Origin: an uncultured virus (IMG/VR IMGVR_UViG_2061766007_000697)
Lineage: Duplodnaviria > Heunggongvirae > Uroviricota > Caudoviricetes
Reading direction: 5' to 3' (one strand)
DNA length: 42,723 nucleotides
IMG/VR virus record: IMGVR_UViG_2061766007_000697
Shown: in pieces, positions 1-42,723 of the stretch
Layout of the letters: the number at the start of each line of letters is the position of its first letter
Position numbering within the stretch: position 1 is the first letter of the stretch
Made by a program: the position numbers and the translations under genes
Notes under the pieces: generated by a model
Databases searched by the model: none
Seen by the model: only the letters and a program-made list of their open reading frames with translations
What the model was told of the DNA's origin: nothing

Positions 1-96
1 TTATTGCAATCTGGCAACAAGGCTTCACCATCGGCTGGTTAGACCAGCACAATGACAGACAANNNNNNNNNNNNNNNNNNNNNNGGAGATACAACC

Positions 97-279
97 ATGC
101 ACATCATCTTCAACCTTGAAAAATCGATTTATCGCTCCAAAAACTGGGTTGCCTTTTTCAAAAGAAACCCGACAAAATTAAATGCCAGAATCATCTCGGT
201 TCTGTCAAACAAAAATCAAGTCATAGGCTTCGATGTCTGTGACTTAATCGAAAGCTTAAAGGTTAATCACGGAGGGTAA
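97..279 (+). CDS. small hypothetical protein (~60 aa)
   Basis: GGAG RBS at 85-88 then ATG at 97 (MHIIFNLEK...); the ORF-track start at 52 crosses an N gap. Confidence 0.55.
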   Translation: MHIIFNLEKSIYRSKNWVAFFKRNPTKLNARIISVLSNKNQVIGFDVCDLIESLKVNHGG

Positions 280-346
280 TCATTCTGATGTATCCACCTT
301 TAACAAATGAGATAATCAATGAACAACCAAAATTCTAGGTTCAAGC

Positions 347-598
347 ATGAAAAATAATAAACGTTTCATGAAGCTTTATTTTCGCATCAAATTTGCAGCA
401 ACGCCACAGAAAGCACTCGAGTTGTTTAATCATGCTTTACCGTATTATACAGGTACGCGTATGCTTAAACTTCCGGAAAAACAGTCGTACTGGTCGCCGC
501 TTCGACGGCATGTGAAGGCGCGCTATCGTAAGCGCGTTAGCAGACCTGATCAGCGACGTTATATCGAGATGCTTGGATTTACCAAATACATACTCTAG
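347..598 (+). CDS. small basic hypothetical protein (83 aa)
   Basis: intact Lys/Arg-rich ORF followed by a terminator; no recognisable family. Confidence 0.55.
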   Translation: MKNNKRFMKLYFRIKFAATPQKALELFNHALPYYTGTRMLKLPEKQSYWSPLRRHVKARYRKRVSRPDQRRYIEMLGFTKYIL

Positions 599-618
599 AG
601 CATAGGAGGCACTATAAA

Positions 619-657
619 GGGCGCTGCCGAAAGGTGGCGCCCATGTCTTTTTCTTTT
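619..657 (+). terminator. rho-independent terminator
   Basis: GGGCGCTGCC-GAAA-GGTGGCGCCC hairpin (GNRA loop) followed by a T-rich tract. Confidence 0.8.
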
Positions 658-815
658 ACTCTACAGCCAGATCTACATTAATAGTANNNNNNNNNNNNNN
701 NNNNNNNNNNNNNNNNNNNNNNNNNNNNNNNNNNNNNNNNNNNNNNNNNNNNNNNNNNNNNNNNNNNNNNNNNNNNNNNNNNNNNNNNNNNNNNNNNNNN
801 NTATATCCACGCACT

Positions 816-2600
816 ATGGAGGAAGTGGTCTACTGGTGCCTTTGGCTCTATGAGCGCAATGCTAAGTATAGATCGGCTATACAGAAGACCGTTAACTACT
901 TTATCTCTGGTCTTAATGTCACATCCACTAATACCAAAGAAGAGGATTCCGACACAGACGATATCGAGAATTTTAAAGACGAACTAGACCGTACTTATAA
1001 TGTTCTGGAACTCGTGCAGCATTATGGTATCGAGCTAGCTGCTATGGGAAATGTCTTTGTTTCATGCGAGCGCGTGTTCTCAAGGCTTCTTCTCTGCCCC
1101 GATTGCAGCTGGAGCATGGCTCTAAAACAGCTCAGAAAGAACCGTGATTATAAATGGACTGGCAAGTCTTTTGAAGGCGAATGCCCACAGTGTCGTAAGC
1201 ACGTCACTTTTAAAATAAAGGATGTACCGTCTCAGGATCAGGATGGCAAAAAGCTGAGATTCGTATTTAGATCCATTCGTGATATGGTGGTCCAGTATAA
1301 TCAGCTTACTGGCACCTACCAGTATTTCTATAAGATGCCAAGCCATATCAAGGATGCGATTCAGCGTGGTGATCAGGTTTATCTCGTTAACACGCCACAG
1401 GTTTTTCTTGATGCTGCCAATACAGATAATCTTATAGAGTTTCCTGAAGATATGTTCTGGAGTGACAGAACGCACACGTTGGTAGGCTGCGAAAAGTTGA
1501 TGCGTGGCTTCGGCGCTCCGATTTTCCTGCCTAGTCTGGATACTCTTATCAGGCTGCAGTTCTATTCTCGTTTTAATGAAACGATTGCGATGGACTATAT
1601 TGCTCCTACTCGTATTATCAGCCCAGAGTCTGCGAATTTGAAAGCCGGTGTTGATGATCCTAACAGGATGCCTATGAGCGGTGCAGCTTTCAGAGGTTTT
1701 ATGCAGCAGTCGCTTAGACAGGTTAAATCGAATCCTAGTACGTGGATCATAAGTCCTGTTCCTGTGCAATATCAAATGGTCGGTGGAGACGGGCAGCAGC
1801 TTACACCGGTTGATCTTATGGAGTTTGAATATAATCAGTTCCTTGCCGAGTGTGCTATTCCACAAGAGTTCAAGCAGACGAATTTCCAGGTAGTTGCGCC
1901 TTCTATGGGACTTCGAATGTTTGAGCGTCAGTGGGTTACATTTACTAAGTCACTTCATAAGTTTACGAATTGGGTTGGTAGCAAGGTTGCTGACATCGAC
2001 AAAGTAGAGAACATGCGTGTCGACCTCGACGTCACTTCCTTTGTTGAAGATGATATGAATAAGCAAGTCTTGCTCTCGCTGATGCAGGGCGGCGTTATTG
2101 CTAAGACCAATGTTCTTAAGCGCCTTGGTGTTGATTTCAATAAGGATCTTGACCAGCGCATGCAGGAACAGAAGGCCGAACAGGAAGCCGCCATGAANNN
2201 NNNNNNNNNNNNNNNNNNNNNNNNNNTTATGCCGCCTCCTGGTTCTCTGGGTGTAAATCAGGCACAGATGAATCTGCAGGCTGCTATGGGCGGCGGCGGC
2301 GAAGGCGCTCCTGCTGCACCGGGCGGTCCTGGTATGCCAGCTGCTCCTATGGGTGCACCTGCTGGTGGTATGCCTGGTGGTGCTCCATCCGCTGGTGGCG
2401 CTATGGGTCAGATGTGGGAAGAGGCTATGTCGAGGGCTCAGCAGCTCTACAACGCGCCGCCTAATGTTAGAAGAAGCGAGCTGGTCAATCTGAAGGCCAC
2501 TAATCCGCAGATGCATTCATTTGTCAAGTCGTTCCTCGAACAGATGGAACAGGATGTGGCTTCTGATGCAGTCGCACAAAGTAAAGCACCGCAGGGGTAA
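816..2600 (+). CDS. putative portal protein with Zn-ribbon insertion and Pro/Gly/Ala/Met-rich tail (true start probably in the upstream gap)
   Basis: ~600 aa; WCLWLY..N..YRSAI.K.VNYF N-terminal helix and MGNVFV motif resemble large-phage portals; first gene of the head module; CPDC...CPQC insert; frame open upstream of ATG 816 (YPRT-M). Confidence 0.65.
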   Translation: MEEVVYWCLWLYERNAKYRSAIQKTVNYFISGLNVTSTNTKEEDSDTDDIENFKDELDRTYNVLELVQHYGIELAAMGNVFVSCERVFSRLLLCPDCSWSMALKQLRKNRDYKWTGKSFEGECPQCRKHVTFKIKDVPSQDQDGKKLRFVFRSIRDMVVQYNQLTGTYQYFYKMPSHIKDAIQRGDQVYLVNTPQVFLDAANTDNLIEFPEDMFWSDRTHTLVGCEKLMRGFGAPIFLPSLDTLIRLQFYSRFNETIAMDYIAPTRIISPESANLKAGVDDPNRMPMSGAAFRGFMQQSLRQVKSNPSTWIISPVPVQYQMVGGDGQQLTPVDLMEFEYNQFLAECAIPQEFKQTNFQVVAPSMGLRMFERQWVTFTKSLHKFTNWVGSKVADIDKVENMRVDLDVTSFVEDDMNKQVLLSLMQGGVIAKTNVLKRLGVDFNKDLDQRMQEQKAEQEAAMXXXXXXXXXXXMPPPGSLGVNQAQMNLQAAMGGGGEGAPAAPGGPGMPAAPMGAPAGGMPGGAPSAGGAMGQMWEEAMSRAQQLYNAPPNVRRSELVNLKATNPQMHSFVKSFLEQMEQDVASDAVAQSKAPQG

Positions 2601-2602
2601 GT

Positions 2603-3368
2603 ATGAAATACAGTGAATTTAAGAAAGAAGCAGGTATAGGCGATGTTGCCTCCTGGGCTGGTAGCAAGATAAAAGATAATCTTGGTGTCTGGTCACCTAT
2701 CCCGGTTGGTAACCCCTTTAAACGGGATAGTTATCGTGTTTTTACACCGTTTGCAGAAAAGACAAATGCCTTTTCAGAGGGCCCAACNNNNNNNNNNNNN
2801 NNNNNNNNCAAGACTTCTGAGCAGAAATGGAATGCTTTTCAAGCTGATGCTAGGAATCAGGTAAATAAAAATATAGGGGTGCTTGATGCAGCTAGAGCTG
2901 TAAAGTCAGATCTTCAGTCTTATGGTATTAACCTCAATCCGTTGGATCTTAAGGGTGGATTCGATACAATGCGTAAGACCTGGAAAAACATAACAGGAAA
3001 CAAAGAAGAGAGTGCTTTTAATAAGCTGAAGAATGATGCTATAGCATCTTCTGATATGAAAGCAGCTGCAGATCGTTTCATCCAGTCTTCTGATATTAGT
3101 GATATCGCAACATATCAAAAGAAAGTAGATGAAATGGCCGCAANNNNNNNNNNNNNNNNNNNNNNNNNNNNTTACAAACGGTATGCGTTCGAAAGTATGG
3201 GATGGAATAAAAGCAGATCCCATCAAGAATATTCCGGCTGCTGCAGGCATCTTCCTTAGGCAGATGGGAATGGGCAAAGCTGGTGACTTTATGTCGAATC
3301 CTATAGCGTTCTATGGTTCTATTCTGGGTCTGATTGGTGGCGGACTTTTACTGGGTAGCAGACGATGA
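2603..3368 (+). CDS. putative internal virion protein with C-terminal hydrophobic Gly-rich helix
   Basis: ORFs 2603-3259 and 3129-3368 join across an N gap; N-terminal FKKEAG motif; C-terminal FYGSILGLIGGGLLLG. Confidence 0.6.
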
Positions 3369-4141
3369 GCTTCGATCGTAACACTATATCAAAATGGCTT
3401 GATCCTGTCAGGAAGCGTGTAGCCAGTCCTACNNNNNNNNNNNNNNNNNNNNNNNNNNNNNNNNNGGCTTGGTGTCGGATTGTGGGAAAATATCATTGAG
3501 ACAGGCGGCTCTCTTGGCAGATATCCTATTCGCAAGATGACAGGCATGTCCAATGCAGAATATGATCAGGCTATGGAGGACCTGGCAACAGACGACCGTT
3601 ATCGTTGGCTTGTGCCGTCTGCACTAGGGCTGATGCTTGGTGGTGGCTACCTTGCTCTGCGTAACAATCCAAACCAGGAACAAGGTGGCAGACATACATG
3701 GGTGCCAAAAACAGCGTCGCTTAATAAAGAGGCTGATGAGTTGTGGTCTTATGGCGGCTATGTGCCAGAGATCGATTTCAGCCAGGTAATTAATGCCAGA
3801 GACGCTAAGTCTATGTTCACAAATGATCCTGCCATTGTAAGCAATCCATATGTGAAGAACACCGGTGTTGCTATCATCAACTCTGCAGCACAGCGGGCTG
3901 GCTATGTGAATCCTACTTTAGGTGATATCTATGATGCAACACGTGAGAAAGAAAAAAGCAAACTCTCATGGGCAGGCGTCACAGAGGTAGCCGCTAACAC
4001 AATGCTGGCCAANNNNNNNNNNNNNNNNNNNNNNNNNNNNNNNGTGCACTTGGTGCTGTTATGCCATTATCTGCCGATGCTAAACGTAATATCATAGATG
4101 CCGGCACGTGGGCAACTGCTATTACATCCATATTAAATTAA
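3365..4141 (+). CDS. putative internal virion protein
   Basis: ATG overlaps previous stop (ATGA); reads MSFDRNTISKW... through two gaps to ...TAITSILN-TAA; KTAS/KEAD motifs and a hydrophobic segment. Confidence 0.6.
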
Positions 4142-4153
4142 AGGATATAGAAT

Positions 4154-4444
4154 ATGAAATATACCGAATGGAAAGGTCTCGATAAACAGGCGGCTGGTCT
4201 GCCTTCACTGCTTCCTGGTGCTGTTGCTGCTCTTGGCGGCANNNNNNNNNNNNNNNNNNNNNNNNNNNNNNNNNNNNNNNNNNNNNNNNNNGCCAAAGAC
4301 AAGCAGGACATCGATACTATTCAGAAAGAATACGAGAACGAACGCCTCAAATCCGACCTTGGTTATCTTTCTGCAAAGACTCGTGAAGAGTACGAGAAAG
4401 CGCAGAACCAGACTAAACCTAAAGCAGCCAGGATCTTTGCATGA
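4154..4444 (+). CDS. small putative internal virion protein
   Basis: AAGGA RBS; MKYTEWKGLDKQAAG followed by a Gly/Ala hydrophobic stretch. Confidence 0.6.
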   Translation: MKYTEWKGLDKQAAGLPSLLPGAVAALGGXXXXXXXXXXXXXXXXXAKDKQDIDTIQKEYENERLKSDLGYLSAKTREEYEKAQNQTKPKAARIFA

Positions 4445-4896
4445 CAGAAAACGATGATTACGGACACATGGTCTCAATAGATGAGGTCATGCTCTCTGAG
4501 TCTCCCTTTAAAGAGGAGAAAGCAGAGAATCAAATTTCTACCATCGGTAACGAATTGTGGTCTTATCATAATGAGGGCCGCATTCATGGTATACCTGTGG
4601 CGGATAATGCCGTCGGGCTGCCAATAGACCGTGATGACATGCTTGACGTGGCCTTTACTCTGAAGCGTGTACCGAAGTCAAAGATTTTCTGGATGTCACC
4701 AGAGGATGAAGAGTCTATCAAACTGTATGACGCTATGTTGGCACAACAGGCAGATGGACAACTTATCATAATCGATGAACTGAAACAGTATGATACAAGC
4801 AAGTGCAAGTTCATGGTTTGGCTTCGATACGACGAACTGAGCTATGAACTTAATCCGCGTTTTGATTATCTCAGAGAGGAACTGAATAATGGATAA
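4441..4896 (+). CDS. acidic hypothetical protein (151 aa)
   Basis: intact ORF overlapping both neighbours (ATGA coupling upstream). Confidence 0.7.
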   Translation: MTENDDYGHMVSIDEVMLSESPFKEEKAENQISTIGNELWSYHNEGRIHGIPVADNAVGLPIDRDDMLDVAFTLKRVPKSKIFWMSPEDEESIKLYDAMLAQQADGQLIIIDELKQYDTSKCKFMVWLRYDELSYELNPRFDYLREELNNG

Positions 4897-6021
4897 AGAA
4901 GCAGCAGTGACAACACTGATCCCAATGCAGCAGCTTTGGAGCAGACTCGGTGCATATGCTAAAGCGCACCCAAAAGTTATTAAGGCTCTTAAGCTTGGGG
5001 CTGGTGGAACAGGTGGTTATATTGGTGGCAGCACTCTGGCGGGTCTGGTAAGAGACATGCAGACAGGACAGGCCACGTTTGGTAATCCTAAAGACCTTTA
5101 TGAAAAGGGCAGCTATTGGAATACCGTTAATCCTATCAGCAGTGTTATGGGCGGCGTCGACAGGATTCCTGCATGGTATGCCAAGATGTTTCCTAATACC
5201 GATTCTGGTAGACAGGCGGCGCATCAGACGTTTAAGGCAGGNNNNNNNNNNNNNNNNNNNNNNNNNNNNNNNTTGTCGGTGGTTATCGGTCTCTTAAACA
5301 CTATGACGAAATGGAAGAACTTGAAGAGGCTGATCGTCCCAGCAAGGAATTGGCCAGCCAGCTTTCAACCACGTTTGAGGGGAATCTTATTCCGCAGGCA
5401 AAAACTGCTGCATCCAGCGGGCGTGTTCCTGGATCTGGTGTCTTTACATGGCAGAACTTCTTTGGTACCGCTATTCCGATGAGTGCCGGATTGCTTGCAG
5501 CTAGTCTCGCTTATCGTGGGGCTGATAATTATTTTGATAAGAGACGTAACGCTGTACTGACCAAGGCTATCAAATCCAAGGAAGATGCTATTAAGCAGCT
5601 TATTGCTACAAGAGCTAGACTTGCTAAGGGTGTTGGTACACAGGAGGATATTGCAGCGGCAACTGAGGAGCTTGGTGACAAGGATGTCTATGTGAAAGAC
5701 GCCTCTCTGGATAAGAAGGCTTTACTTGGACTTAATGACTTGTTCCAGCATTTTGGTGCNNNNNNNNNNNNAGCAATTGGTGCATATGCATATACTAGTG
5801 CGAGCGATGAGAACAATCTGAAGTACAAAGCTTATAAGAGGGGTCTCAGAGAGTATGCCAAGAACAAGAGTGGTATCACTCCTATCACGATTGCTCCTAC
5901 GAATGCACAGAGCTACTTTGATTACATTAATGGAGGGACAGGCAACAAGCAGCTTACTGCTAGAGAGCAGCCCTCCATCGATACCGACAATCTGAATAAA
6001 CCGATATCTATTTCTATATAA
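4889..6021 (+). CDS. putative internal virion protein with Gly-zipper-like helices
   Basis: GAGGA RBS; ORFs 4889-5482 and 5311-6021 join across the gap at 5242-5272 (VGGYRSLKHYDEMEELEE); DKEAA, KTAAS, DKKAL motifs. Confidence 0.6.
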
Positions 6022-6033
6022 GGAATAACACCT

Positions 6034-6513
6034 ATGATCGATAAGAAAGAGATGCTCATGAAGGTTGCCTCTTATGATAAGGTGGCCTGTGTGCTTGCAA
6101 ATACTGTTATGGCTTATGGCGAACTTAAGAAGAAAGCTATTTTTGATGGTAGCGAATGGCAGGATTGGATGACTAGAAAAGATGCCATTGAGCCATCGAA
6201 CCAGCAGCACCTGAGGGCGCAGGATAATGGCGCTCTTACAAGCTTCCTGACATCGCTTGCGATTGGTGGAGGCTTAGGCTATCTCGGAGATAAATTTACA
6301 GGGGGCAAGCACACAAGCGATGCGGTTCTCGGCGGCACAGCTATAGGTGGTGGTTTGGCATTACTCGCAAATCTTGCCGGAAAAGGCGCTGGCTATGTTA
6401 TGCCGACAAGGACTAAAGAGCAGCATGACAAATATCAAAATAGCGGCACAGCTGCTGAGTGGCTTATTCCAGGCGTTGCAAATTATAATAAAGTTAAGAC
6501 TTATGGCTATGCT
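6034..6513 (+). CDS. putative internal virion protein, Gly-zipper-like (3' end lost in gap)
   Basis: AAGGA RBS; KVAS/DKVA/KKKA motifs; GGGLGYLG...GGTAIGGGLAL; the ORF track wrongly fuses it to the RNAP gene across the gap. Confidence 0.6.
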
Positions 6514-6654
6514 NNNNNNNNNNNNNNNNNNNNNNNNNNNNNNNNNNNNNNNNNNNNNNNNNNNNNNNNNNNNNNNNNNNNNNNNNNNNNNNNNNNNNNN
6601 NNNNNNNNNNNNNNNNNNNNNNNNNNNNNNNNNNNNNNNNNNNNGCAAGTAATC

Positions 6655-7380
6655 ATGCCTGATACCACCGGTACAGTTAATAATTTGATTAGAGCTCAGC
6701 AGAAGTTTATTGCAAATACTCTTGCTGGCCCCAAGGATGTTAAGATCTTCCGTATGGATGACTACCCGACCATACGGAAGGTTCTGTTTGATAATGTGAA
6801 AAGCGCTATCTCTCAGCGTTTCCCTCTTTACAATGATAGATATACGCTGACTATAGAAGACGTTGATTATGATGACCCAGAAGAGGTAGGCATCGATAAA
6901 CAGAAACAAGCTATTCTAGATGGTACATCTGTGACAAGACGTCTTCGCGGCAGCTGGGTCCTTCGTGATGCAAAGACAGATAAGGAAGTTAGTCGTACAA
7001 AACGTATGACCCTGATGTCTGTGCCCTATATCACTGATAGAGGAACATTCATTCGTAATGGCCATGAATATGCTTTCTCTAACATTATGCGAATGGAACC
7101 AGGAGTATATACAAAGCAGCGCGATGATGAGGTGTCTGCGCAGTTTAACATCAAGAAGGGCACAGGTGCTGGTTTTAATATGTATTTATCACCGAGTACC
7201 GGTATCTTCAAGATCAAGCGCAATACAACTAGTTGCCCTGCTTATACTGTTCTTCGTGATATAGGCGTCACCGATGACCAGATGAAAGAGGCCTGGGGAC
7301 AGGAACTCTTCGATAAGAACAAAGCAGCGGGCTCTGACGAGAAAGCTTCAATAGCAGCTAATAAAATATATAACATGTGA
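6655..7380 (+). CDS. rpoB: RNA polymerase beta subunit, stand-alone N-terminal fragment (~241 aa)
   Basis: VPYITDRGTFIRNGHEYAFSNIMRMEPGVY matches the bacterial RpoB motif [30 protein letters not shown]; upstream segment matches the RpoB N-terminal region (DYDDPE...GTSVTRRLRG). Confidence 0.85.
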   Translation: MPDTTGTVNNLIRAQQKFIANTLAGPKDVKIFRMDDYPTIRKVLFDNVKSAISQRFPLYNDRYTLTIEDVDYDDPEEVGIDKQKQAILDGTSVTRRLRGSWVLRDAKTDKEVSRTKRMTLMSVPYITDRGTFIRNGHEYAFSNIMRMEPGVYTKQRDDEVSAQFNIKKGTGAGFNMYLSPSTGIFKIKRNTTSCPAYTVLRDIGVTDDQMKEAWGQELFDKNKAAGSDEKASIAANKIYNM

Positions 7381-7388
7381 GTTTCGCT

Positions 7389-8253
7389 ATGAATATAGTT
7401 ACTGTATACAAGCAGATGGAGAAGAAGGCCGCNNNNNNNNNNNNNNNNNNNNNNNNNNNNNNNNNNNNNNNNNNNNNNNNNNNNNNNNNNCAGGGAACTT
7501 TTGGTCAGATTGGATCTAATCTGAAGAATTGGTTTGGTCAGAAGTCCTGGGACTTTAGGCACGGTTTAGATACATTGTTTGGTACCAAATCAACATATGG
7601 CGAGAAGCGCCCACAGGATAAATCCTTTAATGGTAGTTTTTGGGGTGCGATTAATCNNNNNNNNNNNNNNNNNNNNNNNNNNNNNNNNNNNNNNNNNNNN
7701 NNNNNNNNTGCAGGCCGAGCAGACCGGCGCTAAGATTAATGTCAATAAGAACAGTGACTACAATCGCGCTATTTATCTGCCAGAGAATCAGGTCTTCCAG
7801 CGTATGGCTAATGAAGAAGCCCTTGGTCAGCAGTATGATCAGCTTAGGGCCCGTGGCATGTCCAATGAGCAGATTGCTAATTATGTCATGCAAGAGAAGT
7901 ATCTTCCGCTTGTTAGAGACGTTACTGGCAAACAGAACATCAACAGCTCTATGAAGCTTACAGATGAAAACTGGAATACGATCAAGAGCAAGATGTTGGC
8001 TAGACAGATGAACGGTGTTAAGCAGAATCTTGAGAAGGTTGATCCAAATACAGGCTTCTCTAACAAAGAATATAACAGCGAGCTCTATAATAAAGATTAC
8101 CAGAACGCATTGAAGAGTAATATGGATGCCAAGGTTGATGCCCTGCGCAAAGGTCAGGATCCATCTAAGACAAAAGTTACATACTCTGATGTGATCAATA
8201 ATAACAAAGCCATGCAGGACGCTGTGAATAAGGCGACCAAGAATAATTGGTAA
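7389..8253 (+). CDS. putative internal virion protein
   Basis: MNIVTVYKQMEKKA start; ORFs 7377-7733 and 7579-8253 join across gaps. Confidence 0.5.
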
Positions 8254-8264
8254 TAGGAGCAATC

Positions 8265-8781
8265 ATGAATCCTTCTAAGATTTTTACTGATATCGTTAAT
8301 GACTCGGCTAATGTCGAGTTTGTGAACCAGCTGAATCTTATTCGTAAGACAGCGGCCTCTAATGCTATTATAAATACTGTTTTGAATAATGGTGTGTATA
8401 CAGCAGCTAAGCCGACTGCATTACAATCTATGACCAGCTGGATCAAGGCTAATCCGTGGAAATCCGGTATGATCGGAGGCGCTGCTCTTGGTGCTGGTGG
8501 TGTCGCTGCTAATACTGTNNNNNNNNNNNNCTGGTGGTATAGCTGATGATCCGGTTGTTAAAGCACTCAGTAATCCCACTAAAATGAACACAGCACAGAA
8601 GATCAATACTGGTATTGGTACTGCGGCCGGACTTGCTGGTGGTGCTGGCTTATACGCATTACTTGGTAATATCCCAGGTATTAAACGCAAACCACTTCTC
8701 AAGGCTATTCTTGCTACACTTGGCGGTGGTGTTATTGGTTATGGTGCTTGGAGAGCGGCTGACAACTATCAGAAGGCCTGA
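8265..8781 (+). CDS. Gly-zipper-like putative internal virion protein
   Basis: AGGAG RBS, ATG 8265; RKTAAS motif; three Gly-rich hydrophobic helices; joins across a short gap. Confidence 0.6.
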
Positions 8782-8783
8782 AT

Positions 8784-9556
8784 ATGCCCGATTCATACGA
8801 AGAGTGGAAAAATTACGATCCAGACGATCCGCAGTATCTGAGCACTGCTGAACGCTGGCAGCAAAAATCGGATGCCGTTATGGGGCATGCGAAGAATTGG
8901 CTTAACAGCGTCGGTCAGGATGTTGGAACTGGTGCTGCCGGGTTTGCTGCTGGTACTGGGCTTAGACTGCTTGGTACAAGTGCCCCGAAAGCACTGGTTC
9001 GTAGCGGTATCCCGGCCAAGATTATAAAGAGACTCCCTTGGGCTCCTGCTCGTGCAATTGGTACAGGTCTTCAGTGGCTTGGCGGTACCCAGATGACATG
9101 GGCACCTATTGTTGCAACTAGACAAACGATTGATGATATCACACAACCTGTAGAGCCACCACAAACTGATGCGCAGCATCTGAAGAAATGGTTTAAGAAT
9201 ACAGGCACTGGTGTTGGTATTGGCCTTGGAGTAGCTGGATTAGGTGGTGCGATTTCTTTGATACCTGGTGGACAAATTATTGGCCTGCCGTNNNNNNNNN
9301 NNNNNNNNNNNNGGAATCTACTGCAGAGTTGTGGATAGATAAGCTTTTCAGAAATGGTAAACCACGTCCGACACCTCCACCAGAAATGCCAAAGCCTAAA
9401 AATAACTATAAAGCCAATCTGTACGGTGCAGCTATTCCAGGAATGGCCGGTCTAGTTGGTGGCTACGCTCNNNNNNNNNNNNNNNNNNNNNNNNNNNNNN
9501 NNNNNNNNNNNNNNNNNNNNNNNNNGAATAAAGCAAACCAATCAAATATAGGATAA
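8784..9556 (+). CDS. Gly-rich putative internal virion protein
   Basis: ORFs 8784-9338 and 9329-9556 probably one gene across gaps; several GxGxGxG hydrophobic segments. Confidence 0.5.
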
Positions 9557-9562
9557 TATAGT

Positions 9563-10315
9563 ATGAATTTCAACACTGTTTATAATAGAAGCTTTCAGAA
9601 GCTTGCTGGGCGTTATAATACGCAAAGCACAAGTGAAGCGTACATGAATAAATCTGCCATGGATAAGAAAGCTAATGTTTTGCTTGGTGTATTAGCTCTT
9701 GCCCTTGGCGCTGGTATAAACGCAGGCATCGGTGCAGGAATAGGCGCCGGCATTAATAAGCTGCGAGATAAAGATGTCCGTTCTGGTGCTATTCGAGGTG
9801 CTGGTATCGGTGGTGGTCTTACAATCGGTAGTGCTTTGGGCGGTGAACTTGGACAGGCACTTACCGGTACACTGGAGGGCGGTGCTTTTGGTAATCTTGT
9901 TGGTCTGCCTATTGGTGGTTATCTTGGAAATCGTGCCGCAACCGATTATATGAAGCGGAATCCAGGAACAACAAAGAGCGCTTCTTATAGACAGTTTAAG
10001 GAAGCAGCTACTGCGACTCCTGCAGCATTTGCAGCGCCGCAAGCAGTCCCGGATGCACTGACACCTTTTAAATTCAAACCAGCAGAAGATCCTAAAAAGG
10101 CAGTTGGCAATGCTCAGATGGATCTGGCTGCCGCTGCAGAGGGGGTTGGCGCTAATACACCACAGCAGCCCATCAGTGACCAAGATATAGCTGCAAAAGC
10201 GATTGAGACTGTTGATAAAGGTAATCAGGCTTTGCTGAAATATCTCACACAGTCCAAGAAAAATGATCAGGCTGCGCAGCAGGCATACCAGCAACCTGCG
10301 AATCCTGTGGTATAA
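9563..10315 (+). CDS. Gly-zipper-like putative internal virion protein (250 aa)
   Basis: intact ORF; QKLAG, NKSAM, DKKAN, TKSAS motifs; GAGINAGIGAGIGAG repeat. Confidence 0.7.
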   Translation: MNFNTVYNRSFQKLAGRYNTQSTSEAYMNKSAMDKKANVLLGVLALALGAGINAGIGAGIGAGINKLRDKDVRSGAIRGAGIGGGLTIGSALGGELGQALTGTLEGGAFGNLVGLPIGGYLGNRAATDYMKRNPGTTKSASYRQFKEAATATPAAFAAPQAVPDALTPFKFKPAEDPKKAVGNAQMDLAAAAEGVGANTPQQPISDQDIAAKAIETVDKGNQALLKYLTQSKKNDQAAQQAYQQPANPVV

Positions 10316-10377
10316 GCCTGTTCAATTTACATTTTTACCTTGATACTATAACAAACCATACATGAAAGGTATTCATT

Positions 10378-10622
10378 ATGATCGATTATACTGATCTTAT
10401 TATCAAAGTTGCTTCTATCCTGGAAGACCAGGAAGAAGAGATGCTGCAGAAGGAAGCTGGCGTCGGTGCTCTTCGTGGCGCACACAAGCTCATGCTCAAG
10501 AATATTGCCAGAGCCTCCTCTGCTACTCCGTCCGCTGTTAACAAGCTTCGTGCTCAGGGTCTTGTCGCCAACGTTAAAGGTATGCCGAATGGTACCAAGC
10601 TTCTGCTGGCTCCTGCGGCTGG
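10378..10622 (+). CDS. putative internal virion protein, 5' fragment (rest in gap)
   Basis: AAAGG RBS; IKVAS and QKEAG motifs. Confidence 0.55.
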
Positions 10623-11154
10623 NNNNNNNNNNNNNNNNNNNNNNNNNNNNNNNNNNNNNNNNNNNNNNNNNNNNNNNNNNNNNNNNNNNNNNNNNNNNNN
10701 NNNNNNNNNNNNNNNNNNNNNNNNNNNNNNNNNNNNNNNNNNNNNNNNNNNNNNNNNNNNNNNNNNNNNNNNNNNNNNNNNNNNNNNNNNNNNNNNNNNN
10801 NNNNNNNNNNNNNNNNNNNNNNNNNNNNNNNNNNNNNNNNNNNNNNNNNNNNNNNNNNNNNNNNNNNNNNNNNNNNNNNNNNNNNNNNNNNNNNNNNNNN
10901 NNNNNNNNNNNNNNNNNNNNNNNNNNNNNNNNNNNNNNNNNNNNNNNNNNNNNNNNNNNNNNNNNNNNNNNNNNNNNNNNNNNNNNNNNNNNNNNNNNNN
11001 NNNNNNNNNNNNNNNNNNNNNNNNNNNNNNNNNNNNNNNNNNNNNNNNNNNNNNNNNNNNNNNNNNNNNNNNNNNNNNNNNNNNNNNNNNNNNNNNNNNN
11101 NNNNNNNNNNNNNNNNNNNNNNNNNNNNNNNNNNNNNNNNNNNNNNNNNNNNNG

Positions 11155-11540
11155 CGCAAAGAAGCAGGATCTCTACAAGATATGCTTACTATGCATAATC
11201 CGCTATCGCATGTAGATTATCTTAAAGACCAAGCCTCTCGAAATGGTTGGAGTAAAGTATTATTCGGACGCGGTGATGAGGGCTATGTGGATTATCTTAT
11301 GCGGACTGGAAAAGTAGATGCTAATAATGATTCTACTGCTATGAAGAGATATAATGTTTTTTATAATGGCTGGGNNNNNNNNNNNNNNNNNNNNNGGATT
11401 ATGGTGATGGTCTCCTTGCAAAGACAAAAGCATTCTTTGGTTTAAAGCCAGATCAGATAACGCGCACAGGAACCAGACCAAATTATCTAATTTTCAAAAA
11501 GCCAGGTATATGGGATAACCTGAAGAATATGTTTAGTTGA
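11155..11540 (+). CDS. hypothetical protein, 3' fragment
   Basis: RKEAGSLQ... continues across a short gap as DYGDGLLAK...WDNLKNMFS-TGA; may or may not be the same gene as 10378. Confidence 0.5.
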
Positions 11541-11557
11541 TATTTGTTGACTTCTCT

Positions 11558-11588
11558 GCCCTCCCCTCAACGAGGTGGAGGGCTTTTT
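11558..11588 (+). terminator. rho-independent terminator
   Basis: GCCCTCC-CCTC-AAC-GAGG-T-GGAGGGC hairpin followed by TTTTT. Confidence 0.75.
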
Positions 11589-11640
11589 CGTCTACATTAA
11601 TTATAAGACGCGCAAGCTTTTTGTAATAGGAGACATATGT

Positions 11641-14600
11641 ATGAATGACCTCAATGTGAACCAGCAGCCTCAGACGACAGAGTCTGTTGANNNNNNNNNN
11701 NNNNNNNNNNNNNNNNNNNNNNNNNNNNNNNNNNNNNNNNNNNNNNNNNNNNNNNNNNNNNNNNNNNNNNNNNNTGCTTGCTACTTCAAAGAAATTACTT
11801 GGTATCTCTAAGCGCGAACAGGAACCAGATCCTAAGGACTCTCTTGCTTTTCAGCGTTTCTATGGCCCTGAGATGCTGTTCCAGGAGCGCATTCTTCGTG
11901 ATGGTGGTAAGCTTGCTCGTAACATCCTGTGGAAGGCGACTAATAGAGGCAATCTAGACTTCATGCCAGTTGGAGCCCTTGATAAGCATATCTCTTCTGT
12001 TTTCTATGATAGCAAGCTTGCACAGATGATGGATGGTTCTTCGCCACTTGAGACCATTGACTCTGCCTATAAGACTACACGAATTGGTGAAGGCGGTGTT
12101 GCATCACAGGATAGCGCACCAGATGAGATGCGTACTGTGCAGCCAAGCTATTTTGGTTTTATTGATCCTGTGAGATGCTTTGCCAAAGGCACAGAGATCA
12201 AGACAGAGTCTGGTTGGAAAGCTATTGAGGATCTCACAACAGAAGATAAGANNNNNNNNNNNNNNNNNNNNNNNNNNNNNNNNNNNNNNNNNNNNNNNNN
12301 NNNNNNNNNNNNNNNNNNNNTATGAGGATGATAATGTTGCTTTCTGTGTGACACCGCATCACAGGCTCTATATCAAAAAAGATGATGGTTGGGATATTGC
12401 TTTTGCTGAAGATGTCTATGGAACAGAGGTTATTATCAACCTTTCTGAGACAGATGAACAACTTTATAAGTTAGAAAAAAGATATTGGTATGAGCAAAAG
12501 AATGAAGACTTTGTTTATTGNNNNNNNNNNNNNNNNNNNNNNNNNNNNNNNNNNNNNNNNNNNNNNNNNNNNNNNNNNNNNNNNNNNNNNNNNNNNNNNN
12601 NNNNNNNNNNNNNNNNNNNNNNNNNNNNNNNNNNNNNNNNNNNNNNNNNNNNNNNNNNNNNNNNNNNNNNNNNNNNNNNNNNNNNNNNNNNNNNNNNNNN
12701 NNNNNNNNNNNNNNNNNNNNNNNNNNNNNNNNNNNNNNNNNNNNNNNNNNNCAGAAAGCACAGGTAACCAAAGACGGCTCTATCCCTGGTTCTACACAGA
12801 GCGGTCTTGCAGCTGTTTATCCAATCCGCACAACTGTTGCGAAATTCCCGCCTAAGCGTAACTGGTTCTATAAAATCGTCCTTAGATCTGGTCGCTCCTT
12901 GATTACATCTGCTGATCANNNNNNNNNNTCCCGCCTAAGCGTAACTGGTTCTATAAAATCGTCCTTAGATCCGGCCGCTCTCTGATCACATCTGCTGATC
13001 ACCGCTGGTCTGTTCTTCGCAATAACCGTTATAGACTTATTGATGCCAAGGATCTGAAGCCTGGTGATATGGCGCTGCGCTCTACTTTCAAGGATGTCAT
13101 TTCCAGACGCACCTTTGTCAATGGCATGCTGGTTAATAAGGATCTTGCCACCGTCTTCGGTTATATTGCCCGCTCCCTGTCGCAGCCTGACAGCTATAAG
13201 ATGCGCATTTCCATTCCAGAAGATCGCTATAATTTCGTCATGCAGCAGCTTGCACGCATCGGATTCACAGAAGGCTTCAATACCTATTATATGAATGTCG
13301 GCACTTTCTGCATCGGCATCCGTGATGAGAAGTTTAAGCTCTTCCTGAAAGAGTCTTTTGGCGCCACCGATAGAGAACGCAAGATCCCTGATTTCATTAT
13401 GTCTGCCAACGCTGCTATCGTTAGTGCCTTCCTTGATGGTTATACAAACGATCCTACTAAGGTTGGCCGTGACTCTGCAGACGACATCTGGATTCTTGAT
13501 ATACCGAACACTGCTGTGCGCGATTCGCTCGCTTTCCTTTTTGCCAGAATCGAAACAGACACCCTTTATAGAGATACCACAGTAGATGGTGAGATGGAAA
13601 TCGCAATGAAGCTGGTTCCTATGGATCCGCGCTACGGTGATATGATTCTGGATGAGATCAAGGTTATCAAGAAAGGCATCTCTGCGCCTATTATGGTGGA
13701 TATCGATGTCAACGATAATCTTTATGCTGTTGCCAATGGTATCGTGACGCACAACTCCAAGTACCCGCTGCAGGCTATCAGTGTTGAGAATCGTGAGGCG
13801 CCTCTTGTCCGTGGTCTTGATGAAGCCAGCGGCAAGGATATGCAGACGCTTATTGGCAAATATCTTGGTGCGCGGTTTGCTCCTCGTGACGGTGTTGTTA
13901 CCGCTGTCAGGAAGGATCGCATCGATGTCCGTTATGATGACGGCAGTAAAGGGAGCATTGATATGTATGTCAACTTCCCAATGAATGCCAAGGGCTATAT
14001 CAACAACACACCCAGAGTCAAAGCCGGACAAGCCTTTAAGAAGGGTGATTGTCTTGCTAGCAGCAATTATACAGACGATAAAGGTGTGGCCGCGCTTGGT
14101 ACGAATCTGCGGTCTGCTTGGATGTCTTGGAAAGGCGGTACATACGAAGATGCCATTGTTATCAGTGAGAGTGCTGCTAAGAAGCTGACCAGCACCACCA
14201 TGTATAAGACAGCCGTGGATCTGGATAAGACTGTAAAGCTTGGTAAGCAGAACTATATGACATGGAAGCCTGGTGAGTTCAGCAAAGAGCAGATGGAGAA
14301 TCTGGATGCTAACGGTATTGTGAAGCCTGGTACTATTCTGCATAAAGAAGATCCTATGATCCTGGCAGTGAGGATGACAGAGCCTTCGCCTGGTACACTG
14401 GGTAAGCGCATCTTGACCGATATGAGCGAGAGATGGGAACATGATCATCCTGGCGTGGTTACTGATGTTGTCAAGACCAGGAAGGGCATCAAAGTTTATG
14501 CAACTGTTACGGCACCTGCAGAGGTTGGTGACAAGCTGTCAGGGGGCTATGGTAACAAGGGTGAGATTTCTCAGATTCTTCCTGATGATGAGATGCCTAC

Positions 14601-17600
14601 AACGAAAAAAGGTGAGCCAATTGATATATTACTGAGCCCGCTTGGACTTATTTCGAGGACGAATAATTCGCAAATTTATGAGGGATTACTTGGTAAAGTT
14701 GCAGCCAAAACAGGCAAGACTATTACAGTCCCGCAGTTCTTCGATAGGCCTATTCCTGATTTCGTTGCGGAACAGCTCAAACAGAACCACATAGAACCTG
14801 ATGAGGATCTTGTTGATCCCTCGACAGGCAGGGTTATGCCTAATATAACCACAGGTATATCTTATATATACAAGCTGAAACACCTGGCTGAATCTAAGAT
14901 GTCGGCTCGCGGTACGTCGACATATGATGCTGAGGGTCTTCCTGGCGGTAAGGGCATGGACGGCTGCTTCCCAGGTCCGCAACTTGTTATGACCAGCGGA
15001 AGCTATAAGGCCATCAGCGCACTCGCATTCTCTAAGGACGTGAATCAGGTTGGTACTTGCACAGAGAAGGGCGAGTTCTGCTACTATCCTTCTATTGACT
15101 CGTTCAGAAAGCTTGTGCCGCCCAGCGATCTTATCAGCATTGTGCCTAAGTGGTCATTTGGTCCTAAAGGCTTCCTGGCACATACCATTATTCCAATGAC
15201 GCCTACTAAGAACCATGCCATCTATATGTATAATGGTATGATTCAGAAGCATGCTGGGGATATCAAGAGTGGAGATAAACTGGCGGGNNNNNNNNNNNNN
15301 NNNNNNNNTTACAGGTGCTCGCCAACTTGATATCTTCTACTGGCATGGTGGATGACGATAGGCTCACAGTTACGTATGATGACGATCATGCCGCGCTGGC
15401 TATATTCAAGTGTGGTATCCTTAAAGGGCTGCATGCTCACATCAATGAATATAGACACACTATTACTGTTCCTCACTATTCGCTCTACGAAGCTGCACTG
15501 CAGGAGCAGGATTTTGGTGAGCTATATAAGTGCTTACAGCTGTTGGATGGACATGGTGCTGATGATGATGCAGAAACTGTTGCCAAGTACATTCCTTGGT
15601 CTATTATCCCAGAGAGCAGAAGTGAGCTGAAAGCTGCTGTTAAGGCGCTGCAGGAGAAGGAACCTGTTAAAGAGATCGATACCAAGACGCACCTTGGGTT
15701 GATGCCTATTGTTGTGGACAAGATTGAACCTTATAAGACAGATAAAGAACTCGTGCGCGTATACGACCTTACTATCGATACTACGCATAGATATATTCTG
15801 TTTGGCGGCTATGTGGTCAGTAACTCTAAACGCTTTGGCACACTTGAACAGTCTGCCATGGCCGGACACAACGCCTTCGATATTATTAAGGACAGTAAGT
15901 ATATCCGTGGCCAGAGTAATTCGGATTTCTGGCGTAATCTTAGAACTGGTGACATTCCCACTATTCCTGGTGAGCCGCTTGTTCATAAGAAGTTCTTTGC
16001 GCATCTGACTGGTGCTGGTGTTAATGTTAAGAAGACTCCTCAGGGTGTGTCTATCTTTGCTCTGACCAATAAGGATGTGAACGAGCTGGCCGGTCCTCGT
16101 GAGGTCAAGAGCCGCGATACCTATGAGGCCAGAACTTTCAGACCGATTGATGATGGTTTGTTTGGGCAGAACGTATTTGGCATTAACGGCGATAAGTGGG
16201 GCTACATACAGTTGGACGAACCTGTGCCTAACCCTGTTATGGAAGAGCCGCTTGCTCGCCTGCTGAATATTCCTGAGAAGAAGTTCGCTGATGTTGCTTC
16301 TGGTAAGGAAGAGATCAATGGTATCAAGGGTGGCGCCTCTATGAAGGCTGCACTTGAGAAGATTGATCTTGGTGCCGAGAGTGCGAAGGCGTTGAATAAC
16401 TACAAGACCATGACTCCTAGCGGTAAGGATAAGGCGCTGAAGCGGTATGTGGCTATTGAACGCATGAGACGCGCTGGTGTTAAGCCTTCTGATTATATGC
16501 TGGACAAGATTCCTGTCATTCCTCCTATATATAGACCCATTACAAGCTATAACGGTCTTACAATGGTCGCTGATAGTAATTACCTTTATGCGCAGCTGCT
16601 GGATGCGAGAGATGACGCCAGAGAGTCCAAGAATCTGCCTCAGGAGTTCCAGGATCAGGCCAGAGAAAATATTTATACAAAGTGGAAAGAGTTGACCGGC
16701 CTTTATGCGCCCCAGGATGTTAAGCTTCAGAGCAAGCATGTTCAGGGGTTGCTCAAGTGGGCTCTTGGTGACAGTCCAAAATTCTCAGCGCTGCAGCGCA
16801 AGGTACTGAGTGCCACTGTTGATACTGTTGGCCGTGGTGTTGTGGTTCCCGATCCGAGGCTGCGAGTCAATGAGCTTGGTATACCAGAAGTAATGGCTTT
16901 CAATATCATGGGCCCGATTGTTGAGCGAAAGCTTGTCAAACAGGGCTACACACCTTTGCAGGCTATGGAGAAGGTGAAGAAGCAGGATATTCAGGCGAGA
17001 GATGCACTGAATGAAGTAATGCGCGACCATCCTGTGCTTATGAATCGTGCGCCTACCCTGCATAAGCTTGGTGTTATGGCATATAAGCCCAGACTGGTAG
17101 CAGGTCATGCGATTCATGTAAATCCTTCTACAGTAGTGCCATTCAATATGGACTTTGATGGCAATTGTTGTGATTATGATAGCAAGATTTTCTTGAAAAT
17201 ATCGAAATCTCAATACAATAAAGTTGATGTGAGTTATGTTAATTGTGTATCCGGAAACAACTATGAAAAGGAGACACAATCCATGAAACTTCCATTCGAC
17301 ACAAAAATCACTGCTCACGACATCGATGACAACGACTACGTTTGCATGAAGATTGGGGAATTTCCACGCATCGGTACACCTATCAAAGACAAGAATGGGG
17401 CAGACTGCTATGCCGTTCCTTCTGGCATTCAGGTTCTTTCCTGTGACCCAAAATCTGGTAAGGAATGCTGGCAGACTGTGAAGATGCTGACTGTCGAAAA
17501 TGACTGTGACACTGTAAAAGTTAAACTCGGCTCTAGAGAGCTTATTGTCTCTACCAACGAGTCCCTCGCTGTTTTCGACCACGAGACTGGTAATCTTAAA

Positions 17601-18899
17601 AAGGTTGCTCCAGATAAGGCAGGCATCTCTATGGTTCCTGTCTTTAAGAGGCAGCCTGCGCCGTTTGGTACTTATGGCGATCGTGATCTTGGGTGGATGA
17701 TGGGTGCATTTATCTCTGATGGCTGGAGAGCTGGTAATACTATCGGCTACGCCAAGCTTGAAGCCTCTAAGCGCGATGAGTTTGTTAGAATCATCAGAGC
17801 GCACCACGAGAACTTCACTGTCAAGATCTATGAAGAGAACGCCAATGTGCAGTCTGATTCCTACAAGCTTGGCAACTCTGTTAAGATTCATCTTAATAGC
17901 AGCACCCTTGTCGCCTGGTTCGATCAGTGGAGTTTTGTCAGCGATGACATCAAGGATAATCTTGATGGTAAGCGTACTGCCCTGTATAAGCAGGTTCCGC
18001 AGTATCTTATCGACTACGGCAGCGAAGACTTCCTCTGGGGACTCTTTAGCGGCTTGATTGATGGAGATGGTAGTATTGCTAAGAATATGGCTACTGGTAG
18101 GCCTCGTTGGTCTGTNNNNNNNNNNNNNNNNNNNNNNNNNNNNNNNNNNNNNNNNNNNNNNNNNNNNNNNNNNNNNNNNNNNNNNNNNNNNNNNNNNNNN
18201 NNNNNNNCCTCCACCATTGACATGTATCAGAATTTAGATAAGCTGACGTGCATCGGGGAACGGGAACAAGAGCTTATTACAGAGTGGACGTCTTGCGCGC
18301 CGTCTAGGGACACGTATGATGTTGTGCCGATAAGCCAGAATGAATATACAGCGCTTAAGTTGTTTGTGACACAGGATAGCGACAGCAGCCTGTATGCAGC
18401 AATCATGAGGACTAAGGGCACTGGCTGCAGGGCTAATCGCACGCTTTTGATGCGTCATGTCGAAGAGATCAAGGAATACATACCTTCGCTCTATGATCGC
18501 ATTATGGCTACAAATACTATCTGGGAAACTGTATCCAGTGTTGAGCCTGCTGGTAAACGCCAGGTGTTCGACTTCGAGGTTGAAGGCACTAAGGTCTTTG
18601 CTATCAACAACGGTGTTGTGATTTGGGACACAGTGAATATTCATGCCCCGGTCTCTGATGACGCGCGTAAGGAAGCGTATGCCAAGATGATGCCTGAACG
18701 CAATCTGATTGGTATGCGCTCGCGTGAGATCCTCTATAAGCCTGAAAAGGAATACCAGCAGGGTCTGTATATCGCCACTCGCATGAAGTCTGGTCCAGAT
18801 GTACGCACACACTACTTTAACACGTTGGAAGAAGCAAAGCAAGCTTATCGTGACGGCATTATCGACGTCGACGACCCCATTGTAATCAAATCAAAATAA
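11641..18899 (+). CDS. rpoBC: RNA polymerase beta(C-part)-beta'(N-part) fusion precursor containing four inteins
   Basis: AGGAG RBS. Beta motifs: SKLAQMMD..PL, GTYEDAIVISE, GDKLSGGYGNKG, SPLGLISRTN, YKLKHLAESKMSAR, KRFGTLE. Then, with no stop, beta' motifs: TFRPIDDGLF, IPVIPPIYRP, VDTVGRGVV, NRAPTLHKLG, NMDFDG. Frame breaks occur only at N gaps; continuity across those gaps is inferred. Confidence 0.9.
12176..12520 (+). mobile_element. intein 1 (mini-intein) in beta region D; C-terminus in gap
   Basis: FIDPVR|CFAKGTEIKTESGWKAIEDL (block A), VTPHHRLY (block B), FVYC (block F start); site equivalent to RpoB CPIE|TPEG. Confidence 0.85.
12752..13755 (+). mobile_element. intein 2 with degenerate LAGLIDADG-type endonuclease domain; N-terminus in gap
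   Basis: LITSADHRW (block B), IPDFIM...AFLDGY, VDIDVNDNLYAVANGIVTHN|S; C-extein SKYPLQA equivalent to RpoB RALMG|xNMQRQA. Confidence 0.85.
14965..15824 (+). mobile_element. intein 3 in the beta C-terminal GG-QRFGEME motif
   Basis: GKGMDG|CFPGPQLVMT, TPTKNHAIY (block B), VYDLTIDTTHRYILFGGYVVSN|SKRFG. Confidence 0.85.
17166..18629 (+). mobile_element. intein 4 (atypical, Asp-terminated) with LAGLIDADG homing endonuclease, in the beta' catalytic loop
   Basis: NMDFDGN|CCDYDSKI; WMMGAFISDG and LFSGLIDGDGS endonuclease motifs; VFDFEVEGTKVFAINNGVVIWD|TVNIHAP, after which beta' homology resumes. Confidence 0.85.
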
Positions 18900-18920
18900 T
18901 TTATATACAGGAGCATTTCT

Positions 18921-19398
18921 ATGCACAACTTCGATAACGTCATGAAAGGTTTTAACAAGAGAGCCACAGCCGTGCTGANNNNNNNNNNNNNNNNNNNNNN
19001 NNNNNNNNNNNNNNNNNNNNNNNNNNNNNNNNNNNNNNNNNNNNNNNNNGGGAGGGGCGCCTGCTGGTGCTCCTCCGATGGGCCCCGCTGCCATGGGTGG
19101 TATGCCTCCTGCTGGTGGCGCACCAATGGATCCGGGTGCGATGGGCGGCGCTCCCGCAGCTCAGGGTTCAGGCGGGGGTGAAATTCCTCCTGAAATTCTT
19201 CAGGACCAGCTCTTTATGCAGTTCCTGCAGGCGATGGGTGTGATCTTTGACCAGCAGACGGGCACTTTCATGGATCCTAATGGACAACCCCTTAGCGTTG
19301 ATGAGGTTATGCAGATTTATGACATGTTTCAACAGCAAGTCGCGGCGCAACAGGGCGCTGCTCCTGAAGGAGGCACTGCGGGTGGCGAAGCCATGGGT
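18921..19398 (+). CDS. low-complexity Pro/Gly/Met/Ala-rich protein (3' end in gap)
   Basis: AGGAG RBS; MHNFDNVMKGFNKRAT joins the 19078 frame across a gap (MGGMPPAGGAPMDPG...). Confidence 0.6.
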
Positions 19399-19891
19399 NN
19401 NNNNNNNNNNNNNNNNNNNNNNNNNNNNNNNNNNNNNNNNNNNNNNNNNNNNNNNNNNNNNNNNNNNNNNNNNNNNNNNNNNNNNNNNNNNNNNNNNNNN
19501 NNNNNNNNNNNNNNNNNNNNNNNNNNNNNNNNNNNNNNNNNNNNNNNNNNNNNNNNNNNNNNNNNNNNNNNNNNNNNNNNNNNNNNNNNNNNNNNNNNNN
19601 NNNNNNNNNNNNNNNNNNNNNNNNNNNNNNNNNNNNNNNNNNNNNNNNNNNNNNNNNNNNNNNNNNNNNNNNNNNNNNNNNNNNNNNNNNNNNNNNNNNN
19701 NNNNNNNNNNNNNNNNNNNNNNNNNNNNNNNNNNNNNNNNNNNNNNNNNNNNNNNNNNNNNNNNNNNNNNNNNNNNNNNNNNNNNNNNNNNNNNNNNNNN
19801 NNNNNNNNNNNNNNNNNNNNNNNNNNNNNNNNNNNNNNNNNNNNNNNNNNNNNNNNNNNNNNNNNNGTTTTATTTGCAAGAAAGGCTAATC

Positions 19892-22187
19892 ATGCCTACT
19901 ACTCTGGGACGTGAGCTCGTTAGGGACAAGCTTCCCGATAAGTATAAGCCCTATGCGGATCAAGTTCTGACGAAGAAGGTCACCACAGCGTTGATGACCG
20001 AGATCGCCAAAGAAGACCCTGATGGATATATTGATGTCCTTCAGGGCCTGAACAATCTTGCTCAGACTGTTGTCTCCACCTATGGACGAGATGCTGCACT
20101 GCCTTTTCGTGATATGAAAATATCCAAAGGCATTCAGCAGCTTAAAGACAAGATGAAAGCTATTGTTGATAAGGTCCTGGATGACGACAGCCTGACACCG
20201 GCCCAGAAAGAAGAAAAGATCAAAGAGCTCGGCTACAAGTACACACAGAAAGTGGAAGACGCTGTATTCGACGATAATGATAAACGACACACAGCGCTTG
20301 CCTCGCAGATCAATTCAGGCTCACGTGGTAATAAGACGCAGCTTCGTCAGATGCTGTTTGGCAATATGCTGATGAAAGATGCGCTGAACCGTGACATGCC
20401 TTATCTTGGTTTGGATGCCTATGCCAATGGCGTGACACCGACTAATTACTGGGTATCAGCATCATCCGGTCGTAAAGGCTATTACGACGTTCAGATGGCA
20501 ACAGGTCAGTCTGGCTATCTAGGAAAACGAGTTACAGCTGCTACACATGATACTATCATAAGTGAGGATGATTGTGGGACTACTGATACTGGTGTTCCTT
20601 ATCCTGCTAATAGTGATAAAAACATAGGTGCTGTACTGCTGAAGCCGTTCCATAATCATCCAGCAGGCTCTATTGTGGATGCGAAGATGGTTGCAGAGGC
20701 AGACGATGACNNNNNNNNNNNNNNNNNNNNNNNNNNNNNNNNNNNNNCTTGTAAGAGCAAGAACGGTGTTTGCGCTAAATGCAACGGGCTAGGCGAGAAT
20801 GGCAAGTTTCCTGGAATCGGTGAGTATGTCTCACTGAATGCTGCTCGTTCGTTTGTTGAGCCTCTTACACAGGCGTCTATCGGTTGTCTGGCTGGTGATA
20901 CAATGGTGCGCATGTTTGATGGGCCGGCCAAGGCTATCAAGGNNNNNNNNNNNNNNNNNNNNNNNNNNNNNNNNNTAACACGCTTCTATAGCCACGGTAC
21001 AAAAGAGATGTATCGTTGGTCTTTCTCTAATGGTACTACACTGGATTGCACAGCCGACCATAAGATAATGTTTATAGAAGCCATGCTTGCTCTCTATTGC
21101 GGTGATGGCCAGCGTTATTACACCTATAGAGAAAGGCCAATCGGCGAGATCAATGCTATCGAGTATGGCGTGCCTGTGTTCGATGGCAATCATAAGGTTG
21201 CCGAGCATCTTATAGGTCCGACTAAGGAATATCTTGNNNNNNNNNNNNNNNNNNNNNNNNNNNNNGATAGATCATCCAAGCCATATGTTCCTTTTGAATA
21301 ATGGGCTTTGTGTGAGCAACTCCAAGCATTCTGGTGGTGTCGGTGGTAAGAAGGTTATAGATCCAGAGGGCGAAGATCAGCCAACTGGTTTCCGCAATAT
21401 AGAGCGTATGTTTACCACGCCATCTAACTTCCCTGGTGGAGCGGTGCTTACTCCTATTGATGGTACAGTGTCCTCTATCCAACCAGCAGCGCAGGGTGGT
21501 ACTTATGTTACAGTCGGCAATAAAACTCTCTATTGCAGTCCCTATAGAACAGTGACTGTGAAGAAGGGCGATAAGGTCTATGCCGGTGATATGCTGACAA
21601 ACGGCGTGCCTAACCCGATGGAGGTTGTGGCATTGAAGGGTCTTGGTGCAGGTCGCATCTATTTCATGAATAAGATGAATGACATCCTTAAGAAGAGCGG
21701 AGCAGGTACAGCCAGACGCAATCTTGAATCCTTCACCCGCGCCTTCCTTAATAAAGTAGAGATCACTAATCCGGATGGCTATGAAGATTATCTGCCAGGT
21801 GACATTGTCAATTACAGCAATATCATGGCGGATTATGAGCCACGTGAAGATTCACAGTCCCTTGCTCCCGATAAAGCCATTAACCAGTACCTTGAGAAGC
21901 CTGTCCTATATTATACAATAGGAACACGCATTACTCCAGAAGTCGCTTCTACACTAAAGAAATATAAATTCAATGATGTACTGGTAAACAAGAATGAGCC
22001 CTCGTTTGCTGCTCGCTTTATGCGCCCCGCCGAGGGCTTGCAGCACGATAAAAACTGGTTGCCTCGTCTGTCTGGTGAGCGCCTTAAAGAAGGGTTGTTT
22101 GATGCAGCTCGTCAGGGAATAACCGATTCTTATGATTCCCCGAGCTATGTTGATAAGATCATCATCAACCCAATAAAGCCTAATTGA
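19892..22187 (+). CDS. rpoC: RNA polymerase beta' subunit, C-terminal fragment with one intein
   Basis: MPTTLGR (TTVGR), INSGSRGN, bridge helix GRKGYYDVQMATGQSGYLGKR, EDDCGT, C...GVCAKCNG Zn site, trigger loop EPLTQASIG|SKHSGG, NWLPRLSGE; joins across the gap at 21237. Confidence 0.9.
20885..21320 (+). mobile_element. intein 5 (mini-intein) in the beta' trigger loop
   Basis: QASIG|CLAGDTMVRMFDG, LDCTADHKI (block B), IDHPSHMFLLNNGLCVSN|SKH. Confidence 0.85.
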
Positions 22188-22238
22188 TTGAACGAATAAA
22201 ATTTACATAAAGACTATACAGTATCTAAGGAGACACTA

Positions 22239-24315
22239 ATGCACAGTCTTATCATTCAGCGCAATATGACAAAGCGCGCCACAGAGGAGGACGGTCCTTC
22301 CTTTGAGCAGCAGTTTGGAATCCTGGCGAACGCAGTTATTTCCGACAAGTTCCCCCAGCTTGATTCCATGAAACTGGCGTTCCAGCTGATCGACAAGTCC
22401 GACGACAACACTAAGGCTTGTGGTGCATCAGTCTACGTCGTTGGCAGGACTGTGATTTTTGTACCTGCTTTCTTCAACAATGGCAACCTTAAGACTGGCG
22501 ATATGATGCTGGTTGGAGAGTCGCAGCAGTTCTTGCCGCTTAGCGATCCGTGGCTGTCCTGGCTTAAGAACAAAGATCTGAATCCGGCTGGCGACCTTGT
22601 TAATACTGCAGATGTTGATCCGATTGGTACAACGAAGAGTACGACTATTCGTGAAATAGCGGATCCGATTATAAAGACTGCCAGTGTTTATCTTAAAGGT
22701 TTGTGCAGACTTGATCCTGATTTTAAGAAGACTGTCAGTCAGATGAATGTTCTTGATACCGCTCTTCACATGGGCAAGCAGGCGACTGAATCCATGCTGG
22801 ATAATATGATGAAAGAAGATCTGCTAAATGCGACTCTTTCTTTTTACAGTCCAGAAGACTTGCAGAAGTTTGCAAGCGCTGCTCAGGCTATGGATCCTGC
22901 ACCGGCTTTCAAAGTCATCATGCCTTTCGATAAAGAGGCCAAGGATCTTAGCGCTAAGGAACAGCATGCTCTCTATAAGGATGGCTTCTTCATCAAGTGC
23001 GCTGCGGAAGGCAAGGAAGTTCCCACCGTCATTAAGAAGAAACGCATTCAGGATATGTTTGGTATTCTGAAAGAAGGGGGCAAGACAGGGCTTCTGCAGC
23101 CAGATGGAAGCATTAAAGAGGCTTATGTCTTTAAAGTAGATGGCTGTCTCTGCCCATGTGGTAATGGTGATCGTGGCGTTAATAGCTACACTGCTGATAG
23201 AGATGGCTACATGCCTCCGCATCTGTTCTCGAAGCCTCGTCCTAACTTCCTGGTCATTGTTGATGACAAGGCTGTGGAACTAAGACAGGGTGCCATGGAA
23301 TTGCTTAGCGACCGCGAAGAACTGACTGACGATATGTTCGAGAAAGTCGGCAAGAAGCTGTCGAGCGTCGCCGAGGACGAGGCTGGCGGCTTTATTCTGT
23401 GCGAAGACGGCACTGCGTTTGATGTCTGGTATCTGCAGAAAGCTGGCGACGGTGTCTGGACAAATGGTGGCCTGACATATGAACTAGCTGATGAAGACAG
23501 CACTTTGAAGAAGCCGATGATGACTGCTGAGAAGATGTGGCTGATTCCTGCCAATGCCAGATTTGTTGCGCATACAGAGAAGCCTGCTAAGGTTGGGTTC
23601 GTTACTATGGCGAACCTTGACAGCTTTATCGAATCCTATACACAGAAGCATTATAAGAGAGCGCGCATTTATCACAACGGCTCTGATTATACAGTGAGCG
23701 GTGACAATAGCGAGAACGGCGATCAGCTTCTTAGCTTTAAGGAAGCCTGCCTTGCACTGGTGAGTGATTATGGTGTTGCACCGGCTGATGCCAAGGTGAT
23801 GGTTAAGGATGCTGCTAATGGCGCCACATACGATAATCCAAAGGCTACGTCTTATCTGATCACCAAGCTTGCGTCTGAAACAGGCGGCTGGCAGNNNNNN
23901 NNNNNNNCCTCCGCAGATCGAACAGCGCCAGATGCCTACCTTTATTGAAGACCCTGCGCAACTTGAGAAGGCTGTTACTGATGCCGCGCAGAACGGTATC
24001 AAGGAAGTGTTTGATGTTACGGTCCTGAAGCTGCTGGTCAAGCAGAACCGATTCTTTGATGAGATTCATGATGATCTTCCTCTGTTTATGCAGGTGCTTG
24101 ATAGCCTCTGCCGTAAGCTGTTCCAGTTCTATTGGCACACTGATAAGATGGAAGAGAAGTACGGTATGGTTAAGTTGAAATCGCTTGAAGAGTCGCTTAA
24201 GGTTACTCTGGAAAGTTTATCCGAACTGACGATCTTCTTCAAGCTCCGTACAGTAGATGGATCTGGAAGTACAGGAGACACTGCTGGAGATCTCATGACA
24301 GGTACTATGATGTGA
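22239..24315 (+). CDS. large putative head-associated protein (~690 aa), function unknown
   Basis: AAGGAG RBS; ORFs 22239-23948 and 23869-24315 join across a gap; TKRAT, IKTAS, IKCAA, TKLAS motifs. Confidence 0.7.
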
Positions 24316-24340
24316 TCTTCTTAGTGTCAGAAACCACCCA

Positions 24341-25255
24341 ATGACAGAAGAAGCAGAAATTATACTAGCGGAAGAAATTGTTCCAGCCGAAAGACCTCCT
24401 GAGATGGCTCGGGAGGTCTTTCTGAGTCCTCCGGATTGGCGCTATCAACAGGCGTTTCAGTATTTGGAGGACGAGAGGAACGGCATTACACCAACACTGC
24501 CCACAGACCCTGTTGTGTTGTTGGTAATCAGGGCGTTGCGTGCTTTCAGGCGTGTTCCAAACAGGCTCTATATGGATGCTTTGTGGAATACGACCGAAGA
24601 GGTCATAAGGCTTGGCACTACTATGAAGCGCTCTGCTATTGTTGCAGAGATTGAGTCTCATCTGATCTCCGGACACAGTGCCAAGGATCTGAAAGCTATT
24701 TATAGCTGCCCTATTCCAGGCAAGATCTACGAGTTGTATGCTAAGGTGTTCTTTGATCTCAATGGTATTACAGCCATTAATAGCTGGATTCATGATTTCC
24801 TGTTTGAACCAGAGAGACACACATCGAATCAGATCCTTCTTCGTGCACGTCTATTATCTTATTATAAAGATGCAGCAAGCGGGGCAAAGGCAGCTATCCT
24901 TGGGCTGGATGAAAAAGATTCCATAAATCTGCTNNNNNNNNNNNNNNNNNNNNNNNNNNNNNNNNNNNNAATGTTGTTCGACTATATGGTCAAGCACACA
25001 AGGATGACTCAGGAAACCTATGCGATGCTTATGGAAGCAGCCCTTAAAAGTATGACGGAGAGAGATTTTCAGGAGCATATGCGCGATCGTGACGAAGCTG
25101 GAAGCGGGTCTCTTGAGGATCTGGCAACCGGTATCGAACAAGGCATCAGAGCATATACACAACAGGAAATAGAAGGCGTTGATCAAAACGGCCTCGACTT
25201 TACAAATCAATATACCAAGTTCATTACACATAAGGAAGTCTCAAATGGAGAATAG
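24341..25255 (+). CDS. hypothetical protein (~304 aa, predicted helical)
   Basis: long ORF in operon order, overlaps next start. Confidence 0.7.
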   Translation: MTEEAEIILAEEIVPAERPPEMAREVFLSPPDWRYQQAFQYLEDERNGITPTLPTDPVVLLVIRALRAFRRVPNRLYMDALWNTTEEVIRLGTTMKRSAIVAEIESHLISGHSAKDLKAIYSCPIPGKIYELYAKVFFDLNGITAINSWIHDFLFEPERHTSNQILLRARLLSYYKDAASGAKAAILGLDEKDSINLXXXXXXXXXXXXXMLFDYMVKHTRMTQETYAMLMEAALKSMTERDFQEHMRDRDEAGSGSLEDLATGIEQGIRAYTQQEIEGVDQNGLDFTNQYTKFITHKEVSNGE

Positions 25256-27453
25256 AGCATCATATGATGAAGAACGCCGACTGACCAACGCCATTGAGCG
25301 CGCGGCTACGGTTGCTTCTGTCAACGAATCCCTGGATCGTGACCAGCTTCTGGCGGACCAGCTTAAGAAGGCTGCTGTGGATCCCAAATACGCGAAGACT
25401 GCAAGCCAGGCTTTCAATAAGCGTCTGACTGTTCTCACGTTTAAGAAGACTGCTGATGAGCATAAGGCTGATCCTTTTGCGTTGTCCGATCCTGACAAGG
25501 TGTATGCGCTTGTGTCCGGTCAGAACGAGATCAAGGTGGCTGCAGAGAATTTTGACATGACTATCGAGCAGCTGGAAGAGTATGAACAGATGGACAAAGC
25601 AGCGAGTGCCGATCTAAATGTTATTGTCAAGGATCGTCGCTATGAGCATCTGTGCAGCTGGGATACTTTCAAACAGCGCCTCGAAAGTGAGATGGATAAG
25701 CTTGCCAGCGGTTTCCGTGTGCTGATGTCTGATATTGATAACAGAGAACAGGCTGTTGATAAAGAAGCCGAAGAAGTTGCCAGCTACTTCAAGAAGGCCA
25801 ACTATAACTTCGACTTCACCACTGCTGTTAACCTGTACGGTGATAAGCTTAAAGCTNNNNNNNNNNNNNNNNAAGCTTTGTTATCAAGCCGAATAAGGAA
25901 ATCTTTAAGAAGATCGCCAAGCTGCTGGAAGATAGGGACGCTCTTGAAGATGTTAAATGGTTGGCTGGAGAACTGGCTAACGGTATATCCGAATTCTGCA
26001 AGAGTGCTGCGGCACTTGGTGATGAATATCAGATCAAGGAAGCCGATCTACAGCAGCAGATTGCTGATGCCCAGAATAACGTTAATGCTTTCAACACACA
26101 GCTCCAGGCCCTTAAAGATAAATACAATGCCGATAATCAGAGTGGTGCCACCGCTGCTCGTTTGCAGGGCCTTGGTGATATTATTGTAGGTACTGGTGCC
26201 GGTCTTGCAGAAGGCGGCATTGGTGCTGTTAACGACATCACTGGTGCTGCGAGAACTGCTCTTAATAATGCCAAGGCTCTCTATTATGCTGGCAACAATG
26301 TAAGTATCAGCCCTGGTGATTTGCTGGATGCTGCTTTCCTTACAAAGGATCGTTATCGTGATCGCCTGTTGGCTTGGAGTGATATGAGCGCTGATCCGCA
26401 GCTTGCTATGTATCCGGCGGAACAGGTGTTTGCTGCCACACAGAAGGCTATGGATATGGATACCAGCATGGAGCGTCCTGATCAGCGTGAAGTTCTTAGG
26501 GCGCAGGTTGCTCAGCTGCTTGCTCAGAACAATCGTATGTCCACTGCCGATATCGCTGCTCTTGCTACAACTCTCAAGGCTCTTGGTGCTTCTCGTCCAA
26601 ATGCGGCTATGGAAGCAGGCAAGGCTGTCAGCGCTCTCAGCGATAAGAGTAAGCCTGGTCTTGTCAATCAGGATGCCATTGTCGGTCAGTTCGGTGATAC
26701 AGAAGGGCTCAAAGCGCTGCGTGAGCAGGCTGCTAGTGGCCTTGAAGACGCATATAGAAAGCTGGATGATATTGCTAAGGCGCAAGCCGATGCTGCTAAG
26801 GAAGAAATCAAAGATGTTTCTAATCGCAGGGACACTGCAGCAAAGGAGCTTAGTCATCTTAAGGAACTTGATTATGAAGAGGGCCAGGCCAGACTTAGAC
26901 AGGATAATGCTAACGAGCAGAAGCGCCTTGATAGAGAACATCAGAAATCTATGTCTGATGCATCTAATGCCAGTGCTGAAAATATCGCCAAGATGTATAC
27001 AGATTCAGCCTCTGCATCTAATAAGACATATAGAGATTATTTAGCTGCTTGGCTGCGCGCTAATAGGAATGGTGGCACTGGTAGTGGACCTGTACCACCA
27101 CAGCCACCAACACCAACACCACCGAATCCGCCAAAACCAGAATCCCCAAAGCCAGATACAGATAAGGACAAAGGACCCGGTAAGGATAAAAAACCAAAAT
27201 TCGATGAGTCTTCCCTTGACATAGCGAAGAATCGCTATCCAACAGAAAAAGATCGTGATCGCTGGGCCCAAAATCTTCAGAAGTATACCGACAAGAATAA
27301 TCTTACTGCAGAAGAGCTGGCTCAAAGTCTACGGCAAAGCGACCCGGATAAAGCTAATGGTAATGTGTGGATTCTGGAACAAGAGCCTGATCGTGTGTTT
27401 GCAGTTAAGGATCCACGTGACGGCGGTATTACAGTTATTACAGCCTCTGAATT
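25245..27453 (+). CDS. large putative internal head protein with coiled coils and Pro-rich linker (stop probably in gap)
   Basis: AAGGA RBS, ATG 25245; ORFs 25179-26189 and 25961-27577 join across a gap; many KxA motifs; PVPPQPPTPTPPNPPKP linker. Confidence 0.65.
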
Positions 27454-27484
27454 NNNNNNNNNNNNNNNNNNNNNNNNNNNNNNN

Positions 27485-28913
27485 ACAAGTGCTGCCCGAG
27501 TCGTTCGACTTTGGGATGCCTTCTGTGGAAATAGTCAATGTCGGGTCCAAAGGGCTCGACAAGACTGCCATGGTTAAGAGAGCATCTGCCTTCGACGACA
27601 TTCTGGATAAGATAGAGAAGAAAGCCAATAGGACTTATCTTCATGTTATCACCACAGGTGCTTTTGAGAAGTTTGCTGCTAATCAGAATGCTGACAGCTG
27701 GAACGGCGATTACCTCGACTGGGAATTTCCATATCCTGAAGATCCTATGAAGAAAACAGCCCACTTTGATGGTGGTCTTAAGAAGTATCATGACGATACC
27801 TATATGAAAGGTGGCGCTGTCTATCAGGAGCATCAAACCAAAACAGCTGGTGTTGATCCATCTGGTGAAATCATAGCTGCAAGATACAATCCTGATATGT
27901 ATCGTGGCGAGCTTCTTATTGCTGTCGATAATGATAAGTGGCGCGAGCGTCTGCAGAAGAAAGCATCCGGTCATGATATTTACCTAAGTATCGGTGCATC
28001 AGTACCTTATGATACCTGTGTCCTCTGCGGGCGCCAGGCTAAGACAGCATCTGAACACTGTGATCACTTTAAGAAACATCGTGGTCAGCTTTTTGAGTGC
28101 GGTAAGACGGCTTCTGTCATGAATGATAAGCCTTCCTTCTATGACATTTCTGGCGTTAACGTCCCAGCCGATAAGATTGCTTTCGTTCTTCGTAAGATGG
28201 CGTCCACTGACAAGAACTTTAACAAGACCGCATCTGTCAATCCTATCATGCCAGATGAGATTGCCACACGTCCTCCTATGCTTCTAACTAAGGCTGCATC
28301 GCTTCTTTCCAAGCTTGCAGAAATGGAAAAGAAGATAGAAGGAATCATAGAAGGCGACAAGGATGTTGATCTCGAAGCCTTCCGTGACGACGCTGATGCC
28401 AAGAAGGATTTCGTACTCCGGGTAGAAAATTATCCGGCCGATGAAGTTATCGACTCCTGCAACAGAAAAGGAATGCTTTTGTCTCCTGGTATGTTGTTTA
28501 AGATTCTCGGACACGATCTGGAAGATGACAACCTTCTGTCAAAATGCGATGACACCTGCTGCGGTGATACTACTTGTATAATGCAGGATCTTGACAATGA
28601 TGACGATAAGAACTCCGAATTGCTCGATGGTTCTTTCGATCAGCACATGCCTGCCGACCTTAATCTGGATGAGATCCTTAATAAGTTCCTTCCAGAATTT
28701 GGAACATCCGATGGCGCCATTAATGCCAAGATCATACGTATTACCATTAGCCCGCGCACGAAGAAGGAACAGACCAAGGAAGCATCATTCAACGCCCAAT
28801 CACAGCAGGCCTTGAGACGTACCTATGCCCGTTATCTTGTTTCGTTTGCGGAACGTAATGATGATCAGACGTGTTTCAATGCGCTTATGAAGGTAGCAGC
28901 GCTCTCTAAATAA
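27485..28913 (+). CDS. prohead (capsid maturation) protease with Zn finger; start in gap
   Basis: NQNADSW, VYQEH (candidate catalytic His), YLSIGASV (candidate catalytic Ser), CVLC...HCDH, FYDISGVNVPAD: pattern of HK97/assemblin-fold phage proteases; upstream of capsid genes. Confidence 0.75.
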
Positions 28914-28980
28914 GCGAATTTCTTAACCATAAATCTCTAGTAACCACAACAAGTGGAATTTAACAAGAAGGAATGTTGAT

Positions 28981-30390
28981 ATGACAAATCAGCTTAAGAA
29001 CAAGTCCAAGACTCTGCTCGACCTGCTCGCTCAGAGTGGCCTGACCAAGGAAGCGGCTCAGGAAATCACTCATAAGACGCTGCTCGATCAGACGAATATT
29101 GGCAAAGAGCAGACCCAGGATCTGCATGAAGGCGTTGAAGGCGTCCTTGCCGATACCAAGGCTGCCGAAAATAAATCTACTGACACTGTTCCGGATCTCC
29201 CGGGTGTCCAGAATCTGAATGCCTCGGGTGAAGAAGGCATCCGTGCCGAAGGCAAGTCCGTTGAGACCCAGACGACCGATGGCTGCGAAGCCGGTACCCC
29301 AGCACAGGAAGCCAAGAAGATGGCGTCCGATTATCGCGCTGCGGTTGCCTCTCTGGTTGCGCAGAAGCGTGCCCAGGTTGCCGAACAGACCAAGCAGGCT
29401 TCCGAACAGAAAGCTCCTGAATTCACGACCGGTACTGCTGTCATGGCGAAGTTCGCTGCTCTTACGCAGAACTCCACCGAGGCCGATATCGAAGATGCGA
29501 AGCAGGAACTCCTGAAGCTCGCGTCCACCAATCCTGCGTTTGGCGTTATCAAGGAACGCATTATGATGCGCAAGATGGCGGAAGACATCGACGCNNNNNN
29601 NNNNNNNNNNNNNNNNNNNNNNNNNNNNNNNNNNNNNNNNNNNNNNNNNNNNNNNNNNNNNNNNNNNNNNNNNNNNNNNNNNNNNNNNNNNNNNNNNNNN
29701 NNNNNNNNNNNNNNNNNNNNNNNNNNNNNNNNNNNNNNNNNNNNNNNNNNNNNNNNNNNNNNNNNNNNNNNNNNNNNNNNNNNNNNNNNNNNNNNNNNNN
29801 NNNNNNNNNNNNNNNNNNNNNNNNNNNNNNNNNNNNNNNNNNNNNNNNNNNNNNNNNNNNNNNNNNNNNNNNNNNNNNNNNNNNNNNNNNNNNNNNNNNN
29901 NNNNNNNNNNNNNNNNNNNNNNNNNNNNNNNNNNNNNNNNNNNNNNNNNNNNNNNNNNNNNNNNNNNNNNNNNNNNNNNNNNNNNNNNNNNNNNNNNNNN
30001 NNNNNNNNNNNNNNNNNNNNNNNNNNNNNNNNNNNNNNNNNNNNNNNNNNNNNNNNNNNNNNNNNNNNNNNNNNNNNNNNNNNNNNNNNNNNNNNNNNNN
30101 NNNNNNNNNNNNNNNNNNNNNNNNNNNNNNNNNNNNNNNNNNNNNNNNNNNNNNNNNNNNNNNNNNNNNNNNNNNNNNNNNNNNNNNNNNNNNNNNNNNN
30201 NNNNNNNNNNNNNNNNNNNNNNNNNNNNNNNNNNNNNNNNNNNNNNNNNNNNNNNNNNNNNNNNNNNNNNNNNNNNNNNNNNNNNNNNNNNNNNNNNNNN
30301 NNNNNNNNNNNNNNNNNNNNNNNNNNNNNNNNNNNNNNNNNNNNNNNNNNNAGAGCAGCTTACGTTCAGTATCTCCGCCATCAGAAATAA
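28981..30390 (+). CDS. putative scaffold/internal head protein (middle in a large gap; could be two genes)
   Basis: AAGGA RBS; acidic, Ala-rich; dense KxA motifs; lies between protease and capsid genes. Confidence 0.5.
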   Translation: MTNQLKNKSKTLLDLLAQSGLTKEAAQEITHKTLLDQTNIGKEQTQDLHEGVEGVLADTKAAENKSTDTVPDLPGVQNLNASGEEGIRAEGKSVETQTTDGCEAGTPAQEAKKMASDYRAAVASLVAQKRAQVAEQTKQASEQKAPEFTTGTAVMAKFAALTQNSTEADIEDAKQELLKLASTNPAFGVIKERIMMRKMAEDIDXXXXXXXXXXXXXXXXXXXXXXXXXXXXXXXXXXXXXXXXXXXXXXXXXXXXXXXXXXXXXXXXXXXXXXXXXXXXXXXXXXXXXXXXXXXXXXXXXXXXXXXXXXXXXXXXXXXXXXXXXXXXXXXXXXXXXXXXXXXXXXXXXXXXXXXXXXXXXXXXXXXXXXXXXXXXXXXXXXXXXXXXXXXXXXXXXXXXXXXXXXXXXXXXXXXXXXXXXXXXXXXXXXXXXXXXXXXXXXXXXXXXXXXXXXXXXRAAYVQYLRHQK

Positions 30391-30401
30391 GGAGTCCTAC
30401 C

Positions 30402-30809
30402 ATGCAGGACGAAGCTCTTGAACAAATGACGAAGCTGGCAAACGATCTCTGCGATCAGCTTGAAAAAGCTGAAGCCGAGAACAAGAGCCTCAAGGAGCAG
30501 CTTGCTCAGGTGAAAACCGCGAGTGCTGCTCCGGCAGAAACTCTTGCAGTTCCAGCCGATGTCGTGGATGCNNNNNNNNNNNCTGGCAGTATCACCGCTG
30601 ATCAGGTTGCAGAATGCAAAGAAGCATTTACAAACGATCCGAGCGCGGCACATCGTGTTCTCGTTCAGATCCTTAACGCGCCAGCACAAGAAAAGACAGC
30701 ATCTGCTGAGGAAGACCTGAGCGGTGGCACCCTCGTTGGTGGTATCGACAAGGATGCTTCTGAAGAAAAGTATGCGTCTATGTTTGAAACACTTGGCCTT
30801 AATATCTAA
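30402..30809 (+). CDS. small coiled-coil head-assembly (scaffold-like) protein
   Basis: AAGGAG RBS; coiled coil; VKTAS and EKTAS motifs. Confidence 0.6.
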   Translation: MQDEALEQMTKLANDLCDQLEKAEAENKSLKEQLAQVKTASAAPAETLAVPADVVDXXXXXGSITADQVAECKEAFTNDPSAAHRVLVQILNAPAQEKTASAEEDLSGGTLVGGIDKDASEEKYASMFETLGLNI

Positions 30810-30829
30810 CAATCGAAAGGTAATTCATT

Positions 30830-31428
30830 ATGGCTATTACTCGTACTGACCAGCTGTATCGGCAGAATGAACACGCTGCCGTTATCGCTCATGGTGCGCA
30901 CCCTGAATACCGCCTTGAATTTCCTGCCGAAGTTGATGGCTCCGATGCGAACTACACCAAGATCTATCAGGGTAGTGTCGTTTCCCTCAACTCCGACGGT
31001 AAGTACATCTGCGGCTGCGGTGTTGGTACCGGTGCTAACTTCCCGGTTCCTTGCATCTCCCTTAAGAACGTGTTTGATCCGGATGTGACCACTGGCAAGC
31101 TCGGCACGACCGCGTTCGTCACTGGTTCCAGCTACACCGTTCTCCCTGACTATCGTAAGTCCACCTACAGTGCTGTCGGCGGCAAGATCACTGCTATCCC
31201 CTGCACTGGCGGCTACGNNNNNNNNNNACGTTGATGCCACGTACAATGTGAACGACGCTGTCGTTGCTGGTACTGGTGATGATCTCGGTAAGGTTGTTCC
31301 GTTTACTGGTACTGATCCTTATGCGTCCGGTGCTACCGCTGCCGTTATCGGCTNNNNNNNNNNNNNNNNNNNNNCAGCAGACCCGCATTTCGTTCTGGAC
31401 GAACTTCATCCCGGCTGCTCATGCTTGA
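30830..31428 (+). CDS. putative capsid decoration/cement protein
   Basis: beta-rich ~195 aa immediately upstream of the capsid gene; joins across two gaps to ...SFWTNFIPAAHA-TGA. Confidence 0.55.
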
Positions 31429-31446
31429 TTATAAGGAGACACACTA

Positions 31447-32295
31447 ATGGCTTACAATCAGACCAAACTTGCTGCTGCCTCTGAAGACATCAAAGCGAAA
31501 CTGCTCTCCGGTGACAGCGAACTCCGTAAGACCGCTGGCCTTGCTGCTAGCGAATATTTCCGCGTGGAAATTCGTGAAAACGGTATCCGTCGTCAGATCA
31601 CTCCTCCGACGACCGTGACCAAAGAGAACTTCGATGTCGTTGAGGACACCGACTTCCCGGTCATGTTCGTTGAGATCGCCCCGCAGTCTGCTGGCGCCTA
31701 CAAGGTGTCCTTCGAGACTGGTCCTAAGGGCGAAGTGATCCACGGCAAGAAATCCCGTGTGGAATTCAACCGTGTCATGACTGACAAGTACAGCATCGAC
31801 AAGATCCGCCTCGAAACCTACAAGATGCCGATCCTCGACATCTTCTATGACCTGATGCTCAAAGACATCATGGACACTGAAGACGAGATCACGCTTGCTG
31901 TTGACGATGCGATTTGCGGCGATCTGAACGTTGTCAATCCTGCCATGGGCATGACCCGTTATGCCACTGTTGGCACCATGAGCCGTGCTGCTATCGTCGC
32001 TCTGAAGAAGGGCATGTACCTCTCTCCGGGCGGCCCGCACGATCAGGGCCTCATCCCCACGAAGTTCCTCATGAACAACATCACGCACTGCGACTTTGCT
32101 CTGCTCACCCGTGACCAGGTTGGTGGCGACCTCGCCCAGACCATGTTCACCGATGGCGTTGCGCTCACGCAGATCTCTGGTGTTGACACCATCCTCACGA
32201 CCAAGCGCGGCTTTGTCAAGGACAACGATGTCTACATCTATGCGGATCCGAAGTTCTATGGCGGCTTCTACACGTACAAGGATGTCAGCATGATC
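31447..32295 (+). CDS. major capsid protein (3' end in gap)
   Basis: AAGGAG RBS; strongly biased C-ending codons; IRENGIRRQITPP...VMFVEIAP...IMDTEDE pattern, size and position fit an HK97-fold capsid protein. Confidence 0.7.
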
Positions 32296-32523
32296 NNNNN
32301 NNNNNNNNNNNNNNNNNNNNNNNNNNNNNNNNNNNNNNNNNNNNNNNNNNNNNNNNNNNNNNNNNNNNNNNNNNNNNNNNNNNNNNNNNNNNNNNNNNNN
32401 NNNNNNNNNNNNNNNNNNNNNNNNNNNNNNNNNNNNNNNNNNNNNNNNNNNNNNNNNNNNNNNNNNNNNNNNNNNNNNNNNNNNNNNNNNNNNNNNNNNN
32501 NNNNNNNNNNNNNNNNNNNNNNN

Positions 32524-32946
32524 TGGCTGCCTGCTAAAGGTGAAGCAACTGTGGACTTCGAAGTCTGGAGCGTTGCGGATGACAGTCAGAAGGCTGCTAT
32601 CAAGACGCTTATTCAGAACGGCACTATTGAACTGACTGTTATGGTGCTTGGAAAGGATGGTGAGTACACTGTGGCTAGCNNNNNNNNNNNNNNNNNNNNN
32701 NNNNNNNNNNNNNNNNNNNNNNNNNNNNNNNNNNNNNNNNNNNNNNNNNNNATTGCTGCTGAGAAGGATCATATCGTCAAAGTTGGCAGTCAGGGATCGC
32801 AGAAAGCCCTTGAAAGTATGGGCGCTAAGCCTGTTGGCTTCGAGGATGAGGATATTCTTCCTGCCCGTGAAGTCAAGAACGGTGAACCTGAGCCTGTTGA
32901 AGAGGCGCAGCAGGAAGAGAAACCTGAAGAGGTTGCTGCCGAAGAT
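32524..32946 (+). CDS. acidic hypothetical protein fragment (separate gene after the capsid gene)
   Basis: WLPAKGEATVDFEV...EEAQQEEKPEE; both ends in gaps; the ORF track fuses it to the capsid gene. Confidence 0.5.
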
Positions 32947-33117
32947 NNNNNNNNNNNNNNNNNNNNNNNNNNNNNNNNNNNNNNNNNNNNNNNNNNNNNN
33001 NNNNNNNNNNNNNNNNNNNNNNNNNNNNNNNNNNNNNNNNNNNNNNNNNNNNNNNNNNCTCTTATTACCCGATCAGTTTTATAGAAGAATAAAACCAACC
33101 ACTATAGGAAAGCAGCT

Positions 33118-33702
33118 ATGGCACCTCGCAAGTTTGTCATATTAAAGAATAGAGATCTTGCTATAACAAACGGATCAACCGGGCTTACAAGGATCTCCTT
33201 CACAAAGGATGATGTCAGTCCAACCCAAACAGTCACCTTTGATACAACTAACCCCTGTGTTGCTGTTGTTGATAATGAGAATATCCAGTGGGATCTGAAC
33301 AGTAAACGTGTCTGGTATTCTGATACAAAGGTGACGATTGATATCACGGATATCTTGTTTGCAAAAGGGATGATAACTGCACCGGCAAAGTTTACAACGC
33401 TGGCCGGTACTTATGAGCGTGCAAGGGCGAATGATACCGAATCTGGGTATAGTTGGAGGCTGATTTCAAGGGTGCCAGGTTCAACCGAAGTGACGCCTTA
33501 TTTATATACCAAAACAGAAGCACCGTCAGTTGGTGATAAAGCGTATTATTCTGATACGACTACCGGGGCATCAACAAATATACAGACCGTTACAGCTGCA
33601 GTAGCTGAGGCTATTGAGGGCAGCTGGGATGCGGTGTTTACTGTGTCGAATGTTCAAGGGTCCGGTTCCACTATTAGCGGGATTGTGTACACGCCTGTAT
33701 AA
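33118..33702 (+). CDS. Thr-rich beta-structured protein, possible head fibre/decoration
   Basis: intact 194 aa ORF with AGGA RBS; located between capsid and neck genes. Confidence 0.55.
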   Translation: MAPRKFVILKNRDLAITNGSTGLTRISFTKDDVSPTQTVTFDTTNPCVAVVDNENIQWDLNSKRVWYSDTKVTIDITDILFAKGMITAPAKFTTLAGTYERARANDTESGYSWRLISRVPGSTEVTPYLYTKTEAPSVGDKAYYSDTTTGASTNIQTVTAAVAEAIEGSWDAVFTVSNVQGSGSTISGIVYTPV

Positions 33703-33759
33703 TGATACCCTGTTCATTTAATAGATATAGAACTTAACCAAGAAAGACTTCTCAGTATA

Positions 33760-34084
33760 ATGAATATGACANNNNNNNNNNNNNNNNNNNNNNNNNNNNN
33801 NNNNNNNNNNNNNNNNNNNNNNNNNNNNNNNNNNNNNNNNNNNNNNNNNNNNNNNNNNNNNNNNNNNNNNNNNNNNNNCTATCGAGAAGTTGTGTGCCGG
33901 TTTAGAAGAAGCTATTAAAGGGCTGAAGACCGAAATCAAAGAGCTTAATACAGAAGTCAACGAGTTATCAAAAAAGATCTGGGATCCAGACGCTCTTGAC
34001 AATAAGATCAAACTTCAAATATCAGAAGCTATCGCTGAACATGAGCAGAAATGCTCTTGCCGGAACTGTAAGAACATTCAGTAA
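33760..34084 (+). CDS. small coiled-coil protein, possibly holin-like (N-terminus in gap)
   Basis: coiled coil ending EHEQKCSCRNC; any transmembrane segment would lie in the gap, so function is unverified. Confidence 0.4.
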
Positions 34085-34118
34085 TGATCCTTTCTCCTCT
34101 GGTTGGGGCTTGTTGGGT

Positions 34119-34149
34119 GGGCCGTGTGGCTAGGCTGCACGGCCCTTTT
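34119..34149 (+). terminator. rho-independent terminator
   Basis: GGGCCGTGTGGC-TAG-GCTGCACGGCCC hairpin followed by TTTT. Confidence 0.75.
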
Positions 34150-34180
34150 ATGCGAGGCCATTAATAAGGAGACTAACCCA

Positions 34181-35115
34181 ATGATTTGTATTGCAGAAAA
34201 TAGCGGCGGAAAAGGCGGAGTTGCTGGTGGAGCAGGCGCACATGGCCAAGGCTCTCAGCAAGCTGGCGGCGCCGGNNNNNNNNNNNNNNNNNNNNNNNNN
34301 TAACAGGAATGACCACATCTCTGACAGTGCAGCTTACTCAAGACTATGCTGGTGAGATACCTGCTGACCTGTCGAGTATAACAAAAGTGGAATTTAGAGC
34401 TCGTCCTTCTATGGTCTCTTATGATAGAGAGATCAAGGTCGATTGCGCATATACACCAGACGGTAAGGTGACAGTAAACTTGACACCTAAAGAGCTGGAT
34501 TTCAATAATGGTGTGTGGTATGCTGAGTTTCTGACCTATCAGGATGTGACAGAAGAGAAGGACGATGGTGAAGGCAATATAACCTCAGAGGTCGTAGATA
34601 CACTTCTTGTCGGCAACTACAGAAGCTATCTGTGCATCCGCAAAGGAATGACAGGCAGCACGAATGGGCCTAATACCATTACTGCTATGGATGTGCGTCT
34701 GGCTGTCATGGACACATCGATAGAGGCCAATCAGCTGCTTGATGATCTGGAGTTCTCTGATATCATGATCTATCATGCCATAGAGCGTTCCATAGATGAG
34801 TGGAATGAAACGCCGCCCACACTGGAACACCGGTTCGATGCAACTAACTTCCCGTGGAAGGAGCATCTGATTAAGGGCGCTGTTGGCTATCTGATGCAAG
34901 AGGTTGCCTATAGATACAATCGTAACCGTATGCAGTATTCGGCTTCTGGCCTGCAGCTTGACAGTAATGACAAAGGTCCTGCTTATATTGCTATGGCTCA
35001 GGCTGCTCGTATCGAGTGGAAGAACTTTGTAGCCGCTAAGAAAACGGAGCTAAATATGCAGGAATGCTTCGGTACGTTCAGTCTTCCGTACTTTGGTAAC
35101 AGGTGCTATTGGTAA
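34181..35115 (+). CDS. putative head-tail adaptor (neck) protein
   Basis: AAGGAG RBS at ATG 34181, probably continuous with ORF 34309-35115 across the gap; NQLLDDLEFSD...DEWNETPP...RNRMQYSASGL resembles adaptor proteins; position. Confidence 0.55.
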
Positions 35116-35990
35116 TGAATCCTCCATTCACCGATCTACAGGTCACGATTCGTTATGATAATGCCAGGGTGTTGATGTGGAACATGACACCTGGTATCTC
35201 ATTTCCTGCAGATTCAATACTACAAGTAGAGAATTCAAGAGCCGGTGGTCCATGGGAGATACTGGCAGATGACTTATATGATAGCTGCTTCTTCGTCGAT
35301 ACCAGAAGGCGCAACTATAACAAATTCATGGATGAGAACTACAGGCTGCGTCTTATTATCCCCTCTTCCAGTGGCGAAGATCCTGAAGAGTATGTAAGCG
35401 ATGTGGTACAGGCTGGTCAGTTTAANNNNNNNNNNNNNNNNGAGAAAGCTATTGAATTGAGTGGTGTTACAGGTGTGCTGCTTAAGAAGAAACACTGGGG
35501 AAGCCGTTGTGAACACTGCACTGATTTCGACAATGAGATGACAGTCAATGAGCATTGTCCTTGGTGTCTTGGTACAGGTTATGCCGGTGGCTTCTACAAT
35601 GGTATTTCGATGAGTGTTATCAAAGATAAGATCGAGAACGATGAGCAACAAGGTCCCGCTTTTGTTGATGACTCAGAGGTTGTGACTGGTCGTTGTATTG
35701 CCTATCCATGGGTTCGCTATATGGATGTATGGGTTGAGGATCAGACTAACAAGCGCTACGAGATCATTAAGACCACACCTACCTCCAGCTATAAACAGGT
35801 TGATCTTATCTATACGATCCAGATGCGCAAGATCGAGTACAGCGATGTTATGTACACACCAGCTGCTGATGCCAAGGTGAATGTTAAGGACCTGTATGAT
35901 TCTGCTATTGTGAACTATACACCAGAGCTTGAGAAGGATCTGGAGCAGAACGCTATGGATGCGTGGAAGGATGACTTCGACAATGAGTGA
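35115..35990 (+). CDS. putative head-closure/neck protein with Cys cluster
   Basis: TAATG coupling; RCEHC...CPWCLGTGYAGGF motif; position between adaptor and tail completion genes. Confidence 0.55.
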   Translation: MNPPFTDLQVTIRYDNARVLMWNMTPGISFPADSILQVENSRAGGPWEILADDLYDSCFFVDTRRRNYNKFMDENYRLRLIIPSSSGEDPEEYVSDVVQAGQFXXXXXXEKAIELSGVTGVLLKKKHWGSRCEHCTDFDNEMTVNEHCPWCLGTGYAGGFYNGISMSVIKDKIENDEQQGPAFVDDSEVVTGRCIAYPWVRYMDVWVEDQTNKRYEIIKTTPTSSYKQVDLIYTIQMRKIEYSDVMYTPAADAKVNVKDLYDSAIVNYTPELEKDLEQNAMDAWKDDFDNE

Positions 35991-36628
35991 TCCGATTATC
36001 ACCAACTATACAGAGGCTGCAAAAGTCGATACCATGAAGGGCGGAGCAATAAGCTCCTATCGCATGTTGTATTGGCTTAGAGATATACTGTCGAACTTTA
36101 TGGCAGACCCTATCAATATAAAGGATGAACGGATCTGCAAAATCCTGAATATGCAGGATGGTGCAACACCCGAGCAGTTGAATGCTTTGNNNNNNNNNNN
36201 NNNNNNNNNNNNNNNNNNNNNNNNNNNNNNNNNNNNNNTATTCTATAGGGGGTATAAATCAGATCGGTTCTGATAAGATAGCTCTATGTGGTGCAACGCC
36301 TATGCATATGGGTGTAAAACACAAGACCATTCACATGGTTATCACGATTATGACAGAGAAGCATGACTCTACTGTGGTGCTGACTGATCTGATCGAGGAT
36401 TTCCTGCTGATCAATGAAACGCTACTGATTCAAGATAATGATATGATAAGCGAATTTCATGTAACTGGTGTAACGGCGCCTGAGATTCTGGTTGCTGGAA
36501 CAGGTGCGCATGCAAAGGACATCTATCAGCAAAAGATCAGTGTTACTGCCACAGGAGGCATTAGCTGGACAGCCGATACGCAGGGTCCGATCTTCCGTGG
36601 AGTGGAAACACAGGTGAACGTGAAGTAA
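35983..36628 (+). CDS. putative tail completion/terminator protein
   Basis: MSDPIITNY joins the 36182 frame across a gap; directly precedes the sheath gene. Confidence 0.5.
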
Positions 36629-36727
36629 GTAATTTTGTTGACACACAAACTTCTATAAGATTAAGGCTGGTATGAGGTGCTGACGGCATACTTAGCTTGA
36701 AACAGTCAGTTATAAGGTAAATAACCT

Positions 36728-38296
36728 ATGGCTATAAACAATTTTCAATTTCCTGGCGTGGAGCTGCGTCAGGTGTTCGAAGAGACACCTGTGACTGGCG
36801 TCAGTACGCTTGGTGTTGCCATTGTTGGAAATAAGTTCAAGAGCAATTCTGTCTCTTGGGCTTATGATGGCACTGCCAGCACGATCGACCTGTCCAAAAT
36901 TGCTTATTGCACGGCCGGTGAAGCGGAAGATCTGGCTGTTATCGTGAATGACGGTCTGTTCCNNNNNNNNNNNNNNNNNNNNNGCTTGCTATCACTGGTG
37001 GTTCTGCGGCTAGCAATGTTGTTACGGTTGTGTTCAATGCTGATGTGACAGGCGCTACTGCTGCTTTTGGTACTGAGCTTCCTGCTATTGGTGATGCCGT
37101 TGATGTGAATAACAACGGATCTGCTAATGGTGCTATCGCTGACATCAATGGTGCGACTGTTACGATTGACATCACCGGTGGTACTGTTGCGGATGGTGCG
37201 ACGATTACGGCGGTTAATTTCTATAAGATCGTTGAAGAGGCTGAACTTAACGATGTTGTCGTCACGGGTAACACGCTTTCCATTCCTGCTAATGTTAAGG
37301 CCAACATTGGGGGTAAGGAAAGTGAATCCAGTCTTGAAGCGTCTGATACAGCCTATTCTCNNNNNNNNNNNNNNNNNNNNNNNNNNNNNNNNNNNNNNNN
37401 NNNNNNNNNNNNNNNNNNNNNNNNNNNNNNNNNNNNNNNNNNNNNNNNNNNNNNNNNNNNNNNNNNNNNNNNNNNNNNNNNNNNNNNNNNNNNGCGTGCT
37501 GTCCGATGATGCTGCCGGTTATGTGACTGCTATGGATTATCTCGATCGTTTCGATGAGGTCTATAGCGTGGTGCCTCTTACTTATGATGCCGCTATTCTT
37601 CGTCAGCTTGTTACAGCTGCTGAAGGCAGCTCTGAAGACACGGAGAGCAAGGTTCGTCGCACTGTGTGGTATGGACTTGAAACGCCAGCTACTGATATTG
37701 TTGATGGGCTTATCGCGGCTCGCGNNNNNNNNNNNNNNNNNNNNNNNNNNNNNNNNNNNNNNNNNNNNNNNNNNNNNNNNNNNNNNNNNNNNNNNNNNNN
37801 NNNNNNNNNNNNNNNNNNNNNNNNNNNNNGTTATACGTTCTTCACGATCGCTGAGACCAACGGACTTACTAAGTCTGATCTAGAACGTATTGGATCGAAC
37901 GGTATCTGGATTGTTGCTAATAACTTTGAAGGCACCCCGATCAATAAGCGACAGGTTACCACGGCTGTTGCCAATAACCTGAACCTTGATGAAGAATCCA
38001 TCGTTGCCAATGCAGACAGCATCGCTCTTACGCTTTGCCACGTCGGTGAGGATCTTGTCGGTTGCAGTAATATCAGTCCTGCGCTTATCAAGAGCCTCAG
38101 TGATACGATCACCGCGATCATGGATAACTACCTGATCAATCGCACTGGCAGCGCTTATATTGGACCGCAGCTGCTTAGCTGGACACTTGATTCACTGTAT
38201 CAGCATGAGGTGCTTCTGGACCATATCTATGCTGTCATCACCTGCGAGCCTCCGAAGCCGTTCAACCGCTTCGTTATGACCCTCCGCATTGTTTAA
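36728..38296 (+). CDS. contractile tail sheath protein
   Basis: N-terminal FQFPGVELRQV motif; C-terminal EESIVANADSI...EPPKPFNRFVMTLRIV; three ORF pieces join across gaps. Confidence 0.75.
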
Positions 38297-38311
38297 TAAG
38301 GAGATAACATC

Positions 38312-38807
38312 ATGCAGATTTTCAATAGTCCATATAAAAGCACACAGTCCTGGGCCTCCCAGGGCGCCATCATTGAGTACGGCATCGGCGGCACCACCNN
38401 NNNNNNNNNNNNNNNGACTCTCGCTTAATTATGTGCAGCAGGCCACGCCGATCTTCCCGCTCAATACCGACGGGAACGGAAATGCCACCAAGATCAACAT
38501 CAAGGGCGCTCCCCAGGGTTCTCTTCAGCTTCAGTCCGTGTACTGCCCTGTTCCCAGCAACATTGAGAAGTTCCTTGAACTTGCTTCTCGTGATTGCGTG
38601 AATGAGTCGCAGGCGATGTCCATCACGATTCGTCCGTTTGGCGATATCAAGTGTGCTGCTGGTACCTCTGTGCAGAACGATGATAAGTTCTGGCTTACTG
38701 GTGTCGAGTTGGTCAGCCTCGGTCTGAACATCCAGGCCGGTGAAGTCACGCTTGTCAGCATGCCGCTGAACTTCACGTTCACACTGCTCCGAATGGGTAA
38801 GCAGTAA
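38312..38807 (+). CDS. putative tail tube protein
   Basis: AAGGAG RBS, ATG 38312; ~165 aa beta-rich, directly after the sheath; joins across a gap. Confidence 0.65.
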
Positions 38808-38830
38808 GCTACATTAAGCTAGCGATTAAT

Positions 38831-38869
38831 GGCCGCCCGTCCCGCAATGCGGGTAGGCGGCCTTCTTTT
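38831..38869 (+). terminator. rho-independent terminator
   Basis: GGCCGCC..CCCGC-AAT-GCGGG..GGCGGCC hairpin followed by TTCTTTT. Confidence 0.75.
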
Positions 38870-38883
38870 ATTAAGGAGCGGCC

Positions 38884-41430
38884 ATGACACTAGGGAAAGT
38901 CTTTCTAGGAACCATCATATTGTCTTCGCCAGAATTCGGGCTGGCTATCGTTACATCAGCCGAGGGATCTACAGATACTAAGCAGATCTTTCTGGCACAT
39001 CTTCCTCTGAATGATGCCACGACAGGTGCACAACCACAGGCTAACTATGTAGATGGAACAGCTGTTGTATGCTTGCGTAACGAGAATGCACCAGATAAAG
39101 CATATATCATAGCTCCGGCTAATTATGCTGTTGGTGATGTTAAGGATACTGCCTATGGGCGTGCCAACTACAATGTGACGGATTTTACAGAAAACCAGTC
39201 CACTGCTTTTATAACTGTCCTGGAAAATCTGCTGCATGGTAAGACGATTGATTTCCAGAATTTCTCCCATGGCGCCGATGAAGATGTACTTCCTGGTGAT
39301 ACTGATATCATTGACCTGAATGGTAATGCTGGTTTACACATCGGGCGCTATCTAGCACAGCTTAGAGGATCACCTGCGGCCTTTATTGATGTCTCCAATA
39401 TTACCAACGCTATCAGAATGATCTCTGAGAAATCAGAGCAGCATCTTCNNNNNNNNNNNNNNNNNNNNNNNNNNNNNNNNNNNNNNNNNNNNNNNNNNNN
39501 NNNNNNNNNNNNNNNNNNNNNNNNNNNNNNNNNNNNNNNNNNNNNNNNNNNNNNNNNNNNNNNNNNNNNNNNNNNNNNNNNNNNNNNNNNNNNNNNNNNN
39601 NNNNNNNNNNNNNNNNNNNNNNNNNNNNNNNNNNNNNNNNNNNNNNNNNNNNNNNNNNNNNNNNNNNNNNNNNNNNNNNNNNNNNNNNNNNNNNNNNNNN
39701 NNNNNNNNNNNNNNNNNNNNNNNNNNNNNNNNNNNNNNNNNNNNNNNNNNNNNNNNNNNNNNNNNNNNNNNNNNNNNNNNNNNNNNNNNNNNNNNNNNNN
39801 NNNNNNNNNNNNNNNNNNTTAAAGCCATTCATCAGGTTGCCTATGATAAGGGAGGAGACTTCCAATCGCAGGATGATATTCTGAAGCCATACGAGTATTC
39901 TATGGATGAAGAAGAGACTGCTACCAAGGCCGACATTGATGATCAGATCAGTGATGCTGCCATTAATAAACTGATTGACAAGCTGTTTACTGGTGACTAT
40001 CTTGAGAAGCTGAAAGAGAAGATGGCAGAACATGGCCTCAAGGTCAGCACAGACGATGGCTTGCTTATCAATAATCAGAACATACAGAAGGGCACCTATC
40101 AGCCCGGTCCCTCTAATGACCAACAGTATGGTCTTCCTGATTCTATAACGCTTACTGATCCTGTAACAGGCAAAGAGACAACCTATTTCACCACAACATC
40201 TTTTATCTCTCAGGAGCCTGATGGTAGCATTCTGATATGCGATGGCTATGGTAGCGAGATCAGGATGTCCCGTGGAAACATCTATATAAGTCCAGCCTTG
40301 GATCTGTTTCTTAGACCTGGTAGAGATTTGTCTGCTATGGTACCTAGACATCAGAGCTATAATGCACAGGCGGATACCACAATTAATGCAGCGGGATCTA
40401 TCTATGTGAGAGCTGTTAAGGACCTGAAGATGATAGGCGCCACAGGACATAACGGATTGGGTGGTGCTGGTATGGTTACGCTTGAGTGCGCTGCAACAGG
40501 TGAGCCAACCTCTGATACAGGTCTTATGATCAAGAGCAGAAGCGGNNNNNNNNNNNNNNNNNNNNNNNNNNNNNNNNNNNNNNNNNNNNNNNNNNNNNNN
40601 NNNNNNNNNNNNNTTGATACGCCGACGAGGCCTGGCACTATTGTGATTGATGCCTGTACAAACGGCACATTGAATCTGAGATCGAATTCCACAACAGTAG
40701 ATTCCTACACAACATGTCTGGTTGCTTGCAATAATCAGGCTACGACTGGCTCTGGCATAACANNNNNNNNNNNNNNNNNNNNNNNNNNNNNGTGTTCTTG
40801 AATATGGTTGGTGGCCTCGGCATAGACCAGATGCGAGTTGTACGTAATGGTCAGACGCAGTATGTGAATATGAACAAATATGCTACACCCAGCCTGCAGA
40901 TAGAGGGGCAGCTTAATGTCGGCGGACAATTCAACTGCAACAGTGTGGGCAGGTTCTGCGGTGCATTGCTGGCACAAGGTGTTATAAGCACCTCTAATTA
41001 TTGCTCTATAGCAGATACCAGCAACGGTCAGCGACCGTTCGACAAGACACCTATCAATAAGCGTGTTGTAAACACTGAGATTGGTGCCTATGCTGCTGAG
41101 AATGTGTCTGTTATAGCAAAATCCATTTATCAGGACAGCTATATAAGCAATAATGGCTTTGCCTTCCCTGAGGATTACGGCGTGCTGGAGAATATCAGAG
41201 TGCCCGGTATGATGTGGCAGACAGTCAACGATGAGCTGGGGACTGGCGTCGTGTGGGATGAGCCTCTTATGAAGAGCGCCAATAAGGAAGGGCCTTTTGA
41301 AAAATCTACTATGTGTTATCCAGGCTTTAAGGTCTGGAACAATGCTATGTTAAGTAAACAAGGCTATATAACTGTAAGCCTGTCTAATGGCTACAGAACC
41401 AATACTATAAAGGAGACCGAGAATGCCTGA
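38884..41430 (+). CDS. putative baseplate hub/central spike protein (gp5/VgrG-like), interrupted by gaps
   Basis: AAGGAG RBS; beta-helix-like segments SFISQEPDGSILICDGYGSEIRMSRGNIYISPALDL; three ORF pieces, single gene inferred. Confidence 0.5.
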
Positions 41431-42045
41431 AGAGANNNNNNNNNNNNNNNNAGAAGACCTGATCAAATGCCCTTGCTGTGGTGAACTTACATTGCATAAG
41501 CCCCTGGATACCAGTAAGATGGGTATTGTTTTGGATGAGTATATGGCCAGCATCATCTCGGGTGTTCCATTCACTCATACCTACACACTGTATGACAATA
41601 TAGATATTACTGTGGAAATGCCTTTAAAGAGAGAAGCACAGNNNNNNNNNNNNNNNNNNACATTGAGAGGATTCGCGGCAATCTGATTAAAGGCTCTGAG
41701 CCGAATGCAGAGACTAAAGAAAAAGCCGACAAGCTGCGTGATGCTGCCAATATGGTTCAGATCTATGCGAACATCACATCCATTGTCACAAAGAGAGATG
41801 GCAAGAACGTCAAGATGTACACGCCAGCAGAAGCTGTTAAGGCTTTCCTGGCTACTGTTAAGGATGTTGGCGATAACGTTGAACTAATTATCGAGAGCTA
41901 TGAACAGACCGATACAGCAGATAATCTTTCGACGATTCCTATTGCGATGCTCAGAACTGTTACAGAGATTCATGGCAATATGTACGGCGTGCTTACTGAT
42001 ACAGGCTTTAACGAAACTTTTTGGAAGGGTATCGAGTTGGCCTGA
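41423..42045 (+). CDS. putative tail assembly chaperone
   Basis: AAGGAG RBS; ORFs 41423-41686 and 41752-42045 join across a gap; CPCC motif; position upstream of the probable tape measure. Confidence 0.45.
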
Positions 42046-42342
42046 TCTTATGTATGCCAGCGCTTGATACCTATCACACAATAGAGCGCTTCGCTAAGAA
42101 CAATTCTGACGCCGAAGCGCTTCTGGCATACAGATTCCTTAAACACAGGACTGCCCTTGCTGTCAAGTGGCAGGCGCTTCAATATGTACCTNNNNNNNNN
42201 NNNNNNNNNAGGCACTGTGGAAAGAGAGCCTGTTGCTAAATCGTTGGGAAACATGTCAGAGAAAGAGCGTCTTAATATGTTCCAGCAAGCTTGTATGGCT
42301 ACAGGTATGCAGCTTGACCCATCTCTTCTTAGAAAGAATTAA
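42021..42342 (+). CDS. small protein overlapping the chaperone in the -1 frame
   Basis: ORFs 42021-42239 and 42157-42342 join across a gap; no clear RBS. Confidence 0.4.
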
Positions 42343-42364
42343 CAGCAAATAGAATGGGCTTATT

Positions 42365-42723
42365 ATGGCTTTTGGTATAGATCCAAATACACCTTATAAC
42401 ATCACAGGTGCATCCCTGGAGCAGACCCTTATCCAACAGATGCTTGGTAATGGGCCGCTTGCTAGTATGGTAGCCCAGTATGGCACTCCTTTTATAAACA
42501 GGATGCTTGGGTTAGAGGGTCCTGGTTATAGAAACATTTTTCTGGATACCACACTGCTCACAAATATGACGCCGTTCGGCTCATACCAGGATAANNNNNN
42601 NNNNNNNNNNNNNNNNGCCCTTACCAGGCAGAACAATGCAGCTCGTCGTAATTGGCTGCAGAATATACAAAAGACAAAAATGTCTTTTGATTCCTGGCGC
42701 CAAACAGAAGCTGCTAAAGGTTA
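42365..42723 (+). CDS. 5' part of a gene running off the window, possibly tape measure protein
   Basis: MAFGIDPNTPYNITG... open to the gap; identity inferred from position only. Confidence 0.4.
   Translation, partial: MAFGIDPNTPYNITGASLEQTLIQQMLGNGPLASMVAQYGTPFINRMLGLEGPGYRNIFLDTTLLTNMTPFGSYQDXXXXXXXXALTRQNNAARRNWLQNIQKTKMSFDSWRQTEAAKG

Follow-up and report, generated by a model that had tools for sequence, protein, structure and literature searches.

Three-gene beta/beta' RNA polymerase with a beta-beta'N fusion and five inteins in an uncultured cattle-gut phage

In Helicobacter and Wolbachia, rpoB and rpoC are fused as two complete subunits, and alpha and omega are kept. In cyanobacteria and plastids, beta' is cut into rpoC1 and rpoC2. 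Among phages, the phiKZ/AR9 polymerases have split subunits and a virion-packaged form, as stated in the available text of two papers (PMC7824862, PMC13282480). According to the available text of the first, beta and beta' are each split and never fused, there is no sigma-70 homologue and there are usually two sets (PMC7824862). Closer to the locus described here are the cultured Salmonella phage Arash (gp206, 1525 aa; gp216, 606 aa; sigma gp10) and Vibrio phages D181, D148 and D69, in which beta and beta'N are fused and beta'C is separate. The part of the Arash paper available to us lists gp206 and gp216 simply as beta and beta' subunits, and counts them and sigma gp10 among the most abundant virion proteins (PMC10585845). 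A literature search found no paper describing the layout of beta-beta'N fusion and separate beta'C.

The window, namely the whole stretch of 42,723 nt that was analysed, comes from an uncultured phage of approximately 165-180 kb recovered from cattle-gut samples. The best explanation of the whole, which we hold with considerable confidence, is that this phage has a single RNA polymerase, a bacterial-type beta/beta' enzyme made of three polypeptides. The chains were shown to be betaN (241 aa), betaC-beta'N (about 1130 aa without its four inteins) and beta'C (about 615 aa without its one intein). Their genes are not adjacent, as five ORFs separate betaN from the fused gene and one ORF precedes beta'C (Table 1).

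Table 1. Features of the polymerase locus, with positions in the window (a slash marks an intein boundary)
Feature	Position	Strand	Details
betaN gene	6655..7380	+	241 aa, ~E. coli beta 1-235; stop TGA at 7378; supported by translation, profile, relatives
ORF cassette between betaN and fused gene	7389..11445	+	about five non-polymerase ORFs
Fused precursor gene betaC-beta'N	11641..18899	+	four inteins; stop TAA at 18897; supported by Pfam, PDB, contigs, L003/L006 ORFs
Intein 1a, N-terminal part	12176..12520	+	DPVR/CFAKGTEIK..., block B VTPHH
Intein 1b	12752..13755	+	LAGLIDADG type, block B ITSADH, ends GIVTHN/SKYPLQ; in beta ...MG/S... motif
Intein 2	14965..15824	+	GMDG/CFPGPQ..., block B TKNH, ends YVVSN/SKRFG; in beta GGQRFGEME-type motif
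beta/beta' junction GVNVKK-TPQGV	16017..16049	+	in frame, no N, no stop
Mg-binding loop and intein 3	17151..18644	+	DFDGN/CCDYDS...NNGVVIWD/TVNIH; intein is 17166-18629
ORF before beta'C	19050..19889	+	low-complexity, PMDP/MGG repeats; ends FICKKG*; start in or before N run 18979-19049
beta'C gene	19892..22187	+	MPTTLGR...; bridge helix, trigger loop, C-terminal module; one intein
Intein 4, mini-intein	20885..21320	+	TQASIG/CLAGDT..., block B TADH, ends LCVSN/SKHSGG; in trigger loop

The original prediction placed a split in beta after about 240 aa, ran the remainder into beta', split beta' again before the TTxGR motif and put both catalytic barrels on one chain. This three-gene reading was borne out by Pfam domains and is kept in ungapped relatives, where the architecture was identical in all four IMG/VR records (L003 to L006). 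ORF 6034-7380 ends with TGA (7378-7380), and the portion past the N run at 6514-6644 begins MPDTTG at 6655. A profile of betaN and 20 homologues, compared with PDB, matched the bacterial beta N-terminus (E 1.3e-11, E. coli beta 115-220). The fused gene, whose start (ATG 11641) aligns with the ORF start in L003, extends from about E. coli beta 426 in frame into beta' up to about E. coli 553. Its Pfam matches were Rpb2_3, Rpb2_6 (the region of beta's catalytic double-psi barrel; E 6e-54, 184 bits with a cut-off of 23.4), Rpb1_1 and Rpb1_2 (the beta' catalytic domain; 8e-21), with PDB matches to bacterial beta and beta'. The junction, which reads ...GAGVNVKK-TPQGVSIFALT..., has Rpb2_6 upstream and Rpb1_1 and Rpb1_2 downstream and lies in a stretch (15309-18115) with neither N nor stop. 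Single contigs of runs X1, X2 and X3 cover it, and the alignment crosses it in L003 to L006, Arash and D181; in a tblastn search of Arash and the Vibrio phages with a junction query, 100% of the query was covered at 27-28% identity. The beta'N portion ends in TAA (18899), and beta'C (MPTTLGR) starts at ATG 19892, 2 nt past the stop of the preceding ORF. It matched Rpb1_5 (7.4e-11) in Pfam and Streptomyces beta' 660-1005 (E 1.3e-27) in PDB, and its orthologues in L004 to L006 are 615-617 aa without an intein.

The fusion-plus-split core is not peculiar to the window phage. Fusion of beta to beta'N with a separate beta'C is standard in a very large phage family that includes Arash and D181, and the novelty first attached to it was overrated, as it is the norm in a family with cultured, sequenced phages. 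What is particular to the window phage or its subclade is the betaN fission, the five inteins and the Mg-binding-loop intein with DFDGN. As in Arash and the Vibrio phages, the polymerase genes belong to the structural module, beside the portal, and the phage encodes a sigma (here, in relatives), and Arash gp206 is close in length to the chains of the window phage once their inteins are removed. However, Arash has the whole of beta in the fused chain, whereas here betaN has a gene of its own, 4.3 kb upstream, and the Arash record annotates no intein, against five here. In Vibrio phage D181 the cut differs, falling after 514 aa, beside a free-standing homing endonuclease gene.

Like the phiKZ/AR9 enzymes, this is a phage-encoded beta/beta' polymerase with split subunits and no alpha or omega. 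Unlike them, it has a fusion, one set of genes, a sigma-70 gene in all three relatives with near-complete records and strong Pfam scores, the phiKZ/AR9 sequences being much more divergent. The beta' cut is at nearly the same place as that between cyanobacterial or plastid rpoC1 and rpoC2; the C pieces begin at most about 10 residues apart, with beta'C query residues 126-137 aligned with residues 120-129 of cyanobacterial beta' chains. However, cyanobacteria do not fuse beta, and their gamma subunit extends about 65 residues beyond the end of phage beta'N; the phage has therefore lost that segment. The cyanobacterial and phage splits are of independent origin. The contrasts originally drawn with phiKZ/AR9 and cyanobacteria hold roughly. 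As in Helicobacter and Wolbachia, a covalent link connects the beta C-terminus with the beta' N-terminus, but here beta is cut, beta' is cut again, and the N-terminal zinc-binding stretch of beta' is missing (about 75 residues versus about 160 in E. coli).

No alpha, omega or sigma gene had been recognized in the window, and scans agreed, finding none of these families among 38 window ORF pieces with Pfam or among 40 with PHROGs. The records of three relatives (CheckV 93-100% complete) each contain one Rpb2_6, one Rpb1_2 and one sigma70_r2 locus. The Sigma70_r2 locus is far from the polymerase genes in all three, and there is none in the 42.7-kb window. Using Pfam models only, alpha and omega (PF01000, PF01193, PF01192) were found in none of these three near-complete records; controls matched in 14 of 14 genomes.

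Upstream of betaN, ORF 816-2597 resembles the Arash portal (E 4e-49), and PHROG matches downstream were to a protease and a major head protein. The cassette ORFs (roughly 7389-8253, 8265-8781, 8784-9556, 9563-10315 and 10378-11445) are Gly/Ala-rich, and most have an N-terminal h-h-K-x-A leader. They gave no Pfam or PHROG match, and tblastn against six related loci found nothing at E<=1e-5. The ORF before beta'C has homologues at the same position in L003 to L006; it had no Pfam match, and its Atlas look-alikes are weak. The ORFs wedged among the polymerase genes, with their common leader, probably encode internal or ejection proteins that are packaged together with the polymerase. The enzyme itself is probably packed into the virion, injected and used to transcribe early genes, as in Arash, a relative only 27-28% identical. 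It is possible, though rather unlikely, that a genuine enzyme stays out of the virion and is made after infection for middle or late transcription only. The polymerase chains do lack the K-x-A leader found on the neighbouring ORFs, which would fit that reading. However, this is the sole polymerase set in the relatives, and its genes are in the structural module beside the portal, as in Arash, whose enzyme abounds in virions.

Inteins were present as originally noted, but that account did not give their number, the gaps that change frame or the DFDGN beside an intein ending in Asp. There are five, four in the fused gene (1a, 1b, 2 and 3) and one in beta'C (4). The N run at 12521-12751 hides where intein 1a ends and where intein 1b starts, together with about 112 aa of beta extein. 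L003 has the full arrangement (DPVR/C...WCHQ/SPES...RLQMG/CLHPD...), and L004 and L006, without intein 1a, read DPVR-SPES. Intein 1b matched Pfam Intein_splicing (5.8e-07) and can be aligned with the intein found in L003 to L006. Intein 2 is not found in L004, L005 and L006, which read ...G-SKRFGSLE. Intein 4 is present in L003 and absent from L004 to L006, where the alignment is contiguous, and in the strains of runs X3 and X4 it is replaced by 444 other letters. Class 1 features are a first Cys after the extein in inteins 1a, 2, 3 and 4 (1b, with its first residue hidden, starts with Cys in L003), a block B Thr-x-x-His (1a TPHH, 1b SADH, 2 TKNH, 4 TADH; intein 3 deviates with TNES) and a C-terminal end of THN/S in 1b and VSN/S in 2 and 4 (WD/T deviates in intein 3; the end of 1a is hidden, and is HQ/S in L003). 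Inteins 1a, 2, 3 and 4 show precise presence or absence between homologous genes, with exact boundaries. The inteins are mobile, being present in some relatives and absent from others, and all five would splice out post-translationally.

Intein 3, which is absent from L003 to L005, interrupts the Mg loop of Rpb1_2 (NMDFDGN). It is of the LAGLIDADG type, spans 488 codons including an N run and ends in Asp; it has no penultimate His, and its block B is TNES instead of TxxH (S.NES is conserved in its family). In the alignment, the loop Asn (17163-17165) is the counterpart of E. coli beta' D464. In a survey of the family, DFDGN/C...D/T was found in all 101 alleles with a Cys1 Mg-loop intein, and DFDGD was kept in 55 of 55 intein-less alleles and 24 of 24 alleles with other inteins. 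Judged from these alleles, the universally conserved catalytic Asp appears to be replaced by Asn only alongside the Cys1 Mg-loop intein. Inteins ending in Asp or Gln (J Biol Chem 279:3121, as cited in the available text of PMC4031507) and one lacking the block B His, the Tko CDC21-1 intein (PMC4031507, same text), are on record. Intein 3 resembles such Asp-ending, histidine-poor inteins in its end and in both absent His residues, but differs in its position in a polymerase Mg loop, always with a -1 Asn for the catalytic Asp. A literature search found no description of an Asp-ending intein of this kind with Asn for the catalytic Asp at position -1.

If intein 3 splices canonically, the third Mg-binding Asp would be an Asn in the mature chain, and the enzyme could be crippled. 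We consider it conceivable, but quite improbable, that intein 3 does more than leave and that the mature enzyme would regain Asp by conversion of the -1 Asn, coupled to splicing or immediately following it. The reason for raising this reading is that every carrier, and no non-carrier, encodes Asn at the third catalytic Asp. To our knowledge, neither form of this conversion is a chemistry known for inteins. A tamer alternative is that this may be a natural multisubunit RNA polymerase working with an Asp-Asp-Asn metal site, which is also unreported.

The window contains 55 N runs, 18 of them within 6655-22187. The original statement that the remainder of beta runs into beta' without a stop is correct for the junction stretch; elsewhere it is not literally so, as N runs shift the frame, and continuity is restored by contigs and relatives. 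Naive ORFs stop at 12325, 12767 and 15330, and frames jump over several N runs, because the N runs deviate from the true length. Public contigs, those bridging N runs including some from two other studies, gave true lengths of 28 letters for 15288-15308, 128 for 18116-18207 and 25 for 21237-21265. At 15288-15308, contigs of four runs add 7 letters and restore the frame. An 83-nt duplicate (12846-12928) is an assembly artefact that the contigs remove. For the fused-gene gaps at 11691-11774, 12252-12320 and 12521-12751, continuity comes only via joints of hidden letters or by inference from L003, in which an uninterrupted 2575-aa ORF spans the same ground; the last of these runs, of 231 N, must conceal approximately 470 nt. 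The broken naive ORFs and the mutated Mg loop might suggest decaying pseudogenes in a phage that uses the host enzyme. This is very improbable, as every frame break falls on an N run, with the frame restored where contigs give the true length, and relatives at 66-80% identity retain conserved motifs in open frames of 1574-2575 aa. DFDGN is also shared by all 101 carriers of the Cys1 Mg-loop intein, which are diverse; this is selection, not decay.

A separate betaN ORF of 241-242 aa was found in all four ungapped relatives, followed by 1.6-5.8 kb of other genes, and the representative library contains standalone betaN-type proteins of 242-252 aa (P0121, P0122 and P0125). Among 205 proteins with betaN homology, 134 were fused, 56 intermediate and 15 ended where betaN ends. 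The cut site is in a linker standing where bacteria have a beta lobe; this linker is continuous across the cut in the fused relatives P0124 and P0126, and betaN and betaC together lack no residue of the fused relatives. The nine nearest rows of the betaN tree are all split and form one clade (support 99) among fused neighbours. Together with the continuous linker, this identifies the fission as derived, and it is shown to have arisen once, in the ancestor of a small subclade nested among fused forms. The ancestral state of the family is shown to be beta fused to beta'N with beta'C separate.

One could imagine that betaN and betaC are rejoined, since the family is rich in inteins and the betaN stop is TGA: a split intein might trans-splice the two proteins, or the TGA at 7378 might be read through or recoded. 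We give this very little credence, as the continuous linker aligns with both the end of betaN (...AANKIYNM) and the beginning of the fused gene (MNDLNVN...), neither of which has intein blocks, the 4.3 kb between the halves holds five ORFs in other frames, and long window ORFs end in all three stop codons. That the separation is a scaffolding or assembly artefact of a gapped metagenomic scaffold, with beta whole in the real phage, is hardly credible despite the N runs, the one proven assembly duplicate and the whole beta of more distant relatives (Arash, P0124, P0126), since the stop after ...KIYNM and the start 8 nt on are both within N-free sequence, 6645-7432 is covered by contigs of runs X1, X2 and X3, and the ungapped relatives and standalone library proteins have the same separate betaN.

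For the biology of these phages, we infer an enzyme whose three chains would assemble non-covalently, with initiation directed by a phage sigma-70-family factor encoded elsewhere. The covalent tether between beta and beta' would replace the alpha-dimer assembly platform, which is absent from these phages.

The 42.7 kb of phage DNA in the window, mostly plus-strand, contain 55 runs of N (4719 bases). One ORF resembles the portal protein of the cultured Salmonella phage Arash (see the table) and, in ORFs further downstream, weak PHROG hits point to a head maturation protease and to a major head protein, but most of the window has no Pfam or PHROG match. Reading frames shift across several of the N runs, and the number of Ns recorded does not equal the true length. 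An alternative genetic code was rejected as the cause of the broken frames, as each of the three stop codons is found at the end of long ORFs and the frames break where there are N runs. DNA nearly identical to the window was found in cattle-gut metagenome runs from three studies, and the frame is regained wherever the aligned contigs report a letter count for an N run; runs X5-X16, which contain few of the window's sequence words, were left out. Direct repeats flank only 1 of the 55 N runs, and most are therefore not unmerged contig overlaps. The beta/beta' junction lies within single contigs from three of these public runs, namely X1 (12929-16431), X2 (15663-17548) and X3 (15220-18115).

Features of the window and corresponding features of its relatives. 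L003 to L006 are four ungapped IMG/VR relatives; X3 and X4 are cattle-gut metagenome runs. Slashes mark intein boundaries.
Feature	Position	Strand	Remarks
ORF resembling Arash portal protein	816-2597		tblastn E 4e-49
Hypervariable ORFs around betaN, window	6034-6513 and 7389-11445		
Hypervariable ORFs around betaN, relatives	L003 815-2286; L004 920-6778; L005 184-1307 and 2039-6782; L006 1263-6824		
betaN	6655-7380	+	Terminates in TGA; next ORF begins 8 nt on
Fused gene, start	ATG 11641	+	MNDLNVN...; aligned with start of orthologous ORF of L003
Intein 1a (fused gene)	Start 12176	+	Start DPVR/C; block B TPHH; end hidden in N run
Unmerged contig overlap	12846-12928		83 nt, a 43-nt exact repeat plus 10 N (12919-12928); contigs from two runs, both possibly from the window's own sample, join 12845 directly to 12929
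Intein 1b (fused gene)	To 13755	+	LAGLIDADG intein; end THN/S
Intein 2 (fused gene)	14965-15824	+	Absent from L004-L006, which read G-SKRFGSLE
N run	15288-15308		True length 21 N + 7 letters; four runs, including X3 and X4 of other studies
beta/beta' junction	16017-16049	+	GVNVKK-TPQGV; without N or stop
Intein 3 (fused gene, Mg-binding loop)	17166-18629 (loop region 17151-18644)	+	L006 counterpart 11294-12910
N run	18116-18207		True length 128 letters vs 92 (three runs); 130 letters, counted from 18113, in a fourth
Fused gene, end	TAA at 18899	+	Approximately E. coli beta' 553
ORF between fused gene and beta'C	19050-19889; L003 10148-11191; L004 11645-12604		Conserved
beta'C, start	ATG 19892	+	MPTTLGR; 2 nt beyond stop of preceding ORF
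N run	20711-20747		True length 9 letters shorter; two runs
Intein 4 (beta'C, trigger loop)	20885-21320	+	Mini-intein; absent from L004-L006
N run	21237-21265		True length 4 letters shorter; one run, possibly the window's own sample

The three-gene polymerase of the original prediction (betaN, a betaC-beta'N fusion and beta'C) is real and had been read essentially correctly, as indicated by Pfam, PDB alignments and the N-free junction. betaN alone is not recognized by Pfam or PHROGs. However, when combined with 20 homologues as a profile, it matched the N-terminus of bacterial beta (E. coli 115-220, E 1.3e-11). The head of the fused gene corresponds to E. coli beta 426-561; therefore, the beta lobe is absent and the cut falls in the linker that replaces it. 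Along the fused gene, Pfam detected Rpb2_3, Rpb2_6 (6e-54), Rpb1_1 and Rpb1_2 (8e-21). The beta' part aligns with E. coli beta' 162-464, and its N-terminal stretch is only about 75 residues long, compared with about 160 in E. coli, and has no cysteine cluster. beta'C aligns with Streptomyces beta' 660-1005 (E 1.3e-27). The cyanobacterial split of beta' is, as had been proposed, near but not at the phage cut: RpoC2 starts within about 10 residues of the phage beta'C start, whereas the gamma subunit extends about 65 residues beyond the end of the phage beta'N.

The junction region was located by tblastn in 35 phage records, with full-length matches (27-28 % identity) in Vibrio phages D181, D148 and D69 and in Arash. 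In Arash, gp206 (1525 aa) is the whole of beta together with beta'N, and gp216 (606 aa) is beta'C. D181 (L002 8265-13779) has its own break in beta, 514 aa in, with a free-standing gene for a homing endonuclease separating the parts; within the Arash-type family this fission is independent and at a different site. The closer IMG/VR relatives L003 to L006 share 66-80 % identity, and three of them are on records of 164-179 kb. In all four, betaN stands alone as an ORF of 241-242 aa; behind it come 1.6-5.8 kb occupied by other genes, a stop-free fused ORF of 1574-2575 aa, one or two ORFs and beta'C, in that order. Sigma, alpha and omega were sought in the relatives' records in place of the window's own whole genome. 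Three relatives' records (CheckV 93-100 %) each contain one Rpb2_6, one Rpb1_2 and one Sigma70_r2 locus, and searches of these three for two alpha families and omega found 0 matches. The alpha and omega searches were positive in 14 of 14 control genomes, the sigma search in 10 of 14. The available portions of two jumbo-phage reviews (PMC7824862 and PMC13282480) do not mention the Arash-type family, and a literature search on RHph_TM30 found nothing about a polymerase.

With a cutoff of E<=0.001, betaN alone recovered 1182 representative clusters; 360 passed E<=1e-30. Among the proteins retrieved, 205 have at least 150 aligned betaN residues: 134 are fused chains of at least 1100 aa, 15 end where betaN ends, and the other 56 are of intermediate length, perhaps through truncation or a cut at another place. 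A maximum-likelihood tree built on the betaN region groups nine sequences, all split (the window, L003-L006 and the surveyed proteins P0121, P0122, P0123 and P0125), in a clade with support of 99 that is nested among fused sequences. The fused proteins P0124 and P0126 have an unbroken linker, without intein blocks, whose residues correspond one by one to those of the betaN tail and the fused-gene head. Given this nesting and the unbroken linker, the fusion is ancestral and betaN was cut off later in a subclade. The original prediction overrated the novelty of the layout: its fusion-and-split core is the norm in a large and so far undescribed family of phages, and what is special to the window's subclade is the derived third cut. 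What the window adds is this derived cut, a heavy load of inteins and an Asn-for-Asp change that is perfectly conserved and bound to a single intein lineage.

There are five inteins in the polymerase genes of the window. Two of them, 1a and 1b, are best understood from L003, which reads DPVR/C...WCHQ/SPES...(112 aa of beta)...RLQMG/CLHPD...THN/SKYPLQ. Judging from this arrangement, the 231-N run at 12521-12751 must hide about 470 nt of the window. Intein 1a is absent from L004 and L006, both of which read DPVR-SPES. The L003 copy of intein 1a (2984-4090) ends in Gln (WCHQ/S) in place of Asn. For intein 4, the strains in runs X3 and X4 have 444 different letters replacing 421 letters (window 20901-21323), a sign that a divergent allele of the intein may occupy this trigger-loop position.

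Intein 3 interrupts the Mg-binding loop of the beta' catalytic site. L004 and L005, which lack it, read DFDGD/TVNIH, and the window and L006 read DFDGN/C...(V/I)IWD/TVNIH, where the Asn aligns with E. coli D464. A loose contig end from run X3 likewise reads DFDGNC. The association was examined in two sets of proteins. With the intein 3 region as query, 123 proteins passed E<=1e-5, and among the 120 listed, 96 have an insert beginning with Cys1. All 96 have Asn at the -1 (last extein) position and Asp as the last intein residue, followed at +1 by Thr (92) or Ser (4). A further 15 have no insert and 4 have other insert types; all of these have Asp (at -1 where there is an insert), and the junction was not located in the remaining 5. 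The site was locatable in 64 of the 143 further proteins obtained with the betaN query: 40 have no insert (all Asp), 5 have a Cys1 insert (-1 is Asn and the last residue Asp in every one) and 19 have an insert of another type (-1 is Asp throughout). Pooled (P0001-P0263), DFDGN is found in 101 of 101 carriers of a Cys1, Asp-ending intein versus 0 of 79 non-carriers; DFDGD is found in all 55 intein-less alleles and all 24 with other inteins. In the intein 3 family, block B has no His (consensus S.NES), and the second-last residue in the first 96 members is Trp (53), Tyr (37), Phe (3), Gln (2) or Arg (1), with no His.

Canonical splicing of intein 3 would leave DFDGN, i.e. an Asn in the mature aspartate triad, unless the residue is converted, and no second beta' catalytic gene was found in the intein 3 carrier L006. 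The reading we favour is that an Asp at -1 would be incompatible with the thioester of a Cys1 intein, since premature cleavage would result, and that the enzyme would then work with Asn. However, Asn is found in none of the intein-less alleles, so a conversion of the -1 Asn back to Asp is conceivable. A literature search on inteins and DFDGD found no paper about an intein in the Mg-binding loop.

We note that inteins favour the position between the third Asp and Thr, a hot-spot where at least two other insert types occur (found in P0101, P0103, P0104, P0109, P0124, P0132, P0135, P0162, P0170, P0177, P0178, P0195, P0218 and P0263). One begins with Ser or Thr and ends with Asp. The first residue of the other is a non-nucleophile (A, Q, L, K, E or Y) and its end reads LSN/T; it may therefore splice by a class 3-like route.

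The ORFs around betaN are hypervariable. For the five downstream of it, Pfam and PHROGs gave no match, nor did tblastn in six related loci; the same applies to the upstream ORF, except for one 54-residue match to L005. ORFs in the equivalent places of the relatives have no tblastn match to those of the window, and none of the three scanned with Pfam matched. An N-terminal leader, hydrophobic-hydrophobic-K-x-A-(A/S/G), often behind M..TY.EF, is common to most of these ORFs, and many are Gly/Ala-rich, with GxxxG repeats (glycine-zipper segments) and weakly hydrophobic segments. One member per genome has a conserved ...PSLRKRRLLRALIALG...-like motif. The ORF preceding beta'C is largely low-complexity (PMDP..MGG repeats) with a conserved core, LPPE..QDQMF.QF...G...D..SG.F.D.NGQP, and the K-x-A leader is also present in the relatives' copies. 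No family was found for it in Pfam or PHROGs, and Atlas look-alikes score at most 0.86, a lead only. The K-x-A leader presumably resembles the capsid-targeting sequence of T4 internal proteins. The ORFs surrounding betaN are possibly packaged internal or ejection proteins. This presumed likeness and the Arash virion proteome (PMC10585845) suggest that the ORFs between the polymerase genes may encode co-packaged internal proteins.

Alongside the phiKZ and AR9 types, the Arash-type enzyme adds a third class of multisubunit polymerase in phages. It is near the bacterial enzyme, sigma-dependent as predicted from sequence, without alpha and omega, and freely re-cut. It shows at which joints fusion and fission of beta/beta' are tolerated, and offers a minimal bacterial-type core for structural work. 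In the window's subclade, the natural order is fusion first and fission later, with a variable-gene cassette inserted at the cut. Given the association of DFDGN with the Asp-ending intein, either the enzyme tolerates changes in the aspartate triad more than has been supposed, or the intein restores the triad.

Follow-up and report, generated by a model that had tools for sequence, protein, structure and literature searches.

The locus described here raises the question of how a phage can keep an RNA polymerase whose genes are interrupted within the motifs that form the active center, and what the enzyme looks like once the interruptions are removed. The stretch of DNA analyzed, referred to as the window, is 42,723 nucleotides long. 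It is a metagenome scaffold, interrupted by gaps, from a large phage with a distant relationship to Salmonella phage Arash. We conclude that the window very probably encodes the sole RNA polymerase (RNAP) of the phage, made from three genes and colonized by five inteins at active-center motifs, four of them in a fusion chain and one in beta'-C, and we infer that all five inteins splice. As read from the sequence, the most unusual feature of the locus is an asparagine in place of a catalytic aspartate immediately before intein 4, and the new point of this analysis is the intein 4 family and the asparagine tied to its presence.

The polymerase genes and the insertion sites

The features are collected in Table 1. 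The beta-N gene is 80.6% identical over residues 26-267 (tblastn) to the corresponding open reading frame of the relative L003, which contains the beta N-terminal motif region. The start codon of the beta-C/beta'-N chain was assigned by homology to L002 2405 and P0152, and the first extein contains a run of N at 11691-11774. The beta extein matches Pfam Rpb2_6 at E=5.9e-54 and PDB beta chains with E-values down to 1.2e-40, the beta' flanks match Rpb1_2 (2.5e-20) and Rpb1_5 (5.2e-9), and PDB beta' chains are matched at 4.5e-38. Near the end of beta, SKRFGTLEQ corresponds to E. coli GQRFGEME; the fusion of beta to beta' that follows is also found in Arash gp206 and in the loci of relatives. Among isolates, phage Arash and Vibrio phages come closest, at 34-35% identity. 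All four near-complete relatives, two of which have intein 4, carry one beta' catalytic domain per genome. The region would thus supply a bovine-gut phage of ~165-180 kb with its only multisubunit RNA polymerase, assembled from beta-N, the beta-C/beta'-N fusion and beta'-C. The fusion-chain precursor would be ~2,490 aa long, about half of it intein, and formation of the active enzyme would depend on four splicing reactions of the fusion chain plus a fifth in beta'-C.

Table 1. Polymerase gene segments, inteins and the main scaffold gap in the window (a slash within a motif marks an insertion point)
Feature	Position	Strand	Remarks
beta-N gene (N-terminal part of RNAP beta)	6655..7377	+	Separate ORF ~4.3 kb upstream of main chain
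beta-C/beta'-N chain start and first extein	11641..12175	+	Rpb2_3; ends at counterpart of E. coli beta ...CPIE562
Intein 1, visible part; mini-intein of ~140 aa	12176..12520	+	Starts PVR/C; Cys1, block B TPHH
Scaffold gap	12521..12751	+	Covers end of intein 1, ~112-aa extein and 20-aa start of intein 2
Intein 2, visible part; ~326 aa in relatives	12752..13755	+	Block B SADH, terminus THN/S; LAGLIDADG-like domain without catalytic acids
beta extein, .../SKYPLQ (E. coli A683...) to ...GKGMDG (...G1266)	13756..14964	+	Rpb2_6; includes GNKG motif
Intein 3, ~289 aa	14965..15824	+	G/C...VSN/S; Cys1, block B TKNH, block F VYDL...THRY
beta end fused directly to beta'-N, up to DFDGN	15825..17165	+	One open frame; Rpb1_1, Rpb1_2
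Intein 4, 488 aa nominal	17166..18629	+	DFDGN/C...IWD/T; Hint and intact LAGLIDADG endonuclease
Last extein of fusion chain (TVNIHAPVSDD...) and stop codon	18630..18899	+	E. coli alignment
beta'-C N-extein: bridge helix and trigger-loop start, ends ...EPLTQASIG	19892..20884	+	Rpb1_5, Rpb1_4; N gaps inside
Intein 5, mini-intein of ~145-154 aa	20885..21320	+	G/C...VSN/S; Cys1, block B TADH; two N gaps inside
beta'-C C-extein (SKHSGG... = E. coli TFH936IGG...) to stop codon	21321..22187	+	Pfam, PDB and E. coli alignments

A first-pass annotation of the window had proposed five inteins in one polymerase, each in an active-center motif and four of them in a single chain. All five insertions are present where it had placed them, and their assignment to active-center motifs, with four in one chain, is supported. 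In E. coli numbering (phmmer alignments to RpoB and RpoC) the sites are E562/T563, G682/A683 and G1266/G1267 in beta and D464/Q465 and R933/T934 in beta', the last being two residues before H936. The motifs involved are Rif cluster II/region D, RALMG/ANMQRQ, FG/GQRFGEME, the Mg-binding DFDGD loop and the trigger loop; in the latter, PDB and E. coli alignments of the L005 allele equate G/S with R933/T934. Intein-free alleles exist for each of the five sites, and each insertion lies in frame within a conserved host motif.

Evidence that the insertions are inteins

Cys1 is visible in inteins 1, 3, 4 and 5, and position +1 is occupied by Ser in inteins 2, 3 and 5 and by Thr in intein 4; Cys1 of intein 2 and Ser+1 of intein 1 lie in a gap of the window and are read from relatives. 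Block B of inteins 1, 2, 3 and 5 reads TPHH, SADH, TKNH and TADH, which we class as Thr-x-x-His. The visible C-termini are those that had been listed before, namely HN in intein 2, SN in inteins 3 and 5 and WD in intein 4, and relatives of intein 1 end in GN or HQ. Inteins 1, 2, 3 and 5 would accordingly carry ordinary class 1 residues, that is, Cys1, a block-B TxxH, a terminal Asn and Ser+1. Approximate dN/dS ratios are ~0.13 for inteins 2, 4 and 5 compared to 0.06-0.07 for the exteins, a comparison that is only rough because dS is saturated.

Membership in the Hint fold is indicated by predicted structures for the families of inteins 1 and 4 and by Pfam Hint for an allele of intein 5, while for inteins 2 and 3 the support consists of sub-threshold matches to Intein_splicing and TIGR01443 scores at the cut-off. 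The profile searches by which the first-pass annotation proposed to check its Hint assignments gave a divided result: cut-offs are passed in alleles of inteins 5, 3 and 2, but the window copies of inteins 2, 3 and 4 remain below the cut-off of the Intein_splicing HMM. In searches for the endonuclease domain, LAGLIDADG_2 and LAGLIDADG_3 both pass in alleles.

The five elements were also correctly sorted by their endonucleases, with two mini-inteins (1 and 5), two decayed elements (2 and 3) and one that is intact (4). Intein 1 matches a 138-aa mini-intein of L012 (BLASTP) over residues 1-25 (E=2e-8) and 58-87 (E=5e-7), its final ~21 residues being in the gap at 12521-12751. No Hint HMM matches the intein-1 family, and profile comparison with the intein-5 family was not significant (probability 0.4%); its AF2 model has a pLDDT of 93.4 and its best PDB match is the intein 6zgq (E=2.5e-8, TM 0.81). 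Intein 5 is recognized through the L002 allele, which scores 32.5 against Pfam Hint (cut-off 29.7) and 30.0 against TIGR01445 (cut-off 24.5) and is 84% and 71% identical to the two parts seen in the window.

Intein 2 matches Intein_splicing at E=4.2e-7, below the cut-off, TIGR01443 at 15.8 (cut-off 15.6) and the intein part of PRK14898 at 1.6e-8. The acidic residues of its LAGLIDADG motifs are missing, as the first-pass annotation had stated: the acid position is Ser in motif 1 and Pro in motif 2 (alignment A6, with the intact L016, L018 and L080 for comparison), both in the window and in six aligned gap-free alleles of site 2. Intein 3, which contains a 21-N gap at 15288-15308, has no LAGLIDADG match in either its window copy or its L002 copy; TIGR01443 is above the cut-off in the L002 allele. 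The site-3 alleles of L004, L066 and L012 are 379-393 aa long, ~100 aa longer, with LAGLIDADG_2 matches at E=1e-15 to 4e-20, and the window copy aligns to the L004 allele only over its last 87 aa (38% identity, E=2e-18). This pattern indicates loss of the endonuclease from intein 3.

Intein 4

Intein 4, interrupted in the window by a 92-N gap at 18116-18207, is atypical in having Asn at position -1, Cys1, block B S-T-N-E-S, the terminus W-D and Thr at +1, with no catalytic His. It lacks the block-B, block-F and penultimate histidines as well as the terminal Asn, so that it departs from the class 1 pattern both in block B TxxH and in the C-terminal (His-)Asn. The family is large, with 486 database matches, and likewise has no catalytic histidines. 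The junctions are DxDGN/C and D/T or D/S in 93/93 members, and the terminal residue is Asp in all 93. Conserved residues other than His are N131 (93/93), E132 (83/93), S133, W465, D481 and K488. Both LAGLIDADG acids are retained (D187 in 90/93 members and D301 in 91/93), in agreement with the earlier description of an intact endonuclease.

The L008 allele, with identities of 59.6% and 47.1% to the two parts of intein 4 seen in the window, scores 25.9 against LAGLIDADG_3 (cut-off 22.5). Its AF2 model (pLDDT 90.3) is matched in Foldseek by the TliVMA intein (2.9e-20) and PI-PfuI (4.9e-20). The intein part of the NCBIfam model PRK14898 (archaeal A'') matches inteins 2 and 4. We regard intein 4 as a probable homing element of active appearance from a large and unusual family. 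The first-pass annotation had recorded its WD terminus and missed the Asn at the catalytic Asp position.

The asparagine before intein 4

The gene encodes D-F-D-G-N ahead of intein 4, and the final residue of the intein is Asp. Asn replaces the third Mg-binding Asp only where an intein of this type is present. Asp occupies that position in all 78 of 78 loci without it, and Asn was found in no intein-free allele (0/78 loci, 0/95 proteins). When the flanks of the window copy are compared to those of P0151, which is intein-free at this site, the sole difference is the Asn/Asp residue before the intein (the last extein is 100% identical over its 90 aa), and inspection of 300 aa on the upstream side and 85 aa on the downstream side revealed no change that could compensate for Asn. 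Known splicing chemistry does not explain the association of Asn with intein 4.

Intein 4 most likely splices via the class 1 route, using Cys1, Thr+1 and cyclization of the terminal Asp. The Asn codon at -1 would travel with the intein by co-conversion, which can explain the perfect linkage because this codon touches the insertion point. The product of class 1 splicing would read DFDGN, without a residue that is invariant in multisubunit RNAPs. Our preferred interpretation, held with moderate confidence, is that the mature polymerase does carry DxDGN and that Asn is tolerated as the third metal ligand, as the cost of a selfish element. The invariance of both Cys1 and Thr or Ser at +1 (93/93 each) argues that the canonical junctions N/C and D/T are under selection. 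The position of the Asn codon, the single difference from P0151 and the lack of compensating changes are also in favor. Some observations fit less well. If Asn were harmless, its complete absence from intein-free alleles would be odd, and the enzyme is the only RNAP of these phages. Moreover, P0151 has in the same protein a Cys1 intein with Asp at -1 (STYD/C), so Asp at this position is not generally incompatible with Cys1. To our knowledge all multisubunit RNAPs share the Asp triad without variation, and enzymes that have lost it are reported to be inactive. On the chemical side, a C-terminal Asp can cyclize in the third step of class 1 splicing and is accepted as a class 1 variant (Mills, Johnson & Perler 2014, PMC4031507).

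Alternatively, splicing could regenerate the catalytic Asp by chemistry not yet described, with Asn(-1) being deamidated in the course of splicing or afterwards, or with junctions offset such that the terminal Asp of the intein stays in the host protein. Junctions shifted one residue earlier (G/N-C...W/D-T) would give exactly DFDGD-T, and in a HMMER alignment the terminal Asp falls opposite the third Asp of Thermus beta'. The joint invariance of Asn(-1) and the terminal Asp (93/93), together with the conserved set of non-His residues, would fit such a mechanism, as would the restriction of Asn to intein-bearing alleles. Against it, the invariant Cys1 and Thr or Ser at +1 suit the canonical junctions, and we know of no chemistry that ligates onto Asp or cleaves after Trp. 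We consider regeneration unlikely, and the DxDGN enzyme remains the preferred reading.

Distribution and mobility

IMG/VR yielded 151 relatives, from which 80 loci were retained. These RNAP genes have no insertion longer than 80 aa in 54 of 82 loci, where the typical lengths are 1460-1500 aa for the fusion chain and 620-650 aa for beta'-C, and at least 14 RNAP sites are used across the 82 loci. Among the database proteins P0151-P0155, whose exteins are 87-99% identical to the window, P0152-P0155 have inteins 2 and 3 only, and P0151 lacks intein 4 and has one extra intein. Proteins 91-99% identical in the beta'-N extein may be without intein 4, without intein 1 or with an extra intein; distant loci lack inteins 2, 3 and 5. 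Presence and absence across related genomes, which had been suggested as a check, is therefore patchy, with near-identical strains differing in inteins 1 and 4.

The absence of inteins 1 and 4 from strains more than 90% identical indicates recent traffic, and on a tree of 132 alleles intein 4 was gained or lost at least 16 times. Intein 2 is fixed in the close clade, being present in all members, and this, combined with the loss of both catalytic acids, points to vertical inheritance of what is probably an old, immobile resident. Inteins 1 and 5, having no endonuclease, are not moving now by an endonuclease of their own, and would move only via recombination between co-infecting genomes. The heavy homing traffic proposed in the first-pass annotation is supported for part of the set, by the strain differences, the gains and losses of intein 4 and the conserved acids of its endonuclease. 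For the conditional control of RNAP activation raised in the same annotation, the analysis yielded no evidence in either direction.

Continuity of the scaffold

There are 55 runs of N in the window, representing scaffold gaps of wrong length, and as a result the reading frames of the window jump across gaps. The doubtful gap lies between inteins 1 and 2. In the independent run X3, 745 nt of a single contig connect 12249 with 12752. This length equals 248 codons, in keeping with the remainder of a mini-intein of ~140 aa, an extein of ~112 aa and 20 aa of intein 2. The hidden extein reads SPES...RLQMG in relatives, and both this extein and the beginning of intein 2 are seen in P0152. The loose contig end past 12520 reads C-L-S-V-E-N-E-L-V-F, which is block F of intein 1, and the one upstream of 12752 reads T-I-D-K-K-N-L-I-T-V. 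With the gap closed by public contigs, inteins 1 and 2 are separate elements rather than the two ends of one chimeric insertion, the outcome that would have overturned the first-pass interpretation. Two smaller defects were corrected: between 12251 and 12321 an X2 contig has 83 nt, which restores the frame, and the segment 12846-12928, which consists of a contig overlap present twice and 10 N, is not real sequence and is removed by X1 and X2 contigs.

The two copies of that overlap are 93% identical and intein content varies among strains, which indicates that the scaffold comes from a mixed population, so that the five inteins need not all lie on one molecule. The five inteins could thus be real but derived from several co-existing strains, with a true number per genome of perhaps 2 to 4. 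The many N runs, the short contigs of X1 and X2, the likely source runs, that break at gaps, and the variation in inteins 1 and 4 and one extra site among near-identical strains are all compatible with such a mixture. Nevertheless, the covered pieces are matched at ≥99% by X1 and X2 contigs of similar depth (5-8), up to five insertions occur per database chain, and in gap-free relatives one contig holds five inteins (L003) or four (L007, the record of a complete 176-kb genome with terminal repeats). We therefore consider a composite of strains improbable. Least credible, to the point of being very nearly dismissed, is that no splicing takes place and the insertions are lasting domains particular to this lineage, comparable to the sequence insertions of bacterial beta' and beta, or that the genes are dead: some window copies are below HMM cut-offs and large insertions are tolerated in bacterial trigger loops, but these insertions have Hint folds with conserved splice-junction residues, sit in buried catalytic motifs and form open frames under purifying selection across diverged genomes, near-identical intein-free alleles are known, and each genome has a single RNAP.

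Relation to known inteins

The L008 model of intein 4 resembles TliVMA (7qss), PI-PfuI (1dq3), PI-TkoII (2cw7) and PI-SceI (1vde), in which the Hint domain is likewise interrupted by a double-motif LAGLIDADG endonuclease (Foldseek E=2.9e-20 to 4e-13, TM 0.5-0.68). Identity to these solved inteins is only 10-13%, and intein 4 differs from them in having S-x-N-E-S in place of the block-B His, no block-F or penultimate His, a terminal Asp, an invariant Asn at -1 and a host site in the Mg loop of RNAP. Class 1 inteins whose C-terminal residue is Asp or Gln have reportedly been described; in our set, the terminus is His-Gln in intein 1 of L003 and Asp in intein 4 and in the L010 and L011 alleles. 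The described cases are sporadic, whereas intein 4 belongs to a family of hundreds in which the Asp never varies and goes together with an Asn at the position of a catalytic host residue.

The intein-1 family superposes on the class 3 split intein AceL NrdHF (6zgq) at TM 0.81, and other mini-inteins such as gp41-1 and Mtu RecA are also comparable. Class 3 inteins have Cys at the block-F position, as does the intein-1 family, where this Cys is invariant (VYC). In contrast to 6zgq, the family retains Cys1 and the block-B His and is not split.

Among eukaryotes and large DNA viruses, inteins of the second-largest RNAP subunit have been described at six non-allelic sites (Goodwin et al. 2006, PMC1635734). 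Like those and the archaeal RpoA'' inteins, the inteins described here occupy several non-allelic sites in the most conserved, cleft-facing motifs. Those genes carry one intein each, in contrast to the five inteins of a single enzyme and the use of at least 14 sites within one phage family here. The present inteins also differ from the eukaryotic, viral and archaeal cases in belonging to a bacteriophage and in occurring in both beta and beta', including the Mg loop and the trigger loop. Crass-like Zeta phages from the gut, with genomes of 145-192 kb, have interrupted core genes including RNAP, alternative codes, an RNAP of a different type and up to 3 inteins per genome, according to Yutin et al. 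(2021, PMC7886860). Compared with that description, the present lineage is Arash-like, its beta/beta' RNAP is recognized by Pfam, and the polymerase alone has five inteins. An alternative code is nonetheless shared with the Zeta phages by the relatives L010 and L011, in which TAG is read through.

The polymerase and its inteins

Five inteins interrupt the multisubunit RNA polymerase (RNAP) encoded in the window, four of them in the chain that fuses the C-terminal part of beta to the N-terminal part of beta' (beta-C/beta'-N) and the fifth in the separate C-terminal part of beta' (beta'-C). The finding is real. RNAP inteins as such are already known, the archaeal A'' subunit among their described hosts; what stands out is five in one polymerase. 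In the second-largest subunits of eukaryotes and large viruses they are described at six conserved sites, one per gene (PMC1635734), and intein-rich gut phages are described with up to three inteins per genome (PMC7886860). The window differs from what is known of RNAP inteins in that a single phage polymerase carries five and one of its chains alone carries four; our searches of the literature outside subscription journals turned up no phage beta/beta' RNAP with many inteins.

To number the insertion sites, intein-free relatives were aligned with E. coli RpoB and RpoC in phmmer; intein boundaries were computed from the alignment coordinates. The five junctions agree exactly with those read in the first-pass annotation, and this alignment places all of them in conserved motifs. 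Insertions are absent from 54 of 82 loci, where the two chains measure ~1460-1500 aa and 620-650 aa.

Coordinates and junctions of the polymerase genes and of the inteins discussed (a slash marks an intein junction)
Feature	Location	Strand	Junction	E. coli position	Motif
beta-N, separate ORF	window 6655-7377				
beta-C fused to beta'-N, main chain	window ~11641 to 18896	+			
Gly/Ala/Pro/Met-rich low-complexity ORF, between beta'-N and beta'-C	window 18921-19890 (N gaps inside); L002 10148-11191				
beta'-C	window 19892-22187	+			
Intein 1			PVR/C	beta E562/T563	CPIE/TPEG
Intein 2			MG/.../S	beta G682/A683	RALMG/ANMQRQ
Intein 3			G/C...N/S	beta G1266/G1267	FG/GQRFGEME
Intein 4			after third Mg-loop position	beta' D464/Q465	DFDGD loop
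Intein 5			G/C...N/S	beta' R933/T934	trigger loop, two residues before H936
Intein-1 family member	L012 6893-7306				
Relative of intein 2, in beta	L018 and L019 7820-9022; L080 7814-9019		FNRK/S...HN/T		
Mg-loop intein starting with Tyr	L015 11351-13033		DFDGD/YQNNS...SN/T		
Additional intein of P0151	residues ~671-1044		STYD/C...GN/SEGLPGG		

On the plus strand of the window, Pfam detects Rpb2_6 (E = 5.9e-54) and Rpb1_2 (2.5e-20) together with Rpb1_1, Rpb1_5 and Rpb1_4, and solved bacterial beta and beta' chains match the window RNAP at 1.2e-40 and 4.5e-38, respectively. The nearest cultured relatives, at 34-35% identity, are Salmonella phage Arash and three Vibrio phages; in Arash, for which no paper was found in the literature outside subscription journals, beta is fused to beta'-N in gp206 (1525 aa) and beta'-C stands apart as gp216, with the portal gene adjacent. 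A scan of IMG/VR returned 151 relatives, of which 80 loci were retained (designated L plus a number), many of them on contigs of 160-226 kb. None of 22 window ORFs outside the RNAP matches PHROGs at 1e-5, so the phage origin of the window rests on the relatives of its RNAP. In each of four near-complete relatives, of which two carry intein 4, there is one beta' catalytic domain, and the RNAP considered here is therefore their only multisubunit RNAP.

The beta subunit of the window is split, ~4.3 kb of ORFs without a PHROGs match (7378-11640) separating beta-N from the main chain. Locus L003 has the same split but with different and shorter intervening ORFs, and beta is unsplit in Arash and in distant relatives such as L027. 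L003 has a conserved counterpart of the Gly/Ala/Pro/Met-rich ORF, 80% identical where the two can be aligned. L010 and L011 probably read TAG as a sense codon, with 27 and 72 in-frame TAG triplets inside their RNAP matches and no TAA or TGA; the window uses the standard genetic code.

Scaffold gaps and the separation of inteins 1 and 2

The 42.7-kb window contains 55 runs of N, and reading frames jump across many of them. Contigs from three public metagenome runs (X1, X2 and the independent X3, ~93% identical) allow several gaps to be compared with continuous sequence; the runs containing window DNA are labelled bovine gut metagenomes, and the window may derive from two of them. The 10-N run at 12919-12928 is flanked by a 73-nt direct duplicate (93% identical), and the X1 and X2 contigs pass directly from 12845 to 12929; window 12846-12928 is thus an unmerged contig overlap, i.e., a duplicate plus 10 N. 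At 12252-12320, 69 N in the window correspond to 83 nt in the X2 contig, which restores the frame, and in a 17-kb X3 contig positions 12249 and 12752 are separated by 745 nt, compared with the 502 that the scaffold leaves for this interval. These comparisons show that the N runs are scaffold gaps of wrong length, and consequently reading frames across them are not trustworthy. The principal doubt about the window itself is that such a scaffold could be a chimera in which the five inteins do not all lie on one molecule of the mixed population, which we consider improbable.

The 745 nt of X3 amount to 248 codons, which fit a further 115 residues of a ~140-aa intein 1, ~112 residues of extein and the first 20 residues of intein 2. 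Taken together with the two bases before it, the loose end of the X2 contig beyond 12520 translates in frame as C-L-S-V-E-N-E-L-V-F, i.e., the block F (VYC...) of the intein-1 family; the loose end before 12752 gives T-I-D-K-K-N-L-I-T-V, which matches the start of intein 2 in database protein P0152, and P0152 itself shows the extein SPES...RLQMG between sites 1 and 2. From the length, the block-F end and P0152 it follows that inteins 1 and 2 are separate elements. The concern that closing the gap might reveal one chimeric element is thereby removed.

Identity and state of the inteins

The first-pass annotation proposed a search with Hint and LAGLIDADG profiles, whose support is thin for the window copies alone and better with gap-free alleles. 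The L002 allele of intein 5 scores 32.5 with Pfam Hint (cut-off 29.7) and 30.0 with TIGR01445 (cut-off 24.5); TIGR01443 clears its cut-off with the L002 allele of intein 3 and with intein 2 of the window itself; LAGLIDADG_2 is found in the site-3 alleles of L004, L066 and L012 (E = 1e-15 to 4e-20); and the site-4 intein of L016 and the L008 allele of intein 4 pass Intein_splicing and LAGLIDADG_3, respectively. The weakest cases, the intein-4 allele and the intein-1 family, are settled by two AlphaFold models. The L008 allele of intein 4 (37-sequence alignment, pLDDT 90.3) matches over its whole length the TliVMA intein (2.9e-20), PI-PfuI (4.9e-20), PI-TkoII and PI-SceI, and a 138-aa member of the intein-1 family (pLDDT 93.4) matches the AceL NrdHF intein (TM 0.81), followed by other inteins and Hedgehog Hint domains. 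The window pieces of intein 1 align with residues 1-25 and 58-87 of this mini-intein. At the sequence level, phmmer with the L002 intein 1 gave only a weak PI-PkoII match among PDB sequences (3.6e-4), and hhalign of the intein-1 and intein-5 families was not significant (probability 0.4%). Where visible, inteins 1, 2, 3 and 5 conform to class 1, with Cys1, TxxH, and an HN or SN terminus preceding Ser. As an alternative, group I introns carrying in-frame ORFs were weighed and rejected, since the mini-inteins lack an endonuclease and both the Hint folds and the residues at the junctions agree with inteins.

Inteins 1 and 5 are mini-inteins without endonuclease. In the LAGLIDADG-like domain of intein 2, alignment with intact relatives shows Ser and Pro in place of the two catalytic acids, both in the window and in the six gap-free site-2 alleles aligned with it, and all loci of the close clade (L003-L011) have an intein at this site. 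Intein 3 is ~100 aa shorter than its alleles, with no detectable endonuclease, and is the fastest-evolving of the inteins (42% identity to L003 vs 80-82% for the exteins). For the inteins as a set, dN/dS is indicative only, dS being ~2 or saturated.

Relatives of two of these inteins occur elsewhere in the polymerase. The intein-1 family (alignment A4, the L012 member and nine others) occupies at least seven different RNAP sites, has an invariant block-F Cys (VYC) besides Cys1, ends mostly in W-C/S-G-N (C or S at the second position), and has a class 3 intein as its best structural match. In L018, L019 and L080 a canonical intein starting with Ser1 occupies the beta site FNRK/S; its LAGLIDADG domain is intact, and it is a relative of intein 2 in the clade of the window.

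Distribution among relatives

Across the relatives we count at least 14 intein sites in these RNAP genes, including the five of the window; the others include GDKM/AG (adjoining the GNKG motif), PSR/MN, the bridge helix and several positions just upstream of site 1. Five insertions occur in three loci besides the window (L003, L010 and L011). Among 53 database chains spanning the fusion protein, all retrieved through their site-4 intein, two have five insertions and five have four in one polypeptide.

Proteins 87-99% identical to the beta'-N extein of the window differ in intein content. P0152-P0155 (1862-1863 aa) contain inteins 2 and 3 only, and intein 4 is missing from P0151, which carries another one twelve residues ahead of site 3. 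This additional intein is of LAGLIDADG type, in a strain 92-99% identical to the window, where the same site is uninterrupted (STYDAEG). A FastTree phylogeny was built from 76 alleles with intein 4 and 56 lacking it (132 in total); across it, the presence of intein 4 changes at least 16 times, a rough figure, as the two groups come from different collections. The heavy homing traffic proposed from the window sequence holds in part, with the patchy content of near-identical proteins and the changes at site 4 in its favour. Conditional control of RNAP activation, suggested along with it, is hypothetical. With five inteins, at least 14 sites and differences between strains more than 90% identical, these phages offer a natural system for studying intein spread and decay in an essential enzyme.

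Intein 4 and the third aspartate of the Mg loop

In the window, intein 4 reads DFDGN/CC...VVIWD/TVNIH, where intein-free relatives read DFDGD/TVNIH. P0151, intein-free at this site, is 100% identical to the window over the 90 residues after it and has Asp at the -1 position vs Asn in the window. Queried with the L008 allele, a set of 1.84 billion representative proteins yielded 486 relatives (245 at <=1e-10 and 139 at <=1e-30); among the best 150 of these, 90 span both junctions, and together with the window, L007 and L008 they form a family of 93. All 93 members read D-x-D-G-N/C...(mostly aromatic)-D followed by Thr (89) or Ser (4). Asn(-1), Cys1, N131, W465, D481 and the terminal Asp are invariant, S133, K488 and E132 are present in 92, 87 and 83 members, and all three histidines known from studied inteins are absent. 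Both LAGLIDADG acids are kept in intein 4 and in nearly the whole family. By tblastn, no match to intein 4 was found in 50,697 phage records, i.e., in no cultured phage of that collection.

The Asn is tied to this intein type. The third Mg-loop position is Asp in 78 of 81 loci, and the three Asn loci are exactly those with the intein 4 type; in 118 further relatives it is Asn in 14, always followed by Cys, and Asp in 95, the motif not being found in nine. Asp(-1) is kept with other intein types at site 4 (D/S...HN/T in L016, D/S...QD/T in L010 and L011, D/Y...SN/T in L015). No other column besides -1 and +1 separates the groups with and without intein 4 over 300 residues upstream and 85 downstream, the two stretches covered by the search for a compensating substitution near the Mg loop. 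Since P0151 has a Cys1 intein after Asp, the Asn is unlikely to stem from Cys1 and Asp(-1) being incompatible in general. In the literature outside subscription journals, no paper was found that links an intein to Asn at the Mg loop.

To our knowledge, the third catalytic Asp is present in every multisubunit RNA polymerase; hundreds of diverse phages with intein 4 have Asn in its place, only alongside this intein and in their only polymerase. The ligated junction can be written as ...DFDG-X-TVNIHAPVSDDAR, X being the third Mg-loop position. Judging from the junctions, intein 4 may well splice by the canonical class 1 route with cyclisation of the terminal Asp, which would leave DFDGN in the polymerase. 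The invariant Cys1 and Thr or Ser at +1 support canonical junctions, and a terminal Asp is described as an accepted class 1 variant (PMC4031507). Our literature search found no usable mutational data on the RNAP Asp triad.

Alternatively, an undescribed chemistry would restore the Asp: Asn(-1) would be converted, or the terminal Asp would remain part of the host protein. If both junctions are moved by one residue, DFDGD-T is rebuilt exactly, and HMMER places the terminal Asp opposite the third Asp of Thermus beta'; in the comparison of the intein-4 profile with PDB, the 60 matches listed were all RNAP beta' chains, because C-extein columns were part of the alignment. The invariant Cys1 and Thr or Ser at +1 speak against shifted junctions, and on these sequences we judge restoration unlikely. 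Equally doubtful is that intein 4 would represent an undescribed mechanistic class that rebuilds the third Mg-binding aspartate of RNAP, with Cys1, no catalytic His, S-x-N-E-S, Asn(-1) and the terminal Asp as its proposed defining features; were restoration true, the active site of the polymerase would be chemically completed only by the splicing reaction. One of two things must hold: DxDGN can serve as the metal site of a working multisubunit RNAP, or an aspartate can be regenerated by protein splicing. In either case transcription enzymology or intein chemistry would gain something new. Histidine-free, Asp-terminated inteins are also possible tools for protein engineering.

Other insertions in the Mg loop include the L015 intein, which starts with Tyr and has no first-residue nucleophile, and possibly one in L066 near 11320, where DFDGD/KQIGN... 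lies at the contig end. P0005, P0013, P0015, P0017 and ~20 more database proteins of 480-580 aa start ~45-60 residues inside the intein-4 family and continue into the C-extein; they may be fragments left by gene calling or point to a start within the intein.

What the first reader, a model, noticed from the sequence alone, without database searches (positions are those of the whole stretch)
17145..18650. Catalytic-loop intein with apparently swapped Asn/Asp junctions: DFDGN|C...WD|T
Seen: the universal NADFDGD motif reads NMDFDGN, followed by intein block A (CCDYDSKI). The intein ends GVVIWD before Thr rather than HN, and its block B reads IVSTNESL with no TxxH His. Known: all three Asp of DFDGD coordinate catalytic Mg2+, and Asp-terminated inteins are rare. 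Other catalytic residues are intact (beta ED, both Lys of GDK..GNKG, SRxN, KLxH, trigger-loop His), so the enzyme looks functional. Inference: canonical splicing would yield DFDGN-T, whereas excising N...W restores a perfect DFDGD-TVNIH. Options are a non-canonical splicing or deamidation chemistry that builds the third catalytic Asp, a polymerase tolerating DFDGN, or an inactive allele.
Basis: partly seen in the sequence, partly recalled or inferred. Interest (0 to 1): 0.95.

Follow-up and report, generated by a model that had tools for sequence, protein, structure and literature searches.

The report
Intein that replaces RNA polymerase's catalytic aspartate
A self-removing protein insert (intein) sits in the magnesium-binding loop of a rumen phage's RNA polymerase, and wherever this kind of intein occurs the gene encodes asparagine in place of the third "universal" catalytic aspartate, so either the enzyme works without that aspartate or the splicing reaction makes it.

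Summary
The beta'-like gene reads DFDGN|C...IWD|T (AAT 17163-17165, TGT 17166, GAC 18627-18629, ACA 18630), and block B reads S-T-N-E-S-L with Glu where the conserved His belongs.

It is not an error or a one-off. The same junction occurs in 5 diverged intein lineages among related phage contigs. It also occurs in 98 of 100 junction-readable representatives of a large intein family.

All 42 intein-free relatives in the metagenome scan read D at that position.

All 103 Asn(-1) inteins form one clade (support 0.965). Block B Asn-Glu goes with it: B:9 is Asn in 98 of 98 representatives, B:10 is Glu in 87. Relatives with Asp(-1) keep block B Asp-His. The terminal Asp is shared by both groups, so it does not co-vary.

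Nucleophiles are conserved at positions 1 and +1, which fixes the canonical junctions. The "excise N...W" reading is therefore not supported. Exteins and intein are under strong purifying selection (dN/dS about 0.07-0.11), so "inactive allele" is rejected.

Most likely the spliced polymerase carries DFDGN and works. Archaeal PolD offers a precedent: NCDGD with an intein after the Asn. Conversion of Asn to Asp is not excluded.

The parts
15315..18899 (+). ORF holding the end of a beta-subunit intein, the beta C-terminus fused to the beta' N-terminal half, the catalytic-loop intein and the C-extein
   Evidence: PF00623 E 8e-21, PF04997, PF14890. Relatives carry one open frame of 1586 to 2478 aa here.
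17151..17165 (+). Metal-A loop D-F-D-G-N. The last codon, AAT (17163-17165), is Asn at extein position -1 where intein-free alleles encode the third catalytic Asp.
   Evidence: All 42 intein-free alleles of the metagenome scan have GAY here.
17166..18629 (+). LAGLIDADG intein of the Asn(-1)/block-B Asn-Glu clade. It reads 488 aa as printed, versus about 500 aa in relatives because of the N mask.
   Evidence: Pfam LAGLIDADG_3 and Intein_splicing on relatives. AF2 model of the L017 copy has pLDDT 74.9; Foldseek gives 7qss TliVMA intein at E 2.3e-17.
17166..17168 (+). Cys1 (TGT), the N-terminal nucleophile, start of block A (CCDYDSKIFL)
   Evidence: Cys at this position in 98 of 98 Asn(-1) family members.
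17550..17567 (+). Block B, S-T-N-E-S-L: B:7 Ser, B:9 Asn, and B:10 Glu (17559-17561) in place of the conserved His
   Evidence: Among 100 members, B:9 is Asn in 98. B:10 is Glu 87, Asp 5, Ala 3, Pro 2, Gln 1, His 2.
17688..17726 (+). First LAGLIDADG motif (LGWMMGAFISDGW) of the homing endonuclease domain
18033..18074 (+). Second LAGLIDADG motif (LWGLFSGLIDGDGS)
18116..18207 (.). Run of N (masked) inside the endonuclease domain; it does not keep the true length
   Evidence: An X4 contig has 130 letters where the window has 94. Relatives are 12 aa longer here.
18570..18572 (+). Block F position 4, Asp (in RQVFDFEV)
   Evidence: Aligned to DnaB mini-intein block F. Asp in 100 of 100 members.
18624..18629 (+). 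Intein C-terminus Trp-Asp (TGG GAC) in place of His-Asn
   Evidence: Family ends: YD 77, WD 40, FD 9 of the 137 C-junctions read. GAC is unchanged in X3 and X4 contigs.
18630..18899 (+). C-extein beginning with Thr+1 (ACA): TVNIHAPVSD..., the end of the beta' N-terminal gene
   Evidence: Thr or Ser at +1 in all 100 members with both junctions read.

Best explanation
Positions 17166-18629 encode a genuine, mobile LAGLIDADG intein. It sits in the Mg-A loop of the beta'-like subunit of a large rumen phage's multisubunit RNA polymerase. That subunit was the only beta' found in four near-complete relatives.

The intein belongs to a large clade with a single origin. The clade is defined by Cys1, block B Ser-x-Asn-Glu (no His), block F Asp, an aromatic-Asp C-terminus and Thr/Ser at +1. 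It also has an obligatory Asn at extein position -1, the codon that encodes the third catalytic Asp in every intein-free allele.

Inferred mechanism:
- It splices at the canonical junctions (N|C and D|T) by class-1-type chemistry.
- Cys1 forms the thioester, Thr+1 takes over the N-extein, the terminal Asp cyclises to free the intein, and an O-to-N shift follows.
- The Asn(-1) side chain, together with block-B Asn/Glu, is part of the apparatus that activates the N-terminal junction in the absence of the block-B His. That is why Asn travels with the intein and never reverts.

The ligated beta' then reads DFDGN-TVNIH, and the polymerase works with the Asn carbonyl oxygen as the third Mg-A ligand.

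Shown: the anatomy, the covariation, the single origin, the mobility and the purifying selection. Inferred: that it splices, the roles of Asn(-1) and Glu, and that a DFDGN enzyme is active.
For: 1. Intein identity.
- The fold of the L017 copy matches endonuclease-bearing inteins: 7qss E 2.3e-17, also 1dq3 and 1vde.
- Blocks F/G align to DnaB mini-inteins.
- LAGLIDADG_3 is present.
- Presence and absence alternate among close relatives.

2. Canonical junctions.
- Among the 98 Asn(-1) representatives, position 1 is Cys in all. Among all 100, +1 is Thr or Ser.
- In intein-free alleles +1 varies (T, Q, A, M, N).

3. Asn(-1) is tied to the intein type.
- 98 N|C against 2 D|S among 100 representatives.
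- The two D|S members, the QD-type inteins, L286 and L287 all have block B D-H.
- All 103 Asn(-1) inteins form one clade (support 0.965) with none of the 10 Asp(-1) inteins inside.
- Both Asn codons occur.

4. Asn arrives with the intein in unadapted polymerases.
- Each type-C allele's nearest extein relative is intein-free or carries a QD-type intein.
- L043 (N-1) and L044 (D-1) exteins are mostly 94-99% identical in DNA, one bin 87%.
- Between L037 and L043, intein dS is 0.069 against extein dS 0.323.

5. The genes are under selection.
- dN/dS is 0.071 (N-extein), 0.109 (intein) and 0.071 (C-extein) for window versus L017, and 0.069/0.075/0.047 for L037 versus L043.
- There is one beta' locus in each of 4 records that are 93-100% complete.
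- A 290-aa endonuclease-less derivative (L289) keeps N|C, SMNESL and VVWD|T inside a 2437-aa open frame.

6. Precedents in print.
- PolD's acidic motif NCDGD aligns with DFDGD. About half of PolD genes carry an intein between N962 and C963, and N962D still gives full-length products (PMC7708050, passages).
- The third Asp ligates only Mg-A (PMC13198411, passages).
- A (-1) extein side chain can compensate for the block-B His (PMC6333167, abstract).
- Asp, Gln or Glu can cyclise in step 3 (PMC4031507, passages).
Against: - No experiment shows splicing, or which residue stands at the ligated junction.
- The NADFDGD triad is called universally conserved (PMC13198411). None of the 42 intein-free relatives has Asn there. 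So DFDGN is clearly disfavoured when no intein is present.
- The PolD precedent concerns the first triad position of a DNA polymerase, not the third position of an RNA polymerase.
- From memory, not checked here: Ala substitutions of single triad aspartates in E. coli RNA polymerase abolish nearly all activity.
- Because the Asn(-1) clade arose once, the covariation with block B is a single evolutionary event, not many independent ones.
- In the window itself the beta gene's second intein (14965-15824) is 860 nt long, so the frame is broken. This lies at an N mask and could be an artefact, but I cannot show that the window's own polymerase gene is intact.
- PF00623 might miss a very divergent second polymerase.
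Confidence: 0.5

Rival explanations
1. Splicing-linked or post-splicing conversion of Asn(-1) to Asp. The gene encodes Asn because this intein needs it, but the mature enzyme regains DFDGD. Possible routes are attack on the Asn side-chain amide with loss of ammonia during the branched-intermediate stage, transfer of the amide nitrogen to the intein's C-terminal carbonyl, or metal-assisted deamidation in the assembled active site.
For: - The triad is universally conserved, and all 42 intein-free relatives keep Asp. Yet 103 Asn(-1) alleles persist without one reversion.
- These alleles sit in exteins mostly 94-99% identical to Asp-bearing ones.
- A conserved carboxylate (block-B Glu, 87 of 98) and an invariant block-B Asn sit where the -1 residue is handled.
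- The intein lacks its own terminal Asn, so Asn(-1) is the only amide near the junctions.
- From memory, not checked here: Glu-assisted attack on Asn/Gln side-chain amides is known from pilin isopeptide bonds and Thr-Gln ester cross-links.
Against: - No known intein does this, and I could not write a route that is simpler than canonical splicing.
- Relatives with Asp at both -1 and the intein end (QD type, P0143/P0144, L286, L287) must use plain Asp cyclisation, so parsimony extends that to this clade.
- From memory: spontaneous Asn-Thr deamidation is slow and would give mostly isoAsp.
- Block-B position 10 is Ala, Pro or Gln in 6 of 98 members, so the Glu is not indispensable.
Confidence: 0.2
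2. The mature enzyme has DFDGN and is substantially impaired. The allele is a cost imposed by a selfish element and persists because the homing endonuclease converts Asp-bearing intein-free alleles during co-infection.
For: - The LAGLIDADG domain is intact and under purifying selection (intein dN/dS 0.075-0.109).
- The intein has been exchanged between backgrounds recently: intein dS 0.069 against extein dS 0.323, and a patchy distribution on the extein tree.
- Intein-free alleles never show Asn.
Against: - The clade is very old and diverse: 166 representatives at E<=1e-30, each standing for a 50%-identity cluster.
- An endonuclease-less 290-aa derivative still keeps Asn(-1) in an open 2437-aa polymerase frame.
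- The polymerase is the only one detected in near-complete genomes, so a heavy defect should be strongly counter-selected.
Confidence: 0.15
3. Register-shifted excision, the first reader's 'swap'. The element removed is N-C...I-W, joining Gly to the Asp now counted as the intein's last residue and giving DFDGD-T directly.
For: - At the DNA level the intein-bearing allele equals an intein-free allele plus a pure insertion of [AAY TGY ... TGG] between the Gly and Asp codons.
- MAFFT places the gap that way.
Against: - It would need cleavage at Gly|Asn and Trp|Asp with no nucleophile at either new position 1 (Asn) or +1 (Asp).
- The conserved nucleophiles lie one residue further on at both ends: Cys 98 of 98 Asn(-1) representatives, Thr/Ser 100 of 100.
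- In relatives with D|S/T/C...QD|T or ...WD|T, the same shift would delete nothing useful.
- Block G aligns Trp-Asp with His-Asn of DnaB inteins.
Confidence: 0.03
4. Non-splicing or dead allele. The intein is degenerate (no block-B His, no penultimate His, no terminal Asn) and the polymerase gene is a pseudogene or dispensable.
For: - Three of the most conserved intein residues are missing.
- In the window the beta gene's frame is broken at 15288-15330.
Against: - dN/dS is about 0.07 for the exteins and 0.08-0.11 for the intein.
- Relatives have open frames of 2102-2478 aa through the whole fused gene.
- The same 'defects' are conserved in about 100 diverged representatives.
- Only one beta' locus is present per near-complete genome.
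- The frame break lies at an N mask, and masks are shown not to keep length.
Confidence: 0.05

Closest known systems
PolII (PolD DP2) inteins of Pyrococcus/Thermococcus, inserted in the catalytic acidic motif N962|C963-D-G-D of the two-barrel DNA polymerase D (PMC7708050, PMC4996933 and PMC8175363, passages read)
   Same: - An intein in the metal-binding loop of a two-barrel polymerase.
- It sits directly after an Asn that occupies a position of the RNA polymerase Asp triad.
- It has Cys1 and a non-Asn C-terminal residue.
- The Asn stays in the active mature enzyme.
   Different: - In PolD the Asn is the first triad position, and it is also the norm in intein-free PolD genes.
- The PolD inteins end in Gln with Cys at +1. 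By recall, not by the passages I read, they also keep the block-B His.
- Here the Asn is the third position of an RNA polymerase, it appears only with the intein, and the intein lacks the His and ends in Asp with Thr at +1.
- I did not test sequence relatedness between the two intein groups.
Inteins with C-terminal Asp or Gln. The review PMC4031507 (passages read) names the Gln cases: CIV RNR and the Pab and Mma PolII inteins.
   Same: The terminal Asn is replaced by a residue that can still cyclise in step 3.
   Different: - Those are isolated cases with ordinary flanks.
- Here Asp is the rule of a large family.
- It is combined with the loss of both catalytic histidines and with a fixed extein Asn.
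Inteins lacking the block-B His: Tko CDC21-1 orthologues (PMC4031507, PMC6333167), and the engineered Ssp DnaB M86 H73A rescued by bulky (-1) residues (PMC6333167 abstract)
   Same: - Block-B position 10 is not His.
- An extein (-1) residue is implicated in making the N-terminal junction reactive.
   Different: - Tko CDC21-1 is described as using a compensating intein residue and carries Leu at -1.
- Here the replacement is Glu with an invariant neighbouring Asn.
- The (-1) residue is Asn, at the expense of a catalytic residue of the host enzyme.
Sister inteins at the same site that keep Asp(-1): the QD type (L012, L013, L031, L036 groups), P0143/P0144, L286 and L287
   Same: - Same insertion point.
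- Same architecture: Hint plus LAGLIDADG_3.
- Same terminal Asp and Thr+1.
- The block B frame S-x-x-x-S-L is the same.
   Different: - They have block B Asp-His.
- Residue 1 is Ser, Thr or Cys.
- Asp at -1 means canonical splicing restores DFDGD.

Membership tests
Intein (class 1, endonuclease-bearing) | Hint fold with an inserted LAGLIDADG endonuclease domain | tested here: met
   The AF2 model of the L017 copy has pLDDT 74.9 and pTM 0.77. Foldseek gives 7qss TliVMA intein at E 2.3e-17, then PI-PfuI and PI-SceI. Pfam LAGLIDADG_3 matches at E 4e-8; Intein_splicing matches below its cut-off.
Intein (class 1, endonuclease-bearing) | Cys/Ser/Thr at intein position 1 and at extein +1 | tested here: met
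   Cys1 (17166) and Thr+1 (18630) in the window. Among family representatives, Cys at 1 in 98 of 98 Asn(-1) members and Thr/Ser at +1 in 100 of 100.
Intein (class 1, endonuclease-bearing) | Block B Thr-x-x-His (His B:10) | tested here: not met
   The window has S-T-N-E. B:10 is Glu in 87 of 100 members and His only in the two Asp(-1) members.
Intein (class 1, endonuclease-bearing) | C-terminal His-Asn | tested here: not met
   The window ends Trp-Asp. G:7 is Asp in 99 of 100 members; G:6 is Tyr, Trp or Phe in 96 of 100.
Intein (class 1, endonuclease-bearing) | In-frame insertion at a conserved host site, with intein-free alleles in relatives | tested here: met
   42 intein-free alleles, and nearest neighbours differ in presence or absence.
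Intein (class 1, endonuclease-bearing) | Autocatalytic excision with extein ligation | not testable with these tools
   Only inferred, from purifying selection and open frames.
Class 3 inteins | No N-terminal nucleophile, and Cys at block F position 4 (WCT triplet) | tested here: not met
   Position 1 is Cys. F:4 is Asp in 100 of 100 members.
Asp-terminated inteins | The last intein residue is Asp, followed by a nucleophile | tested here: met
   GAC 18627-18629 followed by ACA. The codon is unchanged in two independent runs.
Multisubunit RNA polymerase beta' (host protein) | NADFDGD metal-A loop with three Asp | tested here: not met
   As encoded the loop reads NMDFDGN. Canonical ligation gives DFDGN-T. 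Intein-free relatives meet the feature, 42 of 42.
Multisubunit RNA polymerase beta' (host protein) | Rpb1 domains 1, 2 and 5, with the beta partner encoded alongside | tested here: met
   PF00623 E 8e-21, PF04997 E 2.3e-5 (below its curated cut-off), PF04998, and PF00562 E 5.5e-54.
PolD PolII inteins | Homology to the Pab/Pho PolII mini-inteins | not tested
   Only the analogy of position and flank was taken from papers.

The most novel reading that the evidence does not exclude
Protein splicing in this clade does more than remove the insert: it turns the encoded Asn(-1) into the third catalytic Asp of RNA polymerase. For example, the Asn amide nitrogen could be used as the leaving or attacking group that a canonical intein takes from its own terminal Asn. 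The excised intein would then carry the nitrogen away, and the active site would be completed only by splicing. This would be a new chemical class of intein and a built-in zymogen switch for a polymerase.
Probability: 0.17. Interest if true: 0.95.

Novelty: new variant of a known kind. Interest (0 to 1): 0.8.

Why it matters
The three aspartates of NADFDGD are among the most invariant residues in biology. Here a large, old and mobile intein clade forces the third one to be encoded as asparagine. It does so in the only polymerase found in four near-complete relatives, across backgrounds that are otherwise mostly 94-99% identical to Asp-encoding ones.

Either outcome is informative, and one mass-spectrometry experiment on the spliced junction peptide decides between them:
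- If the mature enzyme keeps Asn, a multisubunit RNA polymerase can run on a D-D-N triad. That changes what is considered essential for Mg-A binding, and it parallels PolD's N-D-D.
- If it does not, inteins can rewrite a flanking residue, which is new protein chemistry.

The family is also a natural example of an extein residue recruited into intein catalysis, at the host enzyme's expense. It offers histidine-free, Asp-terminated splicing domains for engineering.

Tried and rejected
- Megablast of the gene against the phage collection gave no match.
- No whole genome is held for the window.
- A viral scan with the window intein's N-part as a single sequence found no relative. The extein alignment scans found them instead.
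- The pattern ADFDGN+C in bacterial and archaeal genomes gave 124 matches in 122 loci. None is in a polymerase context, so all look like chance. This says nothing about cellular polymerases.
- Idea rejected: 'Asn(-1) is needed because a Cys1 thioester cannot coexist with Asp(-1)'. L286 and L287 are inteins at this site with Asp(-1) and Cys1, both with block B Asp-His. The coupling is therefore with block B, not with Cys as such.
- Literature searches that gave nothing usable. 'DFDGN' found 3 unrelated papers. D464N/D485N and similar terms found nothing on RNA polymerase. Intein plus DFDGD found only the PolD papers and one unrelated review. Intein with catalytic aspartate and RNA polymerase found nothing on this family.
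- Minteer et al. 2017 (Asp(-1) cyclisation) is not held. I saw only its title, in a reference list.
- The look-up of sequencing runs listed no RNA holder, so the RNA-editing idea (AAY read as GAY) could not be tested.
- Read laying found no independent near-identical contig over 17163-17165, and X1 laid nothing.
- A PHROGs scan of 28 neighbouring ORFs named nothing beyond the beta' C-part.
- The structure model gives no coordinates, so I could not measure the distance between Asn(-1) and block-B Glu.
- The regex labelling mis-assigned block B for two N|C members. The hmmalign columns are the ones I use.

Full report
**What is in the window**

The window is phage-like, with nearly all long ORFs on the + strand. 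It encodes a multisubunit RNA polymerase.
- ORF 12916/13069-15330 is beta-like (PF00562, E 5.5e-54).
- ORF 15315-18899 carries the beta C-terminus fused to the beta' N-terminal half (PF00623, E 8e-21).
- ORF 19247-21301 carries beta' domain 5.

In ORF 15315-18899 the metal-binding loop reads VVPFNMDFDGN. It is followed by CCDYDSKIFLK..., and 488 residues later by ...VFAINNGVVIWD and then TVNIHAPVSD. The codons are AAT 17163-17165, TGT 17166-17168, GAC 18627-18629 and ACA 18630-18632. Block B reads S-T-N-E-S-L (17550-17567).

**It is a real intein**
- The C-terminal part aligns to blocks F and G of DnaB mini-inteins. Trp-Asp falls on His-Asn, and the Asp of VFDF falls on block F position 4.
- Relatives' copies hit LAGLIDADG_3.
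- An AlphaFold model of the L017 copy (pLDDT 74.9, pTM 0.77) matches endonuclease-bearing inteins: 7qss TliVMA at E 2.3e-17, PI-PfuI and PI-SceI.

**Relatives with and without the intein**

Scans with the N-extein found 5, then 9, viral loci and 79 metagenome loci.

Of the 79 metagenome loci, 7 do not reach the motif and L093 shows only its C junction. The rest divide as follows:
- 42 are intein-free, and all 42 have Asp at the third position (DFDGD, DYDGD, DFDSD or DLDGD, followed by T, Q, A, M or N).
- 5 carry the window's kind of intein, all DFDGN|C...IWD|T.
- 20 carry a second kind, D(F/Y/H)DGD|S or T; the 14 that reach their C-terminus end ...VVQD|T or ...IVQD|T.
- 4 carry inteins with an ordinary Asn end: L060, L067 and L082/L083.

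Counting the viral loci, the window's kind forms five lineages with 45-68% intein identity: the window, L017, L004=L026, L011, and L035/37/43. They use both Asn codons, AAT and AAC.

**A very large family**

I searched a profile of four such inteins against 1.84 billion cluster representatives. It gave 857 hits at E<=1e-3 and 166 at E<=1e-30. Among the best 150, both junctions could be read in 100:
- 98 are D-x-D-G-N|C and 2 are DFDGD|S.
- The loop motifs are DFDGN 68, DYDGN 13, DHDGN 12, with a few others.
- The intein ends are Tyr-Asp, Trp-Asp or Phe-Asp, before Thr or, rarely, Ser.

Aligned to the profile:
- Block F position 4 is Asp in 100 of 100.
- The last residue is Asp in 99 of 100.
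- Block B position 9 is Asn in 98.
- Block B position 10 is Glu in 87, Asp in 5, Ala in 3, Pro in 2 and Gln in 1.
- The only two His at position 10, and the only two Asp at position 9, belong to the two DFDGD|S members.

**What co-varies and what does not**

The second (QD) kind also has block B S-E-D-H-S-L. I looked for Asp followed by Cys in viral contigs. That found two inteins at this site with Asp(-1) and Cys1, L286 and L287. Both have block B S-E-D-H-S and end in Trp-Asp or Gln-Asp.

So Asn(-1) goes with block B Asn-Glu, and Asp(-1) goes with block B Asp-His. The terminal Asp is common to both. Cys1 is not by itself incompatible with Asp(-1).

In a tree of 113 inteins rooted on the Asn-ending L060/L067, all 103 Asn(-1) tips form one clade with support 0.965, and none of the 10 Asp(-1) tips lies inside it. 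The change therefore happened once. It has never been reversed since, although a single transition would restore the catalytic Asp.

**The Asn travels with the intein**

On the extein tree, each Asn(-1) allele's nearest neighbour is intein-free or carries the QD intein.

In the TAG-recoded gut clade, exteins of L043 (Asn) and L044 (Asp, QD intein) are mostly 94-99% identical in DNA, with one 150-nt bin at 87%. L037 against L036/L038 is 86-100% identical.

Between L037 and L043, intein dS is 0.069 while N-extein dS is 0.323. That indicates recent transfer of the intein. The polymerase background is thus not specially adapted to Asn.

**The genes are functional**
- dN/dS between Asn(-1) alleles is 0.071, 0.109 and 0.071 (N-extein, intein, C-extein) for window versus L017. 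It is 0.069, 0.075 and 0.047 for L037 versus L043.
- In four records that are 93-100% complete, PF00623 finds a single beta' locus, inside open frames of 1586-2478 aa in the three read with the standard code.
- One relative (L289) carries a 290-aa derivative with no LAGLIDADG hit. It keeps N|C, SMNESL and VVWD|T in a 2437-aa open frame. So the arrangement outlives the homing drive in at least one lineage.

**Reading**

The junctions are canonical. The conserved nucleophiles are at position 1 and at +1, and +1 is free to vary only in intein-free alleles. Excising N...W would need cleavage at bonds with no nucleophile, and the Asp(-1) relatives have no use for it.

The simplest account is class-1-type splicing with cyclisation of the terminal Asp. 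The review PMC4031507 allows this for Asp, Gln and Glu. In this account Asn(-1) and block-B Asn/Glu replace the missing His in activating the N-terminal junction. A direct catalytic role of a (-1) extein residue that compensates for the block-B His has been shown in an engineered DnaB intein (PMC6333167 abstract).

The product is then DFDGN-T. That this can be an active enzyme is made plausible by two points:
- The third Asp ligates only Mg-A, not Mg-B (PMC13198411).
- In archaeal PolD the homologous loop reads NCDGD. About half of the genes carry an intein between that Asn and the Cys, and N962D is also active (PMC7708050).

It remains surprising, because no intein-free relative carries Asn.

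**Open alternative**

Conversion of Asn to Asp during or after splicing is not excluded, and nothing I could compute tests it. I give it about one chance in five or six.

**Caveats**
- The window contains N masks that do not preserve length.
- The second beta intein (14965-15824) is 860 nt long, so the frame breaks at the mask 15288-15308. In L015 the same intein is continuous. I cannot show that the window's own gene is intact.
- The covariation is a single event on the tree.
- Only 150 of the 857 hits could be inspected.
- No supplements were consulted.

**Earlier notes of this scan**

Two earlier notes describe the Trp-Asp family (e1-5768046) and the Gln-Asp family (e1-5831661) on other DNA. 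They describe the insert as lying after 'DFDGD' or 'NADYDGD'.

**In print**

I found no paper in the held library that links inteins with the RNA polymerase DFDGD loop.

Noticed in passing
window 12176-13755, 14965-15824, 20885 onward: The polymerase genes hold at least three more inteins.
- One in beta at GFIDPVR|CFAKG...GIVTHN|SKYPLQ.
- One in beta at GKGMDG|CFPG...YVVSN|SKRFGTLE, with a penultimate Ser.
- One in the beta' trigger-loop region at PLTQASIG|CLAGDTMV.
Only the catalytic-loop intein has the Asp end.
   Followed up: partly
window 15288-15330: The frame changes inside the second beta intein, next to a 21-N mask: the intein is 860 nt, not a multiple of 3. The same intein is continuous in L015 (293 aa). 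The cause could be a mask artefact, a real frameshift or a split intein.
   Followed up: partly
window 18116-18207, and other N runs between 11375 and 21265: N masks do not keep the true length. An independent contig has 130 letters where the window has 94, which matches the 12 residues missing relative to relatives.
   Followed up: yes
window 15315-18899; L094-L101: The beta C-terminus and the beta' N-terminal half are fused in one reading frame, and beta' is split into two genes. Relatives show single open frames of 1586-2478 aa.
   Followed up: no
L060:3001-5133: A distant relative reads NADFNGD|S...THN|T. The second catalytic Asp is encoded as Asn, next to an otherwise canonical Ser1/His-Asn intein. 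It is a single contig, so an error is not excluded.
   Followed up: no
L082/L083:2316-4304; L093: An intein at the same site begins with Leu (DFDGD|LVDNQVV...) and ends Ser-Asn|Thr, with block F Asp. It has no N-terminal nucleophile, yet it is not class 3 by the block F test.
   Followed up: no
L226, L231, L236, L241, L243, L244, L246, L253: In another phage polymerase group the frame runs ADFDGD-CQWGHVF and then into stop codons. This suggests a non-intein insert, perhaps an intron, at the same spot.
   Followed up: no
L012, L013, L033-L054: Relatives from gut metagenomes use in-frame TAG codons inside the polymerase and the inteins. TAG read as Gln fits the alignment. In genome size (164-192 kb), intein density and recoding they resemble the Zeta group of crAss-like phages in PMC7886860. 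Membership was not tested.
   Followed up: partly
L043 vs L044/L047; L037 vs L036/L038: Nearly identical polymerase genes carry different inteins at the same site: the Asn(-1) type against the Gln-Asp type. This means one intein has been replaced by another.
   Followed up: partly
L289:3056-3925 (- strand): A 290-aa endonuclease-less mini-version of the Asn(-1) intein.
   Followed up: yes
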